Part shown: positions 1 through 64,000 of the stretch, piece after piece
Layout of the letters: every line of letters begins with the position of its first letter
Numbering within the stretch: position 1 is the stretch's first letter
Assembly: GCA_008632985.1 (NCBI GenBank)
Contig: QPGO01000141.1
Coordinates: forward strand, 124,001-188,000
Origin: Psammoneis japonica
Taxonomy: Eukaryota
Direction of reading: 5' to 3'
Length of the DNA stretch: 64,000 nt
The notes under the pieces: generated by a model
What the model saw: the letters and a program-made list of their open reading frames with translations, nothing else
What the model was told of the DNA's origin: nothing
The model's database searches: none
Position numbers and translations under genes: made by a program

Positions 1-1207
1 ACCTTAAAAAATGGGGGACAGTGCGCCGCGTGCACGAAAAATCGAAAAGAAGATGACCAAAACATCGAAAGATCCGCGACATCAAGTGGTTGTGAGAAAG
101 CCAGCTGACAAGGTTGCAAGAGACAATGAGGTTGAAACAACTCCTGCATTGGAAATGCAAAGAAACAATCATCAACATTTCACACTTGCAATGCAGGCTT
201 GTGCATGAAATCACAGAAGATTCTTCCGATCCACGGCAACACCCGAACTCTCAACAAAGCCTGCTCCACAGGGCGCCCACGTCACATGTGGGACAACTGC
301 ATTCCAAGCAAAAGACAAATCAAGTGTTGGTCGATCAAGTGCAGACACGCAACTGCTGGCATGCAACAAGGCACACGGTTGCCACTTGCGGTTGCCACTT
401 GCGCTGCTGCCTCTTCTTGCTGATGATGCGGGTCCACTGACATCATGATTGCCATTTCCGAGACAAGCCATTGGCATCAACATGCAATGAACAAGTCGTC
501 TCTGCCCCGCACTGTGCTGCACGTGCACCATCGCTCTTCCGCAAAATGGTGCATGAGTCATCAACCGGCATTCCATCTTTGTGGAGAATGTGGCGCACCA
601 GTGATCCGCAGCCTTTTGTCTCCACAGCGGATGCAATGGGGTTCTGGTGTCTTACACAGCAACAATGCAGACCACCGGGATGAGATGGATGCAACAAACT
701 GATGGTCATGGAGGTGACAGTTGGTTTTTTCAATCGCGGAGTGTTGTGGATTTCGGTGCGCGTGCGTGCTGTCCCCCGTTTCTCAAATGTCCAGGTCTCC
801 ATTGCCACACCACATGCGCTTCCCACAGGGTTTAGAGAGTCATTGCAGATGCGATTGCCACTCAATTTCCAACATTGACGCCGCCGTGAACGATTTGCTC
901 ACCATGGTCGAAGTCTTTTTTCTCGTGCAAAAAGCACGAGGATTGTGGGGTGGCGGACGAATGTGCCAAAAATTACATTTTAGTCGAGTCACTCAGCTGC
1001 GCTTGCCGGCCCATGCCCAATCGAAAGCACACGAGGCCACATTTGATGGATCGTCAGGTCAGTCACCCGCCATCTCTCGCATCACGCAATGATGATGAAA
1101 GATCCATTTCAGCCGCACATGCCTATCCATTGCTGAATTGCTGCAGCTAATAATAATAGCACTCATACTTGATCAATAAGACTCTCTCAACACTTCTCAT
1201 CTCAAAA

Positions 1208-3016
1208 ATGGCTCGGAGAAGGAGATACAATTATGTATTGGTGTACGTGGCGTGTTGTGTGTATCGACTCGTTAACGCGTGGTTACTTTATACACAATTT
1301 GATCCAGATGAGTATTGGCAAAGCTTGGAGCCCGCGTACTGTCGAGTGTTTTCTTCTTCTTTGCAAAAAAACAATTGTGCACTGACATGGGAATGGCTTG
1401 GAGACGAACCGATACGATCCTACGTATCGATAGTACCAACGTTTCTATTTTACAAGACTGTGCATGCGTTGCAACACTTTCTTACAGATGCTACAATTTC
1501 GTGGCTTGTTTCGAGAGGACCGTTGTATTTGCATGCGATACTCGTGACGGTTCCTACGGATTTGTGTATCTACTGCTTGTCATCATGTGAAGGGTGGTGT
1601 TTGTTTTGTTCCCTGACGAGTTGGTTTCACGGATACGCTCTGGCACGAACCTATAGCAATTCTCTAGAAACCGTGTTGCTTTTGTTGGGTCTGGTGCTAA
1701 TTCAACACAAAAAGACAAAATTGGCCTTTTTCTTGGGTGGAATCAGTGTATCGATTCGATTTACAGCCTTGGCGGCTTGGATTCCACTGGGAATGCACTT
1801 GGCGTTTTTTCGACAAGAAAACAAGCGCACCTCGATACGAAATTTGGTAACGTTTTTGTTTTATCCCTGTGCCATTTTTGGATTGCTCGGGGTGCTTGCC
1901 GCCATGATGGTGGATTATCACTTTTACGGAAAATGGACCTTAACGCTCTTGAACAATGTTGTATTCAATGTTGTGGAGAACAATGGAGCCTTGTATGGGA
2001 CTCATTCGTGGCATTGGTACTTGACGGGAGGAATACCAGCCATCACAGGAACCATGTTTCTCTTGTTGGTTTGGGATCTTACCGATCTCTTGACGGTCAT
2101 ACCGCAAAGAAAAGACAACAAGAGACGCACACAACGAAAACAGCTGTGGACCATTATTGGATGCTATACCCTGCTGCATTCCTGTAATGCGCACAAGGAG
2201 TTTCGCTTTCTCTTGCCCATACTACCGCTCTGTTGTATCTTGGCGGGCTATCGAATGAAGCTCTTGTACTTGATGTGTACCTCTGTGCTTGTGGATTCTT
2301 CGAGCAGATCCTTTCTCAAGGAAAAGGTGGCAAGCTACAAGGTGGTTTTGATTGTCATGATTACAGTCCCAATCCAGTTGAACCTTCTACCCATGCTGTA
2401 CCTTTCACAAGTTCATCAACGATCACCCATTTCGGTCAATCGATACATTGTCGAGTCCTTGTTGAAAACAGACTCAACCTTGTTGTCGTCTTCCAATGTC
2501 GATATTCATTATCTCATGGGATGTCATTCGACTCCGGCGTATAGCCATTTGCACGTACCGAAACGACCCGTGACAATTTGGACCTTGGATTGTTCACCCA
2601 ATTGTCGTCGAGCAAAGAATTGTGAGAGCGATGCATTCTTGACGGACCCCAAAAGCTTTGTATACGATCATTATCGGGCCTTGCAAAAAGAGGATATTTG
2701 CAAAGGCAGTAACGAGACGAAGGATACGTGTCGAGCCGACACTGCTTCTAATACATTCGCACATCAGCTCGAGACACCTGATTTCATGGCTGTCTTTGTG
2801 GCCGACGTGTTAAAGATTGGCAAGGATGCATTCGATGCTCTTGGCCTGCAGGAAGAGGCCCGCTTTATCCACTGTGTCATGGGAATGCGAATACGGATTG
2901 GATACGGATATTTGCATATTAAACACACGGATCGAAGCATTTATAGCAAGCGTTCCGCAGGACGCGTGGACGTATATTATGATGAAATGGTGCTCTTTAC
3001 CAAGAAGAAAGACTGA
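1208..3016 (+). CDS. PIGB: GPI mannosyltransferase 3 (PIG-B/Gpi10, Alg9-like GT22 family), intact, ~602 aa
   Basis: Motifs TQFDPDEYWQSLEPA, LTWEW..PIRSY, RTYSNSLET, YGTHSWHWY, HKEFRFLLP, LMGCHSTPAYSHLH, LDCSP; multiple hydrophobic segments; ATG at 1208 is in frame with ORF 1169..3016. Confidence 0.93.
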   Translation: MARRRRYNYVLVYVACCVYRLVNAWLLYTQFDPDEYWQSLEPAYCRVFSSSLQKNNCALTWEWLGDEPIRSYVSIVPTFLFYKTVHALQHFLTDATISWLVSRGPLYLHAILVTVPTDLCIYCLSSCEGWCLFCSLTSWFHGYALARTYSNSLETVLLLLGLVLIQHKKTKLAFFLGGISVSIRFTALAAWIPLGMHLAFFRQENKRTSIRNLVTFLFYPCAIFGLLGVLAAMMVDYHFYGKWTLTLLNNVVFNVVENNGALYGTHSWHWYLTGGIPAITGTMFLLLVWDLTDLLTVIPQRKDNKRRTQRKQLWTIIGCYTLLHSCNAHKEFRFLLPILPLCCILAGYRMKLLYLMCTSVLVDSSSRSFLKEKVASYKVVLIVMITVPIQLNLLPMLYLSQVHQRSPISVNRYIVESLLKTDSTLLSSSNVDIHYLMGCHSTPAYSHLHVPKRPVTIWTLDCSPNCRRAKNCESDAFLTDPKSFVYDHYRALQKEDICKGSNETKDTCRADTASNTFAHQLETPDFMAVFVADVLKIGKDAFDALGLQEEARFIHCVMGMRIRIGYGYLHIKHTDRSIYSKRSAGRVDVYYDEMVLFTKKKD

Positions 3017-3229
3017 TAATAAACAAGTCATTTCCGATGTCGTTTGTTTGCCGAGTCCTCCGTGAGAGCCACTACATGATGGGTTGGATGATGAACATGA
3101 GCCGAACGTTTAGCCAGTAGTGACAATGCTTCATGGACTACAAGATCGAGAGTAACTTATGAGTGTAAAACTTTGCAACTAGAAGCAGCTCAATATACTA
3201 TCGATAATCCGAATAAACATGCTGAACCT

Positions 3230-4260
3230 GAAGACCTGCCATTGACATCACGATTCGTCGCAGCAACCCCAATGACACTACCGTCTGCCGAGACGGACAA
3301 GGACAAATTTGGTCTCACCATTTAATGGTTAATCCATCTGCATCCATTTGTCGGCAGTGGTGTCGCACTGACAGATTCTGACTGGCTGGCTATTCCACAA
3401 ACTCGTCGCTCTTTTTATTTGTTGGATGAACAGAAAATGCACCATCACACAATGCACCAGATGCACCCTCTACAATGAAATGAACTACAAAAATGCAGTG
3501 CGATCAATACAAGTGGATGAAATACAAACTATATTTCTAATTGTCATTTACCTTGAATGCATGCGCGGATCCGGACCAGCCGCCGTTGGCATCAGCTCGA
3601 TAAGCACCAACTCCAACGACGCATACAGTTGTCACCTGCAGCCTCGCCATTTAAAGGATCTCCGACTCGCTTCCATTCGTTTTCATTGCTGTCATCATGA
3701 TACCTGCTTCCGACCGCCAAGACGTTTCCATTGCCACTCAACGACACTGAGAACCCAAAATTATCGTCAGGCTGTTGTGTCAAGAGACTTTGGCCATGTC
3801 GCTTCCATGTCAAAGTCGAGCGGTCGTACGAATAAACCGAAACCCTCTCACTGTTTCCAGGTGCACCCGCAGCCACGATCAAACCGCTGTCGTCAAGAGA
3901 AACAGAAGATCCAAAAACACCTTCAACGTCTTGTCCATTGATTGGATTGCCCAACAAATCCCATCTTGACGAGGCAGAATTGCATTCACACAGTGACACT
4001 TGCCCCGAATTTTTTCCACCCGAATCATTAAAACGAGCTCCAACGCCAACAATGGTTCCCCGTGAATTCAAGGAAACGGAGTGACCGAACCAATCATTGG
4101 TGGCTTGCCCAACGAGTGTTGGTCCAAGTTGGTTCCAGGATGAGGTGCCGCGGTTGTATTGAAATAATCGAAACGACCCAGATTTCAAGCCATTTTCCGT
4201 GTCATCCAAAAAAGCTCCCACGGCAACAATGCCTCCCGCGTCCGAGCGAAAGAAATCCGA
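3230..4260 (-). pseudogene. FG-GAP / integrin-alpha-like beta-propeller repeat protein relic, copy 1
   Basis: Repeats FGHSVSLNSRGTIVGVGA, FGSSVSLDDSGLIVAAGAP, FGFSVSLSGNGNVLAVGS in ORF 3592..4221; a further broken repeat SVSADGSVIGVAATNRDVNGRS at ~3235-3300. Confidence 0.8.
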
Positions 4261-4760
4261 TGTATCGGATTTAGTTAGAGTGCTGTTGTTAGAGTGCTGT
4301 TGGTGACGGCTGGTGCTGAGCCAACCGTTGTGACGTGTTGTCGGAGGGAAGCGTTGGATTTCCCTCCAATGGCGCTCACTTGTTACGAGTAGTTGTAACA
4401 GGCCTAAGAGTATCTTTGGATCGTTAGATTGTTGTCATACCAGTGCTGTGAGCAGCTGAGCCATTCGGCAGCTGGATTTACTCGCTTCATCAGAGCCAGT
4501 GTCCGCACTCCGCGGTTTGGTGATGGAAAACGATGAACAACGTGATTGTGACGGTTGTGTCACGATGGCACGGTTTTGACGACGAATGCCGACTAACCTG
4601 AGGGTATTGCATGCACAAAGCAGTGGGAGATGAGGCCACATCACCGCACTCTCAAGGCCTGCGCGCATCGTCAACGCGATTTTGTGAACGTCAAAGTTTT
4701 GATGTGCTTCTTCTGACACAACTACTTTGTCTTATGATGCTCAATGAATCAGGTTTCACC

Positions 4761-6180
4761 ATGGGGCAGCCCCACCGAACCCGATGGAAACGGCCCTCAC
4801 TTGGATCGGTTTCCAGCTGCCTGCTCAGCGCAACGCGATCATGACTGATGTCGCTGCGTTTGACGATGTCGTCGACATGAAGGAATCGGACATCGACACG
4901 CTCGCGCAGTCTTGTTCGAGGAGGACTGCTGCTGAGGGGCGTTTCCACTTTGGATTAGCTCGCACCCATCGTCTCAAGTCCCTTGTTCATTGGGTGCATG
5001 ACTTCCAACGCGTCAGTGAAAATCCTGCCATCGACGGTTTGGATCAGGCGCGTTTTCTCGATGCGCCATCTGCTGCGTTGTCGAGGGCCGACATTCGCAG
5101 CCAGATGAGGGATCAATCCGAGTCCATTGCTCGTGAGGCATCCCCTGGACTCTTGGAGAGCGAAAAGGTCTGGGCAAAATGGAGTGCCGCTTTCAAGAAC
5201 ATGCTCAGCACGATGCTGGGAGTCGACGGCGTTCCATTGATTTATGTCACACGCGAGAACGAGGAGCCCGAGCCTGAAGGGCATGAGACTTTCATGCAGA
5301 AGTCGGTTGCATGCGCTCCACTCGAGGGTCCAGCTTTCAAAGCTGATTCTCGTGCCGTCAGCCAACTGATCGTTTCGTTCACGAAAGGCACCCCAAGCGA
5401 GCAGTGGATCAAAGAGCACCGCAACAGCCAGAACGGTCGTCTCAACTGCGAATCTTTGGAGAACCACTGTCAGGGCGAGGGCAATGCTGCCCGTCGCATC
5501 TCAGAAGCTGAGCGTTTGGAAAACACTCTGCACTGCAGGAGTGAATGCTCCATGACATTCGAAATGTTCGTGAACAAGCTTCAGGAGATGTTCAACATTT
5601 TCGAAGAGAATGACGAACCCAAGACGGAGGCTCAGAAGCTGCGATTGCCATTCGGCAAGGTGCAACACCAGCAGTTGCAGAACACAGCAGAGACCCTGAA
5701 GGCGCAGAATGAGTTCAGAGGAGGGACCAGTTTTGCTGCAGCGTGAAACCATCTTGCCGCTAAAGTTGCCACTCTCCCGGAAACAGTTGCGCACCGTCGT
5801 GCGATTTCCTCTGTTGCGTCCGGCGTCAGCAAGGAAGGTGATTCCATTTACAAAGAAGATGGGTCCATTGACACCGGATTTCATAAAAATTGGCATCAAT
5901 TGAGCAAGGAAGACAAGAAGAAGGTCATGGAGAGCGTGTGCGTTTGGGACTCAAGAAGAAGCCGGGCAACCCGAAGCGCCGCGCTGCATCCGTCAGATCG
6001 CTTAAAAAGAAGAATCGGAAGCTGACGTCCCAGCTTGAGCAAGCGAACCACACTGTTTCTTCCTTGGAGACCACTGCCAGCACCGATTCCGGAAAGGTTG
6101 GTGCAGGAACTGGCGGTCAAGGTGGCAACAATGCCGGAGACGCATTTGGGGGACGCCAGGAGCGTCAGCAACGCAGCTGA
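4761..6180 (+). mobile_element. Ty1/copia (diatom CoDi-like) gag, degenerate; pol missing, copy 1
   Basis: Motifs GVPLIYVTRE, APLEGPAFxADSRAV, NGRL..LENHxQGEG, LHxRSE..FExF resemble diatom copia gag; frameshifts and a stop; no protease, integrase or RT downstream. Confidence 0.72.
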
Positions 6181-6434
6181 CTCCCAAGCTGGACCCTCTT
6201 CTGCAGCCTCATCCAGTTTGCATTGTGGCCACTTCATTGGGGCGGGGGCCAGCCGCATCGTTCGAAAGAAACGTTGGTTCATTGTCAGTGCCAGCAGAAT
6301 CATCTGAAGGAGGAGGCATTGAATTGTTGGACCGTGTCGTTTCGGGTCCTGACAAGAGAGAAACATTGTCATCAGCGTTCCTTTCTCTTTGCACCTCTGG
6401 TCCTCCTGGATGGATGGCAAAGGCGCCAGCAGCA

Positions 6435-6830
6435 TCAAAACATCTGCACCTGCATTGTGGATGTAAAGTTTGGAGCAGTTGTGGCGCCCATGTCTTCGTC
6501 GGCATGATTGGATTTAACGAGCAGTTGTGCAAGCTGTTTTTCTTCTTTTTGTGCTTTGTCTTTTTGTTCTTCAACAGCCAAGTTTGCTTCTGCTTGTTGC
6601 TGCTCTTGACGGTGGCGATGGGCAGTTTTTCTTTTCTTCTTTTTCTTGTGAGAAGCAGCGGCGGTTGTTTCTCCTGCAGGTGTTGTTTCTTCAAATTCTT
6701 CCAGTTGTTGCTTCTCCTTCTCGTCATCCTTCAAGTTGCTGCTCCTGCTGGCACTGCCATGAACACCACGCCTGTCGCACATGTCGTTGTTGTGGTTGTT
6801 GTTGGAATGATTCATCACGGGGGCAAACAA
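6435..6830 (-). pseudogene. Low-complexity K/E/Q-rich coding fragment of unknown origin (also ~26720-27110 and ~47025-47415)
   Basis: Minus-strand frame DDEKEKQQLEEFEE...HKKKKKRK...EEQKDKAQKEEKQ looks like a coiled coil with a basic patch. Confidence 0.4.
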
Positions 6831-7157
6831 CTCTGCTGGACAAACCGTCAACAAACAGCCACAAGCCACAAGCAACACGAGTGAGAGGTTTGTGATGCTC
6901 TGTTGCACAACTGGGCAGGTTCACAACTGCAAGTTTGGGACACCCACCTCGTGCAGTTCGACAAGGCAAATGACCCGTTTCTGACCGTTGGGTCAGCCCA
7001 GCCGTTTGAATTTAAAATTGAACGTTCTTGTGCGAGCAAGGCAAGCAATCAAAGGTTTTTTGGCTCACAATTTCTCTCTCTTTTGCTCATTCTTCTAAAG
7101 ACCAACAACGAGCAAAGAGCCGCCAGACAGTTTTTAATGCTGTCAACGCGATGCAGG

Positions 7158-9190
7158 ATGCCTCCGCCGCAGCTCCCATTTGTTTGCAGGAAGAACCCAC
7201 GCTTGTCTGTCATGGAGGCTTGGCAGCTGCAGAGTGCAGGTCAGCAGCAGCAAATTGCTGGCCAGGGGGGCCAAGGGGCCAACAATCAAGTTCTGGGCCA
7301 AGGCCTGGCACTGGGAGCCGCAGCTGTGGCCCACAATGTGCAAGTGCTGCTGCCACCACAAGTCCCAGTGCCTCCAGCAGGTCCTCAAGCAGCTGGAGCC
7401 ATGCAACTGCCCCTGCCGCTGGGAGCACCAGCAGTGCCGGCACCACCTCCGGTCATTTGCAACTGTCGCAAACACCACCTTGCCGCCAATGACAACCCAC
7501 ACCATGGCAAACACGCCAATTTGATGCAAGATGTTGCAGCACCATTGCAAGGAGTGTCCAGGTGCAACCCTGCCACGCTCCACAGTTGGGTGGCGGCAGC
7601 CTCAAGTCATCATCTGCCAATGGCAGTGATTGTCCATTGCCAAACTGAGGGGGGGCAACGCCAGCCACATGCAGGTCCCACACCAAATGTCTGCCTGCCC
7701 GACTGCAGCAATGAGTCCACAATGCCTTGGGACAGCCGAGTCTTTGCAACAGCTGGCGACATCACCTCAGACCAGTTTGCACTGGTTAAATTTGGGGACG
7801 ACTCATTCAACCTCATGCAGCAAGGCACTCGTGCACCAACCCATGCAGCGCTCTTGGAGCATGTTGCCAACAATGCCAATGGCTTGCACCCACACCTCCC
7901 CAATGATGCAGCAAAATGCCAAAGTTGTCCGCACATGTCGCGCCATGCATGTGCCATTTGAGTTCCTCCATTTTCTTCTTGCACAGCTGTTGCAACCCAA
8001 GCAGGCCTGTCAGCGCGTCCACGGTGCCGCCACTGCAGCAAACAAAGTTGCCGCTGTTGGATCACTGCTTGATTTTCTGCGTGTGGCATGCTGTGCCATG
8101 GAACAAACCAACACACCTCACCAGTGGCACGTGCATGGCCAGTTGTGACTCACCCACCGAGTTCAGTGCCAACTCGATTTTTTAATGTCGCGCAGGCAAT
8201 TGAAGAGCTCACTGGAGAACAACGGCAAGGGTGCCTGGATGCCACCGCAAGACAGCAAGCAGCAGCACACGGAAAGACGCCAATGATTTCTGGGGCATCT
8301 TTGGCATCACCAAGTTGATGCAATGGTGCAGTGTGCTAAATGAGGCAGTGCTGCCGCCACTTTGGGCTGCACCAGCCACCGCAACAAAAACAGGCCGACT
8401 GGCTGTGGTGCAAAACACCATGGATGAACAACGGCAGGCATTGTCCGTGCACTTCAGCCTCCCTGTCACTGTCAGTTTGGTCACAAAGTTGATCCAGCCA
8501 GATTTTGCTGGACACAACCAAGATGACCCAACCCAAGGTGTTGATCCCTTCCAGTTTGGGCTGGTCACACCCAACGGTGTGGCACAAATTGCATGTTGCA
8601 ACGCAGTGCACACTCACATCCAAAGCACCCTTGGCCACTGCCATGCAAGCCGCGCAACAATCGCACAATGGCTTGTGACCAGTGATGTCAGCGTTGATGG
8701 GAGCCAATCATCCAGCAGTGCAGTGGCTCACTTGCCAGCGTCATGACATGGACCGCCATGCCAACAAGCTGGCGGCACTGCACACCTTGCACCAAACCTT
8801 GCCCACGGATTTTCAATGCCGTGCGCAAATTGAAATCCGCCACTGGCTCAGGGCACAAGAGGCTGCACATTGGCCCCTCCCATTTGCACCCCTCAATGTC
8901 GTGTCTGAGGCAGCAAAGGGCATCGCGTGCTGGCACTCGCATCTGCCTGCAAACATGCATGCTGCCCCGCCTGACTTTGGGCAAGGCACCATGGCTGCAA
9001 ACCTGGCACACCGCCAGCCCATGCCAGCCAGAGCACCTCCAGCAGTTGCAGAAAGCAACAGTGTTGTCCGCAATCCTTCCTGTGATTCTCGTTTCACCGC
9101 GCTTCGGGAACGCCCCAATGTCAGGTCCTGCGACACAAAGACCCGTTGCACCAGAGATGGGATCAACCTTCCCAAGGATGCCCAAGGTCG
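7158..9190 (+). mobile_element. Degenerate ~2 kb ORF, possibly gag-like ORF1 of a retroelement (DIRS-like?); also ~27716-29490 and 47764-49803
   Basis: Protein-like across frameshifts (PWDSRVFATAGD, VRTxRAMxVPFEF, LLDFLRVA, PDFAGxNQDDPTQGVDPF); fully TpA-depleted. Family assignment is from resemblance only; no RT or recombinase seen. Confidence 0.4.
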
Positions 9191-9197
9191 GCTCCAT

Positions 9198-9385
9198 GAT
9201 TTGTTCCTCATTTTGTCCAGTGACGGAGTTTGGGACACAGTCAGCAATGAAGAAGCTGCTGGAATTGTCCTCAATGAGTCTTGTCCTGAAAGAACCACAG
9301 TGCAACAAGATGAGGACAACCATGATTTAGTTGTCAACACAGACTGCTTCAAGTGGACTGCCAAGAAACTGTGCAATTGTGCCAG
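9198..9385 (+). pseudogene. Protein phosphatase 2C C-terminal exon fragment (also ~29500-29687 and ~49811-49998)
   Basis: DLFLILSSDGVWDTVSNEEAA matches the PP2C FLILASDGLWD motif; ends at a donor-like AG|GTGAGT. Confidence 0.75.
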
Positions 9386-12270
9386 GTGAGTTTTGACATC
9401 ACACCTGGTTTGAGCTCATTTGCCGCATGATTGCGATTTGCTGTCTTCTGCTTTGGAGATCACATGCTCACCTTCATGCCCATCTGTTTTCATTGTGTGG
9501 GTCACGCGGATCTGGCAACAATTTTTCTGCCATTTGTGTGTCTTTGCAGAGTTGCGGCAATCCCAACTCAAGCTCTGGGAATCTGCACCGTCGCCTCTGC
9601 TGCACGACAGTCTTTTTCTTCAGAGTGAAATTCAGTTGCATGCTTTAAGTCCGCCTTCCTAAAGAGGCCAAAATTGGCAAGACTGACTTCTCCAGCACAA
9701 GATTTTTCTCACTGAACAGTGTTGAAAGCACAGTCATGGCTGTCTTGTTGGCTGCATCATTTCACAGCATGCGCAAAGGTTTCTGCCATTGAAACTCAAC
9801 AACGATCTTGTTGTCACTGATGAAATGCAATCTTTGCAGCAATGCCAAAAGAGCTGCAAACAATGTGATTCGATTCATTCTCTCTCCACTCTCCATTCTC
9901 TAGAGCAGAGTGTTGGAGAGCTGCCGCGCGGTAGAACAAGGATGCACAATGAGCACGGGAACCTAAAATTTCAATCGCAGCCACAGCGTGTGGAATGACG
10001 TTGCACGATGTCACAATCACAACAAACTGTGCACACACAGGAAACAAGAATCCACGGAATTGCACGGAATGTGTGCTTTTTCTCCTTGTTCCATTTGTTT
10101 GTTCCACAAAAAATGAGGCCTTTTTTTGTGTTCCGTTTGGGATTTTTCTAAGGAACATGCCCTCACATTCCAGATGGAAGTGTCAGCAATCGGAGTGCGA
10201 TGGTCACATTCCGTTCCGATCACCAAGACAAGTGCACTCCATTTTTGTGCGGAACATGAACTTGAAACTGGAACAACCGCTTCATTCCATGCACAGACTG
10301 TGAGGTCAACGAATTTTATTTTCAACAATGTGCCATTTGTTGGCACAGAGCATGTGTTGAGGTGAAAAATTGCAATGAACATTGTCCACATTGGCTGATG
10401 TCACTGCTCCATTGTTCAATGCTCTCTGTTTGTCCCTCTGTGATGATTCAAGCACCACAGCATCAAGAATGACGGTGAGATGTTTGATGCTGTAATGCTG
10501 TGAGACCGTGCATTGTTGTCATGGCATGCATGTTGTTGTCGTCTTTGATCGTGGAAAATGTTGTGCAGGACACTCACATCTTCATTTTTGTTTTAACTTG
10601 TTGCACAGCAAAGAAGACAGCACAACAATGATGGCCAAAATGTTTGGTTGACATTGGAATGAGAATCCCAAAAGGATCACACATTTTGTTGTTGTTTCAA
10701 TGTTGCAATGTGTCATTGACAAATCAAGGACTTTTAAAACAAACAATTCAAATCATGCATGTGAAACAATTGTGTCAAAAACAAAGAAGAAAACATTTGA
10801 TGACCACGTGCTGATTTGTTGAACAGCACGTGGAAAGACGTCATTGAATTCCACGTGACTTTGACTGCTCTGTAGAAGGTGCAACGATTCATGCCAGAGG
10901 AGAGGATTTGCATCGCAGCCACATTTTCTCGCACTTCTTCTCGTTTGCTCTGTGGGAAGAACAACGGGATGAGTGGGTGGTGTGATTTGTGACAATTGCA
11001 GCACACACGATGGTGAGTTGTGATGTGATTGTGCAGCACTTCAAAGGTCACTTGCACTCATGTTTTCTTCTCTCTTTTTGCTGTTGGGGTTTGTTTCGAG
11101 AGTCCAGAGGGTTCTGGTTCCGAGCGCAGGCTGCTCTGCTGCTGAGAGAGTGGCACTGCATCATCGACCACTCTGGCATTTGGCAAAAAAGACATCTGGA
11201 CAGCTGCATCCATCAACGGCCCGCAAGTGCAAGCTTCATTTTGCTTTTTCTGTCACATTGAATGCGTTGCTCACTTTTGACTTTGCCACATGTTGCTCAT
11301 GTTTGGGAAAGGTTGAAGTGCCCCTTGTCATCCATTGGGCACCCAAGACAATCAAAAGAAGGTGTGCATCATTCTGAGATTTGGCTGAGTGGTGTGGCAA
11401 AGCGATCGGTGTGCAAATGCAGGCAGAGCACCAGCATGGGCGGAGCAGGAGTTCTTGCTGTGCAATGGAAATGCAGCAGCACAATGACCCTGTTTTAGAA
11501 TTTCACTTGATTCCGCAACGTGTTCCGCATCACAAGCTCTGGAGATGACACGCCACACTCCGACCACAACACAGAAAGTGAAGCTGTTGCATTCCGTGTC
11601 ATTGGCTGAGCGAAAGGAATCCACAAACGGAATGTGGCAAAAGGAGTGGCAAATGGAATTTAAAACAAATGGCCTCTTTCTAACAAACAAAATGGTGAAA
11701 TGCAACACAGGGGTCGCCGATCTAGTGTTCAGTGCTTGTTGTTCCTGCGATTGCTCATCTGACAGAGACATCGTTGATGAAGAAATGTGACAAATGCATT
11801 TTGGTGACTTTGGTTCGAATGTTTAGTGTGGTTTGAACTTGCCTCATCAATGACGTCACAGAAGTCATTCTGGGCACACGCGTGTGTCAGAATGCCCAAC
11901 ACCCCGTCGATGGCCCAATTAATTTGTGCATTGTGATGTCATCAGCTCATGCAAGAAAATGTCCTGCGTGTCTTTTCCTCTCACGGAATTCATTTGTGGA
12001 GACAACAAACACTGTGTTTACGGTCAAACACAGAAATGATGTCATTTGCATTTGTGAACAACACAATCTCGTGAAAACAATGCAAAAAACAACAAACACT
12101 AGATGTGCGCGCTGCGCCGTGCCAATTAGATCAGCGAGGCCTGCGCGCAAATTGTGTCTTGGGTGCGGAATGAGTGCACATGTACGTTGGAATGTGACGC
12201 GGATTTTGATGAGGCTTTTTTCATTTTGCACCGTGTTGTTCACATTGGGGTGTCCCGAAAATCAAATTGG

Positions 12271-14817
12271 ATGGAAATCAGAGGCAAATCAGCCAGATTT
12301 GACCCCAATGGTCATCCGCACGCGTGCCTGCACCAGCCTGTTTTGCGTCTGCTGACAAATCAGGCTGATGGCAGGATCCATGCAAGCACACACCAGAAAT
12401 CCTCTTGCAGAAGCCATGAGAAGTGGCTGGTGTTCAACAAAAAAAGAGAACTTCAACGTGGTTGTGCTGGATTCCCTCTCAGAATTCACAAAAACAACAA
12501 ACATCACTCTGTTGCGTCTGTTGTTGTCGACCACAATGTCGAACTTGCCGTGGCGTGGCAAGCCTCTGCCACCTCTCCCAATGCCACAGAAGCTGAAAGA
12601 CGTGAACTTGTGGCCAGTGCAGCTTTGAGACGTCAGGTTCAGGCTGAAGAAATGAACAATTCAGAAGCAAACAACCAAGAAGAGGAAAGCGTGTCACACA
12701 TGAACGCATCCCGTGTCAGCAATTCGGGTCCCCATGCTGCAACCAGTGGGGATGAATTTGATGGAGAAGGCATGTCATTGTCTGAATCTGTTGACAACAG
12801 TGCTGCTGAGGAAGTTGCTGCAGCTGTCACTCCCACTCAGTCTCAGGAGAAACATCAACAGGAGCCCTCCACGGCTGAAGAAGTTCTGCACACTCCCGAG
12901 CACGCAAGGCAAGACGAGGAGGCCATGCAGCATTTTGATTGAGTCATTCACGAATTTGCTGAAGAAGACCCTGTTGAGTTTCATGAAGCCACACATGAAC
13001 GGTCATCTGCACAGAATCTTTTGGACACTCAAGTGACTGTCGACGAGGGAGGGAAGACCGGCACGTGCCGCGATCCGAAAACAGGGAAATTGTGTCTGCA
13101 GACTTGAAGCATCCACACAAAGAAGTCCACAGCCGATTGAAGAGAGAGACAAGAATGCAGGCTGAAGCATGCAGGAAGAGAGAACCACTCAGATGAGCTG
13201 TCAATGACAGAGCAAGAAAAAGTGCGTGCTTTTCTGCATCGTGAATGTTGCAATGTCATTTTGTTCTGGCCTGTTGTCTGACAACATTGTTGCCAAGATC
13301 TGAGATGGGGGGGATGCCTGTGCAAAGGTCTCTTGAAACGACATGCAACCTCCCAGATGAATGCTTTGGCAGGGTGGACAACACAGCTGAGCATGTCCAT
13401 GCTGAAGGCATGTGTCCAGAACCAAGGTCTTTGTCTGCCACCAGGGCTCAAGGTTTCGTCAACGGCCTGCTGAACCCAACAGAGTCTGAATGGGCTGGAG
13501 ATCCAACTGCTGGAAATGTTGTGGATCTACTTGGTGCATCCTCCAGCAGCATTGATGTGTTCTCATTCCCAAGACACCCTCATCCACGACGTCCGCGCAT
13601 GCAAGAAGAGTCGTCTTCCTCCAATTCCACCTCTGCCGACGACCATCTGCTGCTTCAAGATGGCAGGTGCACCAGGAGGGCCAGCACATGGGTGTCTCGC
13701 CCAACTCTTGGCACCTTCCTGGACAACGACAAAGAAGAAGCAGCTCTCCTTTTCATTTTGAAGGCTGCCAAGCAAAAGGGGTTCAACGAAAGCCTTGTCC
13801 ATGGAAAGTGCATCAAGTTTCTTTGTGACCCAGTGGATGGGGGCCTCTTTGACAGGAGTCGTCATGGGCCTCTCAGCAACTTCACTCCAATCACTGTGGA
13901 CACCCTCAGGAAAAAGTTGAAAGAGGCTGAGACTGTTTGTAGGAGCAGGTGCTGCTCACAAGGTTCCCACAGCACCGACACCACTGGGGCAGAGGGAGAG
14001 GCCACACCTGAGTTTGGCCGACTGTTTGTGGAGTTTTTCCGGCACCAGGAGCTCCAGTCAAGCTTGTCCTCCTCCCGTCGTCGATCTGCCAACGCTGAGG
14101 CTGCACGAGACAACAGGATCAGGTGTGTGAAGCGATTGTTTGTGCGTGTCATTTTCTGCAGCATCTCTCACAACATTCTGATGCCTCTCACAAGGGTGGA
14201 ATGAAGCACAATTGGAGCAATGGCTCCTCTTGGCAAGCCTGGACAGGCGCTCCGGTGGGAGACCACTCGTGGCACCTCTGCCAGTTCCTTGTTTGCGGCA
14301 TCACAGGACATTGGCTGTGGCCTCACCCAACAAATCAAGCCTTTGGATCCTGCTCAATCCCAAGGCTCAGCAGTTCAAACATGGAGTCCCCACGTCGTAC
14401 AAGGAGAGGCCGCCCCCCAGCTCCACGCCGCACACACAGCCTGGAGTCATCTCCAGGAGGAACGTCAAGCCACATTCCAACTCGGATGAGCAGTTTTTGC
14501 CGGGGGCACATGTTGCAGCATTCAAGAGCAACTTGCAAGATGTGGTGCAAATGACACACAGCACATCCACAGCGCCTCCTGCAGCAGCTGTTTGTCCATT
14601 TGCCACCATTTTGTCGGACATTTCGAATGTGCAGAACCAACGCGATCAGGCTGAAAATCGTGGAGAGAGCACCGAAAGCTTTGACTTTTACCTGGAAGTG
14701 CTCGAGAATGAGGTCAAAGCTTGCAATGCAGCACAGCAGTGTGCCCCACAGCAGCATCTATTTTCCTTGCACTCTTCTGAAGAAAACGAAAACCAAGAGA
14801 ACAGCTGCACCGGTTAG
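12271..14817 (+). pseudogene. Transposon ORF2 (candidate Harbinger accessory DNA-binding protein), degenerate; also 32572-35117 and 52885-55432
   Basis: Long protein-like frames convergent on the transposase inside the TIRs; acidic low-complexity middle, helical segment EAALLFILKAAKQKG...TLRKKLKEAE; probable intron at ~14124-14193. Confidence 0.5.
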
Positions 14818-14825
14818 ACCCGCAG

Positions 14826-15258
14826 TTGCGCGCCAAGATCCTGGCGCGATTTGCTCAACCAGTTGTTGCTTTACAAGCACTTAGAATTGCAGGACAATCA
14901 ACAGCAACAACATTGTGTGTAGAACGATGGCTTGCTTGTGGTGACACTGTCATTCCCACACCCCCATTGGATCGGAGTCGGCATTCAGACATCCAAACGA
15001 CCTGCAGTTTTGCGCCAAAATCCCAGCAGGATTTGATCAACTGGTCATTGCTTTGCAAGCACTCAGAACTGTGGGACAATCAACATCAATGACATCATCT
15101 GCAGAACCACAGCTTTCCAATGGTGTTGCTTTCGTTTCCATGCGCCCAGCAGATCAAATTTGGCATTGAGACATCCAAACGCCCCCGTGGTTGCGCACCA
15201 AAATCCCACCGCGATTTGATCGACCAGTCATTGCTTTGCAAGCACTTGGAAGCATGGG
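14826..15258. repeat. Imperfect tandem repeat, ~183 bp period, ~2.4 copies (also in copies 2 and 3)
   Basis: ttgcg..ccaa.atcc....gatttg.tc.ac..gt..ttgcttt.caagcact at ~14826, ~15010 and ~15191. Confidence 0.8.
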
Positions 15259-16721
15259 GCATGGCCTGCAATCCAAAGGTCCCGGGCTGGGTTTCATTCA
15301 TGCCACAGCAGCAATTCAAAAGAAAGAAGGATGAGAACAGCAGCTTCAAAATGCAGTCGCCACTGATGAACAGACGCAAATGGGATGGGTCGTGAAATGC
15401 ACCAACGAGATTGCGGTGGTCGGCAAAGGTGTGCTCCTCCAACTCTCTTGACCCTGCCATGGCAGAGTTGACATTCATTTCAAACCAATCTGGGTCCCGA
15501 CAGCGAGGAACAACAGCTGGCAAATCTTGAGCAAAAATTTCATCAGCATGCGGGGATGGGAGAAAAAGACGATGCGGCGGCAGGGCGTGTGGAGCTAGAA
15601 TTTCCTCGAGATGGCCACTCAGATTGCTCATGTTCATCACTCCATTGTCATGACGCAAAGAAGCAATCCAAATGCTTCCTGTCATTCCATTGGGAAGAAA
15701 AACTGCTTGCACTTTGAGACCATGAGCTCTGAAATGCATGCTGCAGCGACGGAAAACATGCACAAAGAATTGAGAAAGAGTGAGAAAGATGTTGACGACG
15801 GTTTGACAATCAACACATTTTCAGAAAGGACAACTCCACCCACAGAAAGCTTGTTGCATGTCATCTGTGAAGCCCCAGCGCCGTCTTGGTGAATCCCCAG
15901 GGCGAGCCGTTGGAACACCCGTGTAAAAATCCAAATGTTCGGAAGGTCAAAAATGGCAACACTGTGTGCATGAGTTGACCAAAGGTGGCAAATCCGCTGC
16001 CATCATCCACTTCTTGCAGAGAGGCCCTGCGAACCAGTTTGCTCCAAATCGCAAAACGAAATTTTGTGATGTGAGGCAGCCACATGTTCATCGACCGGCT
16101 GCTTGTCTTGGGGCAGAAAGTTCCATGCAAGTGTTCTGCCATGAATTGCATGATGCAAGTGAAGCGTCGTGGGTTGCCACCAAAAGCATCTCCAGCCATG
16201 GTGGTGCATGTGTGCCCAGATCGAAGGTGACATGAGAAAACAATGACAACCTCCTTGTGCTCAAAAACACAATCTTGACACCTCACAACCGCTGGAACGC
16301 GAAGGTGACGTGTGAGTTTCCGCAGTTTTCGGCGGTTGCAACCTGTGAAACTGCGGCATTCATGTGGAGCAAGACTGTTGATTGTCCTTTTCTGCTCCAA
16401 CAAAAATCTCTCCTGTCTTCTGTGAAAGAAACAACAATCTTCAAAGTTGAGCAGCGACATCATCGTGTGGCACTTGCACCATGCCAGCAAAGTGAAAAAA
16501 GTCTTGAACGCTGCTGCTTCTCGGAAGCACTGAGCTGCATTCCTTTGCTTCTTTTCAATTAAAACAACAAGCATGAACAAGAACAAAAGCAATGCATGAC
16601 AGTGTGACATCATCATCATTGCAACAGCACAGTGGCCGGCCATTTCTCGCGCATCTGATGCCGTCAAGCCATCACCATGGTGCAACCAGTTGGTGCGGTG
16701 CACTGCTTGCCTTCTGCCCAT
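15095..16721 (-). pseudogene. PIF/Harbinger (DDE_Tnp_4, HARBI1-like) transposase, degenerate, copy 1
   Basis: Motifs FGF(VDD)TG, HFRAHGLKVQAVFLPNG, xADGIF/ADEIF, NSAMAGxRELEEH; probable intron at ~15742-15838. Confidence 0.82.
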
Positions 16722-18650
16722 GCCATCCTCTCAGCATCATCTTGGCCGTCATCAGCATCACCAGAAGAAACATCCTCATGACTGCGTTGCCTGAGATTGA
16801 CGGCATCATCATCTTGGCTCATCATCTTGCTCGGCTGCGGCCTGCGGGTTCAAACAAAGCAGCACAACAAATTGTCCGTGGAGCAGCAACACAGAAAAGA
16901 GAGTTTGACACAGTCAATGTAGTCACTCGAATGAGGGATTGTGCTTCGTGCGATTTGAGAGGGCGCGCCACAGTTCTTGGCCCGTTCATTTTCTACGTGG
17001 CCTGGCACAACCCAAATCTGTGTAGATTCAGTGCATTTTGCCCTGCAGAACAGTTTTTGGGAGTGTTTTCTGGCTCGCAATGCAAAATGACACGCAAAAT
17101 GACATGGACAATGGCGTTTTGCCGATTTCAAAAATGCGGTTGTTTCTGAGGTGCTTTGCAGTGTGCTCTCAATGGAATGTCACACGTCACAGCACAAGGT
17201 GTGTGATGAGCTCGAGAGCACACAGGTTCACATGGGTGGCTGATGGTGACATTTTGAGCTGAAGATTGATGTTGACACCTCCGATTTTGTTGCATCAAAA
17301 CGCAACTTGTGCATCACCATTCATTCTGTGCATTTCGTTGAGCACTCACACGTTCACATTCTTTGAACTTGCACACATGTTGTCTTTCCTCATTGTTGTT
17401 TTGTTCTGCAGGGTCTCCCTTGCCATGAGCCATCCCTGAGAGAGAAATGCTTCCTTTGAATGTCACTTCTACCTTGCAACGGCCACGGCAGTCTGACGAC
17501 AAGTCCAAGTCACAGACACAGCATCCAGATGGCTTCACAATGAATGCAGAAGCTTGGGTCTGTGGTGTCTGCAGATGTTCAAGCTCTTGACAGCTCAGAT
17601 TTGTCGCAGAGCAATTTTGCCGCGCATTCGACGTGCTTCCAAAAGGCGATGCGGAGTTTTGTTCAACAGAGAAACGCACCATGGCAATTGTGATGGTTTG
17701 CATTGAGTCTCACAGCTGCAAGGCAGTTTGTGACACAGAAACATGTGACTTGTTTGCCTCATTTGCCAAGCCTGTGCAACACATTTAGAGGTGAAAGTCG
17801 GGGCAAATTGTGCACAGTGCCAAGTCTCCAAAAACAGCACAAGAGTGCAAGCCCAAAAGAAAAATTGGCTTTGCAACTTGCCACTAGAGTGCAGAGCTTG
17901 TTTTTCTGGGGCATCATGTCTCTGTTGTTTTTGTGGAGTGAACATTCACTGGAGTTGTCACCGCCAACGTGCGAGTTCACCTTGACAACATGTTGCACTG
18001 TGTTCTGAGATTTTGGAATGAAAAAACAACTTGCGCTCACATTGTTCTGTCACAACAGAAATGTGCGAGCTGTCCCTGGCCCTTTTGGAGAAATCGGGCA
18101 AGTGAAAGAGGAGCTGCAGAAAGATGCAGACGACGCCATTTTGATGGATTCTCGTCAGGTGGGGTGTGGCGAGGAGTCGTGATGGAGTGCCGCTTCGTGT
18201 TTTTGTGCTGCGTCCATGTGGGAATGTGCGTGCTTGGCTCTCGTGCAGTTTCCACGTAAAAAGTGCACCAGGCGATCTCTGGACCGCCCTCTTAAATGGA
18301 AATTTGACAGAAAAGGAATTTGGAATGTTTCACATTTTCGATTTCTCTGATCCCCTGCCGCGCGCGTCGTCAGCAACGCGCTTTTCGGGACACCCAGAAC
18401 TCAGCGGCGTGTGGGAGGCCGCGCGGTGCGCTGAAACGCGTCCGATTTGCGTCCGGAACCGCATTTTCGGGACACCCTATTCCGTTTTGAGGCCTTTCGC
18501 GACGGAGTCGCGCACACATTCCGTGCGATTCCGTGGATTCTCGTTTCCTGTGTAAAACAAATAACAGCTCCAACAGCAATAAACGAGATACGAGACAGTC
18601 GGCAGTCGAACACACCACGAGTCGAAGCAGGAGTGCCGCTATTATGGCGC

Positions 18651-19513
18651 ATGAATAAGGAAATTGCACTCATGGAAGATCACCGCCTTGACGAAGACGC
18701 CGATGGCTTCGAAGAGCATTTCAACGAGGCTGATGACGATGCATTTCCTCATATACAACAGTACTACGCCTCGTTGACCCCAGATTTGCGAGGAGAGGGA
18801 TATTTCGATACCCGCCTTGTCAGCTTTCACAAAGGCCCAAATATACCTGAAGAGCGGTACTTTTGTTCCCATCCCAAGTCACTATCCTACCTGAATGGTG
18901 ATCCTCGAAGGACTCCAGCAGATCATCCGCTCAGAGCCATCGCTTGGGTCCTTGACGCTGCTCCACTTAATTCTGTGGTGCGCCTTTTCTGCTACTCTCT
19001 GACAGATCCGATAGCGATTGATTTGCTCGTTCATGCCGGATCGTCGCGTGATGTCAGAGTTATCCTTCATCCAAATGACAAGAGTAAAAGAGCATTGGAA
19101 GAATTTGTTGATCAACATGGGAAAAGTGCTTTTCTCGAAAACATGGAAATTCGTCTAGCAAACCTAACAGGCTCCCGTGCGAATCGAGTAAGGTCCAAAT
19201 GCATGAGAAATCCCTTATTACGGATACATACACCGTTATTGGAAGTTACAACCTGTCGAGCTTTGCCCGCGTAGGAAATTGGGAGTCGATTTGCGTGGTG
19301 GATACACCGCCCAAATGTCAAGCCAACTTTGACGGCATCTGGGACAACATTTCCAATCGACAAGTTGAGAAGCTTTATGCCAATTTACAGAGCACAGTAG
19401 TTGGTCCTCGACGACGGGCCCGTGCTGCTGCACGAGAAGCAGAGGATGCGCGGCGACAACAGGCTGCCAGAAACCGCAAGGCCCAGGAACAAAGCTTAAC
19501 TACCACTCATTGA
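18651..19513 (+). CDS. PLD/Nuc-like protein, copy 1 (1-nt frameshift in a C run at ~19175, possibly a sequencing error)
   Basis: Essentially identical to copy 3 except ggctcccgtg versus ggctccccgtg. Confidence 0.7.
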
Positions 19514-19744
19514 ATTTGAGCTCCATGATGCTTTTTTAATATCTGTAAGAAGCTGGAGTTATGGTGGTCCGCGGTGCAGATAGGCTACCGCAGCCGTCTC
19601 CACCTTTCGTGGACTCGAATACAGGATGCACGAAGGCGCCAACAACCGCCGGGAGAACAAGTACCGGGCGTGTAACCAGGTGCCTCACTGGCGAGCACAA
19701 CATTTCCATTGCCACTCAACGACACGAACTTTGACTCTTACACA

Positions 19745-21030
19745 AGACGCCAAGATACTTTAGCAGTAACGCAATGTGGAGCTGCAGCTATTGCCTTTTT
19801 AAAGGTGAGGTGTACAGGATACAGAGTACTGTATGTTGGTATGTTTGTTCTCAACCACCGCACTCTCACGCAATAAGAGTACTTGTTGTTTCAATATATT
19901 AACGGAGTTCTTCCCGCCGCAACAGCCTTTATTGTACTTTGCTCGAAAATGGCATCGGTCATGAGCAAGTCGAAGCTCTTTTATTCGACCTGTATACCCG
20001 TTTTCTTCTTTTTCCTACATCTCTTTGATGCATGGATTTATCCCAATTCCAACCGGATCCACCCATCCTTGGAAACGGGGCTGTCGTGGTTGCCCCAGCG
20101 AAATGTGTTGGCCGAAATTCGCAGCCATTAGACATCTTGTTTGTTTTATATTGTGACGAAAATTTACTCGTCCGTCTCGGTCGGACTCTTGTTTTGGCAA
20201 TTTGCGAATGACGTTGTGTCCGTCGAACAAGCCATAAGCGTTTTTGTCTACTCTTTGCTCAAATGAGTAGACTGGTTCCCGTCGTGGCGGGACAATATGT
20301 TGTGCGGTATACCAGTCAATCCGAATCCTTTGCGGTGAGTTTGCACCGACTCGCGGCAGCCGTGAGTTTTGCGGGAGTCATGATTTGTGCCTCTCATCAT
20401 GCGAGTCGAACGTATATAAAACAGCAAGCACAAGAAGAGCAAGCTTCGTTATCCAATAATACCAAAGAGACGACGCCAGTATCTACACCAAAGAAACCTA
20501 AAGCATGGGGGGAATCGGCAAAGTTCCTGGCATCCTCGCAGTATCTGAGACTGATTGCCGCATTGGTGCGGGTGTACGGACTGTCGATTCATTAAAAAGA
20601 AAAAGTATCCCGATCCGCTCGATTATCAACGATTCCTATCAGCGTGCATTGTCATTTCTTTGGCGTGCACGTGATTCGAATCTTGGGATGGAGGGTGGGT
20701 GACATGACGAAATCATGGCTGTACTTGCATCACCATTCTTTGCTCGCATCTTATTGGATCTCGACGGCAGCCAGGATCTTTACTAAGCAAGACGTCCAAA
20801 TACGCACTCTTTGATCCCACGACACCAATGGCGTACAGTGCACTCGACGAGGAATCCAAGGTCAAGGGCAAGGCTGCGATTGATGTATTGGGATTGCGTA
20901 TTGGCAAGAGCGGCGGCTCGTTAGTTCAACAGGGTGGTAGTGTTGTTTGGAAACATTATTGATGCGGCGCCCGTGGTTGTCGTGATTTATAAAACCGTCT
21001 TGTTGGGGTGGATGGGCGCGGCTAAAGACT
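19745..21030 (+). pseudogene. NTT / TLC-family ATP:ADP (nucleotide) transporter pseudogene, copy 1
   Basis: DTLAVTQCGAAAIAFLK|intron, GVLPAATAF, LLFWQFANDVVSVEQA, KYALFDPT, MAYSALDEESKVKGKAAIDVLG.RIGKSGGSL; stops, frameshifts and internal deletions. Confidence 0.85.
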
Positions 21031-21032
21031 AC

Positions 21033-21142
21033 AGTGTAGAACAAAAGCGTTGTTTTCTTTTTAGAACTGATACCGTATCTACAAACAAAGTGTAGAACAA
21101 AAGCGTTGGTTGTTTTAGAACGGATACCGTATCTACAAACAA
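21033..21142. repeat. ~56-bp direct duplication (also at 41324 and 61963)
   Basis: agtgtagaacaaaagcgttg...ttttagaac.gataccgtatctacaaacaa occurs twice in tandem. Confidence 0.9.
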
Positions 21143-21502
21143 ATTGTCACTCGGACCTACAGCGCTAAAAAATCAGGAATCTTGTTATAGCCGCAAGTAG
21201 TGTTGTAGTGGCAGGGCCAACGTAATTCTGGACGAGGAGCTGCGTCTCTCCACATTTGATGGACTAATGTAGCAAAAGCTTGTTGAAATTGCTCTTCATC
21301 TTGATGACATCGTTGTCATCGTTGTTTGGGACTGACGCACCGTTGACCAATGCTCCTTGTCTGCCAACAACTGCACGTAGATGCCAGCAGGCGCTGAAGG
21401 AGCACTTGCTCCATGCAAAGATCTCTTGGTCCTTTTTCTTGTTGCATGGCGGAGCACCAAATGCGGTTGATGGTGCTTCATTGGAACACTTCTCATCTCA
21501 AA

Positions 21503-23307
21503 ATGGCTCGGAGCAGCAGATACAATTATGTATTGTTGTACGTGGCGTGTTGTGTGTATCGACTCGGCAACGCCTGCCATGGTTGCTTTATACGCAATTT
21601 GATCCAGATGAGTATTGGCAAAGCTTGGAGCCAGCATACTGTCGAGTGTTTTCTTCTCAAAACAACAATTGCGCACTCACGTGGGAATGGCTTGGAGATG
21701 AACCGATACGATCCTACGTATCGATACTACCAACGTTTCTGTTTTACAAGACTGTATCTGCGTTGCAACACTTTCTTAAAGATGCTACAATTTCGTGGCT
21801 TGTTTCGAGAGGACCGTTGTATTTGCATGCGATACTCGTTACAGCACCAACCGACTTGTGTATCTACTATTTGTCATCGTGTGAAGGGTGGTGTTTGTTT
21901 GTTCCCTGACGAGTTGGTTTCATGGATACGCTCTGGCACGAACCTATAGCAATTCTCTAGAAACTTTGTTGCTTTTGATGGGTCTGGTGCTAATTCAAAA
22001 GAAACAACAAACAAATTTGGCTTTCCTTTTGGGTGGAATCAGTGTATCGATTCGATTTACAGCCTTGGCGGCTTGGATTCCACTCGGAATGTACTTGGCA
22101 TTTTTTCAACAAGAAACAAACGAACGTCGATACGAAATTTGGTAACGTTTTTGTTTTATCCCTGTGCCATTTTTGGATTGCTCGGGGTGTTTGCCGCCAT
22201 GGTGGTGGATTATCATTTTTACGGGAAACAATGGACCTTTACACTGTTGAACAATATTGTCTTTAATGTTGTGGAGAACAATGGAGCCTTGTATGGGACT
22301 CACTCGTGCATTGGTACTTGACGGGAGGAATACCGGCCATTACGGGTACCATGTTTCTCTTGTTGGTTTGGGATCTTACGGATCTCTTGACGGTCATACC
22401 ACAACGAAAAGACAATAAGAGACGCACACAACGAAAACAGCTGTGGACCATTATTTCATGCTATACCCTGCTGCATTCTTGTAATGCGCACAAGGAGTTT
22501 CGCTTTCTCTTGCCCATAGTACCGCTCTGTTGTATCTTGGCGGGCTATCGAATGAAGCTCTTGTACTTGATGTGTACGTCCGTGCTTGTGGATTCTTCGA
22601 GCAGATTTTTTCTCAAGGAAAAAGTGGCAAGCTACAAGGTGGTGTTGATAGTCATGATTACCGTCCCAATCCAGTTGAACCTTCTACCCATGATGTACCT
22701 TTCACAAATTCATCAACGATCACCCATTTCGATCAATTTATACATTGTCGAGTCCTTGTTGAAAAAAGACTCAACCTTGTTGTCGTCTTCCCATGTCGAT
22801 ATTCATTATCTCATGGGGTGTCATTCAACTCCGGTGTATAGCCATTTGCACGTACCGAAACGACCCGTGACAATATGGACCTTGGATTGTTCACCCAAGT
22901 GTCGTCGAACAAAGAATTGCGAGAGTGATGCATTCTTGGCGGACCCCAAAAGCTTTGTATACGATCATTATCGTGCCTTGCAAAAAGAGGATGTTTGCAA
23001 AGGCAACGACGAGACCAAAACGTGTCTAGCCGACACTGCTTCTACATTAGCACATCAGCTCGAGACACCTGATTTCATGGCTGTCTTTGTGGCCGACGTT
23101 TTAAAGATTGGCAAGGATGTATTCGACACTCTTGGCCTGCAGGAAGAGGCCCGTTTTATCCACAGTGTCATGGGAATGCGAATACGGATTGGACACGGCT
23201 ATTTGCATATTAAACACACGGATCGAAGCATTTATAGCAAGCGTTCCGCAGGACGCGTGGACGTATATTATGATGAAATGGTGCTCTTTACCAAGAAGAA
23301 AGACTGA
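21503..23307 (+). pseudogene. PIGB: PIG-B paralog (type B), frameshifted
   Basis: +4 nt insertion near 21575 relative to copy 1, plus single-base deletions at ~21900, ~22115 and ~22308 (the latter may be sequencing errors). Confidence 0.8.
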
Positions 23308-23520
23308 TAATAAACAAGTCATTTCCGATGTCGTTTGTTTGCCGAGTCCTCCGTGAGAGCCACTACATGATGGGTTGGATGATGAACATGAGCCGAACGT
23401 TTAGCCAGTAGTGACAATGCTTCATGGACTACAAGATCGAGAGTAACTTATGAGTGTAAAACTTTGCAACTAGAAGCAGCTCAATATACTATCGATAATC
23501 CGAATAAACATGCTGAACCT

Positions 23521-24548
23521 GAAGACCTGCCATTGACATCACGATTCGTCGCAGCAACCCCAATGACACTACCGTCTGCCGAGACGGACAAGGACAAATT
23601 TGGTCTCACCATTTAATGGTTAATCCATCTGCATCCATTTGTCGGCAGTGGTGTCGCACTGACAGATTCTGACTGGCTGGCTATTCCACAAACTCGTCGC
23701 TCTTTTTATTTGTTGGATGAACAGAAAATGCACCATCACACAATGCACCAGATGCACCCTCTACAATGAAATGAACTACAAAAATGCAGTGCGATCAATA
23801 CAAGTGGATGAAATACAAACTATATTTCTAATTGTCATTTACCTTGAATGCATGCGCGGATCCGGACCAGCCGCCGTTGGCATCAGCTCGATAAGCACCA
23901 ACTCCAACGACGCATACAGTTGTCACCTGCAGCCTCGCCATTTAAAGGATCTCCGACTCGCTTCCATTCGTTTTCATTGCTGTCATCATGATACCTGCTT
24001 CCGACCGCCAAGACGTTTCCATTGCCACTCAACGACACTGAGAACCCAAAATTATCGTCAGGCTGTTGTGTCAAGAGACTTTGGCCATGTCGCTTCCATG
24101 TCAAAGTCGAGCGGTCGTACGAATAAACCGAAACCCTCTCACTGTTTCCAGGTGCACCCGCAGCCACGATCAAACCGCTGTCGTCAAGAGAAACAGAAGA
24201 TCCAAAAACACCTTCAACGTCTTGTCCATTGATTGGATTGCCCAACAATCCCATCTTGACGAGGCAGAATTGCATTCACACAGTGACACTTGCCCCGAAT
24301 TTTTTCCACCCGAATCATTAAAACGAGCTCCAACGCCAACAATGGTTCCCCGTGAATTCAAGGAAGGGAGTGACCGAACCAATCATTGGTGGCTTGCCCA
24401 ACGAGTGTTGGTCCAAGTTGGTTCCAGGATGAGGTGCCGCGGTTGTATTGAAATAATCGAAACGACCCAGATTTCAAGCCATTTTCCGTGTCATCCAAAA
24501 AAGCTCCCACGGCAACAATGCCTCCCGCGTCGAGCGAAAGAAATCCGA
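23521..24548 (-). pseudogene. FG-GAP repeat protein relic, copy 2
   Basis: Near-identical to 3230-4260. Confidence 0.78.
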
Positions 24549-25047
24549 TGTATCGGATTTAGTTAGAGTGCTGTTGTTAGAGTGCTGTTGGTAACGGCTG
24601 GTGCTGAGCCAACCGTTGTGACGTGTTGTCGGAGGGAAGCGTTGGATTTCCCTCCAATGGCGCTCACTTGTTACGAGTAGTTGTAACAGGCCTAAGAGTA
24701 TCTTTGGATCGTTAGATTGTTGTCATACCAGTGCTGTGAGCAGCTGAGCCATTCGGCAGCTGGATTTGCTCGCTTCATCAGAGCCAGTGTCCGCACTCCG
24801 TGGTTTGGTGATGGAAAACGATGAACAACGTGATTGTGACGGTTGTGTCACGATGGCACGGTTTTGACGACGAATGCCGACTAACCTGAGGGTATTGCAT
24901 GCGCAAAGCAGTGGGAGATGAGGCCACATCACCGCACTCTCAAGGCCTGCGCGCATCGTCAACGCGATTTTGTGAACGTCAAAGTTTTGATGTGCTTCTT
25001 CTGACACAACTTTTGTCTTATGATGCTACAATGAATCAGGTTTCACC

Positions 25048-26468
25048 ATGGCGGCAGCCCCACCGAACCCGATGGAAACGGCCCTCACTTGGATCGGTTT
25101 CCAGCTGCCTGCTCAGCGCAACGCGATCATGACTGATGTCGCTGCGTTTGACGATGTCGTCGACATGAAGGAATCGGACATCGACACGCTCGCGCAGTCT
25201 TGTTCGAGGAGGACTGCTGCTGAGGGGTGTTTCCACTTTGGATTGGCTCGCACCCGTCGTCTCAAGTCCCTTGTTCATTGGGTGCATGACTTCCAACGCG
25301 TCAGTGAAAATCCTGCCATCGACGGTTTGGATCAGGCGCGTTTTCTCGATGCGCCATCTGCTGCGTTGTCGAGGGCCGACATTCGCAGCCAGATGAGGGA
25401 TCAATCCGAGTCCATTGCTCGTGAGGCATCCCCTGGACTCTTGGAGAGCGAAAAGGTCTGGGCAAAATGGAGTGCCGCTTTCAAGAACATGCTCAGCACG
25501 ATGCTGGGAGTCGACGGCGTTCCATTGATTTGTGTCACACGCGAGAACGAGGAGCCCGAGCCTGAAGGGCATGAGACTTTCATGCAGAAGTCGGTTGCAT
25601 GCGCTCCACTCGAGGGTCCAGCTTTCGAAGCTGATTCTCGTGCCGTCAGCCAACTGATCGTTTCGTTCACGAAAGGCACCCCAAGCGAGCAGTGGATCAA
25701 AGAGCACCGCAACAGCCAGAACGGTCGTCTCAACTGCGAATCTTTGGAGAACCACTGTCAGGGCGAGGGCAATGCTGCCCGTCGCATCTCAGAAGCTGAG
25801 CATTTGGAAAACACTCTGCACTGCAGGAGTGAATGCTCCATGACGTTCGAAACGTTCGTGAACAAGCTTCAGGAGATGTTCAACATTTTCGAAGAGAATG
25901 ACGAACCCAAGACGGAGGCTCAGAAGCTGCGATTGCCATTCGGCAAGGTGCAACACCAGCAGTTGCAGAACACAGCAGAGACCCTGAAGGCGCAGAATGA
26001 GTTCAGAGGAGGGATAGTTTTGCTGCAGCGTGCAACCATCTTGCCGCTAAAGTTGCCACTCTCCCGGAAACAGTTGCGCACCGTCGTGCGATTTCCTCTG
26101 TTGCGTCCGGCGTCAGCAAGGAAGGTGATTCCATTTACAAAGAAGATGGGTCCATTGACACCGGATTTCATAAAAATTGGCATCAATTGAGCAAGGAAGA
26201 CAAGAAGAAGGTCATGGACGAGCGTGTGCGTTTGGGACTCAAGAAGAAGCCGGGCAACCCGAAGCGCCGCGCTGCATCCGTCAGATCGCTTAAAAAGAAG
26301 AATCGGAAGCTGACGTCCCAGCTTGAGCAAGCGAACCGCACTGTTTCTTCCTTGGAGACCACTGCCAGCACCGATTCCGGAAAGGTTGGTGCAGGAACTG
26401 GCGGTCAAGGCGGCAACAATGCCGGAGACGCATTTGGGGGACGCCAGGAGCGTCAGCAACGCAGCTGA
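25048..26468 (+). mobile_element. Copia gag relic, copy 2
   Basis: ORFs 25048..26190 and 26187..26468 joined by one frameshift. Confidence 0.72.
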
Positions 26469-27441
26469 CTCCCAAGCTGGACCCTCTTCTGCAGCCTCAT
26501 CCAGTTTGCATTGTGGCCACTTCATTGGGGCGGGGGCCAGCCGCATCGTTCGAAAGAAACGTTGGTTCATTGTCAGTGCCAGCAGAATCATCTGAAGGAG
26601 GAGGCATTGAATCGTTGGACCGTGTCGTTTCGGGTCCTGACAAGAGAGAAACATTGTCATCAGCGTTCCTTTCTCTTTGCACCTCTGGTCCTCCTGGATG
26701 GATGGCAAAGGCGCCAGCAGCATCAAAACATCTGCACCTGCATTGTAGGATGTAAAGTTTGGAGCAGTTGTGGCGCCCATGTCTTCGTCGGCATGATTGG
26801 ATTTAACGAGCAGTTGTGCAAGCTGTTTTTCTTCTTTTTGTGCTTTGTCTTTTTGTTCTTCAACAGCCAAGTTTGCTTCTGCTTGTTGCTGCTCTTGACG
26901 GTGGCGATGGGCAGTTTTTCTTTTCTTCTTTTTCTTGTGAGAAGCAGCGGCGGTTGTTTCTCCTGCAGGTGTTGTTTCTTCAAATTCTTCCAGTTGTTGC
27001 TTCTCCTTCTCGTCATCCTTCAAGTTGCCGCTCCTGCTGGCACTGCCATGAACACCACGCCTGTCGCACATGTCGTTGTTGTGGTTGTTGTTGGAATGAT
27101 TCATCACGGGGGCAAACAACTCTGCAGTGAGAAAGATGCATGGACAAACCGTCAACAAACAGCCACAAGCCACAAGCAACACGAGTGAGAGGTTTGTGAT
27201 GCTCTGTTGCACAACTGGGCAGGTTCACAACTGCGAGTTTGGGACACCCACCTCGTGCAGTTCGACAAGGCAAATGACCCGTTTCTGACCGTTGGGTCAG
27301 CCCAGCCGTTTGAATTTAAAATTGAACGTTCTTGTGCGAGCAAGGCAAGCAATCAAAGGTTTTTTGGCTCACAATTTCTCTCTCTTTTGCTCATTCTTCT
27401 AAAGACCAACAACGAGCAAAGAGCCGCCAGACAGTTTTTAA

Positions 27442-27715
27442 NNNNNNNNNNNNNNNNNNNNNNNNNNNNNNNNNNNNNNNNNNNNNNNNNNNNNNNNNNN
27501 NNNNNNNNNNNNNNNNNNNNNNNNNNNNNNNNNNNNNNNNNNNNNNNNNNNNNNNNNNNNNNNNNNNNNNNNNNNNNNNNNNNNNNNNNNNNNNNNNNNN
27601 NNNNNNNNNNNNNNNNNNNNNNNNNNNNNNNNNNNNNNNNNNNNNNNNNNNNNNNNNNNNNNNNNNNNNNNNNNNNNNNNNNNNNNNNNNNNNNNNNNNN
27701 NNNNNNNNNNNNNNN
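27442..27715. other. Assembly gap (274 N)
   Basis: Run of N; corresponds to ~7138-7418 in copy 1. Confidence 1.
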
Positions 27716-30337
27716 CTGGGAGCACCAGCAGTGCGGCACCACCTCCGGTCATTTGCAACTGTCGCAAACACCACCTTGCCGCCAATGACAACCCACACCA
27801 TGGCAAACACGCCAATTTGATGCAAGATGTTGCAGCACCATTGCAAGGAGTGTCCAGGTGCAACCCTGCCACGCTCCACAGTTGGGTGGCGGCAGCCTCA
27901 AGTCATCATCTGCCAATGGCAGTGATTGTCCATTGCCAAACTGAGGGGGGGGCAACGCCAGCCACATGCAGGTCCCACACCAAATGTCTGCCTGCCCGAC
28001 TGCAGCAATGAGTCCACAATGCCTTGGGACAGCCGAGTCTTTGCAACAGCTGGCGACATCACCTCAGACCAGTTTGCACTGGTTAAATTTGGGGACGACT
28101 CATTCAACCTCATGCAGCAAGGCACTCGTGCACCAACCCATGCAGCGCTCTTGGAGCATGTTGCCAACAATGCCAATGGCTTGCACCCACACCTCCCCAA
28201 TGATGCAGCAAAATGCCGAAGTTGTCCGCACATGTCGCGCCATGCATGTGCCATTTGAGTTCCTCCATTTTCTTCTTGCACAGCTGTTGCAACCCAAGCA
28301 GGCCTGTCAGCGCGTCCACGGTGCCGCCACTGCAGCAAACAAAGTTGCCGCTGTTGGATCACTGCTTGATTTTCTGCGTGTGGCATGCTGTGCCATGGAA
28401 CAAACCAACACACCTCACCAGTGGCACGTGCATGGCCAGTTGTGACTCACCCACCGAGTTCAGTGCCAACTCGATTTTTTAATGTCGCGCAGGCAATTGA
28501 AGAGCTCACTGGAGAACAACGGCAAGGGTGCCTGGATGCCACCGCAAGACAGCAAGCAGCAGTGCACGGAAAGACGCCAATGATTTCTGGGGCATCTTTG
28601 GCATCACCAAGTTGATGCAATGGTGCAGTGTGCTAAACGAGGCAGTGCTGCCGCCACTTTGGGCTGCACCAGCCACCGCAACAAAAACAGGCCGACTGGC
28701 TGTGGTGCAAAACACCATGGATGAACAACGGCAGGCATTGTCCGTGCACTTCAGCCTCCCTGTCACTGTCAGTTTGGTCACAAAGTTGATCCAGCCAGAT
28801 TTTGCTGGACACAACCAAGATGACCCAACCCAAGGTGTTGATCCCTTCCAGTTTGGGCTGGTCACACCCAACGGTGTGGCACAAATTGCATGTTGCAACG
28901 CAGTGCACACTCACATCCAAAGCACCCTTGGCCACTGCCATGCAAGCCGCGCAACAATCGCACAATGGCTTGTGACCAGTGATGTCAGCGTTGATGGGAG
29001 CCAATCATCCAGCAGTGCAGTGGCTCACTTGCCAGCGTCATGACATGGACCGCCATGCCAACAAGCTGGCGGCACTGCACACCTTGCACCGAACCTTGCC
29101 CACGGATTTTCAATGCCGTGCGCAAATTGAAATCCGCCACTGGTTCAGGGCACAAGAGGCTGCACATTGGCCCCTCCCATTTGCACCCCTCAATGTCGTG
29201 TCTGAGGCAGCAAAGGGCATCGCGTGCTGGCACTCGCATCTGCCTGCAAACATGCATGCTGCCCCGCCTGACTTTGGGCAAGGCACCATGGCTGCAAACC
29301 TGGCACACCGCCAGCCCATGCCAGCCAGAGCACCCACCGCTCCAGCAGTTGCAGAAAGCAACAGTGTTGTCCGCAATCCTTCCTGTGATTCTCGTTTCAC
29401 CGCGCTTCGGGAACGCCCCAATGTCAGGTCCTGCGACACAAAGACCCATTGCACCAGAGATGGGATCAACCTTCCCAAGGATGCCAAGGTCGGCTCCATG
29501 ATTTGTTCCTCATTTTGTCCAGTGACGGAGTTTGGGACACAGTCAGCAATGAAGAAGCTGCTGGAATTGTCCTCAATGAGTCTTGTCCTGAAAGAACCAC
29601 AGTGCAACAAGATGAGGACAACCATGATTTAGTTGTCAACACAGACTGCTTCAAGTGGACTGCCAAGAAACTGTGCAATTGTGCCAGGTGAGTTTTGACA
29701 TCACACCTGGTTTGAGCTCATTTGCCGCATGATTGCGATTTGCTGTCTTCTGCTTTGGAGATCACATGCTCACCTTCATGCCCATCTGTTTTCATTGTGT
29801 GGGTCACGCGGATCTGGCAACAATTTTTCTGCCATTTGTGTGTCTTTGCAGAGTTGCGGCAATCCCAACTCAAGCTCTGGGAATCTGCACCGTCGCCTCT
29901 GCTGCACGACAGTCTTTTTCTTCAGAGTGAAATTCAGTTGCATGCTTTAAGTCCGCCTTCCTAAAGAGGCCAAAATTGGCAAGACCGACTTCTCCAGCAC
30001 AAGATTTTTCTCACTGAACAGTGTTGAAAGCACAGTCATGGCTGTCTTGTTGGCTGCATCATTTCACAGCATGCGCAAAGGTTTCTGCCATTGAAACTCA
30101 ACAACGATCTTGTTGTCACTGATGAAATGCAATCTTTGCAGCAATGCCAAAAGAGCTGCAAACAATGTGATTCGATTCATTCTCTCTCCACTCTCCATTC
30201 TCTAGAGCAGAGTGTTGGAGAGCTGCCGCGCGGCAGAACAAGGATGCACAATGAGCACGGGAACCTAAAATTTCAATCGCAGCCACAGCGCGTGGAATGA
30301 CGTTGCACGATGTCACAATCACAACAAACTGTGCACA

Positions 30338-33300
30338 CACAGGAAACAAGAATCCACGGAATTGCACGGAATGTGTGCTTTTTCTCCTTGTTCCATTTGT
30401 TTGTTCCACAAAAAATGAGGCCTTTTTTTGTGTCCGTTTGGATTTTTCTAAGGAACATGCCCTCACATTCCAGATGGAAGTGTCAGCAATCGGAGTGCGA
30501 TGGTCACATTCCGTTCCGATCACCAAGACAAGTGCACTCCATTTTTGTGCGGAACATGAACTTGAAACTGGAACAACCGCTTCATTCCATGCACAGACTG
30601 TGAGGTCAACGAATTTTATTTTCAACAATGTGCCATTTGTTGGCACAGAGCATGTGTTGAGGTGAAAAATTGCAATGAACATTGTCCACATTGGCTGATG
30701 TCACTGCTCCATTGTTCAATGCTCTCTGTTTGTCCCTCTGTGATGATTCAAGCGACCACAGCATCAAGAATGACGGTGAGATGTTTGATGCTGTAATGCT
30801 GTGAGACCGTGCATTGTTGTCATGGCATGCATGTTGTTGTCGTCTTTGATCGTGGAAAATGTTGTGCAGGACACTCACATCTTCATTTTTGTTTTAACTT
30901 GTTGCACAGCAAAGAAGACAGCACAACAATGACGGCCAAAATGTTTGGTTGACATTGGAATGAGAATCCCAAAAGGATCACACATTTTGTTGTTGTTTCA
31001 ATGTTGCAATGTGTCATTGACAAATCAAGGACTTTTAAAACAAACAATTCAAATCATGCATGTGAAACAATTGTGTCAAAAACAAAGAAGAAAACATTTG
31101 ATGACCACGTGCTGATTTGTTGAACAGCACGTGGAAAGACGTCATTGAATTCCACGTGACTTTGACTGCTCTGTAGAAGGTGCAACGATTCATGCCAGAG
31201 GAGAGGATTTGCATCGCAGCCACATTTTCTCGCACTTCTTCTCGTTTGCTCTGTGGGAAGAACAACGGGATGAGTGGGTGGTGTGATTTGTGACAATTGC
31301 AGCACACACGATGGTGAGTTGTGATGTGATTGTGCAGCACTTCAAAGGTCACTTGCACTCATGTTTTCTTCTCTCTTTTTGCTGTTGGGGTTTGTTTCGA
31401 GAGTCCAGAGGGTTCTGGTTCCGAGCGCGGCTGCTCTGCTGCTGAGAGAGTGGCACTGCATCATCGACCACTCTGGCATTTGGCAAAAAAGACATCTGGA
31501 CAGCTGCATCCATCAACGGCCCGCAAGTGCAAGCTTCATTTTGCTTTTTCTGTCACATTGAATGCGTTGCTCACTTTTGACTTTGCCACATGTTGCTCAT
31601 GTTTGGGAAAGGTTGAAGTGCCCCTTGTCATCCATTGGGCACCCAAGACAATCAAAAGAAGGTGTGCATCATTCTGAGATTTGGCTGAGTGGTGTGGCAA
31701 AGCGATCGGTCGTGCAAATGCAGGCAGAGCACCAGCATGGGCGGAGCAGGAGTTCTTGCTGTGCAATGGAAATGCAGCAGCACAATGACCCTGTTTTAGA
31801 ATTTCACTTGATTCCGCAACGTGTTCCGCATCACAAGCTCTGGAGATGACATGCCACACTCCGACCACAACACGGAAAGTGAAGCTGTTGCATTCCGTGT
31901 CATTGGCTGAGCGAAAGGAATCCACAAACGGAATGTGGCAAAAGGAGTGGCAAATGGAATTTAAAACAAATGGCCTCTTTCTAACAAACAAAATGGTGAA
32001 ACGCAACACAGGGGTCGCCGATCTAGTGTTCAGTGCTTGTTGTTCCTGCGATTGCTCATCTGACAGAGACATCGTCGATGAAGAAATGTGACAAATGCAT
32101 TTTGGTGACTTTGGTTCGAATGTTTAGTGTGGTTTGAACTTGCCTCATCAATGACGTCACAGAAGTCATTCTGGGCACACGCGTGTGTCAGAATGCCCAA
32201 CACCCCGTCGACGGCCCAATTAATTTGTGCATTGTGATGTCATCAGCTCATGCAAGAAAATGTCCTGCGTGTCTTTTCCTCTCACGGAATTCATTTGTGG
32301 AGACAACAAACACTGTGTTTACGGTCAAACACAGAAATGATGTCATTTGCATTTGTGAACAACACAATCTCGTGAAAACAATGCAAAAAACAACAAACAC
32401 TAGATGTGCGCGCTGCGCCGTGCCAATTAGATCAGCGAGGCCTGCGCGCAAATTGTGTCTTGGGTGCGGAATGAGTGCACATGTACGTTGGAATGTGACG
32501 CGGATTTTGATGAGGCTTTTTTCGTTTTGCACCGTGTTGTTCACATTGGGGTGTCCCGAAAATCAAATCGGATGGAAATCAGAGGCAAATCAGCCAGATT
32601 TGACCCCAATGGTCATCCGCACGCGTGCCTGCACCAGCCTGTTTTGCGTCTGCTGACAAATCAGGCTGATGGCAGGATCCATGCAAGCACACACCAGAAA
32701 TCCTCTTGCAGAAGCCATGAGAAGTGGCTGGTGTTCAACAAAAAAAGAGAACTTCAACGTGGTTGTGCTGGATTCCCTCTCAGAATTCACAAAAACAACA
32801 AACATCACTCTGTTGCGTCTGTTGTTGTCAACCACAATGTCGAACTTGCCGTGGCGTGGCAAGCCTCTGCCACCTCTCCCAATGCCACAGAAGCTGAAAG
32901 ACGTGAACTTGTGGCCAGTGCAGCTTTGAGACGTCAGGTTCAGGCTGAAGAAATGAACAATTCAGAAGCAAACAACCAAGAAGAGGAAAGCGTGTCACAC
33001 ATGAACGCATCCCGTGTCAGCAATTCGGGTCCCCATGCTGCAACCAGTGGGGATGAATTTGATGGAGAAGGCATGTCATTGTCTGAATCTGTTGACAACA
33101 GTGCTGCTGAGGAAGTTGCTGCAGCTGTCACTCCCACTCAGTCTCAGGAGAAACATCAACAGGAGCCCTCCACGGCTGAAGAAGTTCTGCACACTCCCGA
33201 GCACGCAAGGCAAGACGAGGAGGCCATGCAGCATTTTGATTGAGTCATTCACGAATTTGCTGAAGAAGACCCTGTTGAGTTTCATGAAGCCACACATGAA

Positions 33301-36300
33301 CGGTCATCTGCACAGAATCTTTTGGACACTCAAGTGACTGTCGACGAGGGAGGGAAGACCGGCACGTGCCGCGATCCGAAAACAGGGAAAATTGTGTCTG
33401 CAGACTTGAAGCATCCACACAAAGAAGTCCACAGCCGATTGAAGAGAGAGACAAGAATGCAGGCTGAAGCATGCAGGAAGAGAGAACCACTCAGATGAGC
33501 TGTCAATGACAGAGCAAGAAAAAGTGCGTGCTTTTCTGCATCGTGAATGTTGCAATGTCATTTTGTTCTGGCCTGTTGTCTGACAACATTGTTGCCAAGA
33601 TCTGAGATGGGGGGGATGCCTGTGCAAAGGTCTCTTGAAACGACATGCAACCTCCCAGATGAATGCTTTGGCAGGGTGGACAACACAGCTGAGCATGTCC
33701 ATGCTGAAGGCATGTGTCCAGAACCAAGGTCTTTGTCTGCCACCAGGGCTCAAGGTTTCGTCAACGGCCTGCTGAACCCAACAGAGTCTGAATGGGCTGG
33801 AGATCCAACTGCTGGAAATGTTGTGGATCTACTTGGTGCATCCTCCAGCAGCATTGATGTGTTCTCATTCCCAAGACACCCTCATCCACGACGTCCGCGC
33901 ATGCAAGAAGAGTCGTCTTCCTCCAATTCCACCTCTGCCGACGACCATCTGCTGCTTCAAGATGGCAGGTGCACCAGGAGGGCCAGCACATGGGTGTCTC
34001 GCCCAACTCTTGGCACCTTCCTGGACAACGACAAAGAAGAAGCAGCTCTCCTTTTCATTTTGAAGGCTGCCAAGCAAAAGGGGTTCAACGAAAGCCTTGT
34101 CCATGGAAAGTGCATCAAGTTTCTTTGTGACCCAGTGGATGGGGGCCTCTTTGACAGGAGTCGTCATGGGCCTCTCAGCAACTTCACTCCAATCACTGTG
34201 GACACCCTCAGGAAAAAGTTGAAAGAGGCTGAGACTGTTTGTAGGAGCAGGTGCTGCTCGCAAGGTTCCCACAGCACCGACACCACTGGGGCAGAGGGAG
34301 AGGCCACACCTGAGTTTGGCCGACTGTTTGTGGAGTTTTTCCGGCACCAGGAGCTCCAGTCAAGCTTGTCCTCCTCCCGTCGTCGATCTGCCAACGCTGA
34401 GGCTGCACGAGACAACAGGATCAGGTGTGTGAAGCGATTGTTTGTGCGTGTCATTTTCTGCAGCATCTCTCACAACATTCTGATGCCTCTCACAAGGGTG
34501 GAATGAAGCACAATTGGAGCAATGGCTCCTCTTGGCAAGCCTGGACAGGCGCTCCGGTGGGAGACCACTCGTGGCACCTCTGCCAGTTCCTTGTTTGCGG
34601 CATCACAGGACATTGGCTGTGGCCTCACCCAACAAATCAAGCCTTTGGATCCTGCTCAATCCCAAGGCTCAGCAGTTCAAACATGGAGTCCCCACGTCGT
34701 ACAAGGAGAGGCCGCCCCCCAGCTCCACGCCGCACACACAGCCTGGAGTCATCTCCAGGAGGAACGTCAAGCCACATTCCAACTCGGATGAGCAGTTTTT
34801 GCCGGGGGCACATGTTGCAGCATTCAAGAGCAACTTGCAAGATGTGGTGCAAATGACACACAGCACATCCACAGCGCCTCCTGCAGCAGCTGTTGTCCAT
34901 TTGCCACCATTTTGTCGGACATTTCGAATGTGCAGAACCAACGCGATCAGGCTGAAAATCGTGGAGAGAGCACCGAAAGCTTTGACTTTTACCTGGAAGT
35001 GCTCGAGAATGAGATCAAAGCTTGCAATGCAGCACAGCAGTGTGCCCCACAGCAGATCTATTTTCCTTGCACTCTTCTGAAGAAAACGAAAACCAAGAGA
35101 ACAGCTGCACCGGTTAGACCCGCAGTTGCGCGCCAAGATCCTGGCGCGATTTGCTCAACCAGTTGTTGCTTTACAAGCACTTAGAATTGCAGGACAATCA
35201 ACAGCAACAACATTGTGTGTAGAACGATGGCTTGCTTGTGGTGACACTGTCATTCCCACACCCCCATTGGATCGGAGTCGGCATTCAGACATCCAAACGA
35301 CCTGCAGTTTTGCGCCAAAATCCCAGCAGGATTTGATCAACTGGTCATTGCTTTGGCAAGCACTCAGAACTGTGGGACAATCAACATCAATGACATCATC
35401 TGCAGAACCACAGCTTTCCAATGGTGTTGCTTTCGTTTCCATGCGCCCAGCAGATCAAATTTGGCATTGAGACATCCAAACGCCCCCGTGGTTGCGCCCA
35501 AAATCCCACCGCGATTTGATCGACCAGCCATTGCTTTGCAAGCACTTGGAAGCATGGGGCATGGCCCGCATCCAAAGGTCCCGGGCTGGGTTTCATTCAT
35601 GCCACAGCAGCAATTCAAAAGAAAGAAGGATGAGAACAGCAGCTTCAAAATGCAGTCGCCACTGATGAACAGACGCAAATGGGATGGGTCGTGAAATGCA
35701 CCAACGAGATTGCGGTGGTCGGCAAAGGTGTGCTCCTCCAACTCTCTTGACCCTGCCATGGCAGAGTTGACATTCATTTCAAACCAATCTGGGTCCCGAC
35801 AGCGAGGAACAACAGCTGGCAAATCTTGAGCAAAAATTTCATCAGCATGCGGGGATGGGAGAAAAAGACGATGCGGCGGCAGGGCGTGTGGAGCTAGAAT
35901 TTCCTCGAGATGGCCACTCAGATTGCTCATGTTCATCACTCCCATTGTCATGACGCAAAGAAGCAATCCAAATGCTTCCTGTCATTCCATTGGGAAGAAA
36001 AACTGCTTGCACTTTGAGACCATGAGCTCTGAAATGCATGCTGCAGCGACGGAAAACATGCACAAAGAATTGAGAAAGAGTGAGAAAGATGTTGACAACG
36101 GTTTGACAATCAACACATTTTCAGAAAGGACAACTCCACCCACAGAAAGCTTGTTGCATGTCATCTGTGAAGCCCCAGCACCGTCTTGGTGAATCCCCAG
36201 GGCGAGCCGTTGGAACACCCGTGTAAAAATCCAAATGTTCGGAAGGTCAAAAATGGCAACAATGTGTGCATGAGTTGACCAAAGGTGGCAAATCCGCTGC

Positions 36301-38852
36301 CATCATCCACTTCTTGCAGAGAGGCCCTGCGAACCAGTTTGCTCCAAATCGCAAAACGAAATTTTGTGATGTGAGGCAGCCACATGTTCATCGACCGGCT
36401 GCTTGTCTTGGGGCAGAAAGTTCCATGCAAGTGTTCTGCCATGAATCGCATGATGCAAGTGAAGCGTCGTGGGTTGCCACCAAAAGCATCTCCAGCCATG
36501 GTGGTGCATGTGTGCCCAGATCGAAGGTGACATGAGAAAACAATGACAACCTCCTTGTGCTCAAAAACACAATCTTGACACCTCACAACCGCTGGAACGC
36601 GAAGGTGACGTGTGAGTTTCCGCAGTTTTCGGCGGTTGCAACCTGTGAAACTGCGGCATTCATGTGGAGCAAGACTGTTGATTGTCCTTTTCTGCTCCAA
36701 CAAAAATCTCTCCTGTCTTCTGTGAAAGAAACAACAATCTTCAAAGTTGAGCAGCGACATCATCGTGTGGCACTTGCACCATGCCAGCAAAGTGAAAAAA
36801 GTCTTGAACGCTGCTGCTTCTCGGAAGCACTGAGCTGCATTCCTTTGCTTCTTTTCAATTGGAACAACAAGCATGAACAAGAACAAAAGCAATGCATGAC
36901 AGTGTGACATCATCATCATTGCAACAGCACAGTGGCCGGCCATTTCTCGCGCATCTGATGCCGTCAAGCCATCACCATGGTGCAACCAGTTGGTGCGGCG
37001 CACTGCTTGCCTTCTGCCCATGCCATCCTCTCAGCATCATCTTGGCCGTCATCAGCATCACCAGAAGAAACATCCTCATGACTGCGTTGCCTGAGATTGA
37101 CGGCATCATCATCTTGGCTCATCATCTTGCTCGGCTGCGGCCTGCGGGTTCAAACAAAGCAGCACAACAAATTGTCCATGGAGCAGCAACACAGAAAAGA
37201 GAGTTTGACACAGTCAATGTAGTCACTCGAATGAGGGATTGTGCTTCGTGCGATTTGAGAGGGCGCGCCACAGTTCTTGGCCCGTTCATTTTCTACGTGG
37301 CCTGGCACAACCCAAATCTGTGTAGATTCAGTGCGTTTTGCCCTGCAGAACAGTTTTTGGGAGTGTTTTCTGGCTCGCAATGCAAAATGACACGCAAAAT
37401 GACACGGACAATGGCGTTTTGCCGATTTCAAAAATGCGGTTGTTTCTGAGGTGCTTTGCAGTGTGCTCTCAATGGAATGTCACACGTCACAGCACAAGGT
37501 GTGTGATGAGCTCGAGAGCACACAGGTTCACATGGGTGGCTGATGGTGACATTTTGAGCTGAAGATTGATGTTGACACCTCCGATTTTGTTGCATCAAAA
37601 CGCAACTTGTGCATCACCATTCATTCTGTGCATTTCGTTGAGCACTCACACGTTCACATTCTTTGAACTTGCACACATGTTGTCTTTCCTCATTGTTGTT
37701 TTGTTCTGCAGGGTCTCCCTTGCCATGAGCCATCCCTGAGAGAGAAATGCTTCCTTTGAATGTCACTTCTACCTTGCAACGGCCACGGCAGTCTGACGAC
37801 AAGTCCAAGTCACAGACACAGCATCCAGATGGCTTCACAATGAATGCAGAAGCTTGGGTCTGTGGTGTCTGCAGATGTTCAAGCTCTTGACAGCTCAGAT
37901 TTGTCGCAGAGCAATTTTGCCGCGCATTCGACGTGCTTCCAAAAGGCGATGCGGAGTTTTGTTCAACAGAGAAACGCACCATGGCAATTGTGATGGTTTG
38001 CATTGAGTCTCACAGCTGCAAGGCAGTTTGTGACACAGAAACATGTGACTTGTTTGCCTCATTTGCCAAGCCTGTGCAACACATTTAGAGGTGAAAGTCG
38101 GGGCAAATTGTGCACAGTGCCAAGTCTCCAAAAACAGCACAAGAGTGCAAGCCCAAAAGAAAAATTGGCTTTGCAACTTGCCACTAGAGTGCAGAGCTTG
38201 TTTTTCTGGGGCATCATGTCTCTGTTGTTTTTGTGGAGTGAACATTCACTGGAGTTGTCACCGCCAACGTGCGAGTTCACCTTGACAACATGTTGCACTG
38301 TGTTCTGAGATTTTGGAATGAAAAAACAACTTGCGCTCACATTGTTCTGTCACAACAGAAATGTGCGAGCTGTCCCTGGCCCTTTTGGAGAAATCGGGCA
38401 AGTGAAAGAGGAGCTGCAGAAAGATGCAGACGACGCCATTTTGATGGATTCTCGTCAGGTGGGGTGTGGCGAGGAGTCGTGATGGAGTGCCGCTTCGTGT
38501 TTTTGTGCTGCGTCCATGTGGGAATGTGCGTGCTTGGCTCTCGTGCAGTTTCCACGTAAAAAGTGCACCAGGCGATCTCTGGACCGCCCTCTTAAATGGA
38601 AATTTGACAGAAAAGGAATTTGGAATGTTTCACATTTTCGATTTCTCTGATCCCCTGCCGCGCGCGTCGTCAGCAACGCGCTTTTCGGGACACCCAGAAC
38701 TCAGCGGCGTGTGGGAGGCCGCGCGGTGCGCTGAAACGCGTCCGATTTGCGTCCGGAACCGCATTTTCGGGACACCCTGTTCCGTTTTGAGGCCTTTCGC
38801 GACGGAGTCGCGCACACATTCCGTGCGATTCCGTGGATTCTCGTTTCCTGTG
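30338..38852. mobile_element. TIR transposon, copy 2
   Basis: Same TIR pair and internal content. Confidence 0.75.
35396..37021 (-). pseudogene. Harbinger transposase relic, copy 2
   Basis: Near-identical to copy 1 with additional indels. Confidence 0.8.
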
Positions 38853-38938
38853 TAAAACAAACAGCAATGAACGAGATGCGAGACAGTCGGCAGTCGAACA
38901 CACCACGAGTCGAAGCAGGAGTGCCGCTGTCATGGCGC

Positions 38939-39802
38939 ATGAACAAGGAAATTGCACTCATGGAAGATCACCGCCTTGACGAAGACGCCGATGGCTTCGA
39001 AGAGCATTTCAACGAGGCTGATGACGATGCATTTCCTCACACACAACAGCACTGCGCCTCGTTGACCCCAGATTTGCGAGGAGAGGGACATTTCGACACC
39101 CGCCTTGTCAGCTTTCACAAAGGCCCAAACACACCTGAAGAGCGGCACTTTTGTTCCCATCCCAAGTCACCATCCTACCTGAATGGTGATCCTCGAAGGA
39201 CTCCAGCAGATCATCCGCTCAGAGCCATCGCTTGGGTCCTTGACGCTGCTCCACTTAATTCTGTGGTGCGCCTTTTCTGCTGCTCTCTGACAGATCCGAC
39301 AGCGATTGATTTGCTCGTTCATGCCGGATCGTCGCATGATGTCAGAGTTATCCTTCATCCAAATGACAAGAGTAAAAGAGCATTGGAAGAATTTGTTGAT
39401 CAACATGGGAAAAGTGCTTTTCTCGAAAACATGGAAATTCGTCTAGCAAACCTAACAGGCTCCCCGTGCGAATCGAGCAAGGTCCAAATGCATGAGAAAT
39501 CCCTTGTTACGGATACATGCACCGTCATTGGAAGTTGCAACCTGTCGAGCTTTGCCCGCGTAGGAAATTGGGAGTCGATTTGCGTGGTGGATACACCGCC
39601 CAAATGTCAAGCCAACTTTGACGGCATCTGGGACAACATTTCCAATCGACAAGTTGAGAAGCTTTATGCCAATTTACAGAGCACAGTAGTTGGTCCTCGA
39701 CGACGGGCCCGTGCTGCTGCACGAGAAGCAGAGGATGCGCGGTGACAACAGGCTGCCAGAAACCGCAAGGCCCAGGAACAAAGCTTAACTACCACTCATT
39801 GA
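38939..39802 (+). pseudogene. PLD/Nuc-like gene, copy 2, hypermutated
   Basis: Many TA>CA/TG changes (QQYY>QQHC, GSYN>GSCN) and a CGA>TGA stop ending at 39745. Confidence 0.85.
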
Positions 39803-40033
39803 ATTTGAGCTCCATGATGCTTTTTTAATATCTGTAAGAAGCTGGAGTTATGGTGGTCCGCGGTGCAGATAGGCTACCGCAGCCGTCTCCACCTTTCGTG
39901 GACTCGAACACAGGATGCACGAAGGCGCCAACAACCGCCGGGAGAACAAGTACCGGGCGTGTAACCAGGTGCCTCACTGGCGAGCACAACATTTCCATTG
40001 CCACTCAACGACACGAACTTTGACTCTTACACA

Positions 40034-41323
40034 AGACGCCAAGATACTTTAGCAGCAACGCAATGTGGAGCTGCAGCTGTTGCCTTTTTAAAGGTGAGGT
40101 GTACAGGATACAGAGCACTGTGTGTTGGTGTGTTTGTTCTCAACCACCGCACTCTCACGCAATAAGAGTGCTTGTTGTTTCAATGTGTTAACGGAGTTCT
40201 TCCCGCCGCAACAGCCTTTATTGCACTTTGCTCGAAAATGGCATCGGTCATGAGCAAGTCGAAGCTCTTTTATTCGACCTGTATACCCGTTTTCTTCTTT
40301 TTCCTACATCTCTTTGATGCATGGATTTATCCCAATTCCAACCGGATCCACCCATCCTTGGAAACGGGGCTGTCGTGGTTGCCCCAGCGAAATGTGTTGG
40401 CCGAAATTCGCAGCCATTAGACATCTTGTTTGTTTTATATTGTGACGAAAATTTACTCGTCCGTCTCGGTCGGACTCTTGTTTTGGCAATTTGCGAATGA
40501 CGTTGTGTCCGTCGAACAAGCCATGAGCGTTTTTGTCTACTCTTTGCTCAAATGAGTAGACTGGTTCCCGTCGTGGCGGGACAATATGTTGTGTGGTATA
40601 CCAGTCAATCCGAATCCTTTGCGGTGAGTTTGCACCGACTCGCGGCAGCCGTGAGTTTTGCGGGAGTCATGATTTGTGCCTCTCATCATGCGAGTCGAAC
40701 GTATATAAAACAGCAAGCACAAGAAGAGCAAGCTTCGTTATCCAATAATACCAAAGAGACGACGCCAGTATCTACACCAAAGAAACCTAAAGCATGGGGG
40801 GAATCGGCAAAGTTCCTGGCATCCTCGCAGTATCTGAGACTGATTGCCGCATTGGTGCGGGTGTACGGACTGTCGATTCATTAAAAAGAAAAAGTATCCC
40901 GATCCGCTCGATTATCAACGATTCCTATCAGCGTGCATTGTCATTTTCTTTGGCGTGCACGTGATTCGAATCTTGGGATGGAGGGTGGGTGACATGACGA
41001 AATCATGGCTGTACTTGCATCACCATTCTTTGCTCGCATCTTATTGGATCTCGACGGCAGCCAGGATCTTTACTAAGCAAGACGTCCAAATACGCACTCT
41101 TTGATCCCACGACACCAATGGCGTACAGTGCACTCGACGAGGAATCCAAGGTCAAGGGAAAGGCTGCGATTGATGTATTGGGATTGCGTATTGGCAAGAG
41201 CGGCGGCTCGTTAGTTCAACAAGGGTTGGTAGTGTTGTTTGGAAACATTATTGATGCGGCGCCCGTGGTTGTCGTGATTATAAAACCGTCTTGTTGGGGT
41301 GGATGGGCGCGGCTAAAGACTAC
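40034..41323 (+). pseudogene. NTT/TLC transporter pseudogene, copy 2
   Basis: As copy 1; the 5' part carries extra TpA losses. Confidence 0.83.
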
Positions 41324-41795
41324 AGTGTAGAACAAAAGCGTTGTTTTCTTTTTAGAACTGATACCGTATCTACAAACAAAGTGTAGAACAAAAGCGTTGG
41401 TTGTTTTAGAACGGATACCGTATCTACAAACAAATTGTCACTCGGACCTACAGCGCTAAAAAATCAGGAATCTTGTTATAGCCGCAAGTAGTGTTTGTAG
41501 TGGCAGGTGCCAACGTAATTCTGGACGAGGAGCTGCGTCTCTCCACATTTGATGGACTAATGTAGCAAAAGCTTGTTGAAATTGCTCTTCATCTTGATGA
41601 CATCGTTGTCATCGTTGTTTGGGACTGACGCACCGTTGACCAATGCTCCTTGTCTGCCAACAACTGCACGTAGATGCCAGCAGGCGCTGAAGGAGCACTT
41701 GCTCCATGCAAAGATCTCTTGGTCCTTTTTCTTGTTGCATGGCGGAGCACCAAATGCGGTTGATGGTGCTTCATTGGAACACTTCTCATCTCAAA

Positions 41796-43603
41796 ATGGC
41801 TCGGAGCAGCAGATACAATTATGTATTGTTGTACGTGGCGTGTTGTGTGTATCGACTCGGCAACGCCTGCCATGGTTGCTTTATACGCAATTTGATCCAG
41901 ATGAGTATTGGCAAAGCTTGGAGCCAGCATACTGTCGAGTGTTTTCTTCTCAAAACAACAATTGCGCACTCACGTGGGAATGGCTTGGAGATGAACCGAT
42001 ACGATCCTACGTATCGATACTACCAACGTTTCTGTTTTACAAGACTGTATCTGCGTTGCAACACTTTCTTAAAGATGCTACAATTTCGTGGCTTGTTTCG
42101 AGAGGACCGTTGTTTTTGCATGCGATACTCGTTACAGCACCAACCGACTTGTGTATCTACTATTTGTCATCGTGTGAAGGGTGGTGTTTGTTTTGTTCCC
42201 TGACGAGTTGGTTTCATGGATACGCTCTGGCACGAACCTATAGCAATTCTCTAGAAACTTTGTTGCTTTTGATGGGTCTGGTGCTAATTCAAAAGAAACA
42301 ACAAACAAATTTGGCTTTCCTTTTGGGTGGAATCAGTGTATCGATTCGATTTACAGCCTTGGCGGCTTGGATTCCACTCGGAATGTACTTGGCATTTTTT
42401 CAACAAGAAAACAAACGAACGTCGATACGAAATTTGGTAACGTTTTTGTTTTATCCCTGTGCCATTTTTGGATTGCTCGGGGTGTTTGCCGCCATGGTGG
42501 TGGATTATCATTTTTACGGGAAACAATGGACCTTTACACTGTTGAACAATATTGTCTTTAATGTTGTGGAGAACAATGGAGCCTTGTATGGGACTCACTC
42601 GTGGCATTGGTACTTGACGGGAGGAATACCGGCCATTACGGGTACCATGTTTCTCTTGTTGGTTTGGGATCTTACGGATCTCTTGACGGTCATACCACAA
42701 CGAAAAGACAATAAGAGACGCACACAACGAAAACAGCTGTGGACCATTATTTCATGCTATACCCTGCTGCATTCTTGTAATGCGCACAAGGAGTTTCGCT
42801 TTCTCTTGCCCATAGTACCGCTCTGTTGTATCTTGGCGGGCTATCGAATGAAGCTCTTGTACTTGATGTGTACGTCCGTGCTTGTGGATTCTTCGAGCAG
42901 ATTTTTTCTCAAGGAAAAAGTGGCAAGCTACAAGGTGGTGTTGATAGTCATGATTACCGTCCCAATCCAGTTGAACCTTCTACCCATGATGTACCTTTCA
43001 CAAATTCATCAACGATCACCCATTTCGATCAATTTATACATTGTCGAGTCCTTGTTGAAAAAAGACTCAACCTTGTTGTCGTCTTCCCATGTCGATATTC
43101 ATTATCTCATGGGGTGTCATTCAACTCCGGTGTATAGCCATTTGCACGTACCGAAACGACCCGTGACAATATGGACCTTGGATTGTTCACCCAAGTGTCG
43201 TCGAACAAAGAATTGCGAGAGTGATGCATTCTTGGCGGACCCCAAAAGCTTTGTATACGATCATTATCGTGCCTTGCAAAAAGAGGATGTTTGCAAAGGC
43301 AACGACGAGACCAAAACGTGTCTAGCCGACACTGCTTCTACATTAGCACATCAGCTCGAGACACCTGATTTCATGGCTGTCTTTGTGGCCGACGTTTTAA
43401 AGATTGGCAAGGATGCATTCGACACTCTTGGCCTGCAGGAAGAGGCCCGTTTTATCCACAGTGTCATGGGAATGCGAATACGGATTGGACACGGCTATTT
43501 GCATATTAAACACACGGATCGAAGCATTTACAGCAAGCGTTCAGCAGGACGAGTGGACGTATATTATGATGAAATGGTGCTCTTTGTCAAGAAGAAAGAC
43601 TGA
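41796..43603 (+). pseudogene. PIGB: PIG-B paralog (type B); +4 frameshift after the native ATG, but open from an upstream ATG at 41597
   Basis: ORF 41573..43603 carries all PIG-B motifs; the native N-terminus (MARSSRYNYVLLY) is in another frame. Confidence 0.75.
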
Positions 43604-43816
43604 TAATAAACAAGTCATTTCCGATGTCGTTTGTTTGCCGAGTCCTCCGTGAGAGCCACTACATGATGGGTTGGATGATGAACATGAGCCGAACGTTTAG
43701 CCAGTAGTGACAATGCTTCATGGACTACAAGATCGAGAGTAACTTATGAGTGTAAAACTTTGCAACTAGAAGCAGCTCAATATACTATCGATAATCCGAA
43801 TAAACATGCTGAACCT

Positions 43817-44847
43817 GAAGACCTGCCATTGACATCACGATTCGTCGCAGCAACCCCAATGACACTACCGTCTGCCGAGACGGACAAGGACAAATTTGGT
43901 CTCACCATTTAATGGTTAATCCATCTGCATCCATTTGTCGGCAGTGGTGTCGCACTGACAGATTCTGACTGGCTGGCTATTCCACAAACTCGTCGCTCTT
44001 TTTATTTGTTGGATGAACAGAAAATGCACCATCACACAATGCACCAGATGCACCCTCTACAATGAAATGAACTACAAAAATGCAGTGCGATCAATACAAG
44101 TGGATGAAATACAAACTATATTTCTAATTGTCATTTACCTTGAATGCATGCGCGGATCCGGACCAGCCGCCGTTGGCATCAGCTCGATAAGCACCAACTC
44201 CAACGACGCATACAGTTGTCACCTGCAGCCTCGCCATTTAAAGGATCTCCGACTCGCTTCCATTCGTTTTCATTGCTGTCATCATGATACCTGCTTCCGA
44301 CCGCCAAGACGTTTCCATTGCCACTCAACGACACTGAGAACCCAAAATTATCGTCAGGCTGTTGTGTCAAGAGACTTTGGCCATGTCGCTTCCATGTCAA
44401 AGTCGAGCGGTCGTACGAATAAACCGAAACCCTCTCACTGTTTCCAGGTGCACCCGCAGCCACGATCAAACCGCTGTCGTCAAGAGAAACAGAAGATCCA
44501 AAAACACCTTCAACGTCTTGTCCATTGATTGGATTGCCCAACAAATCCCATCTTGACGAGGCAGAATTGCATTCACACAGTGACACTTGCCCCGAATTTT
44601 TTCCACCCGAATCATTAAAACGAGCTCCAACGCCAACAATGGTTCCCCGTGAATTCAAGGAAACGGAGTGACCGAACCAATCATTGGTGGCTTGCCCAAC
44701 GAGTGTTGGTCCAAGTTGGTTCCAGGATGAGGTGCCGCGGTTGTATTGAAATAATCGAAACGACCCAGATTTCAAGCCATTTTCCGTGTCATCCAAAAAA
44801 GCTCCCACGGCAACAATGCCTCCCGCGTCCGAGCGAAAGAAATCCGA
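43817..44847 (-). pseudogene. FG-GAP repeat protein relic, copy 3
   Basis: Near-identical to 3230-4260 (ORF 44179..44808). Confidence 0.78.
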
Positions 44848-45348
44848 TGTATCGGATTTAGTTAGAGTGCTGTTGTTAGAGTGCTGTTGGTAACGGCTGG
44901 TGCTGAGCCAACCGTTGTGACGTGTTGTCGGAGGGAAGCGTTGGATTTCCCTCCAATGGCGCTCACTTGTTACGAGTAGTTGTAACAGGCCTAAGAGTAT
45001 CTTTGGATCGTTAGATTGTTGTCATACCAGTGCTGTGAGCAGCTGAGCCATTCGGCAGCTGGATTTGCTCGCTTCATCAGAGCCAGTGTCCGCACTCCGT
45101 GGTTTGGTGATGGAAAACGATGAACAACGTGATTGTGACGGTTGTGTCACGATGGCACGGTTTTGACGACGAATGCCGACTAACCTGAGGGTATTGCATG
45201 CGCAAAGCAGTGGGAGATGAGGCCACATCACCGCACTCTCAAGGCCTGCGCGCATCGTCAACGCGATTTTGTGAACGTCAAAGTTTTGATGTGCTTCTTC
45301 TGACACAACTACTTTGTCTTATGATGCTACAATGAATCAGGTTTCACC

Positions 45349-46770
45349 ATGGCGGCAGCCCCACCGAACCCGATGGAAACGGCCCTCACTTGGATCGGTT
45401 TCCAGCTGCCTGCTCAGCGCAACGCGATCATGACTGATGTCGCTGCGTTTGACGATGTCGTCGACATGAAGGAATCGGACATCGACACGCTCGCGCAGTC
45501 TTGTTCGAGGAGGACTGCTGCTGAGGGGTGTTTCCACTTTGGATTGGCTCGCACCCGTCGTCTCAAGTCCCTTGTTCATTGGGTGCATGACTTCCAACGC
45601 GTCAGTGAAAATCCTGCCATCGACGGTTTGGATCAGGCGCGTTTTCTCGATGCGCCATCTGCTGCGTTGTCGAGGGCTGACATTCACAGCCAGATGAGGG
45701 ATCAATCCGAGTCCATTGCTCGTGAGGCATCCCCTGGACTCTTGGAGAGCGAAAAGGTCTGGGCAAAATGGAGCGCCGCTTTCAAGAACATGCTCAGCAC
45801 GATGCTGGGAGTCGACGGCGTTCCATTGATTTGTGTCACATGCGAGAATGAGGAGCCCGAGCCTGAAGGGCATGAGACTTTCATGCAGAAGTCGGTTGCA
45901 TGCGCTCCACTCGAGGGTCCAGCTTTCGAAGCTGATTCTCGTGCCGTCAGCCAACTGATCGTTTCGTTCACGAAAGGCACCCCAAGCGAGCAGTGGATCA
46001 AAGAGCACCGCAACAGCCAGAACGGTCGTCTCAACTGCGAATCTTTGGAGAACCACTGTCAGGGCGAGGGCAATGCTGCCCGTCGCATCTCAGAAGCTGA
46101 GCATTTGGAAAACACTCTGCACTGCAGGAGTGAATGCTCCATGACGTTCGAAACGTTCGTGAACAAGCTTCAGGAGATGTTCAACATTTTCAAAGAGAAT
46201 GACGAACCCAAGACGGAGGCTCAGAAGCTGCGATTGCCATTCGGCAAGGTGCAACACCAGCAGTTGCAGAACACAGCAGAGACCCTGAAGGCGCAGAATG
46301 AGTTCAGAGGAGGGATCAGTTTTGCTGCAGCGTGCAACCATCTTGCCGCTAAAGTTGCCACTCTCCCGGAAACAGTTGCGCACCGTCGTGCGATTTCCTC
46401 TGTTGCGTCCGGCGTCAGCAAGGAAGGTGATTCCATTTACAAAGAAGATGGGTCCATTGACACCGGATTTCATAAAAATTGGCATCAATTGAGCAAGGAA
46501 GACAAGAAGAAGGTCATGGACGAGCGTGTGCGTTTGGGACTCAAGAAGAAGCCGGGCAACCCGAAGCGCCGCGCTGCATCCGTCAGATCGCTTAAAAAGA
46601 AGAATCGGAAGCTGACGTCCCAGCTTGAGCAAGCGAACCGCACTGTTTCTTCCTTGGAGACCACTGCCAGCACCGATTCCGGAAAGGTTGGTGCAGGAAC
46701 TGGCGGTCAAGGCGGCAACAATGCCGGAGACGCATTTGGGGGACGCCAGGAGCGTCAGCAACGCAGCTGA
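45349..46770 (+). mobile_element. Copia gag relic, copy 3 (continuous 473 aa frame with many apparent Tyr>Cys changes)
   Basis: Full-length open frame with only one Tyr; Cys at expected Tyr sites (VPLICV, NHCQGEG, LHCRSE). Confidence 0.75.
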
Positions 46771-49700
46771 CTCCCAAGCTGGACCCTCTTCTGCAGCCTC
46801 ATCCAGTTTGCATTGTGGCCACTTCATTGGGGCGGGGGCCAGCCGCATCGTTCGAAAGAAACGTTGGTTCATTGTCAGTGCCAGCAGAATCATCTGAAGG
46901 AGGAGGCATTGAATCGTTGGACCGTGTCGTTTCGGGTCCTGACAAGAGAGAAACATTGTCATCAGCGTTCCTTTCTCTTTGCACCTCTGGTCCTCCTGGA
47001 TGGATGGCAAAGGCGCCAGCAGCATCAAAACATCTGCACCTGCATTGTAGGATGTAAAGTTTGGAGCAGTTGTGGCGCCCATGTCTTTGTCGGCATGATT
47101 GGATTTAACGAGCAGTTGTGCAAGCTGTTTTTCTTCTTTTTGTGCTTTGTCTTTTTGTTCTTCAACAGCCAAGTTTGCTTCTGCTTGTTGCTGCTCTTGA
47201 CGGTGGCGATGGGCAGTTTTTCTTTTCTTCTTTTTCTTGTGAGAAGCAGCGGCGGTTGTTTCTCCTGCAGGTGTTGTTTCTTCAAATTCTTCCAGTTGTT
47301 GCTTCTCCTTCTCGTCATCCTTCAAGTTGCCGCTCCTGCTGGCACTGCCATGAACACCATGCCTGTCGCACATGTCGTTGTTGTGGTTGTTGTTGGAATG
47401 ATTCATCACGGGGGCAAACAACTCTGCAGCGAGAAAGATGCATGGACAAACCGTCAACAAACAGCCACAAGCCACAAGCAACACGAGTGAGAGGTTTGTG
47501 ATGCTCTGTTGCACAACTGGGCAGGTTCACAACTGCGAGTTTGGGACACCCACCTCGTGCAGTTCGACAAGGCAAATGACCCGTTTCTGACCGTTGGGTC
47601 AGCCCAGCCATTTGAATTTAAAATTGAACGTTCTTGTGCGAGCAAGGCAAGCAATCAAAGGTTTTTTGGCTCACAATTTCTCTCTCTTTTGCTCATTCTT
47701 CTAAAGACCAACAACGAGCAAAGAGCCGCCAGACAGTTTTTAACGCTGTCAACGTGATGCAGGATGCCTCCGCCGCAGCTCCCATTTGTTTGCAGGAAGA
47801 ACCCACGCTTGTCTGTCATGGAGGCTTGGCAGCTGCAGAGTGCAGGTCAGCAGCAGCAAATTGCCGGCCAGGGGGGCCAAGGGGCCAACAATCAAGTTCT
47901 GGGCCAAGGCCTGGCACTGGGAGCCGCAGCTGTGGCCCACAATGTGCAAGTGCTGCTGCCACCACAAGTCCCAGTGCCTCCAGCAGGTCCTCAAGCAGCT
48001 GGAGCCATGCAACTGCCCCTGCCGCTGGGAGCACCAGCAGTGCCGGCACCACCTCCGGTCATTTGCAACTGTCGCAAACACCACCTTGCCGCCAATGACA
48101 ACCCACACCATGGCAAACACGCCAATTTGATGCAAGATGTTGCAGCACCATTGCAAGGAGTGTCCAGGTGCAACCCTGCCACGCTCCACAGTTGGGTGGC
48201 CGCAGCCTCAAGTCATCATCTGCCAATGGCAGTGATTGTCCATTGCCAAACTGAGGGGGGGGCAACGCCAGCCACATGCAGGTCCCACACCAAATGTCTG
48301 CCTGCCCGACTGCAGCAATGAGTCCACAATGCCTTGGGACAGCCGAGTCTTTGCAACAGCTGGCGACATCACCTCAGACCAGTTTGCACTGGTTAAATTT
48401 GGGGACGACTCATTCAACCTCATGCAGCAAGGCACTCGTGCACCAACCCATGCAGCGCTCTTGGAGCATGTTGCCGACAATGCCAATGGCTTGCACCCAC
48501 ACCTCCCCAATGATGCAGCAAAATGCCGAAGTTGTCCGCACATGTCGCGCCATGCATGTGCCATTTGAGTTCCTCCATTTTCTTCTTGCACAGCTGTTGC
48601 AACCCAAGCAGGCCTGTCAGCGCGTCCACGGTGCCGCCACTGCAGCAAACAAAGTTGCCGCTGTTGGATCACTGCTTGATTTTCTGCGTGTGGCATGCTG
48701 TGCCATGGAACAAACCAACACACCTCACCAGTGGCACGTGCATGGCCAGTTGTGACTCACCCACCGAGTTCAGTGCCAACTCGATTTTTTAATGTCGCGC
48801 AGGCAATTGAAGAGCTCACTGGAGAACAACGGCAAGGGTGCCTGGATGCCACCGCAAGACAGCAAGCAGCAGTGCACGGAAAGACGCCAATGATTTCTGG
48901 GGCATCTTTGGCATCACCAAGTTGATGCAATGGTGCAGTGTGCTAAACGAGGCAGTGCTGCCGCCACTTTGGGCTGCACCAGCCACCGCAACAAAAACAG
49001 GCCGACTGGCTGTGGTGCAAAACACCATGGATGAACAACGGCAGGCATTGTCCGTGCACTTCAGCCTCCCTGTCACTGTCAGTTTGGTCACAAAGTTGAT
49101 CCAGCCAGATTTTGCTGGACACAACCAAGATGACCCAACCCAAGGTGTTGATCCCTTCCAGTTTGGGCTGGTCACACCCAACGGTGTGGCACAAATTGCA
49201 TGTTGCAATGCAGTGCACACTCACATCCAAAGCACCCTTGGCCACTGCCATGCAAGCCGCGCAACAATCGCACAATGGCTTGTGACCAGTGATGTCAGCG
49301 TTGATGGGAGCCAATCATCCAGCAGTGCAGTGGCTCACTTGCCAGCGTCATGACATGGACCGCCATGCCAACAAGCTGGCGGCACTGCACACCTTGCACC
49401 GAACCTTGCCCACAGATTTTCAATGCCGTGCGCAAATTGAAATCCGCCACTGGTTCAGGGCACAAGAGGCTGCACATTGGCCCCTCCCATTTGCACCCCT
49501 CAATGTCGTGTCTGAGGCAGCAAAGGGCATCGCGTGCTGGCACTCGCATCTGCCTGCAAACATGCATGCTGCCCCGCCTGACTTTGGGCAAGGCACCATG
49601 GCTGCAAACCTGGCACACCGCCAGCCCATGCCAGCCAGAGCACCCACCGCTCCAGCAGTTGCAGAAAGCAACAGTGTTGTCCGCAATCCTTCCTGTGATT

Positions 49701-52700
49701 CTCGTTTCACCGCGCTTCGGGAACGCCCCAATGTCAGGTCCTGCGACACAAAGACCCGTTGCACCAGAGATGGGATCAACCTTCCCAAGGATGCCCAAGG
49801 TCGGCTCCATGATTTGTTCCTCATTTTGTCCAGTGACGGAGTTTGGGACACAGTCAGCAATGAAGAAGCTGCTGGAATTGTCCTCAATGAGTCTTGTCCT
49901 GAAAGAACCACAGTGCAACAAGATGAGGACAACCATGATTTAGTTGTCAACACAGACTGCTTCAAGTGGACTGCCAAGAAACTGTGCAATTGTGCCAGGT
50001 GAGTTTTGACATCACACCTGGTTTGAGCTCATTTGCCGCATGATTGCGATTTGCTGTCTTCTGCTTTGGAGATCACATGCTCACCTTCATGCCCATCTGT
50101 TTTCATTGTGTGGGTCACGCGGATCTGGCAACAATTTTTCTGCCATTTGTGTGTCTTTGCAGAGTTGCGGCAATCCCAACTCAAGCTCTGGGAATCTGCA
50201 CCGTCGCCTCTGCTGCACGACAGTCTTTTTCTTCAGAGTGAAATTCAGTTGCATGCTTTAAGTCCGCCTTCCTAAAGAGGCCAAAATTGGCAAGACCGAC
50301 TTCTCCAGCACAAGATTTTTCTCACTGAACAGTGTTGAAAGCACAGTCATGGCTGTCTTGTTGGCTGCATCATTTCACAGCATGCGCAAAGGTTTCTGCC
50401 ATTGAAACTCAACAACGATCTTGTTGTCACTGATGAAATGCAATCTTTGCAGCAATGCCAAAAGAGCTGCAAACAATGTGATTCGATTCATTCTCTCTCC
50501 ACTCTCCATTCTCTAGAGCAGAGTGTTGGAGAGCTGCCGCGCGGCAGAACAAGGATGCACAATGAGCACGGGAACCTAAAATTTCAATCGCAGCCACAGC
50601 GCGTGGAATGACGTTGCACGATGTCACAATCACAACAAACTGTGCACACACAGGAAACAAGAATCCACGGAATTGCACGGAATGTGTGCTTTTTCTCCTT
50701 GTTCCATTTGTTTGTTCCACAAAAAATGAGGCCTTTTTTTGTGCTCCGTTTTGGATTTTTCTAAGGAACATGCCCTCACATTCCAGATGGAAGTGTCAGC
50801 AATCGGAGTGCGATGGTCACATTCCGTTCCGATCACCAAGACAAGTGCACTCCATTTTTGTGCGGAACATGAACTTGAAACTGGAACAACCGCTTCATTC
50901 CATGCACAGACTGTGAGGTCAACGAATTTTATTTTCAACAATGTGCCATTTGTTGGCACAGAGCATGTGTTGAGGTGAAAAATTGCAATGAACATTGTCC
51001 ACATTGGCTGGTGTCACTGCTCCATTGTTCAATGCTCTCTGTTTGTCCCTCTGTGATGATTCAAGCGACCACAGCATCAAGAATGACGGTGAGATGTTTG
51101 ATGCTGTAATGCTGTGAGACCGTGCATTGTTGTCATGGCATGCATGTTGTTGTCGTCTTTGATCGTGGAAAATGTTGTGCAGGACACTCACATCTTCATT
51201 TTTGTTTTAACTTGTTGCACAGCAAAGAAGACAGCACAACAATGACGGCCAAAATGTTTGGTTGACATTGGAATGAGAATCCCAAAAGGATCACACATTT
51301 TGTTGTTGTTTCAATGTTGCAATGTGTCATTGACAAATCAAGGACTTTTAAAACAAACAATTCAAATCATGCATGTGAAACAATTGTGTCAAAAACAAAG
51401 AAGAAAACATTTGATGACCACGTGCTGATTTGTTGAACAGCACGTGGAAAGACGTCATTGAATTCCACGTGACTTTGACTGCTCTGTAGAAGGTGCAACG
51501 ATTCATGCCAGAGGAGAGGATTTGCATCGCAGCCACATTTTCTCGCACTTCTTCTCGTTTGCTCTGTGGGAAGAACAACGGGATGAGTGGGTGGTGTGAT
51601 TTGTGACAATTGCAGCACACACGATGGTGAGTTGTGATGTGATTGTGCAGCACTTCAAAGGTCACTTGCACTCATGTTTTCTTCTCTCTTTTTGCTGTTG
51701 GGGTTTGTTTCGAGAGTCCAGAGGGTTCTGGTTCCGAGCGCGGCTGCTCTGCTGCTGAGAGAGTGGCACTGCATCATCGACCACTCTGGCATTTGGCAAA
51801 AAAGACATCTGGACAGCTGCATCCATCAACGGCCCGCAAGTGCAAGCTTCATTTTGCTTTTTCTGTCACATTGAATGCGTTGCTCACTTTTGACTTTGCC
51901 ACATGTTGCTCATGTTTGGGAAAGGTTGAAGTGCCCCTTGTCATCCATTGGGCACCCAAGACAATCAAAAGAAGGTGTGCATCATTCTGAGATTTGGCTG
52001 AGTGGTGTGGCAAAGCGATCGGTCGTGCAAATGCAGGCAGAGCACCAGCATGGGCGGAGCAGGAGTTCTTGCTGTGCAATGGAAATGCAGCAGCACAATG
52101 ACCCTGTTTTAGAATTTCACTTGATTCCGCAACGTGTTCCGCATCACAAGCTCTGGAGATGACATGCCACACTCCGACCACAACACGGAAAGTGAAGCTG
52201 TTGCATTCCGTGTCATTGGCTGAGCGAAAGGAATCCACAAACGGAATGTGGCAAAAGGAGTGGCAAATGGAATTTAAAACAAATGGCCTCTTTCTAACAA
52301 ACAAAATGGTGAAACGCAACACAGGGGTCGCCGATCTAGTGTTCAGTGCTTGTTGTTCCTGCGATTGCTCATCTGACAGAGACATCGTCGATGAAGAAAT
52401 GTGACAAATGCATTTTGGTGACTTTGGTTCGAATGTTTAGTGTGGTTTGAACTTGCCTCATCAATGACGTCACAGAAGTCATTCTGGGCACACGCGTGTG
52501 TCAGAATGCCCAACACCCCGTCGACGGCCCAATTAATTTGTGCATTGTGATGTCATCAGCTCATGCAAGAAAATGTCCTGCGTGTCTTTTCCTCTCACGG
52601 AACTCATTTGTGGAGACAACAAACACTGTGTTTACGGTCAAACACAGAAATGATGTCATTTGCATTTGTGAACAACACAATCTCGTGAAAACAATGCAAA

Positions 52701-55700
52701 AAACAACAAACACTAGATGTGCGCGCTGCGCCGTGCCAATTAGATCAGCGAGGCCTGCGCACAAATTGTGTCTTGGGTGCGGAATGAGTGCACATGTACG
52801 TTGGAATGTGACGCGGATTTTGATGAGGCTTTTTTCGTTTTGCACCGTGTTGTTCACATTGGGGTGTCCCGAAAATCAAATCGGATGGAAATCAGAGGCA
52901 AATCAGCCAGATTTGACCCCAATGGTCATCCGCACGCGTGCCTGCACCAGCCTGTTTTGCGTCTGCTGACAAATCAGGCTGATGGCAGGATCCATGCAAG
53001 CACACACCAGAAATCCTCTTGCAGAAGCCATGAGAAGTGGCTGGTGTTCAACAAAAAAAGAGAACTTCAACGTGGTTGTGCTGGATTCCCTCTCAGAATT
53101 CACAAAAACAACAAACATCACTCTGTTGCGTCTGTTGTTGTCAACCACAATGTTGAACTTGCCGTGGCGTGGCAAGCCTCTGCCACCTCTCCCAATGCCA
53201 CAGAAGCTGAAAGACGTGAACTTGTGGCCAGTGCAGCTTTGAGACGTCAGGTTCAGGCTGAAGAAATGAACAATTCAGAAGCAAACAACCAAGAAGAGGA
53301 AAGCGTGTCACACATGAACGCATCCCGTGTCAGCAATTCGGGTCCCCATGCTGCAACCAGTGGGGATGAATTTGATGGAGAAGGCATGTCATTGTCTGAA
53401 TCTGTTGACAACAGTGCTGCTGAGGAAGTTGCTGCAGCTGTCACTCCCACTCAGTCTCAGGAGAAACATCAACAGGAGCCCTCCACGGCTGAAGAAGTTC
53501 TGCACACTCCCGAGCACGCAAGGCAAGACGAGGAGGCCATGCAGCATTTTGATTGAGTCATTCACGAATTTGCTGAAGAAGACCCTGTTGAGTTTCATGA
53601 AGCCACACATGAACGGTCATCTGCACAGAATCTTTTGGACACTCAAGTGACTGTCGACGAGGGAGGGAAGACCGGCACGTGCCGCGATCCGAAAACAGGG
53701 AAAATTGTGTCTGCAGACTTGAAGCATCCACACAAAGAAGTCCACAGCCGATTGAAGAGAGAGGCAAGAATGCAGGCTGAAGCATGCAGGAAGAGAGAAC
53801 CACTCAGATGAGCTGTCAATGACAGAGCAAGAAAAAGTGCGTGCTTTTCTGCATCGTGAATGTTGCAATGTCATTTTGTTCTGGCCTGTTGTCTGACAAC
53901 ATTGTTGCCAAGATCTGAGATGGGGGGGATGCCTGTGCAAAGGTCTCTTGAAACGACATGCAACCTCCCAGATGAATGCTTTGGCAGGGTGGACAACACA
54001 GCTGAGCATGTCCATGCTGAAGGCATGTGTCCAGAACCAAGGTCTTTGTCTGCCACCAGGGCTCAAGGTTTCGTCAACGGCCTGCTGAACCCAACAGAGT
54101 CTGAATGGGCTGGAGATCCAACTGCTGGAAATGTTGTGGATCTACTTGGTGCATCCTCCAGCAGCATTGATGTGTTCTCATTCCCAAGACACCCTCATCC
54201 ACGACGTCCGCGCATGCAAGAAGAGTCGTCTTCCTCCAATTCCACCTCTGCCGACGACCATCTGCTGCTTCAAGATGGCAGGTGCACTGGGAGGGCCAGC
54301 ACATGGGTGTCTCGCCCAACTCTTGGCACCTTCCTGGACAACGACAAAGAAGAAGCAGCTCTCCTTTTCATTTTGAAGGCTGCCAAGCAAAAGGGGTTCA
54401 ACAAAAGCCTTGTCCATGGAAAGTGCATCAAGTTTCTTTGTGACCCAGTGGATGGGGGCCTCTTTGACAGGAGTCGTCATGGGCCTCTCAGCAACTTCAC
54501 TCCAATCACTGTGGACACCCTCAGGAAAAAGTTGAAAGAGGCTGAGACTGTTTGTAGGAGCAGGTGCTGCTCGCAAGGTTCCCACAGCACCGACACCACT
54601 GGGGCAGAGGGAGAGGCCACACCTGAGTTTGGCCGACTGTTTGTGGAGTTTTTCCGGCACCAGGAGCTCCAGTCAAGCTTGTCCTCCTCCCGTCGTCGAT
54701 CTGCCAACGCTGAGGCTGCACGAGACAACAGGATCAGGTGTGTGAAGCGATTGTTTGTGCGTGTCATTTTCTGCAGCATCTCTCACAACATTCTGATGCC
54801 TCTCACAAGGGTGGAATGAAGCACAATTGGAGCAATGGCTCCTCTTGGCAAGCCTGGACAGGTGCTCCGGTGGGAGACCACTCGTGGCACCTCTGCCAGT
54901 TCCTTGTTTGCGGCATCACAGGACATTGGCTGTGGCCTCACCCAACAAATCAAGCCTTTGGATCCTGCTCAATCCCAAGGCTCAGCAGTTCAAACATGGA
55001 GTCCCCATGTCGTACAAGGAGAGGCCGCCCCCCAGCTCCACGCCGCACACACAGCCTGGAGTCATCTCCAGGAGGAACGTCAAGCCACATTCCAACTCGG
55101 ATGAGCAGTTTTTGCCGGGGGCACATGTTGCAGCATTCAAGAGCAACTTGCAAGATGTGGTGCAAATGACACACAGCACATCCACAGCGCCTCCTGCAGC
55201 AGCTGTTTGTCCATTTGCCACCATTTTGTCGGACATTTCGAATGTGCAGAACCAACGCGATCAGGCTGAAAATCGTGGAGAGAGCACCGAAAGCTTTGAC
55301 TTTTACCTGGAAGTGCTCGAGAATGAGGTCAAAGCTTGCAATGCAGCACAGCAGTGTGCCCCACAGCAGCATCTATTTTCCTTGCACTCTTCTGAAGAAA
55401 ACGAAAACCAAGAGAACAGCTGCACCGGTTAGACCCGCAGTTGCGCGCCAAGATCCTGGCGCGATTTGCTCAACCAGTTGTTGCTTTACAAGCACTTAGA
55501 ATTGCAGGACAATCAACAGCAACAACATTGTGTGTAGAACGATGGCTTGCTTGTGGTGACACTGTCATTCCCACACCCCCATTGGATCGGAGTTGGCATT
55601 CAGACATCCAAACGACCTGCAGTTTTGCGCCAAAATCCCAGCAGGATTTGATCAACTGGTCATTGCTTTGCAAGCACTCAGAACTGTGGGACAATCAACA

Positions 55701-55709
55701 TCAATGACA

Positions 55710-56825
55710 TCATCTGCAGAACCACAGCTTTCCAATGGTGTTGCTTTCGTTTCCATGCGCCCAGCAGATCAAATTTGGCATTGAGACATCCAAACGCCCC
55801 CGTGGTTGCGCGCCAAAATCCCACCGCGATTTGATCGACCAGTCATTGCTTTGCAAGCACTTGGAAGCATGGGGCATGGCCCGCAATCCAAAGGTCCCGG
55901 GCTGGGTTTCATTTATGCCACAGCAGCAATTCAAAAGAAAGAAGGATGAGAACAGCAGCTTCAAAATGCAGTCGCCACTGATGAACAGACGCAAATGGGA
56001 TGGGTCGTGAAATGCACCAACGAGATTGCGGTGGTCGGCAAAGGTGTGCTCCTCCAACTCTCTTGACCCTGCCATGGCAGAGTTGACATTCATTTCAAAC
56101 CAATCTGGGTCCCGACAGCGAGGAACAACAGCTGGCAAATCTTGAGCAAAAATTTCATCAGCATGCGGGGATGGGAGAAAAAGACGATGCGGCGGCAGGG
56201 CGTGTGGAGCTAGAATTTCCTCGAGATGGCCACTCAGATTGCTCATGTTCATCACTCCATTGTCATGACGCAAAGAAGCAATCCAAATGCTTCCTGTCAT
56301 TCCATTGGGAAGAAAAACTGCTTGCACTTTGAGACCATGAGCTCTGAAATGCATGCTGCAGCGACGGAAAACATGCACAAAGAATTGAGAAAGAGTGAGA
56401 AAGATGTTGACGACGGTTTGACAATCAACACATTTTTAGAAAGGACAACTCCACCCACAGAAAGCTTGTTGCATGTCATCTGTGAAGCCCCAGCGCCGTC
56501 TTGGTGAATCCCAGGGCGAGCCGTTGGAACACCCGTGTAAAAATCCAAATGTTCGGAAGGTCAAAAATGGCAACACTGTGTGCATGAGTTGACCAAAGGT
56601 GGCAAATCCACTGCCATCATCCACTTCTTGCAGAGAGGCCCTGCGAACCAGTTTGCTCCAAATCGCAAAACGAAATTTTGTGATGTGAGGCAGCCACATG
56701 TTCATCGACCGGCTGCTTGTCTTGGGGCAGAAAGTTCCATGCAAGTGTTCTGCCATGAATCGCATGATGCAAGTGAAGCGTCGTGGGTTGCCACCAAAAG
56801 CATCTCCAGCCATGGTGGTGCATGT
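55710..56825 (-). pseudogene. Harbinger transposase relic, copy 3 (C-terminal part only)
   Basis: Matches 15095-16212, then breaks abruptly. Confidence 0.8.
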
Positions 56826-58575
56826 CAGCCGCAAATGGGAGGGGTCATGAGGTGCACCAACGAGATTGCGGTTGTCGGCAAAGGCATGCTCCTCCAACTC
56901 TCTCAACCCTGCCACAGCAGAGTTGACATTCATTTCAAACCAATCTGGGTCCCAACAGCAAGGGACAACAGCTGGCAAATCTTGAGCAAAAATTCCATCA
57001 GCATGCGGGGATGGGAGAAAAAGACGATGCAGCGGCAGGGCGTGCAGAGCTAGAATTTCCTCGAGATGGCCGCTCAGATTGCTCATGTTCGTCATTCCAT
57101 TGTCATCATGACGCGAAGAAGCAATCCAAATGCTTCCTGTCATTCCATTGGGAAGAAAAACTGCTTGCACTTTGAGACTGTGGGCTCTGAAATGCATGCT
57201 GCAGCGACGGAAAACATGCACAAAGAATTGAGAAAGAGTGAGAAAGATGTTGACGATGGTTTGACAATCAACACATTTTCAGAAAGGACAACTCCACCCA
57301 CAGAAAGCTCGTTGCATGTCATCTGTGAAGCCCCAGTGCCGTCTTTGTGAATCCCCAGGGCGAGCCGTTGGAACACCCGTGTCGTCCACAAATCCAAATG
57401 GTTGGAAGGTCAAAAATGGCAACACTGTGTGCACGAGTTGACCGAAGGTGGCAAATCTGCTGCCATCATCCACTTCTTGCAGAGAGGCCCTGCGAACCAA
57501 TTCACTCCAAATCGCAAAATGAAATTTTGTGATGTGAGGTAGCCACATTTTCATCGACCGGCTGCTTGTCTTGAGGCAGAAAGTTCCACGCAAGTGTTCT
57601 GCCATGAATCGCATGATGCAAGTGAAGCATCGTGGGTTGCCACCAAAAGCATCTCCAGCCATGGTGGTGCATGTGTGCCCAGATCGAAGGTGACACAAGA
57701 AAATGATGACAACCTCCTCGCGCTCAAAAACACAACCTTGACACCTCACAACCGCTGGAGCGCGAAGGTGACGCATGAGTTTCTGCAGTTTTCGGCGGTT
57801 GCAACCTGTGAAACTGCAGCATTCATGTGGAGTGAGACTGTTGACTGTCCTTTTCTGCTCCAACAAAAATCTCTCCTGTCTTCTGTGAAAGAAACAACAA
57901 TCTTCAAAGTTGGGCAGCAACATCATCGTGTGGCACTTGCACCATGCCAGCAAAGTGAAAAAAGTCTTGAACGCCGCTGCTTCTCGGAAGCACTGAACTG
58001 CATTCCTTCGCTTCTTTTCAATTGAAACAACAAGCATGAACAAGAACAAAAGCAATGCATGACAGTGTGACATCATCGTCAGACGCGTTCCAGGTCTAGG
58101 TGGGACCTCGCACTGCTGAACTGTGACATCGACAGTTTTTTGAATCGCGTCGTATGTCGTGCACGTACATTTCTACGTGATTTTGGCGAAATTTTGTGTG
58201 ATTTTATAGCACATTTGTCAGGCTGTCCATTGATCAACTTTTAACATTTTTTTCTTCTGCGCCATTCTCGAGTGTCTTAAGAATGGCGCAGGGCAGGCGC
58301 ATTGTCCAAAACTTCGAGTGCGAACAGGGACAGATGCACTGCAAACTTGGCCGTTTTTTTTGTGTCGAAGACAAATGTGTCCATTGGCCAGAGTACGAAC
58401 TGCAGAGCTCGCACGCAGAATTCTGCGGGGCAAATGTCACAAAAAGTCCCACCTGGGACTGGAACCCGTCGTCATTGCAACAGTGCAGTGGCCGGCCATT
58501 TCTCGTGCATCTGATGCCGTCAAGCCATCGCCATGGTGCAGCCAGTTGGTGCGGCGCACTGCTCGCCTTCTGCCC
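56826..58575 (-). pseudogene. Second, diverged Harbinger transposase relic, interrupted by a MITE
   Basis: Paralogous to ~15372-16715 with many substitutions; keeps FGFVDDTG and HADGIF. Confidence 0.82.
58082..58470. mobile_element. 389-bp MITE with 25-bp imperfect TIRs and 4-bp target duplication GTCA
   Basis: Left TIR gacgcgttccaggtctaggtgggac (58082-58106), right TIR gtcccacctgggactggaacccgtc (58446-58470); gtca at 58078-81 and 58471-74; empty site at ~16612-16622 and ~36912-36922. Confidence 0.9.
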
Positions 58576-59576
58576 ATGCCATCCTCTCAGCATCATCTTG
58601 GCCGTCATCAGCATCACCAGAAGAAACATCCTCATGACTGCGTCGCCTGAGATTGACAGCATCATCGTCTTGGCTCATCATCTTGCTCGGCTGCGGCCTG
58701 CGGGTTCAAACAAAGCAGCGCAAGAAATTGTCCGTGGAGCAGCAACACAGAAAAGAGAGTTTGACACAGTCAATGCAGTCATTCGAATGAGGGACTGTGT
58801 TTTGCGTGATTCAAGGGGGACCGCCGACCCATTTTTTCCGCATTTGTCCTAAAATTGGCAATGTGTTTGAGCGCGTTTGTTTGCAATTGTCAACTTTAAA
58901 TGCAAGAGTTGTTCGATCGCCCACAAAAACGAGAACATCAGGCACCACGATCAAAGCACGACGATGATGGCAATTGCGCCATCTCTCAAAATTGGCCCAG
59001 TGGCACGAGGGACGAAAGCACACAAATCAATCTGCACCGCATGACGACAGTGAAACCAATGTGTGCCCCTCGTGAGGCGATGCTTTGCAACTCACTGCTC
59101 ATCGCGAACATCATCATTGTCGCCCGTGCTTTTGTCGTGTTGTTTTCTGTCGCGACCCGTCAAAAACGTGTAAAAACCCGGAAAAGACGTGCGAAAAAAA
59201 AGAGCCAACGGCCCGCCTCAAATGGAAATTTGACAGAAAAGGAATTTGGAATGTTTCACATTTTCGATTTCTCTGATCCCCTGCCGCGCGCGTCGTCAGC
59301 AACGCGCTTTTCGGGACACCCAGAACTCAGCGGCGTGTGGGAGGCCGCGCGGTGCGCTGAAACGCGTCCGATTTGCGTCCGGAACCGCATTTTCGGGACA
59401 CCCTATTCCGTTTTGAGGCCTTTCGCGACGGAGTCGCGCACACATTCCGTGCGATTCCGTGGATTCTCGTTTCCTGTGTAAAACAAATAACAGCTCCAAC
59501 AGCAATAAACGAGATACGAGACAGTCGGCAGTCGAACACACCACGAGTCGAAGCAGGAGTGCCGCTATTATGGCGC

Positions 59577-60440
59577 ATGAATAAGGAAATTGCACTCATG
59601 GAAGATCACCGCCTTGACGAAGACGCCGATGGCTTCGAAGAGCATTTCAACGAGGCTGATGACGATGCATTTCCTCATATACAACAGTACTACGCCTCGT
59701 TGACCCCAGATTTGCGAGGAGAGGGATATTTCGATACCCGCCTTGTCAGCTTTCACAAAGGCCCAAATATACCTGAAGAGCGGTACTTTTGTTCCCATCC
59801 CAAGTCACTATCCTACCTGAATGGTGATCCTCGAAGGACTCCAGCAGATCATCCGCTCAGAGCCATCGCTTGGGTCCTTGACGCTGCTCCACTTAATTCT
59901 GTGGTGCGCCTTTTCTGCTACTCTCTGACAGATCCGATAGCGATTGATTTGCTCGTTCATGCCGGATCGTCGCGTGATGTCAGAGTTATCCTTCATCCAA
60001 ATGACAAGAGTAAAAGAGCATTGGAAGAATTTGTTGATCAACATGGGAAAAGTGCTTTTCTCGAAAACATGGAAATTCGTCTAGCAAACCTAACAGGCTC
60101 CCCGTGCGAATCGAGTAAGGTCCAAATGCATGAGAAATCCCTTATTACGGATACATACACCGTTATTGGAAGTTACAACCTGTCGAGCTTTGCCCGCGTA
60201 GGAAATTGGGAGTCAATTTGCGTGGTGGATACACCGCCCAAATGTCAAGCCAACTTTGACGGCATCTGGGACAACATTTCCAATCGACAAGTTGAGAAGC
60301 TTTATGCCAATTTACAGAGCACAGTAGTTGGTCCTCGACGACGGGCCCGTGCTGCTGCACGAGAAGCAGAGGATGCGCGGCGACAACAGGCTGCCAGAAA
60401 CCGCAAGGCCCAGGAACAAAGCTTAACTACCACTCATTGA
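59577..60440 (+). CDS. Single-HKD phospholipase D-family (Nuc / Zucchini-like) putative nuclease, intact, 287 aa, copy 3
   Basis: MHEKSLITD..VIGSYNLS....NWE fits HxKxxxxD-GSxN-NxE; upstream VRLFCYSLTD and DVRVIL segments fit the Nuc-type fold. Confidence 0.8.
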   Translation: MNKEIALMEDHRLDEDADGFEEHFNEADDDAFPHIQQYYASLTPDLRGEGYFDTRLVSFHKGPNIPEERYFCSHPKSLSYLNGDPRRTPADHPLRAIAWVLDAAPLNSVVRLFCYSLTDPIAIDLLVHAGSSRDVRVILHPNDKSKRALEEFVDQHGKSAFLENMEIRLANLTGSPCESSKVQMHEKSLITDTYTVIGSYNLSSFARVGNWESICVVDTPPKCQANFDGIWDNISNRQVEKLYANLQSTVVGPRRRARAAAREAEDARRQQAARNRKAQEQSLTTTH

Positions 60441-60671
60441 ATTTGAGCTCCATGATGCTTTTTTAATATCTGTAAGAAGCTGGAGTTATGGTGGTCCGCG
60501 GTGCAGATAGGCTACCGCAGCCGTCTCCACCTTTCGTGGACTCGAATACAGGATGCACGAAGGCGCCAACAACCGCCGGGAGAACAAGTACCGGGCGTGT
60601 AACCAGGTGCCTCACTGGCGAGCACAACATTTCCATTGCCACTCAACGACACGAACTTTGACTCTTACACA

Positions 60672-61960
60672 AGACGCCAAGATACTTTAGCAGTAACGCA
60701 ATGTGGAGCTGCAGCTATTGCCTTTTTAAAGGTGAGGTGTACAGGATACAGAGTACTGTATGTTGGTATGTTTGTTCTCAACCACCGCACTCTCACGCAA
60801 TAAGAGTACTTGTTGTTTCAATCTATTAACGGAGTTCTTCCCGCCGCAACAGCCTTTATTGTACTTTGCTCGAAAATGGCATCGGTCATGAGCAAGTCGA
60901 AGCTCTTTTATTCGACCTGTATACCCGTTTTCTTCTTTTTCCTACATCTCTTTGATGCATGGATTTATCCCAATTCCAACCGGATCCACCCATCCTTGGA
61001 AACGGGGCTGTCGTGGTTGCCCCAGCGAAATGTGTTGGCCGAAATTCGCAGCCATTAGACATCTTGTTTGTTTTATATTGTGACGAAAATTTACTCGTCC
61101 GTCTCGGTCGGACTCTTGTTTTGGCAATTTGCGAATGACGTTGTGTCCGTCGAACAAGCCATAAGCGTTTTTGTCTACTCTTTGCTCAAATGAGTAGACT
61201 GGTTCCCGTCGTGGCGGGACAATATGTTGTGCGGTATACCAGTCAATCCGAATCCTTTGCGGTGAGTTTGCACCGACTCGCGGCAGCCGTGAGTTTTGCG
61301 GGAGTCATGATTTGTGCCTCTCATCATGCGAGTCGAACGTATATAAAACAGCAAGCACAAGAAGAGCAAGCTTCGTTATCCAATAATACCAAAGAGACGA
61401 CGCCAGTATCTACACCAAAGAAACCTAAAGCATGGGGGGAATCGGCAAAGTTCCTGGCATCCTCGCAGTATCTGAGACTGATTGCCGCATTGGTGCGGGT
61501 GTACGGACTGTCGATTCATTAAAAAGAAAAAGTATCCCGATCCGCTCGATTATCAACGATTCCTATCAGCGTGCATTGTCATTTTCTTTGGCGTGCACGT
61601 GATTCGAATCTTGGGATGGAGGGTGGGTGACATGACGAAATCATGGCTGTACTTGCATCACCATTCTTTGCTCGCATCTTATTGGATCTCGACGGCAGCC
61701 AGGATCTTTACTAAGCAAGACGTCCAAATACGCACTCTTTGATCCCACGACACCAATGGCGTACAGTGCACTCGACGAGGAATCCAAGGTCAAGGGCAAG
61801 GCTGCGATTGATGTATTGGGATTGCGTATTGGCAAGAGCGGCGGCTCGTTAGTTCAACAAGGGTTGGTAGTGTTGTTTGGAAACATTATTGATGCGGCGC
61901 CCGTGGTTGTCGTGATTTATAAAACCGTCTTGTTGGGGTGGATGGGCGCGGCTAAAGACT
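60672..61960 (+). pseudogene. NTT/TLC transporter pseudogene, copy 3
   Basis: As copy 1. Confidence 0.83.
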
Positions 61961-62418
61961 ACAGTGTAGAACAAAAGCGTTGTTTTCTTTTTAGAACTGA
62001 TACCGTATCTACAAACAAAGTGTAGAACAAAAGCGTTGGTTGTTTTAGAACGGATACCGTATCTACAAACAAATTGTCACTCGGACCTACAGCGCTAAAA
62101 AATCAGGAATCTTGTTATAGCCGCAAGTAGTGTTTGTAGTGGCAGGTGCCAACGTAATTCTGGACGAGGAGCTGCGTCTCTCCACATTTGATGGACTAAT
62201 GTAGCAAAAGCTTGTTGAAATTGCTCTTCATCTTGATGACATCGTTGTCATCGTTGTTTGGGACTGACGCACCGTTGACCAATGCTCCTTGTCTGCCAAC
62301 AACTGCACGTAGAGATGCCAGCAGGCGCTGAAGGAGCACTTGCTCCATGCAAAGATCTCTTGGTCCTTTTTCTTGTTGCATGGCGGAGCACCAAATGCGG
62401 TTGATGGTGCTTCATTGG

Positions 62419-64000
62419 AACACTTCTCATCTCAAAATGGCTCAGAGCAGCAGATACAATTATGTATTGTTGTACGTGGCGTGTTGTGTGTATCGACTCG
62501 GCAACGCCTGCCATGGTTGCTTTATACGCAATTTGATCCAGATGAGTATTGGCAAAGCTTGGAGCCAGCATACTGTCGAGTGTTTTCTTCTCAAAACAAC
62601 AATTGCGCACTCACGTGGGAATGGCTTGGAGATGAACCGATACGATCCTACGTATCGATACTACCAACGTTTCTGTTTTACAAGACTGTATCTGCGTTGC
62701 AACACTTTCTTAAAGATGCTACAATTTCGTGGCTTGTTTCGAGAGGACCGTTGTATTTGCATGCGATACTCGTTACAGCACCAACCGACTTGTGTATCTA
62801 CTATTTGTCATCGTGTGAAGGGTGGTGTTTGTTTTGTTCCCTGACGAGTTGGTTTCATGGATACGCTCTGGCACGAACCTCTATAGCAATTCTCTAGAAA
62901 CTTTGTTGCTTTTGATGGGTCTGGTGCTAATTCAAAAGAAACAACAAACAAATTTGGCTTTCCTTTTGGGTGGAATCAGTGTATCGATTCGATTTACAGC
63001 CTTGGCGGCTTGGATTCCACTCGGAATGTACTTGGCATTTTTTCAACAAGAAAACAAACGAACGTCGATACGAAATTTGGTAACGTTTTTGTTTTATCCC
63101 TGTGCCATTTTTGGATTGCTCGGGGTGTTTGCCGCCATGGTGGTGGATTATCATTTTTACGGGAAACAATGGACCTTTACACTGTTGAACAATATTGTCT
63201 TTAATGTTGTGGAGAACAGTGGAGCCTTGTATGGGACTCACTCGTGGCATTGGTACTTGACGGGAGGAATACCGGCCATTACGGGTACCATGTTTCTCTT
63301 GTTGGTTTGGGATCTTACGGATCTCTTGACGGTCATACCACAACGAAAAGACAATAAGAGACGCATGCAACGAAAACAGCTATGGACCATTATTGGATGT
63401 TATACGCTGCTGCATTCCTGTAATGCGCACAAGGAGTTTCGCTTTCTCTTGCCCATACTACCGCTCTGTTGTATCTTGGCGGGGTATCGAATGAAACTCT
63501 TGTACTTGATGCGTACCTCTGTGCTTGTGGATTCTTCGAGCAGATCCTTTCTCAAAGAAAAAGTGGCAAGCTACAAGGTGGTTTTGATTGTCATGATTAC
63601 CGTCCCAATCCAGTTGAACCTTCTACCCATGCTGTACCTTTCACAAGTTCATCAACGATCACCCATTTCGGTCAATCGATACATTGTCGAGTCCTTGTTG
63701 AAAACAGACTCAACCTTGTTGTCGTCTTCCAATGTCGATATTCATTATCTCATGGGATGTCATTCGACTCCGGCGTATAGCCATTTGCACGTACCGAAAC
63801 GACCCGTGACAATTTGGACCTTGGATTGTTCACCCAATTGTCGTCGAGCAAAGAATTGTGAGAGCGATGCATTCTTGACGGACCCCAAAAGCTTTGTATA
63901 CGATCATTATCGGGCCTTGCAAAAAGAGGATATTTGCAAAGGCAGTAACGAGACGAAGAATACGTGTCGAGCCGACACTGCTTCTAATACATTAGCACAT
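62419..64000 (+). repeat. Start of copy 4, or the terminal PIG-B paralog (runs off the window)
   Basis: Fourth PIG-B sequence preceded by the same upstream sequence as copies 2 and 3. Confidence 0.85.
62437..64000 (+). pseudogene. PIGB: PIG-B, partial and chimeric (type-B 5' part, copy-1-like 3' part), frameshifted
   Basis: Same +4 insertion, extra 2 nt at ~62880; from ~63390 diagnostic bases match copy 1 (attattggatg, cccatactacc, tcggtcaatcgatac, tccaatgtc). Confidence 0.8.

Follow-up and report, generated by a model that had tools for sequence, protein, structure and literature searches.

In fungi, RIP changes C to T at CpA, which leaves an excess of TpA, and it is triggered by sequence duplication. 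For RIP of ascomycete fungi we refer to PMC7296669. A signature of TpA changing to TpG or CpA was demonstrated by mutation accumulation in the chlorarachniophyte Bigelowiella natans (Mettrop et al., bioRxiv 10.64898/2026.01.13.699255). According to that preprint, two viral inserts gained 231 de novo mutations, of which 230 were A>G or T>C changes, all on TpA. The targets named there are integrated NCLDV and virophage DNA, and DDE and RT domains are over-represented among coding sequences low in TpA.

Here we analysed a stretch of 64,000 nucleotides (the window). We propose that transposon DNA of a diatom-like nuclear genome has been altered in place by a targeted process that rewrites TA to TG or CA (A:T to G:C, the A on either strand being the target), and that this process is of the same kind as the TpA hypermutation of B. 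natans. We put the probability of this reading at roughly 0.65. The source organism is diatom-like, judging by the protein of its PIG-B/GPI mannosyltransferase gene (copy A, 1160-3016, + strand; Glyco_transf_22, E 2.5e-64; normal TA). Its best matches are 41-42% identical, and every named match is a diatom.

TA-erased blocks in a tandem array

The window carries three tandem copies, A to C, of a 20.3-kb unit, 97-99.5% identical to each other, and each unit holds one block that is nearly free of TA. Neither the blocks nor the other compositional tracts and repeats described here have a strand. The blocks lie at 4734-18552 in copy A (57 TA in 13,819 bp, obs/exp 0.067), at 25028-38852 in copy B (54 TA, 0.065), which is interrupted by an assembly gap (27442-27715, 274 N), and at 45329-59478 in copy C (62 TA, 0.072). 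TA obs/exp is thus 0.065-0.072 in the three blocks of 13.6-14.2 kb versus 0.55-0.64 in the flanking genes (0.554, 0.597, 0.556 and 0.640 in the four genic flanks). Between 5001 and 18000, every 1-kb bin has a value of 0.03-0.13, and TA erasure is near completion inside the 13.8-kb block. The blocks also show the long-term signature of TpA depletion with CpA and TpG enrichment: TG is at 1.60-1.62 and CA at 1.62-1.67, versus 1.20-1.35 for both in the flanks, and CG is at 0.61-0.65 versus about 1.0 (copy A block: TG 1.62, CA 1.67, CG 0.605). In genic DNA overall, the values are 0.60 for TA, 1.27 for TG and 1.21 for CA, against 0.07, 1.63 and 1.66 in the blocks overall.

The preliminary description had noticed the near-absence of TA over about 14 kb and in two further regions, next to PIG-B, PLD and NTT sequences of normal TA content, and these values bear it out. 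The genic flank at 1148-4733 has a TA obs/exp of 0.554, and 18553-25027 has 0.597. The right flank of copy A (18554-21484, + strand) contains PLD-like and TLC/NTT transporter fragments, namely PLDc_2 at 19112-19510 and TLC fragments at 19877-20128, 20212-20592 and 20708-20959. The three regions do not count as separate examples: each is the same block, repeated along with its tandem unit, so that they make up one historical sample and no independent cases. As the residual TA sites in the blocks are almost all common to the three copies, most of the TA loss is older than the triplication. A further TA-poor stretch, unannotated, occupies the start of the window (1-1123; 5 TA, obs/exp 0.075). It sits to the left of the array, normal TA density resumes at 1148, and none of the 9 ORFs scanned in it gave a Pfam match.

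The 13.8-kb block is a mosaic of dead elements. On its left side, a copia-type gag-like gene remnant (4766-6165, + strand), with a frameshift near 5932 and Cys in place of Tyr, aligns by tblastn with residues 3-471 of the 476 of homologue P0121 at 63% identity. It has 9 homologues, and in two environmental loci (L004 and L006) the gag homologue adjoins an RVT_2 pol; a pol accompanying the remnant was looked for and none was found. On the right, the two arms of a 42-nt inverted repeat, 95% complementary (10035-10076 and 18512-18553), are the candidate terminal inverted repeat of an 8.5-kb Harbinger-type element. This element would include a 182-bp tandem repeat of 2.4 copies (14817-15246) and a Harbinger/PIF (DDE_Tnp_4-type) transposase remnant (15260-16727, - strand) that has a frameshift near 15920 and is without Tyr. 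The transposase remnant has 150 homologues, DDE_Tnp_4 being present in the long ones, and its tblastn alignment with P0141 spans residues 25-480 of 517. Copy C alone has an extra tandem transposase segment (55986-58081, - strand; 93-94% identical). The claim that the block consists of unrelated elements stands for the copia-type gag and the Harbinger/PIF transposase, the only two parts shown to be transposon genes. A PP2C fragment had been named as well; the match (8679-9386, + strand; PF00481) exceeds the cut-off, at 21.0 bits against 20.3, but it is marginal, with 28 residues and an E of 2.9e-4. In the remainder of the block, no Pfam family was matched by the 106 stop-to-stop ORFs scanned.

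Judging by comparison with homologues, the TA poverty of the block is caused by mutation and is not native composition. The gag homologues in 11 environmental loci have TA obs/exp values of 0.40-0.77, whereas the copy in the window has 0.04, so that its relatives, at least in these loci, are not equally free of TpA. This gag segment has a CG obs/exp of 0.95 alongside the TA value of 0.04, which makes its TA loss independent of CpG decay. The preliminary description had also remarked on translations poor in Tyr with Cys or His at expected Tyr positions, and the proteins agree. Tyr makes up 0.3% of the gag remnant versus a homologue mean of 2.2%, and 0.0% of the transposase remnant (Cys 5.5%, His 6.6%) versus a mean of 5.1%. 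At 12 alignment columns with a Tyr majority, the window reads Y once, C three times, H twice, F three times and other residues three times.

Substitutions private to copy B

The substitutions were polarised by the majority among the three tandem copies, which assumes no gene conversion. Across columns 38650-40650, in the 2 kb next to the block, 36 substitutions are private to copy B, namely 33 TA>TG/CA and 3 CpG>TpG/CpA, whereas 1 is private to copy C and none to copy A. This is the TpA excess that a region-limited TA>TG/CA change on both strands, as first described, should leave among polarised substitutions. The spread into the PLD/NTT flank is confined to copy B (38853-40525) and accounts for 33 of the 36 private changes there. 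It converted 33 of the 80 ancestral TA sites, and TA conversion in this flank outpaced other substitutions by a factor on the order of a thousand. Both strands are affected, without strand-coordinated runs.

These counts show that the process is specific for TA. By 5' base, A>G occurred at 33 of 161 adenines after T, 0 of 303 after A, 0 of 275 after C and 0 of 266 after G, that is, 0 of 844 outside TA. By 3' base, the counts are 28/101 for pyrimidines and 5/59 for purines (Fisher p 0.004), or singly at TA 12/51 for C, 16/50 for T, 4/38 for A and 1/21 for G. The blocks show the same preference: ATAC and ATAT are at 0 in 41 kb of blocks versus 6.1 and 2.3 per kb in genic DNA, CTAG, TTAA, TTAG and CTAA are retained at 0.34-0.64 of the genic density, and the surviving sites are those in TAG and TAA contexts. 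The preferred motif is T-A-Y, and Y-TA-R sites (CTAG, TTAA) are spared. In coding terms, the process erases Tyr codons and TAA and TAG stops.

The same contexts bear on untargeted mechanisms, which we consider scarcely credible: selection against TA, GC-biased gene conversion, WA>WG synthesis by Pol eta, or ADAR-like editing of transposon RNA that is then reverse-transcribed. Pol eta does target WA, and an error-prone polymerase of this type had been suggested in the preliminary description; it would mutate both AA and TA, and the 0/303 at AA versus 33/161 at TA removes it from the candidates. GC-biased gene conversion was rejected on the absence of A>G at the 844 adenines outside TA. ADARs share the preference for a 5' U, but their listed hot spot, 5'UAG, corresponds to the least mutated class here (TAG, 1/21). 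Editing through reverse transcription also needs an RNA substrate, whereas both a DNA transposon with a DDE transposase and the host PLD/NTT flank are affected. Finally, the depletion spans all frames and non-coding DNA.

The counts are less decisive on which base of the pair is altered, since TA is self-complementary and T>C preceded by a purine is indistinguishable in them from A>G followed by a pyrimidine. The same targeted process might thus act by thymine chemistry, in which the T at TpA is modified or oxidised (hydroxymethyl-U or base-J type, by a TET/JBP-like enzyme) and then read or repaired as C. In dinoflagellates, 5-hydroxymethyluracil replaces thymine, preferentially at TpA, although our literature search did not find a paper on this preference. 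We regard thymine chemistry as unlikely, as we know of no high-yield route from modified T to C. Moreover, for the sole experimental precedent, B. natans, the authors favour deamination of A, likewise unproven.

In copies A and C, the right edge of the TA-poor block coincides exactly with the end of the right arm of the inverted repeat (18512-18553 in copy A, where the TA positions are 18257, 18293 and 18478, then 18553, 18562, 18580, 18589 onward). In two of the copies, the boundary is thus a candidate terminal repeat of a transposon. In copy B the change leaks about 1.75 kb into host DNA along a falling gradient, with 11/11, 6/9, 5/12, 0/9, 3/12, 6/15 and 1/10 sites converted per 250 bp from the edge, then 0/49. 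An exact stop at the element end, like residual TA sites almost all common to the copies, would also fit elements that had been mutated elsewhere or long ago and were inserted or juxtaposed already TA-free, the block recording that history. We find this rather improbable, because the 33 private changes of copy B lie in host flank, outside the element, and because, within the block, the copies remain unequal at sites 4957, 5244 and 9932 (TA versus TG or CA). In addition, several unrelated segments are depleted equally, and both recognisable genes are dead, with frameshifts and conserved Tyr lost. The paralogous transposase segments of copy C differ at 10 TG/CA discordant doublets versus 2.6 expected from CpG decay, which fits independent loss after the transposase duplication.

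Read support was sought in contigs assembled from k-mers. Those of run X1 (word depth about 79), possibly the assembly's own source and of a platform not on record, reproduce the TA-poor block of copy B in pieces of 0.5-1.8 kb with 0-2 differences each (for example, 32525-34141, 1617 bp, 0 differences). The flank alleles of copy B were not seen in the read contigs: at the 8 listed places (38869-39130), these have the TA of copies A and C and no other allele, as do three pieces from X2. Since contigs drop minority variants, this absence neither confirms nor refutes copy B. The read check thus upheld the block and left the copy B flank alleles unconfirmed. Miscalls at modified DNA in silenced chromatin, or mis-polishing within the tandem repeat, could draw on these missing alleles, the unrecorded platform, the 274-N gap and the three-fold repeat. 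Such an artefact is nevertheless very improbable, given that contigs at a depth of about 79 reproduce the block. The Tyr to Cys/His pattern, together with CpG decay, is also coherent with real evolution, and the transposase has two Tyr-free database relatives (P0160 and P0269) in which part of these conserved Tyr positions likewise read His or Cys.

Comparison with known systems

Targeted rewriting of TA resembles the B. natans process, as described in that preprint, in several respects. Both change TpA to TpG/CpA exclusively, on both strands, regionally and with a rate excess of about 1000-fold, and both act on foreign or selfish DNA. Confinement to selfish DNA at a high rate is seen here in the copia-type gag and Harbinger block (33/80 TA sites changed), and mutation almost only at TpA is seen in the private substitutions (33/36). 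Both are also uneven, with only some lines affected there and one of three copies here. The two differ in that B. natans is a rhizarian and the window comes from a diatom-like stramenopile. The targets are a retroelement gag and a Harbinger element here and viral inserts there. The window is near saturation (TA obs/exp 0.07), whereas the NCLDV region of B. natans has a Rho of 0.45 and its virophage region is not depleted. The evidence is comparative only in the window and direct, by mutation accumulation, in B. natans. Term searches of that preprint gave no match for four features of the window, namely the preference for T-A-Y, the block edge at a terminal repeat, the leak into the host flank and the accompanying CpG decay. 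The window is probably a diatom-like case of the TpA hypermutation previously reported in B. natans.

As in RIP, dense transitions in one dinucleotide context destroy transposons, stop near the element edge, can leak into flanks and flood reading frames with substitutions. However, the two run in opposite directions: RIP turns CpA into TpA, whereas the process in the window removes TpA (TA 9-fold depleted, CA enriched). The mutated base is C in RIP and A or T here, and new stop codons do not arise as they do in RIP; TAA and TAG are instead lost. A RIP-type duplication trigger would hit all long duplicated DNA, whereas each unit has more than 6 kb of genic DNA, present in three copies at 97-99% identity, that keeps a TA obs/exp of 0.55-0.64, and only the copy B flank is affected. 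The duplicated genic parts of the 20-kb unit are largely spared, and simple RIP-like triggering by repeats is not supported so far. CpG methylation decay of silenced transposons also yields TG and CA and is active in the same blocks (CG>TG/CA makes up 58 of the 146 context-classified copy-private changes), but it cannot remove TA, and the gag lost TA (0.04) with CG at 0.95.

A candidate enzyme and its significance

Chemically, an enzyme could be converting adenine in DNA to inosine by deamination. A TadA/ADAT-like adenine deaminase, such as one resembling TadA/ADAT2, is a possible candidate, as are deaminases of other kinds. U33 precedes anticodon position 34. TadA/ADAT2 converts A to I, which is read as G, at this position, within a motif listed as 5'ACG. 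A target A after U or T is compatible with the T-A-Y preference in the window. The match to 5'ACG is only partial, as T-A-T (16/50) is changed as frequently as T-A-C (12/51); T before A is absolute, and the 3' preference is for a pyrimidine and not C-specific. Reports of DNA editing by ADAT2 exist (cited within bioRxiv 10.64898/2026.01.13.699255). Silenced transposon chromatin or homology between repeats might steer the enzyme to its targets, and its role would be genome defence.

More tentatively, and at somewhat less than even odds, one can imagine a dedicated T-A-Y DNA-editing enzyme in diatoms, perhaps in much of SAR together with the chlorarachniophyte. Homology, small RNA or silencing marks would lead it to precisely where transposons begin and end; it would kill them by TA erasure and, with cytosine methylation, occasionally spill into neighbouring genes. 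An ADAT2 paralogue would be one possibility for such an enzyme. Another would be a stramenopile-only deaminase fused to SAM and Tudor arrays, of the kind described by Iyer et al. 2011; this fusion would tie the deaminase to the reading of methyl marks.

Our literature searches found no diatom report of TpA-erasing hypermutation, in line with the preliminary description, which knew of none; the TpA signature was reported in 2026 for B. natans, in the preprint cited above. A dedicated T-A-Y enzyme, if it exists, would be a functional mirror of fungal RIP, acting on adenine instead of cytosine. As a like signature occurs in an unrelated alga, B. natans, TpA erasure may be a widespread form of genome defence.

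A single TA-poor block in a tandem array

TA is nearly absent from some 14 kb of transposon DNA and normal in the neighbouring genes, as the preliminary description had claimed. In a sliding count, the observed/expected ratio of TA was 0.03–0.13 in each 1 kb bin of 5001–18000 and 0.48–0.72 in the genic bins either side. With the edges placed by the TA positions themselves, block A (4734–18552, 13,819 bp) holds 57 TA (ratio 0.067), block B (25028–38852) 54 (0.065), and block C (45329–59478) 62 (0.072), whereas the four genic stretches have ratios of 0.554, 0.597, 0.556, and 0.640; an additional TA-poor stretch lies at 1–1123 (5 TA, 0.075). TG and CA stand at about 1.6 in the blocks and 1.2–1.35 in the genic stretches, CG at about 0.6 and 1.0, and the summed gain of TG and CA (about 0.81 observed/expected units) roughly offsets the summed loss of TA and CG (about 0.94). 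The six-frame stops of block A are 52 TAA, 36 TAG, and 607 TGA, against 126, 85, and 217, respectively, in the genic stretch 18553–25027, and the scarcity of TAA and TAG leaves both strands with numerous long ORFs that overlap.

The window consists of a 20.3 kb unit in head-to-tail tandem, with three copies (A, 1189–21484; B, 21485–41777; C, 41778–62418) and the start of a fourth. The pairwise identity of the copies is mosaic (96.9–99.5%), which suggests exchange between them. As the copies are nearly identical, the three TA-poor regions of the preliminary description, although each truly depleted, are not separate examples but one block present in triplicate. A contig from sequencing run X1 spans the junction between units B and C (40962–41917) and thus gives read support for the head-to-tail arrangement. 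Copy B contains an assembly gap of 274 N. In copy C a further 849 bp are duplicated in tandem, and deletions near 58855–59212 remove about 1.2 kb.

The flanks encode PIG-B (1160–3016 in copy A; Glyco_transf_22, E 2.5e-64), whose best matches are only 41–42% identical and, where named among the 120 matches listed, all from diatoms, together with an FG-GAP ORF, a PLD-like fragment, and TLC/NTT fragments. By these matches the organism is diatom-like rather than a Bigelowiella. The PIG-B frame is long and uninterrupted in copies A and C (41561–43603), whereas in copy B (21268–23307) it falls into three ORFs; the copy with the broken frame is also the one with the hypermutated right flank. Left of the block, the region of the FG-GAP ORF (3678–4178) has 3–4 TA per 250 bp, compared with 10–11 in its neighbours, identically in all three copies; coding constraint or old partial leakage may be responsible.

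The copia gag and the Harbinger element named in the preliminary description were both recovered by homology searches, whereas its PP2C fragment amounts to a marginal Pfam match, the only one among 106 stop-to-stop ORFs of 4400–18700 at E up to 0.1. Searches with the gag-like ORF (4748–5743) recovered 9 homologues, each about 480 aa long and 39–63% identical, and tblastn extends the gene over 4766–6165 with one frameshift. In two environmental loci the homologue adjoins an RVT_2 reverse transcriptase (E 3.7e-17 in L004, 4.6e-6 in L006), which identifies the block gene as a copia-type gag; a pol matching the environmental copia pol is absent from the window (tblastn, E 1e-4). The transposase ORF (15864–16730, minus strand) has 150 homologues, four of the longer of which carry DDE_Tnp_4 above the Pfam cut-off, and tblastn places the Harbinger/PIF transposase at 16727–15260 (minus strand) with one frameshift. 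It lies between the arms of a 42-nt inverted repeat (10035–10076 and 18512–18553, 95% complementary), which may be the terminal repeats of an element of 8.5 kb. Pfam and homology searches gave no identity for about 4 kb (6200–10034) or for the greater part of the 8.5 kb element's interior; ORF 6885–7958 (358 aa) had no match in a homology search, and neither ORF 13245–14201 (319 aa) nor the 9 ORFs of 1–1200 had a Pfam match. Parts of the block are high-copy repeats in the genome, as X1 word depth reaches 400–5000 across them compared with about 79 elsewhere, and a depth 5 to 65 times that of neighbouring sequence likewise assigns 37058–38391, 30388–32388, and 44395–46395 to high-copy repeat families. 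Contigs of a second run, X2, which covers chiefly the genic sequence and only some segments of the block and whose kind is a guess, omit 88 nt with GT..AG ends at 31312–31401 inside block B; either a spliced transcript or a deletion variant could account for this.

Probable directed mutation of TA on both strands

Native composition or selection does not account for the depletion, since relatives of the same families are TA-normal and conserved Tyr residues are mostly lost. The TA ratio of gag is 0.40–0.77 in homologues of 11 environmental loci and 0.04 in the window copy. Tyr content falls from a homologue mean of 2.2% to 0.3% in the gag remnant and from 5.1% to 0.0% in the transposase remnant, with Cys and His elevated in both. 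At 12 columns with Tyr in most homologues, the window copies read Y once, C three times, H twice, F three times, and another residue three times. The gag motifs NHCQGEG and LHCRSE, previously proposed to have lost a Tyr, indeed correspond to H-Y/F and H-Y, respectively, in the homologues. Among the 150 transposase relatives, four short ones are Tyr-free (P0160, P0246, P0269, and P0272), and in P0160 and P0269 His or Cys stands in for some conserved Tyr residues that the window copy has likewise lost, which hints that these may be further elements altered by a like process in other genomes.

The direction of change was obtained by aligning the three copies and calling the odd one out derived. 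Within the blocks, CG>TG/CA makes up 58 of the 146 copy-private changes with conserved flanks and TA>CA only 2; TA targets there are nearly exhausted, and a difference of TA versus TG/CA between copies persists at few sites (for example, 4957, 5244, and 9932). In the 2 kb of host sequence right of block B (columns 38650–40650), copy B, as assembled, has 36 private substitutions, consisting of 33 TA>TG/CA and 3 CpG>TpG/CpA, compared with 0 in copy A and 1 in copy C. Of its ancestral TA sites, 33/80 were converted; per 250 bp outward from the element end the fractions are 11/11, 6/9, 5/12, 0/9, 3/12, 6/15, and 1/10, and in the kilobase beyond 0/49. With about 0.4 changes per TA site against at most one change of another kind across about 4 kb of the sister copies, the excess at TA is on the order of a thousand-fold, although the numbers are small. 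The TG and CA outcomes (15 and 18 events) are interleaved, and a runs test on the 33 events (15 runs compared with 17.4 expected, z −0.84) gave no sign of processive single-strand tracts; both strands are mutated. Between paralogues, doublets discordant for TG and CA number 10 compared with 2.6 expected after correction for CpG decay. As CpG decay yields the same pattern, these doublets are no proof of independent TA loss, and their excess is suggestive only. The polarised comparison of copies and the TA-normal relatives together support the proposal of a region-targeted TA>TG/CA hypermutation on both strands.

The flank of copy B also reveals the target motif. By 5′ base, A>G occurred at 33/161 adenines after T, 0/303 after A, 0/275 after C, and 0/266 after G. 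The zero in AA context contradicts the Pol eta mechanism of the preliminary description (WA>WG), and with no AT>GC change outside TA, biased gene conversion fails as well. By 3′ base, conversion was 12/51 before C, 16/50 before T, 4/38 before A, and 1/21 before G, that is, 28/101 before pyrimidines compared with 5/59 before purines (Fisher p 0.004). Word survival in the blocks independently agrees with this T-A-Y preference: in 41 kb of block sequence, pooled from the three copies and hence from non-independent samples, ATAC and ATAT number 0, compared with 6.1 and 2.3 per kb in genic sequence, and GTAT retains 0.5% of its genic density, whereas the four Y-TA-R words, which present T-A-Y on neither strand, retain 34–64%.

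The TA-poor state of copies A and C extends to the final base of the inverted-repeat arm and no further, with TA sites at 18257, 18293, and 18478 inside and at 18553, 18562, 18580, 18589, and onward outside. The left edge lies no more than about 30 bp from the start of gag, and the dense TA sites end with 4723 and 4733. Together with the overrun in copy B, these positions indicate a targeting that tracks the element limits in two copies and exceeds them in the third. The three extra CpG decays that accompany the TA changes in copy B suggest that cytosine methylation also spread into its flank. TA loss is independent of CpG loss, as the gag segment has a CG ratio of 0.95 alongside 0.04 for TA.

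An assembly artefact is disfavoured for the main observation, since X1 contigs reproduce the TA-poor block with 0–2 differing letters per piece at a word depth of about 79. This run (2019), in which 74% of the words sampled from 33000–42000 occur, may however be the assembly's own source. In the flank of copy B, X1 contigs have the TA allele alone (depth 48–57), and three X2 pieces also have only the TA allele, with as many differing letters as B-private sites spanned; as contigs drop minority variants, they give no verdict on the copy B alleles.

Mechanism and relation to known systems

The process is thus a TA-specific, T-A-Y-preferring, regional A:T>G:C change of both strands, acting in place. 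Its chemistry would be deamination of adenine to inosine in DNA. ADAR-like editing of RNA is rejected, as a DNA transposon and host flank are affected and a 3′ G is the worst context, while ADARs are described as preferring 5′UAG. TadA/ADAT2 enzymes are described as acting on 5′ACG at anticodon position 34, which is preceded by U; this resembles the T-A-Y motif, but here T-A-T is struck as often as T-A-C. Thymine-directed chemistry would give the same sequence outcome; a literature search found no paper on 5-hydroxymethyluracil at TpA in dinoflagellates. Stramenopile-restricted deaminases fused to SAM and Tudor arrays, which Iyer et al. (2011) describe, offer no more than a lead to the enzyme. 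Both the edges and the leak point to a targeting step, in which silencing chromatin, small RNA, or homology would direct the process to its target.

Fungal RIP, which is triggered by duplication, is a functional analogue of opposite chemical direction. Simple triggering by duplication is not supported here, as the triplicated genes are largely spared.

For the TpA signature in diatoms or elsewhere, literature searches gave only one relevant source, a preprint on Bigelowiella natans (bioRxiv 10.64898/2026.01.13.699255). By its account, two viral inserts received 231/302 of the de novo single-nucleotide mutations, 230/231 of them A>G or T>C, all of which fell on TpA, at a rate of about 6e-7 compared with a background of 3.5e-10 and in part of the lines only. 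The text also reports 324 low-TpA CDS enriched in DDE and RT domains and 124 clusters of TpA-depleted windows, and puts forward an ADAT2 homologue as candidate; the terms diatom, trinucleotide, and flanking are absent from it. Compared with that case, the targeted hypermutation is of the same kind, but here it occurs in a different lineage of eukaryotes and has advanced much further. New here are the T-A-Y motif, an edge at the candidate terminal repeat of a transposon, a leak that fades into host sequence, and the accompanying CpG decay.

With its scarcity of stop codons, TA-erased DNA yields long spurious ORFs, and its proteins escaped Pfam here at E up to 0.1, so that gene and transposon annotation of such genomes would be biased and gene callers would over-predict in the block. 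T-A-Y also offers a sharper target motif for biochemical hunts for a natural DNA adenine editor, and the locus suggests that cytosine methylation is linked to the process. If confirmed, a mutational genome defence that was first described from a single rhizarian alga, in 2026, also works in a diatom-like alga, and diatoms dominate ecologically. In this alga the process would be at work at saturation on transposons, respecting their ends, yet able to damage neighbouring genes.

Follow-up and report, generated by a model that had tools for sequence, protein, structure and literature searches.

The window analysed here, a 64,000-nucleotide stretch of Psammoneis japonica contig QPGO01000141.1 (positions 124,001 to 188,000), is a tandem array with a unit of about 20.3 kb that holds three copies of a diatom-like gene pair. 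Over less than 2 kb, the second copy departs from the other two almost exclusively at the dinucleotide TpA. The question raised by this locus is which process exchanged these letters, in which direction, and whether the difference belongs to the genome or to its assembly. The three copies were compared over aligned spans (copy 1, 18291-21400; copy 2, 38591-41700; copy 3, from 59217 on), and the three-way alignment of the whole unit comprised 19,034 columns. In a tandem array, two-to-one agreement among copies does not fix the direction of change by itself.

The copy-2 patch and its sequence motif

Inside the equivalent of 38770-40600, copies 1 and 3 are separated by three differences only, while copy 2 carries 37 private substitutions, of which 34 are A>G or T>C and three are C>T at CpG. 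The corresponding features, identified in the three-way alignment and without strand unless indicated, are as follows.

38779..40525: hypermutated patch private to copy 2, with 34 A>G changes, each in 5'-TA context
18479..20236: copy-1 counterpart of the patch, all 34 sites unmutated, with a copy-1 1-bp deletion at 19173
60215 and 60823: changes private to copy 3
39336: CpG transition private to copy 2, changing Arg126 of the PLD-like coding sequence to His
39743..39745, plus strand: copy-2-private CpG transition CGA>TGA, which puts an early stop into the PLD-like coding sequence (codon 262 of 280)
40594: CpG transition private to copy 2, inside the NTT relic
38859..38860: site of a copy-2-private 12-bp deletion, between short direct repeats

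A preliminary description had counted by eye about 34 TpA substitutions on both strands, accompanied only by three CpG transitions and a 12-bp deletion. The alignment gave exactly 34, divided into 16 TA>TG (plus strand) and 18 TA>CA (minus strand) with a non-significant runs test, and it recovered the same short list of other differences in 38770-40600; the 12 bp are kept in copy 1 (18560-18571) and copy 3 (59486-59497). All 34 substitutions sit at TpA of copies 1 and 3, no transversion was found among them, and at one site (40185) all three copies differ, with A in copy 1, G in copy 2 and C in copy 3. The enrichment that the same description had proposed to check was confirmed, since 34/153 TA-context adenines of the patch, counted on both strands, were changed versus 0/758 other adenines (Fisher p=1.6e-28), including 0/275 in ApA context. 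Additionally, among sites that are TA in both copies 1 and 3, 33/75 were changed inside the patch and 0/221 outside it (p=3e-23). Of the 50 substitutions private to copy 2 in the 19,034 columns, 33 are A>G at TpA, and all of these fall within the 1,758-bp patch. Across the whole unit, A>G at TpA accounts for 8/157 private changes in copy 1 and 5/239 in copy 3, without an excess like that of copy 2. The three CpG transitions reached a binomial p=0.023, and no 1-bp indel was found within the patch in the three-way alignment.

The rule extends beyond the dinucleotide. The base following the mutated adenine is a pyrimidine in 29/34 cases, versus 67/120 spared TA-context adenines (p=0.002), and it is G in only one. 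By four-base class, 18/28 RTAY, 10/25 YTAY, 6/15 RTAR and 0/9 YTAR sites were mutated. Double hits, with both strands changed, were absent from all 28 RTAY sites (P=0.016 under independent strand hits), which is expected if the first hit destroys the target. No hairpin-loop preference was detected (18/34 mutated versus 57/120 spared adenines). The changes are densest beside the neighbouring repeat and fade outward, as had been claimed: by distance bin from the zone edge, 12/14, 10/15, 2/13, 9/22, 1/12 and finally 0/38 eligible TA sites were mutated (Mann-Whitney p=1e-10).

Direction of change and the adjoining repeat zone

The patch covers a PLD-like gene and the first part of an NTT relic, and is followed by a further gene.

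38960..39802, plus strand: PLD-like (PLDc_2) coding sequence of copy 2 (Pfam PF13091; homologue alignment; codon table)
59598..60440, plus strand: PLD-like coding sequence of copy 3, intact, 280 aa, used as proxy for the ancestral state
40166..41384, plus strand: fragmented NTT (TLC ATP/ADP transporter) relic of copy 2, mapped from copy 3 (60804-62022), with Pfam PF03219 found on pieces of the latter
41561..43600, plus strand: GPI mannosyltransferase 3 (PIG-B, Alg9-like) open reading frame (Pfam PF03901), with normal TpA content and best named homologues that are all from diatoms, which provided the taxonomic placement

Relative to copy 3, the copy-2 PLD-like coding sequence has 14 non-synonymous differences, stop included, and six synonymous ones; GSYN has become GSCN in the HKD region, and the Pfam score is 35.3 bits versus 36.7 for copy 3. 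The direction proposed earlier, from TA to CA or TG, agrees with two comparisons. In the alignment, 20 homologous proteins side with copies 1 and 3 at every residue-changing site, with Tyr, Ile or Leu in place of the His, Cys, Thr or Pro of copy 2, and Y110, Y111, Y187 and Y272 are nearly invariant among them. Moreover, the DNA outgroup L001 carries the copy-1/3 base at 16/17 TA-type sites, so that the outgroups show TA, and not CA or TG, as ancestral. These sequences show copy 2 to be the derived state, and because the changes are private to it, they post-date the duplication, as had been suggested.

To the left, the patch abuts the right edge of a zone of about 14 kb that recurs in every copy and has lost nearly all of its TpA.

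4700..18470: TpA-free zone of copy 1, 56 TA left, 33 of them YTAR
25000..38770: TpA-free zone of copy 2, 54 TA left, 31 of them YTAR, with a run of N at 27442-27715
45300..59400: TpA-free zone of copy 3, 64 TA left, 35 of them YTAR
45325..46767, plus strand: copia/Ty1-Gag-like open reading frame of 481 aa in the copy-3 zone (homologues, AF2, Foldseek, composition)

The observed/expected ratios of the zone are 0.07 for TA and 1.6 for CA/TG in each copy, 0.63 for CG in copy 3, and 1.23 for AA. Among the surviving TA sites of the copy-3 zone, 35/64 (55%) are YTAR, versus 33/253 in the genic part (p=2e-11), and this share is alike in all copies (31-35 of 54-64). A single four-base rule in which YTAR is spared therefore fits both the patch (0/9) and the survivors of the zone (55%). 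The Gag-like frame has 1740 homologues and an AF2 model with pLDDT 86.8, whose Foldseek matches, the Ty1 Gag CA-CTD and the Copia capsid, have probability 1.0 but weak E values of 0.4-1.3. Tyr makes up 0.4% of the residues of this frame, while the median over 114 homologues is 2.44%; conserved positions show the replacements Y>C, I>T and L>P. A Pfam search of 71 open reading frames of the zone returned no match except one weak PP2C hit. In public run X1, contig depth is 1400-5600 at the zone end versus about 60-130 over the genes; the Gag-like fold and this depth together mark the zone as repeat DNA, possibly of foreign origin, where the earlier description had placed a transposon end. As regards a possible targeting of selfish DNA, the zone has a Gag-like frame, with the weak E values given above, and a high-copy end, and the patch itself lies in host genes.

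Candidate processes

The reading that we favour, and consider somewhat likelier to be right than wrong, is a TpA-directed process acting on DNA, which would have saturated a zone in each unit and recently spilled into the copy-2 genes. Adenine would be converted to guanine only after T, on either strand, with TAY preferred and YTAR spared. In the long term, such a process would have erased nearly every TpA from the repeat-derived, Gag-bearing zone of each unit; more recently, in copy 2, it would have run about 1.75 kb past the right edge, reaching the PLD-like gene and the first stretch of the NTT relic, and weakening the farther it went. Chemically, the best candidate is adenine deamination in DNA, with the resulting hypoxanthine read as G; the enzyme responsible could be an ADAT2/TadA-like deaminase, or one of another type, brought to silenced repeat chromatin. 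If it acted in several rounds, the mixed strands would be accounted for. The spread may have been guided by chromatin in a heterochromatin-like manner, as had been proposed; the support for this consists of the three CpG transitions of the patch and the CpG depletion of the zone. The copy-2 haplotype would then be a true allele of the assembled isolate. Against this reading stands the fact that only one of three copies with a similar neighbouring zone was affected.

Other mutational routes can be weighed on the same data. The difference between copies is the exact dinucleotide pair of classical RIP (CA/TG versus TA), and in an array the two-to-one agreement would permit C>T at CpA in a common ancestor of copies 1 and 3, both derived from one mutated copy, with copy 2 keeping the ancestral CA/TG. 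However, the residues kept by the homologues, the bases of L001, the public-run contigs, which read TA, and the adjoining zone, which is TpA-poor rather than TpA-rich, all oppose it; since copy 2 is derived, this is not classical RIP, and we regard that history as next to impossible and refuted by the outgroups. Repair synthesis along some 1.8 kb by an error-prone enzyme, polymerase eta for instance, would account for A:T>G:C transitions on both strands that fade over 1-2 kb. The signature of this polymerase is WA>WG, known from the A:T phase of somatic hypermutation, and its tracts show hits at both TA and AA along with some transversions, whereas here ApA was spared, transversions were absent and the zone retains AA while losing TA, which excludes W=A as a target. 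This route would also leave the 14-kb saturation in all copies unexplained, and is very improbable. Hyperediting of RNA by an ADAR- or ADAT-like enzyme, followed by reverse transcription and recombination into copy 2, or ectopic conversion from a mutated paralogue, is quite improbable as well. A U/T at -1 is typical of adenosine deaminases (the available text of a recent preprint says so of ADAR; Mettrop et al., bioRxiv 10.64898/2026.01.13.699255), the neighbouring zone has a retroelement Gag-like frame, and the tract length suits gene conversion; on the other hand, one cDNA cannot yield both strands mixed in one haplotype, G is disfavoured at +1, opposite to the ADAR preference, and the hairpin-loop preference is missing. 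As for conversion, no donor haplotype was found among the public-run contigs, and the patch is colinear with its flanks.

An artefact of the sequencing platform or of base modification is a less likely but possible explanation, and a serious caveat, because the copy-2 haplotype is absent from public contigs and because copies 1 and 2 carry private 1-bp deletions. According to it, TAY adenines beside the zone, either modified or systematically deviant in signal, would have been read as G by the basecaller or polisher in copy 2 of a long-read assembly, the 34 differences being miscalls, yet the evolutionary loss of TpA in the zone would stay real. The preliminary description had held that absence of the haplotype from reads would refute it, and this came true in part: one public sample alone (runs X1 and X2) contains the locus, and its contigs lack the haplotype. 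These contigs are unbranched across the copy-2-private sites, with all depth showing the copy-1/3 letter at every one listed, and the 12 bp missing from copy 2 are present in all X1 contig depth; the copy-3-private change at 60823 is also missing from them. The sampled words were present at shares of 0.54 and 0.48 in the two runs, which is the expectation with no copy-2 words, given that copies 1 and 3 share 0.607 of the 31-mers. Since the main haplotype of the sample matches the window outside the copy-2-private sites, it may represent the same strain, and the absence fits either recency or artefact. Additionally, the consensus of copies 1 and 2 is of questionable quality: they have 15 and 16 private 1-bp deletions, many outside homopolymers, versus one in copy 3; these look like long-read consensus residue, a pattern that arises where short reads could polish the cleanest repeat copy alone. 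In nanopore data, A/G substitutions are 3-5 times as frequent as transversions, and the error profile shifts at methylated bases (PMC8486125). The dominance of A/G and C/T substitutions and the dependence on modification are thus alike; however, the accessible part of that paper describes no TA-specific, locally graded mode, and here the same TpA rule is also fixed in the sequence of all three copies. A strict rule (34/34), with a YTAR immunity matching the fixed composition of the zone, is hard to obtain from generic error, and such calls are absent both from copies 1 and 3 and from the 221 TA sites of copy 2 outside the patch. The lack of 1-bp indels in the patch and of RTAY sites miscalled on both strands likewise argues against miscalling, as do the three CpG transitions and the clean 12-bp deletion, flanked by direct repeats, that accompany the patch.

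Relation to known systems and implications

In the chlorarachniophyte (rhizarian) Bigelowiella natans, de novo hypermutation restricted to TpA (TA>TG and TA>CA) was described in integrated viral DNA, together with genome-wide clusters depleted in TpA and enriched in CpA+TpG, with an ADAT2-like enzyme as candidate (Mettrop et al., bioRxiv 10.64898/2026.01.13.699255). As far as the sequence allows comparison with the available text of that preprint, the copy-2 signature matches this phenomenon, which would previously have been described only in that unrelated alga. In both cases, A>G and T>C make up nearly all changes, each of them at a TpA; they are local and sporadic, in some lines there and in one copy here; the long-term footprint is a loss of TpA with gain of CpA+TpG, enriched for transposon- and virus-like sequence there and lying in a repeat zone with a Gag-like frame here; and an adenine deaminase is the favoured cause. 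The host here is instead a diatom-like stramenopile, the target is a copia-Gag-bearing repeat zone in a tandem array rather than an NCLDV or virophage insert, and the depletion is deeper (TA o/e 0.07, versus Rho 0.45 for the B. natans NCLDV region). Unlike in B. natans, ordinary host genes are reached, and a four-base rule sparing YTAR applies, whereas a word search of the available preprint text gave neither trinucleotide context nor flanks. Conversely, the B. natans events are de novo, with a rate obtained by experiment, while those described here are known from assembled sequence alone. A comparison with RIP is also drawn in that preprint.

Like RIP, the process at this locus is associated with repeats, specific for a dinucleotide, made of transitions on both strands and able to saturate a repeat, and it bleeds about 1 kb into neighbouring genes, inactivating them. 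RIP, in Neurospora and other ascomycetes, changes C>T at CpA and creates TpA, depends on cytosine-methyltransferase homologues and a premeiotic stage, and leaks into flanking single-copy genes. Duplicated DNA and flank leakage are found here too (20.3-kb tandem units; a graded 1.75-kb spill), but chemistry and direction are opposite: A>G at TpA destroys TpA, as outgroup polarity and the TpA-poor zone indicate. Regarding adenosine deaminases, ADAT2/3-TadA enzymes act on tRNA A34 after U33, and ADAR, which hyperedits RNA, prefers 5' U/A and 3' G neighbours. They share with this locus the A>I change read as G and a strong 5' U/T preference (5' T in 34/34). In contrast, the +1 G that ADAR favours is rare here, where pyrimidines prevail, and both groups have RNA as natural substrate; no stem-loop preference appears here. 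DNA editing was described for amphioxus ADAT2 (PMC10354150, in its accessible part).

If the copy-2 haplotype is real, A>G hypermutation restricted to TpA would now be known from two lineages, this one being the first among stramenopiles. To the one preprint on the phenomenon, the locus would contribute a rule beyond the dinucleotide, with YTAR immune and RTAY most exposed, and would indicate that near-complete TpA loss over 14 kb is attainable and that leakage can disable host genes, as in the PLD-like gene with its residue changes and stop. Taken together, this would place an adenine-based counterpart of fungal RIP among the wider themes of eukaryotic genome defence. Zones with TA o/e <0.1 and YTAR-enriched survivors offer a signature for genome scans, and TpA-free DNA yields long spurious open reading frames that can mislead annotation. 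The finding would, in addition, suggest that a natural, motif-specific editor of DNA adenines exists. With about even chances, diatoms, and perhaps the wider SAR group, may possess a still active RIP-like defence of opposite chemistry, in which an adenine DNA editor with a TAY/non-YTAR motif would strip TpA, and hence Tyr codons and TAA/TAG stops, from retroelement-derived repeats, and would spread in cis from silenced repeats to inactivate genes copy by copy, possibly in nucleosome-sized steps.

Tandem array and TpA-free zone

The window carries a tandem array with a unit length of ~20.3 kb, in which each unit comprises a GPI-mannosyltransferase-3 (Alg9-like) ORF, an FG-GAP fragment, a long stretch without Pfam match, a PLD-like gene (PF13091) and a fragmented relic of an NTT (TLC ATP/ADP transporter). 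For the mannosyltransferase, the best named homologues are found in diatoms only, at 34-39% identity, with no chlorarachniophyte among them, and a Bacillariaceae protein occurs among the PLD-like matches; the source is accordingly taken to be a diatom or a near relative of diatoms. The array and the features discussed below are the following:

~1189-21484, unit 1
21485-41777, unit 2
41778-62418, unit 3
62419, beginning of a fourth unit
27442-27715, run of 274 N in unit 2
~45300-59400, TpA-free zone of copy 3
45325-46767, plus strand, Gag-like ORF at the left end of the zone of copy 3
14874-15260, 35174-35561 and 55489-55875, internal tandem repeats of the zone
55986-58081, further internal tandem repeat of the zone, copy 3
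38779-40525, substituted patch of copy 2
38960-39802, PLD-like coding sequence of copy 2
after 38859, 12-bp deletion private to copy 2
39336, CpG transition private to copy 2
39743, CpG transition private to copy 2, making a TGA stop
40594, CpG transition private to copy 2

The N run stands for a segment of 281 bp in copies 1 and 3 (7138-7418 and 47744-48024), so the size of the gap is nearly exact.

In every copy, a zone of ~14 kb situated directly upstream of the patch region is depleted of TA (observed/expected 0.07), with CA and TG at 1.6 and CG at 0.63, versus 0.58, ~1.25 and 1.0, respectively, in the genic part. Since the stop codons TAA and TAG need TpA, the zone is crowded on both strands with long ORFs that overlap one another (71 of at least 90 aa in 14.6 kb), almost none of which has a family match; a Pfam search of ORFs from the zone and unit, first 26 and then 51, left the zone without a match save a weak PP2C. 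Such ORFs represent a trap for gene callers. Additionally, the final 360 bp of the zone is high-copy, reaching a depth of 1400-5600 in a public run versus ~60-130 over the genes. As to internal structure, copies 1 and 2 contain a single ~849-bp repeat unit each, compared with ~2.5 units in copy 3, another repeat measures ~182 bp, and the junction between zone and genes is unlike between copies (16618-18290 in the copy 1/2 form, 58081-59216 in copy 3).

The 481-aa ORF at the left end of the zone has 1,740 detected homologues, which form a family of proteins of ~480 aa (members including P0158-P0307) without a Pfam model. Its predicted structure is all-helical (pLDDT 86.8), and Foldseek matched it to the Ty1 Gag CA-CTD and the Copia capsid at probability 1.0 with weak E-values, while a search of PDB sequences with the family profile returned nothing at E<0.4. 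Tyrosine makes up 0.4% of this ORF, whereas the median of 114 homologues is 2.44%, with a single homologue depleted to a similar extent, and Y>C, I>T and L>P replacements fall in conserved columns of the ORF. The family member P0191 is Tyr-poor and Cys-rich to the same degree as the ORF of the window and may be another hypermutated copy elsewhere; a metagenome scan with P0191 confirmed no relative.

Substitutions private to copy 2 and their polarity

A preliminary description had counted about 34 TpA substitutions in copy 2, split between TA>TG and TA>CA. In the three-way alignment, exactly 34 private substitutions were found at 38779-40525, every one where copies 1 and 3 have TpA, with 16 changed to TpG and 18 to CpA, that is, A>G after T on either strand, which bears out the action on both strands that had been proposed. 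The enrichment is extreme, as 34/153 adenines in TA context were hit versus 0/758 other adenines (p=1.6e-28). The remaining differences were the same set that had been listed, namely the three CpG transitions and the 12-bp deletion. Of 50 substitutions private to copy 2 over the whole unit, 33 represent A>G at TpA, and these are all confined to a 1,758-bp patch; where copies 1 and 3 both have TA, 33/75 sites were hit in the patch and 0/221 outside. The PLD-like coding sequence of copy 2 has 14 non-synonymous codon changes, including R262>stop, and 6 synonymous ones.

The direction of change matters, because the differences between copies involve the same dinucleotide pair as fungal RIP. When aligned with 20 homologues, copies 1 and 3 were found to have the conserved residue wherever a substitution alters the protein, four nearly invariant tyrosines and GSYN in the HKD region among them; copy 2 has His, Cys, Thr, Pro or Val at these sites. 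Likewise, the metagenome contig L001, whose encoded protein is 82% identical (nucleotide identity 78%), carries the copy-1/3 base at 16/17 TA-type sites of the aligned coding sequence, so the outgroups do not present CA/TG as ancestral. Judged from these alignments, the state of copy 2 is the derived one and the process is A:T>G:C, and classical RIP polarity is ruled out by both the protein and the DNA outgroups. The observation and its polarity are therefore confirmed.

The hits are also densest next to the zone and fade with distance, as had been described. The fraction of eligible (non-YTAR) TA sites hit was 12/14 at 0-400 bp from the zone edge, 10/15 at 400-800 bp, 2/13 at 800-1200 bp, 9/22 at 1200-1600 bp, 1/12 at 1600-2000 bp and 0/38 at 2000-2960 bp (Mann-Whitney p=1e-10). 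Hit spacing peaks at ~205 bp, and tests against a null that retains site class and distance decay (point-wise p=0.007-0.04, global p=0.06 over periods of 100-300 bp) give a hint of a spacing similar to a nucleosome repeat. Of the seven CpG transitions private to copy 2, three are inside the patch (p=0.023), an excess compatible with methylation spreading across it.

Target context in the patch and in the zone

The base 3′ of the hit adenine was a pyrimidine in 29/34 cases, versus 67/120 unhit adenines in TA context (p=0.002). By four-base class, hits occurred at 18/28 RTAY, 10/25 YTAY, 6/15 RTAR and 0/9 YTAR sites. Double hits, one on each strand, were absent from RTAY sites (P=0.016 under independence), which is expected if the target is lost at the first hit, and no clear strand-coordinated blocks were detected (15 runs versus 17.9 expected, z=-1.0). 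Hairpin-loop targeting, the expectation for TadA-like enzymes, found no support, since predicted loops hold 18/34 hit and 57/120 unhit adenines (p=0.70), and the probability of being unpaired was 0.74 for hit versus 0.78 for unhit adenines (p=0.29).

The same rule predicts what remains of TA in the zone, where YTAR, the class never hit in the patch, makes up 35/64 of the surviving TA in copy 3, versus 33/253 in the genic part (p=2e-11); the zones of copies 1 and 2 have similar fractions, 33/56 and 31/54, respectively. This match is taken here as the strongest evidence that patch and zone were made by one real process. Inside the zone, one dinucleotide reads CA in copy 1 (8266-8267) and TG in copies 2 (28563-28564) and 3 (48873-48874); in the simplest history, a TA that predates the duplication would have been hit later, on a different strand in each of two lineages. 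At ten more sites of the zone, one or two copies have TA and the others CA or TG.

Public data, miscalling and precedent

The locus is present in only one public sample (runs X1 and X2), and no RNA run holding it was found among public runs. The fraction of sampled words found was 0.54 and 0.48 in the two runs, while a fraction of 0.607 of the 31-mers is shared with copies 1 and 3. The refuting condition named in the preliminary description, reads devoid of the copy-2 haplotype, has partly come true: at every listed copy-2-private site, all X1/X2 contig depth carries the copy-1/3 letter, the 12 bp deleted in copy 2 is present, and the contigs pass unbranched over these sites. A change private to copy 3 at 60823 is also absent from them. 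Elsewhere, the main haplotype of the sample equals the window, and both may come from the same strain. Additionally, X1/X2 contain a second, more divergent haplotype over 39378-39944 and 40271-40943, matching none of the three copies (over the 175 bp of 39625-39799 it shows 11 differences and 6 gap positions), as well as a form skipping 671 bp (40271>40943). One X2 contig skips 90 bp with GT..AG ends in the NTT relic (40622-40713), which could reflect splicing of a transcript, or else a paralogue that is processed or intact, the run type of X2 being guessed to be DNA.

The missing haplotype keeps alive another explanation, a platform- or modification-driven miscall in which the A of TAY is called G in copy 2. 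This reading is also favoured by private 1-bp deletions, which number 15 in copy 1 (for instance 19173, 20654, 21202 and 21215), 16 in copy 2 (for instance 24246, 24366, 26014 and 35055) and 1 in copy 3, about half of them outside homopolymers. In copy 2 they are about as numerous as the 17 private substitutions outside TpA, a ratio that resembles long-read consensus residue more than natural change. These deletions disrupt the PLD-like, Gag-like and mannosyltransferase ORFs of copies 1 and 2; either copy 3 is alone in being functional, or the other two copies were left unpolished. Several findings speak against a miscall: the strict motif of the patch is common to the fixed sequence of the zone, such calls are absent from the remaining 221 TA sites of copy 2, RTAY sites are never hit twice, and a deletion and CpG changes accompany the patch. 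We therefore lean, with some reserve, towards a real, recent and copy-specific spill of TpA-directed A-to-G hypermutation from a saturated, putatively retroelement-derived zone into the PLD-like gene and the NTT relic, for which we infer an enzyme and chromatin-guided spreading.

A precedent is provided by a 2026 preprint on Bigelowiella natans, the text of which describes mutation-accumulation lines where two integrated viral regions mutate ~1000-fold faster than the remaining genome, with nearly all changes being A>G and T>C, every one on TpA, and in some lines only (10.64898/2026.01.13.699255). The same text reports 124 genomic clusters depleted of TpA and enriched in CpA and TpG, and proposes an ADAT2-like protein as candidate DNA adenine deaminase (10.64898/2026.01.13.699255). 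As far as that text describes it, the mutational signature is the same as in the window; a word search of the main text returned no mention of trinucleotide context, flanks or diatoms (10.64898/2026.01.13.699255). No report of TpA-specific hypermutation in diatoms was found in the literature. If true, the spill in P. japonica would represent a new, diatom-like case of a kind known so far from one chlorarachniophyte preprint.
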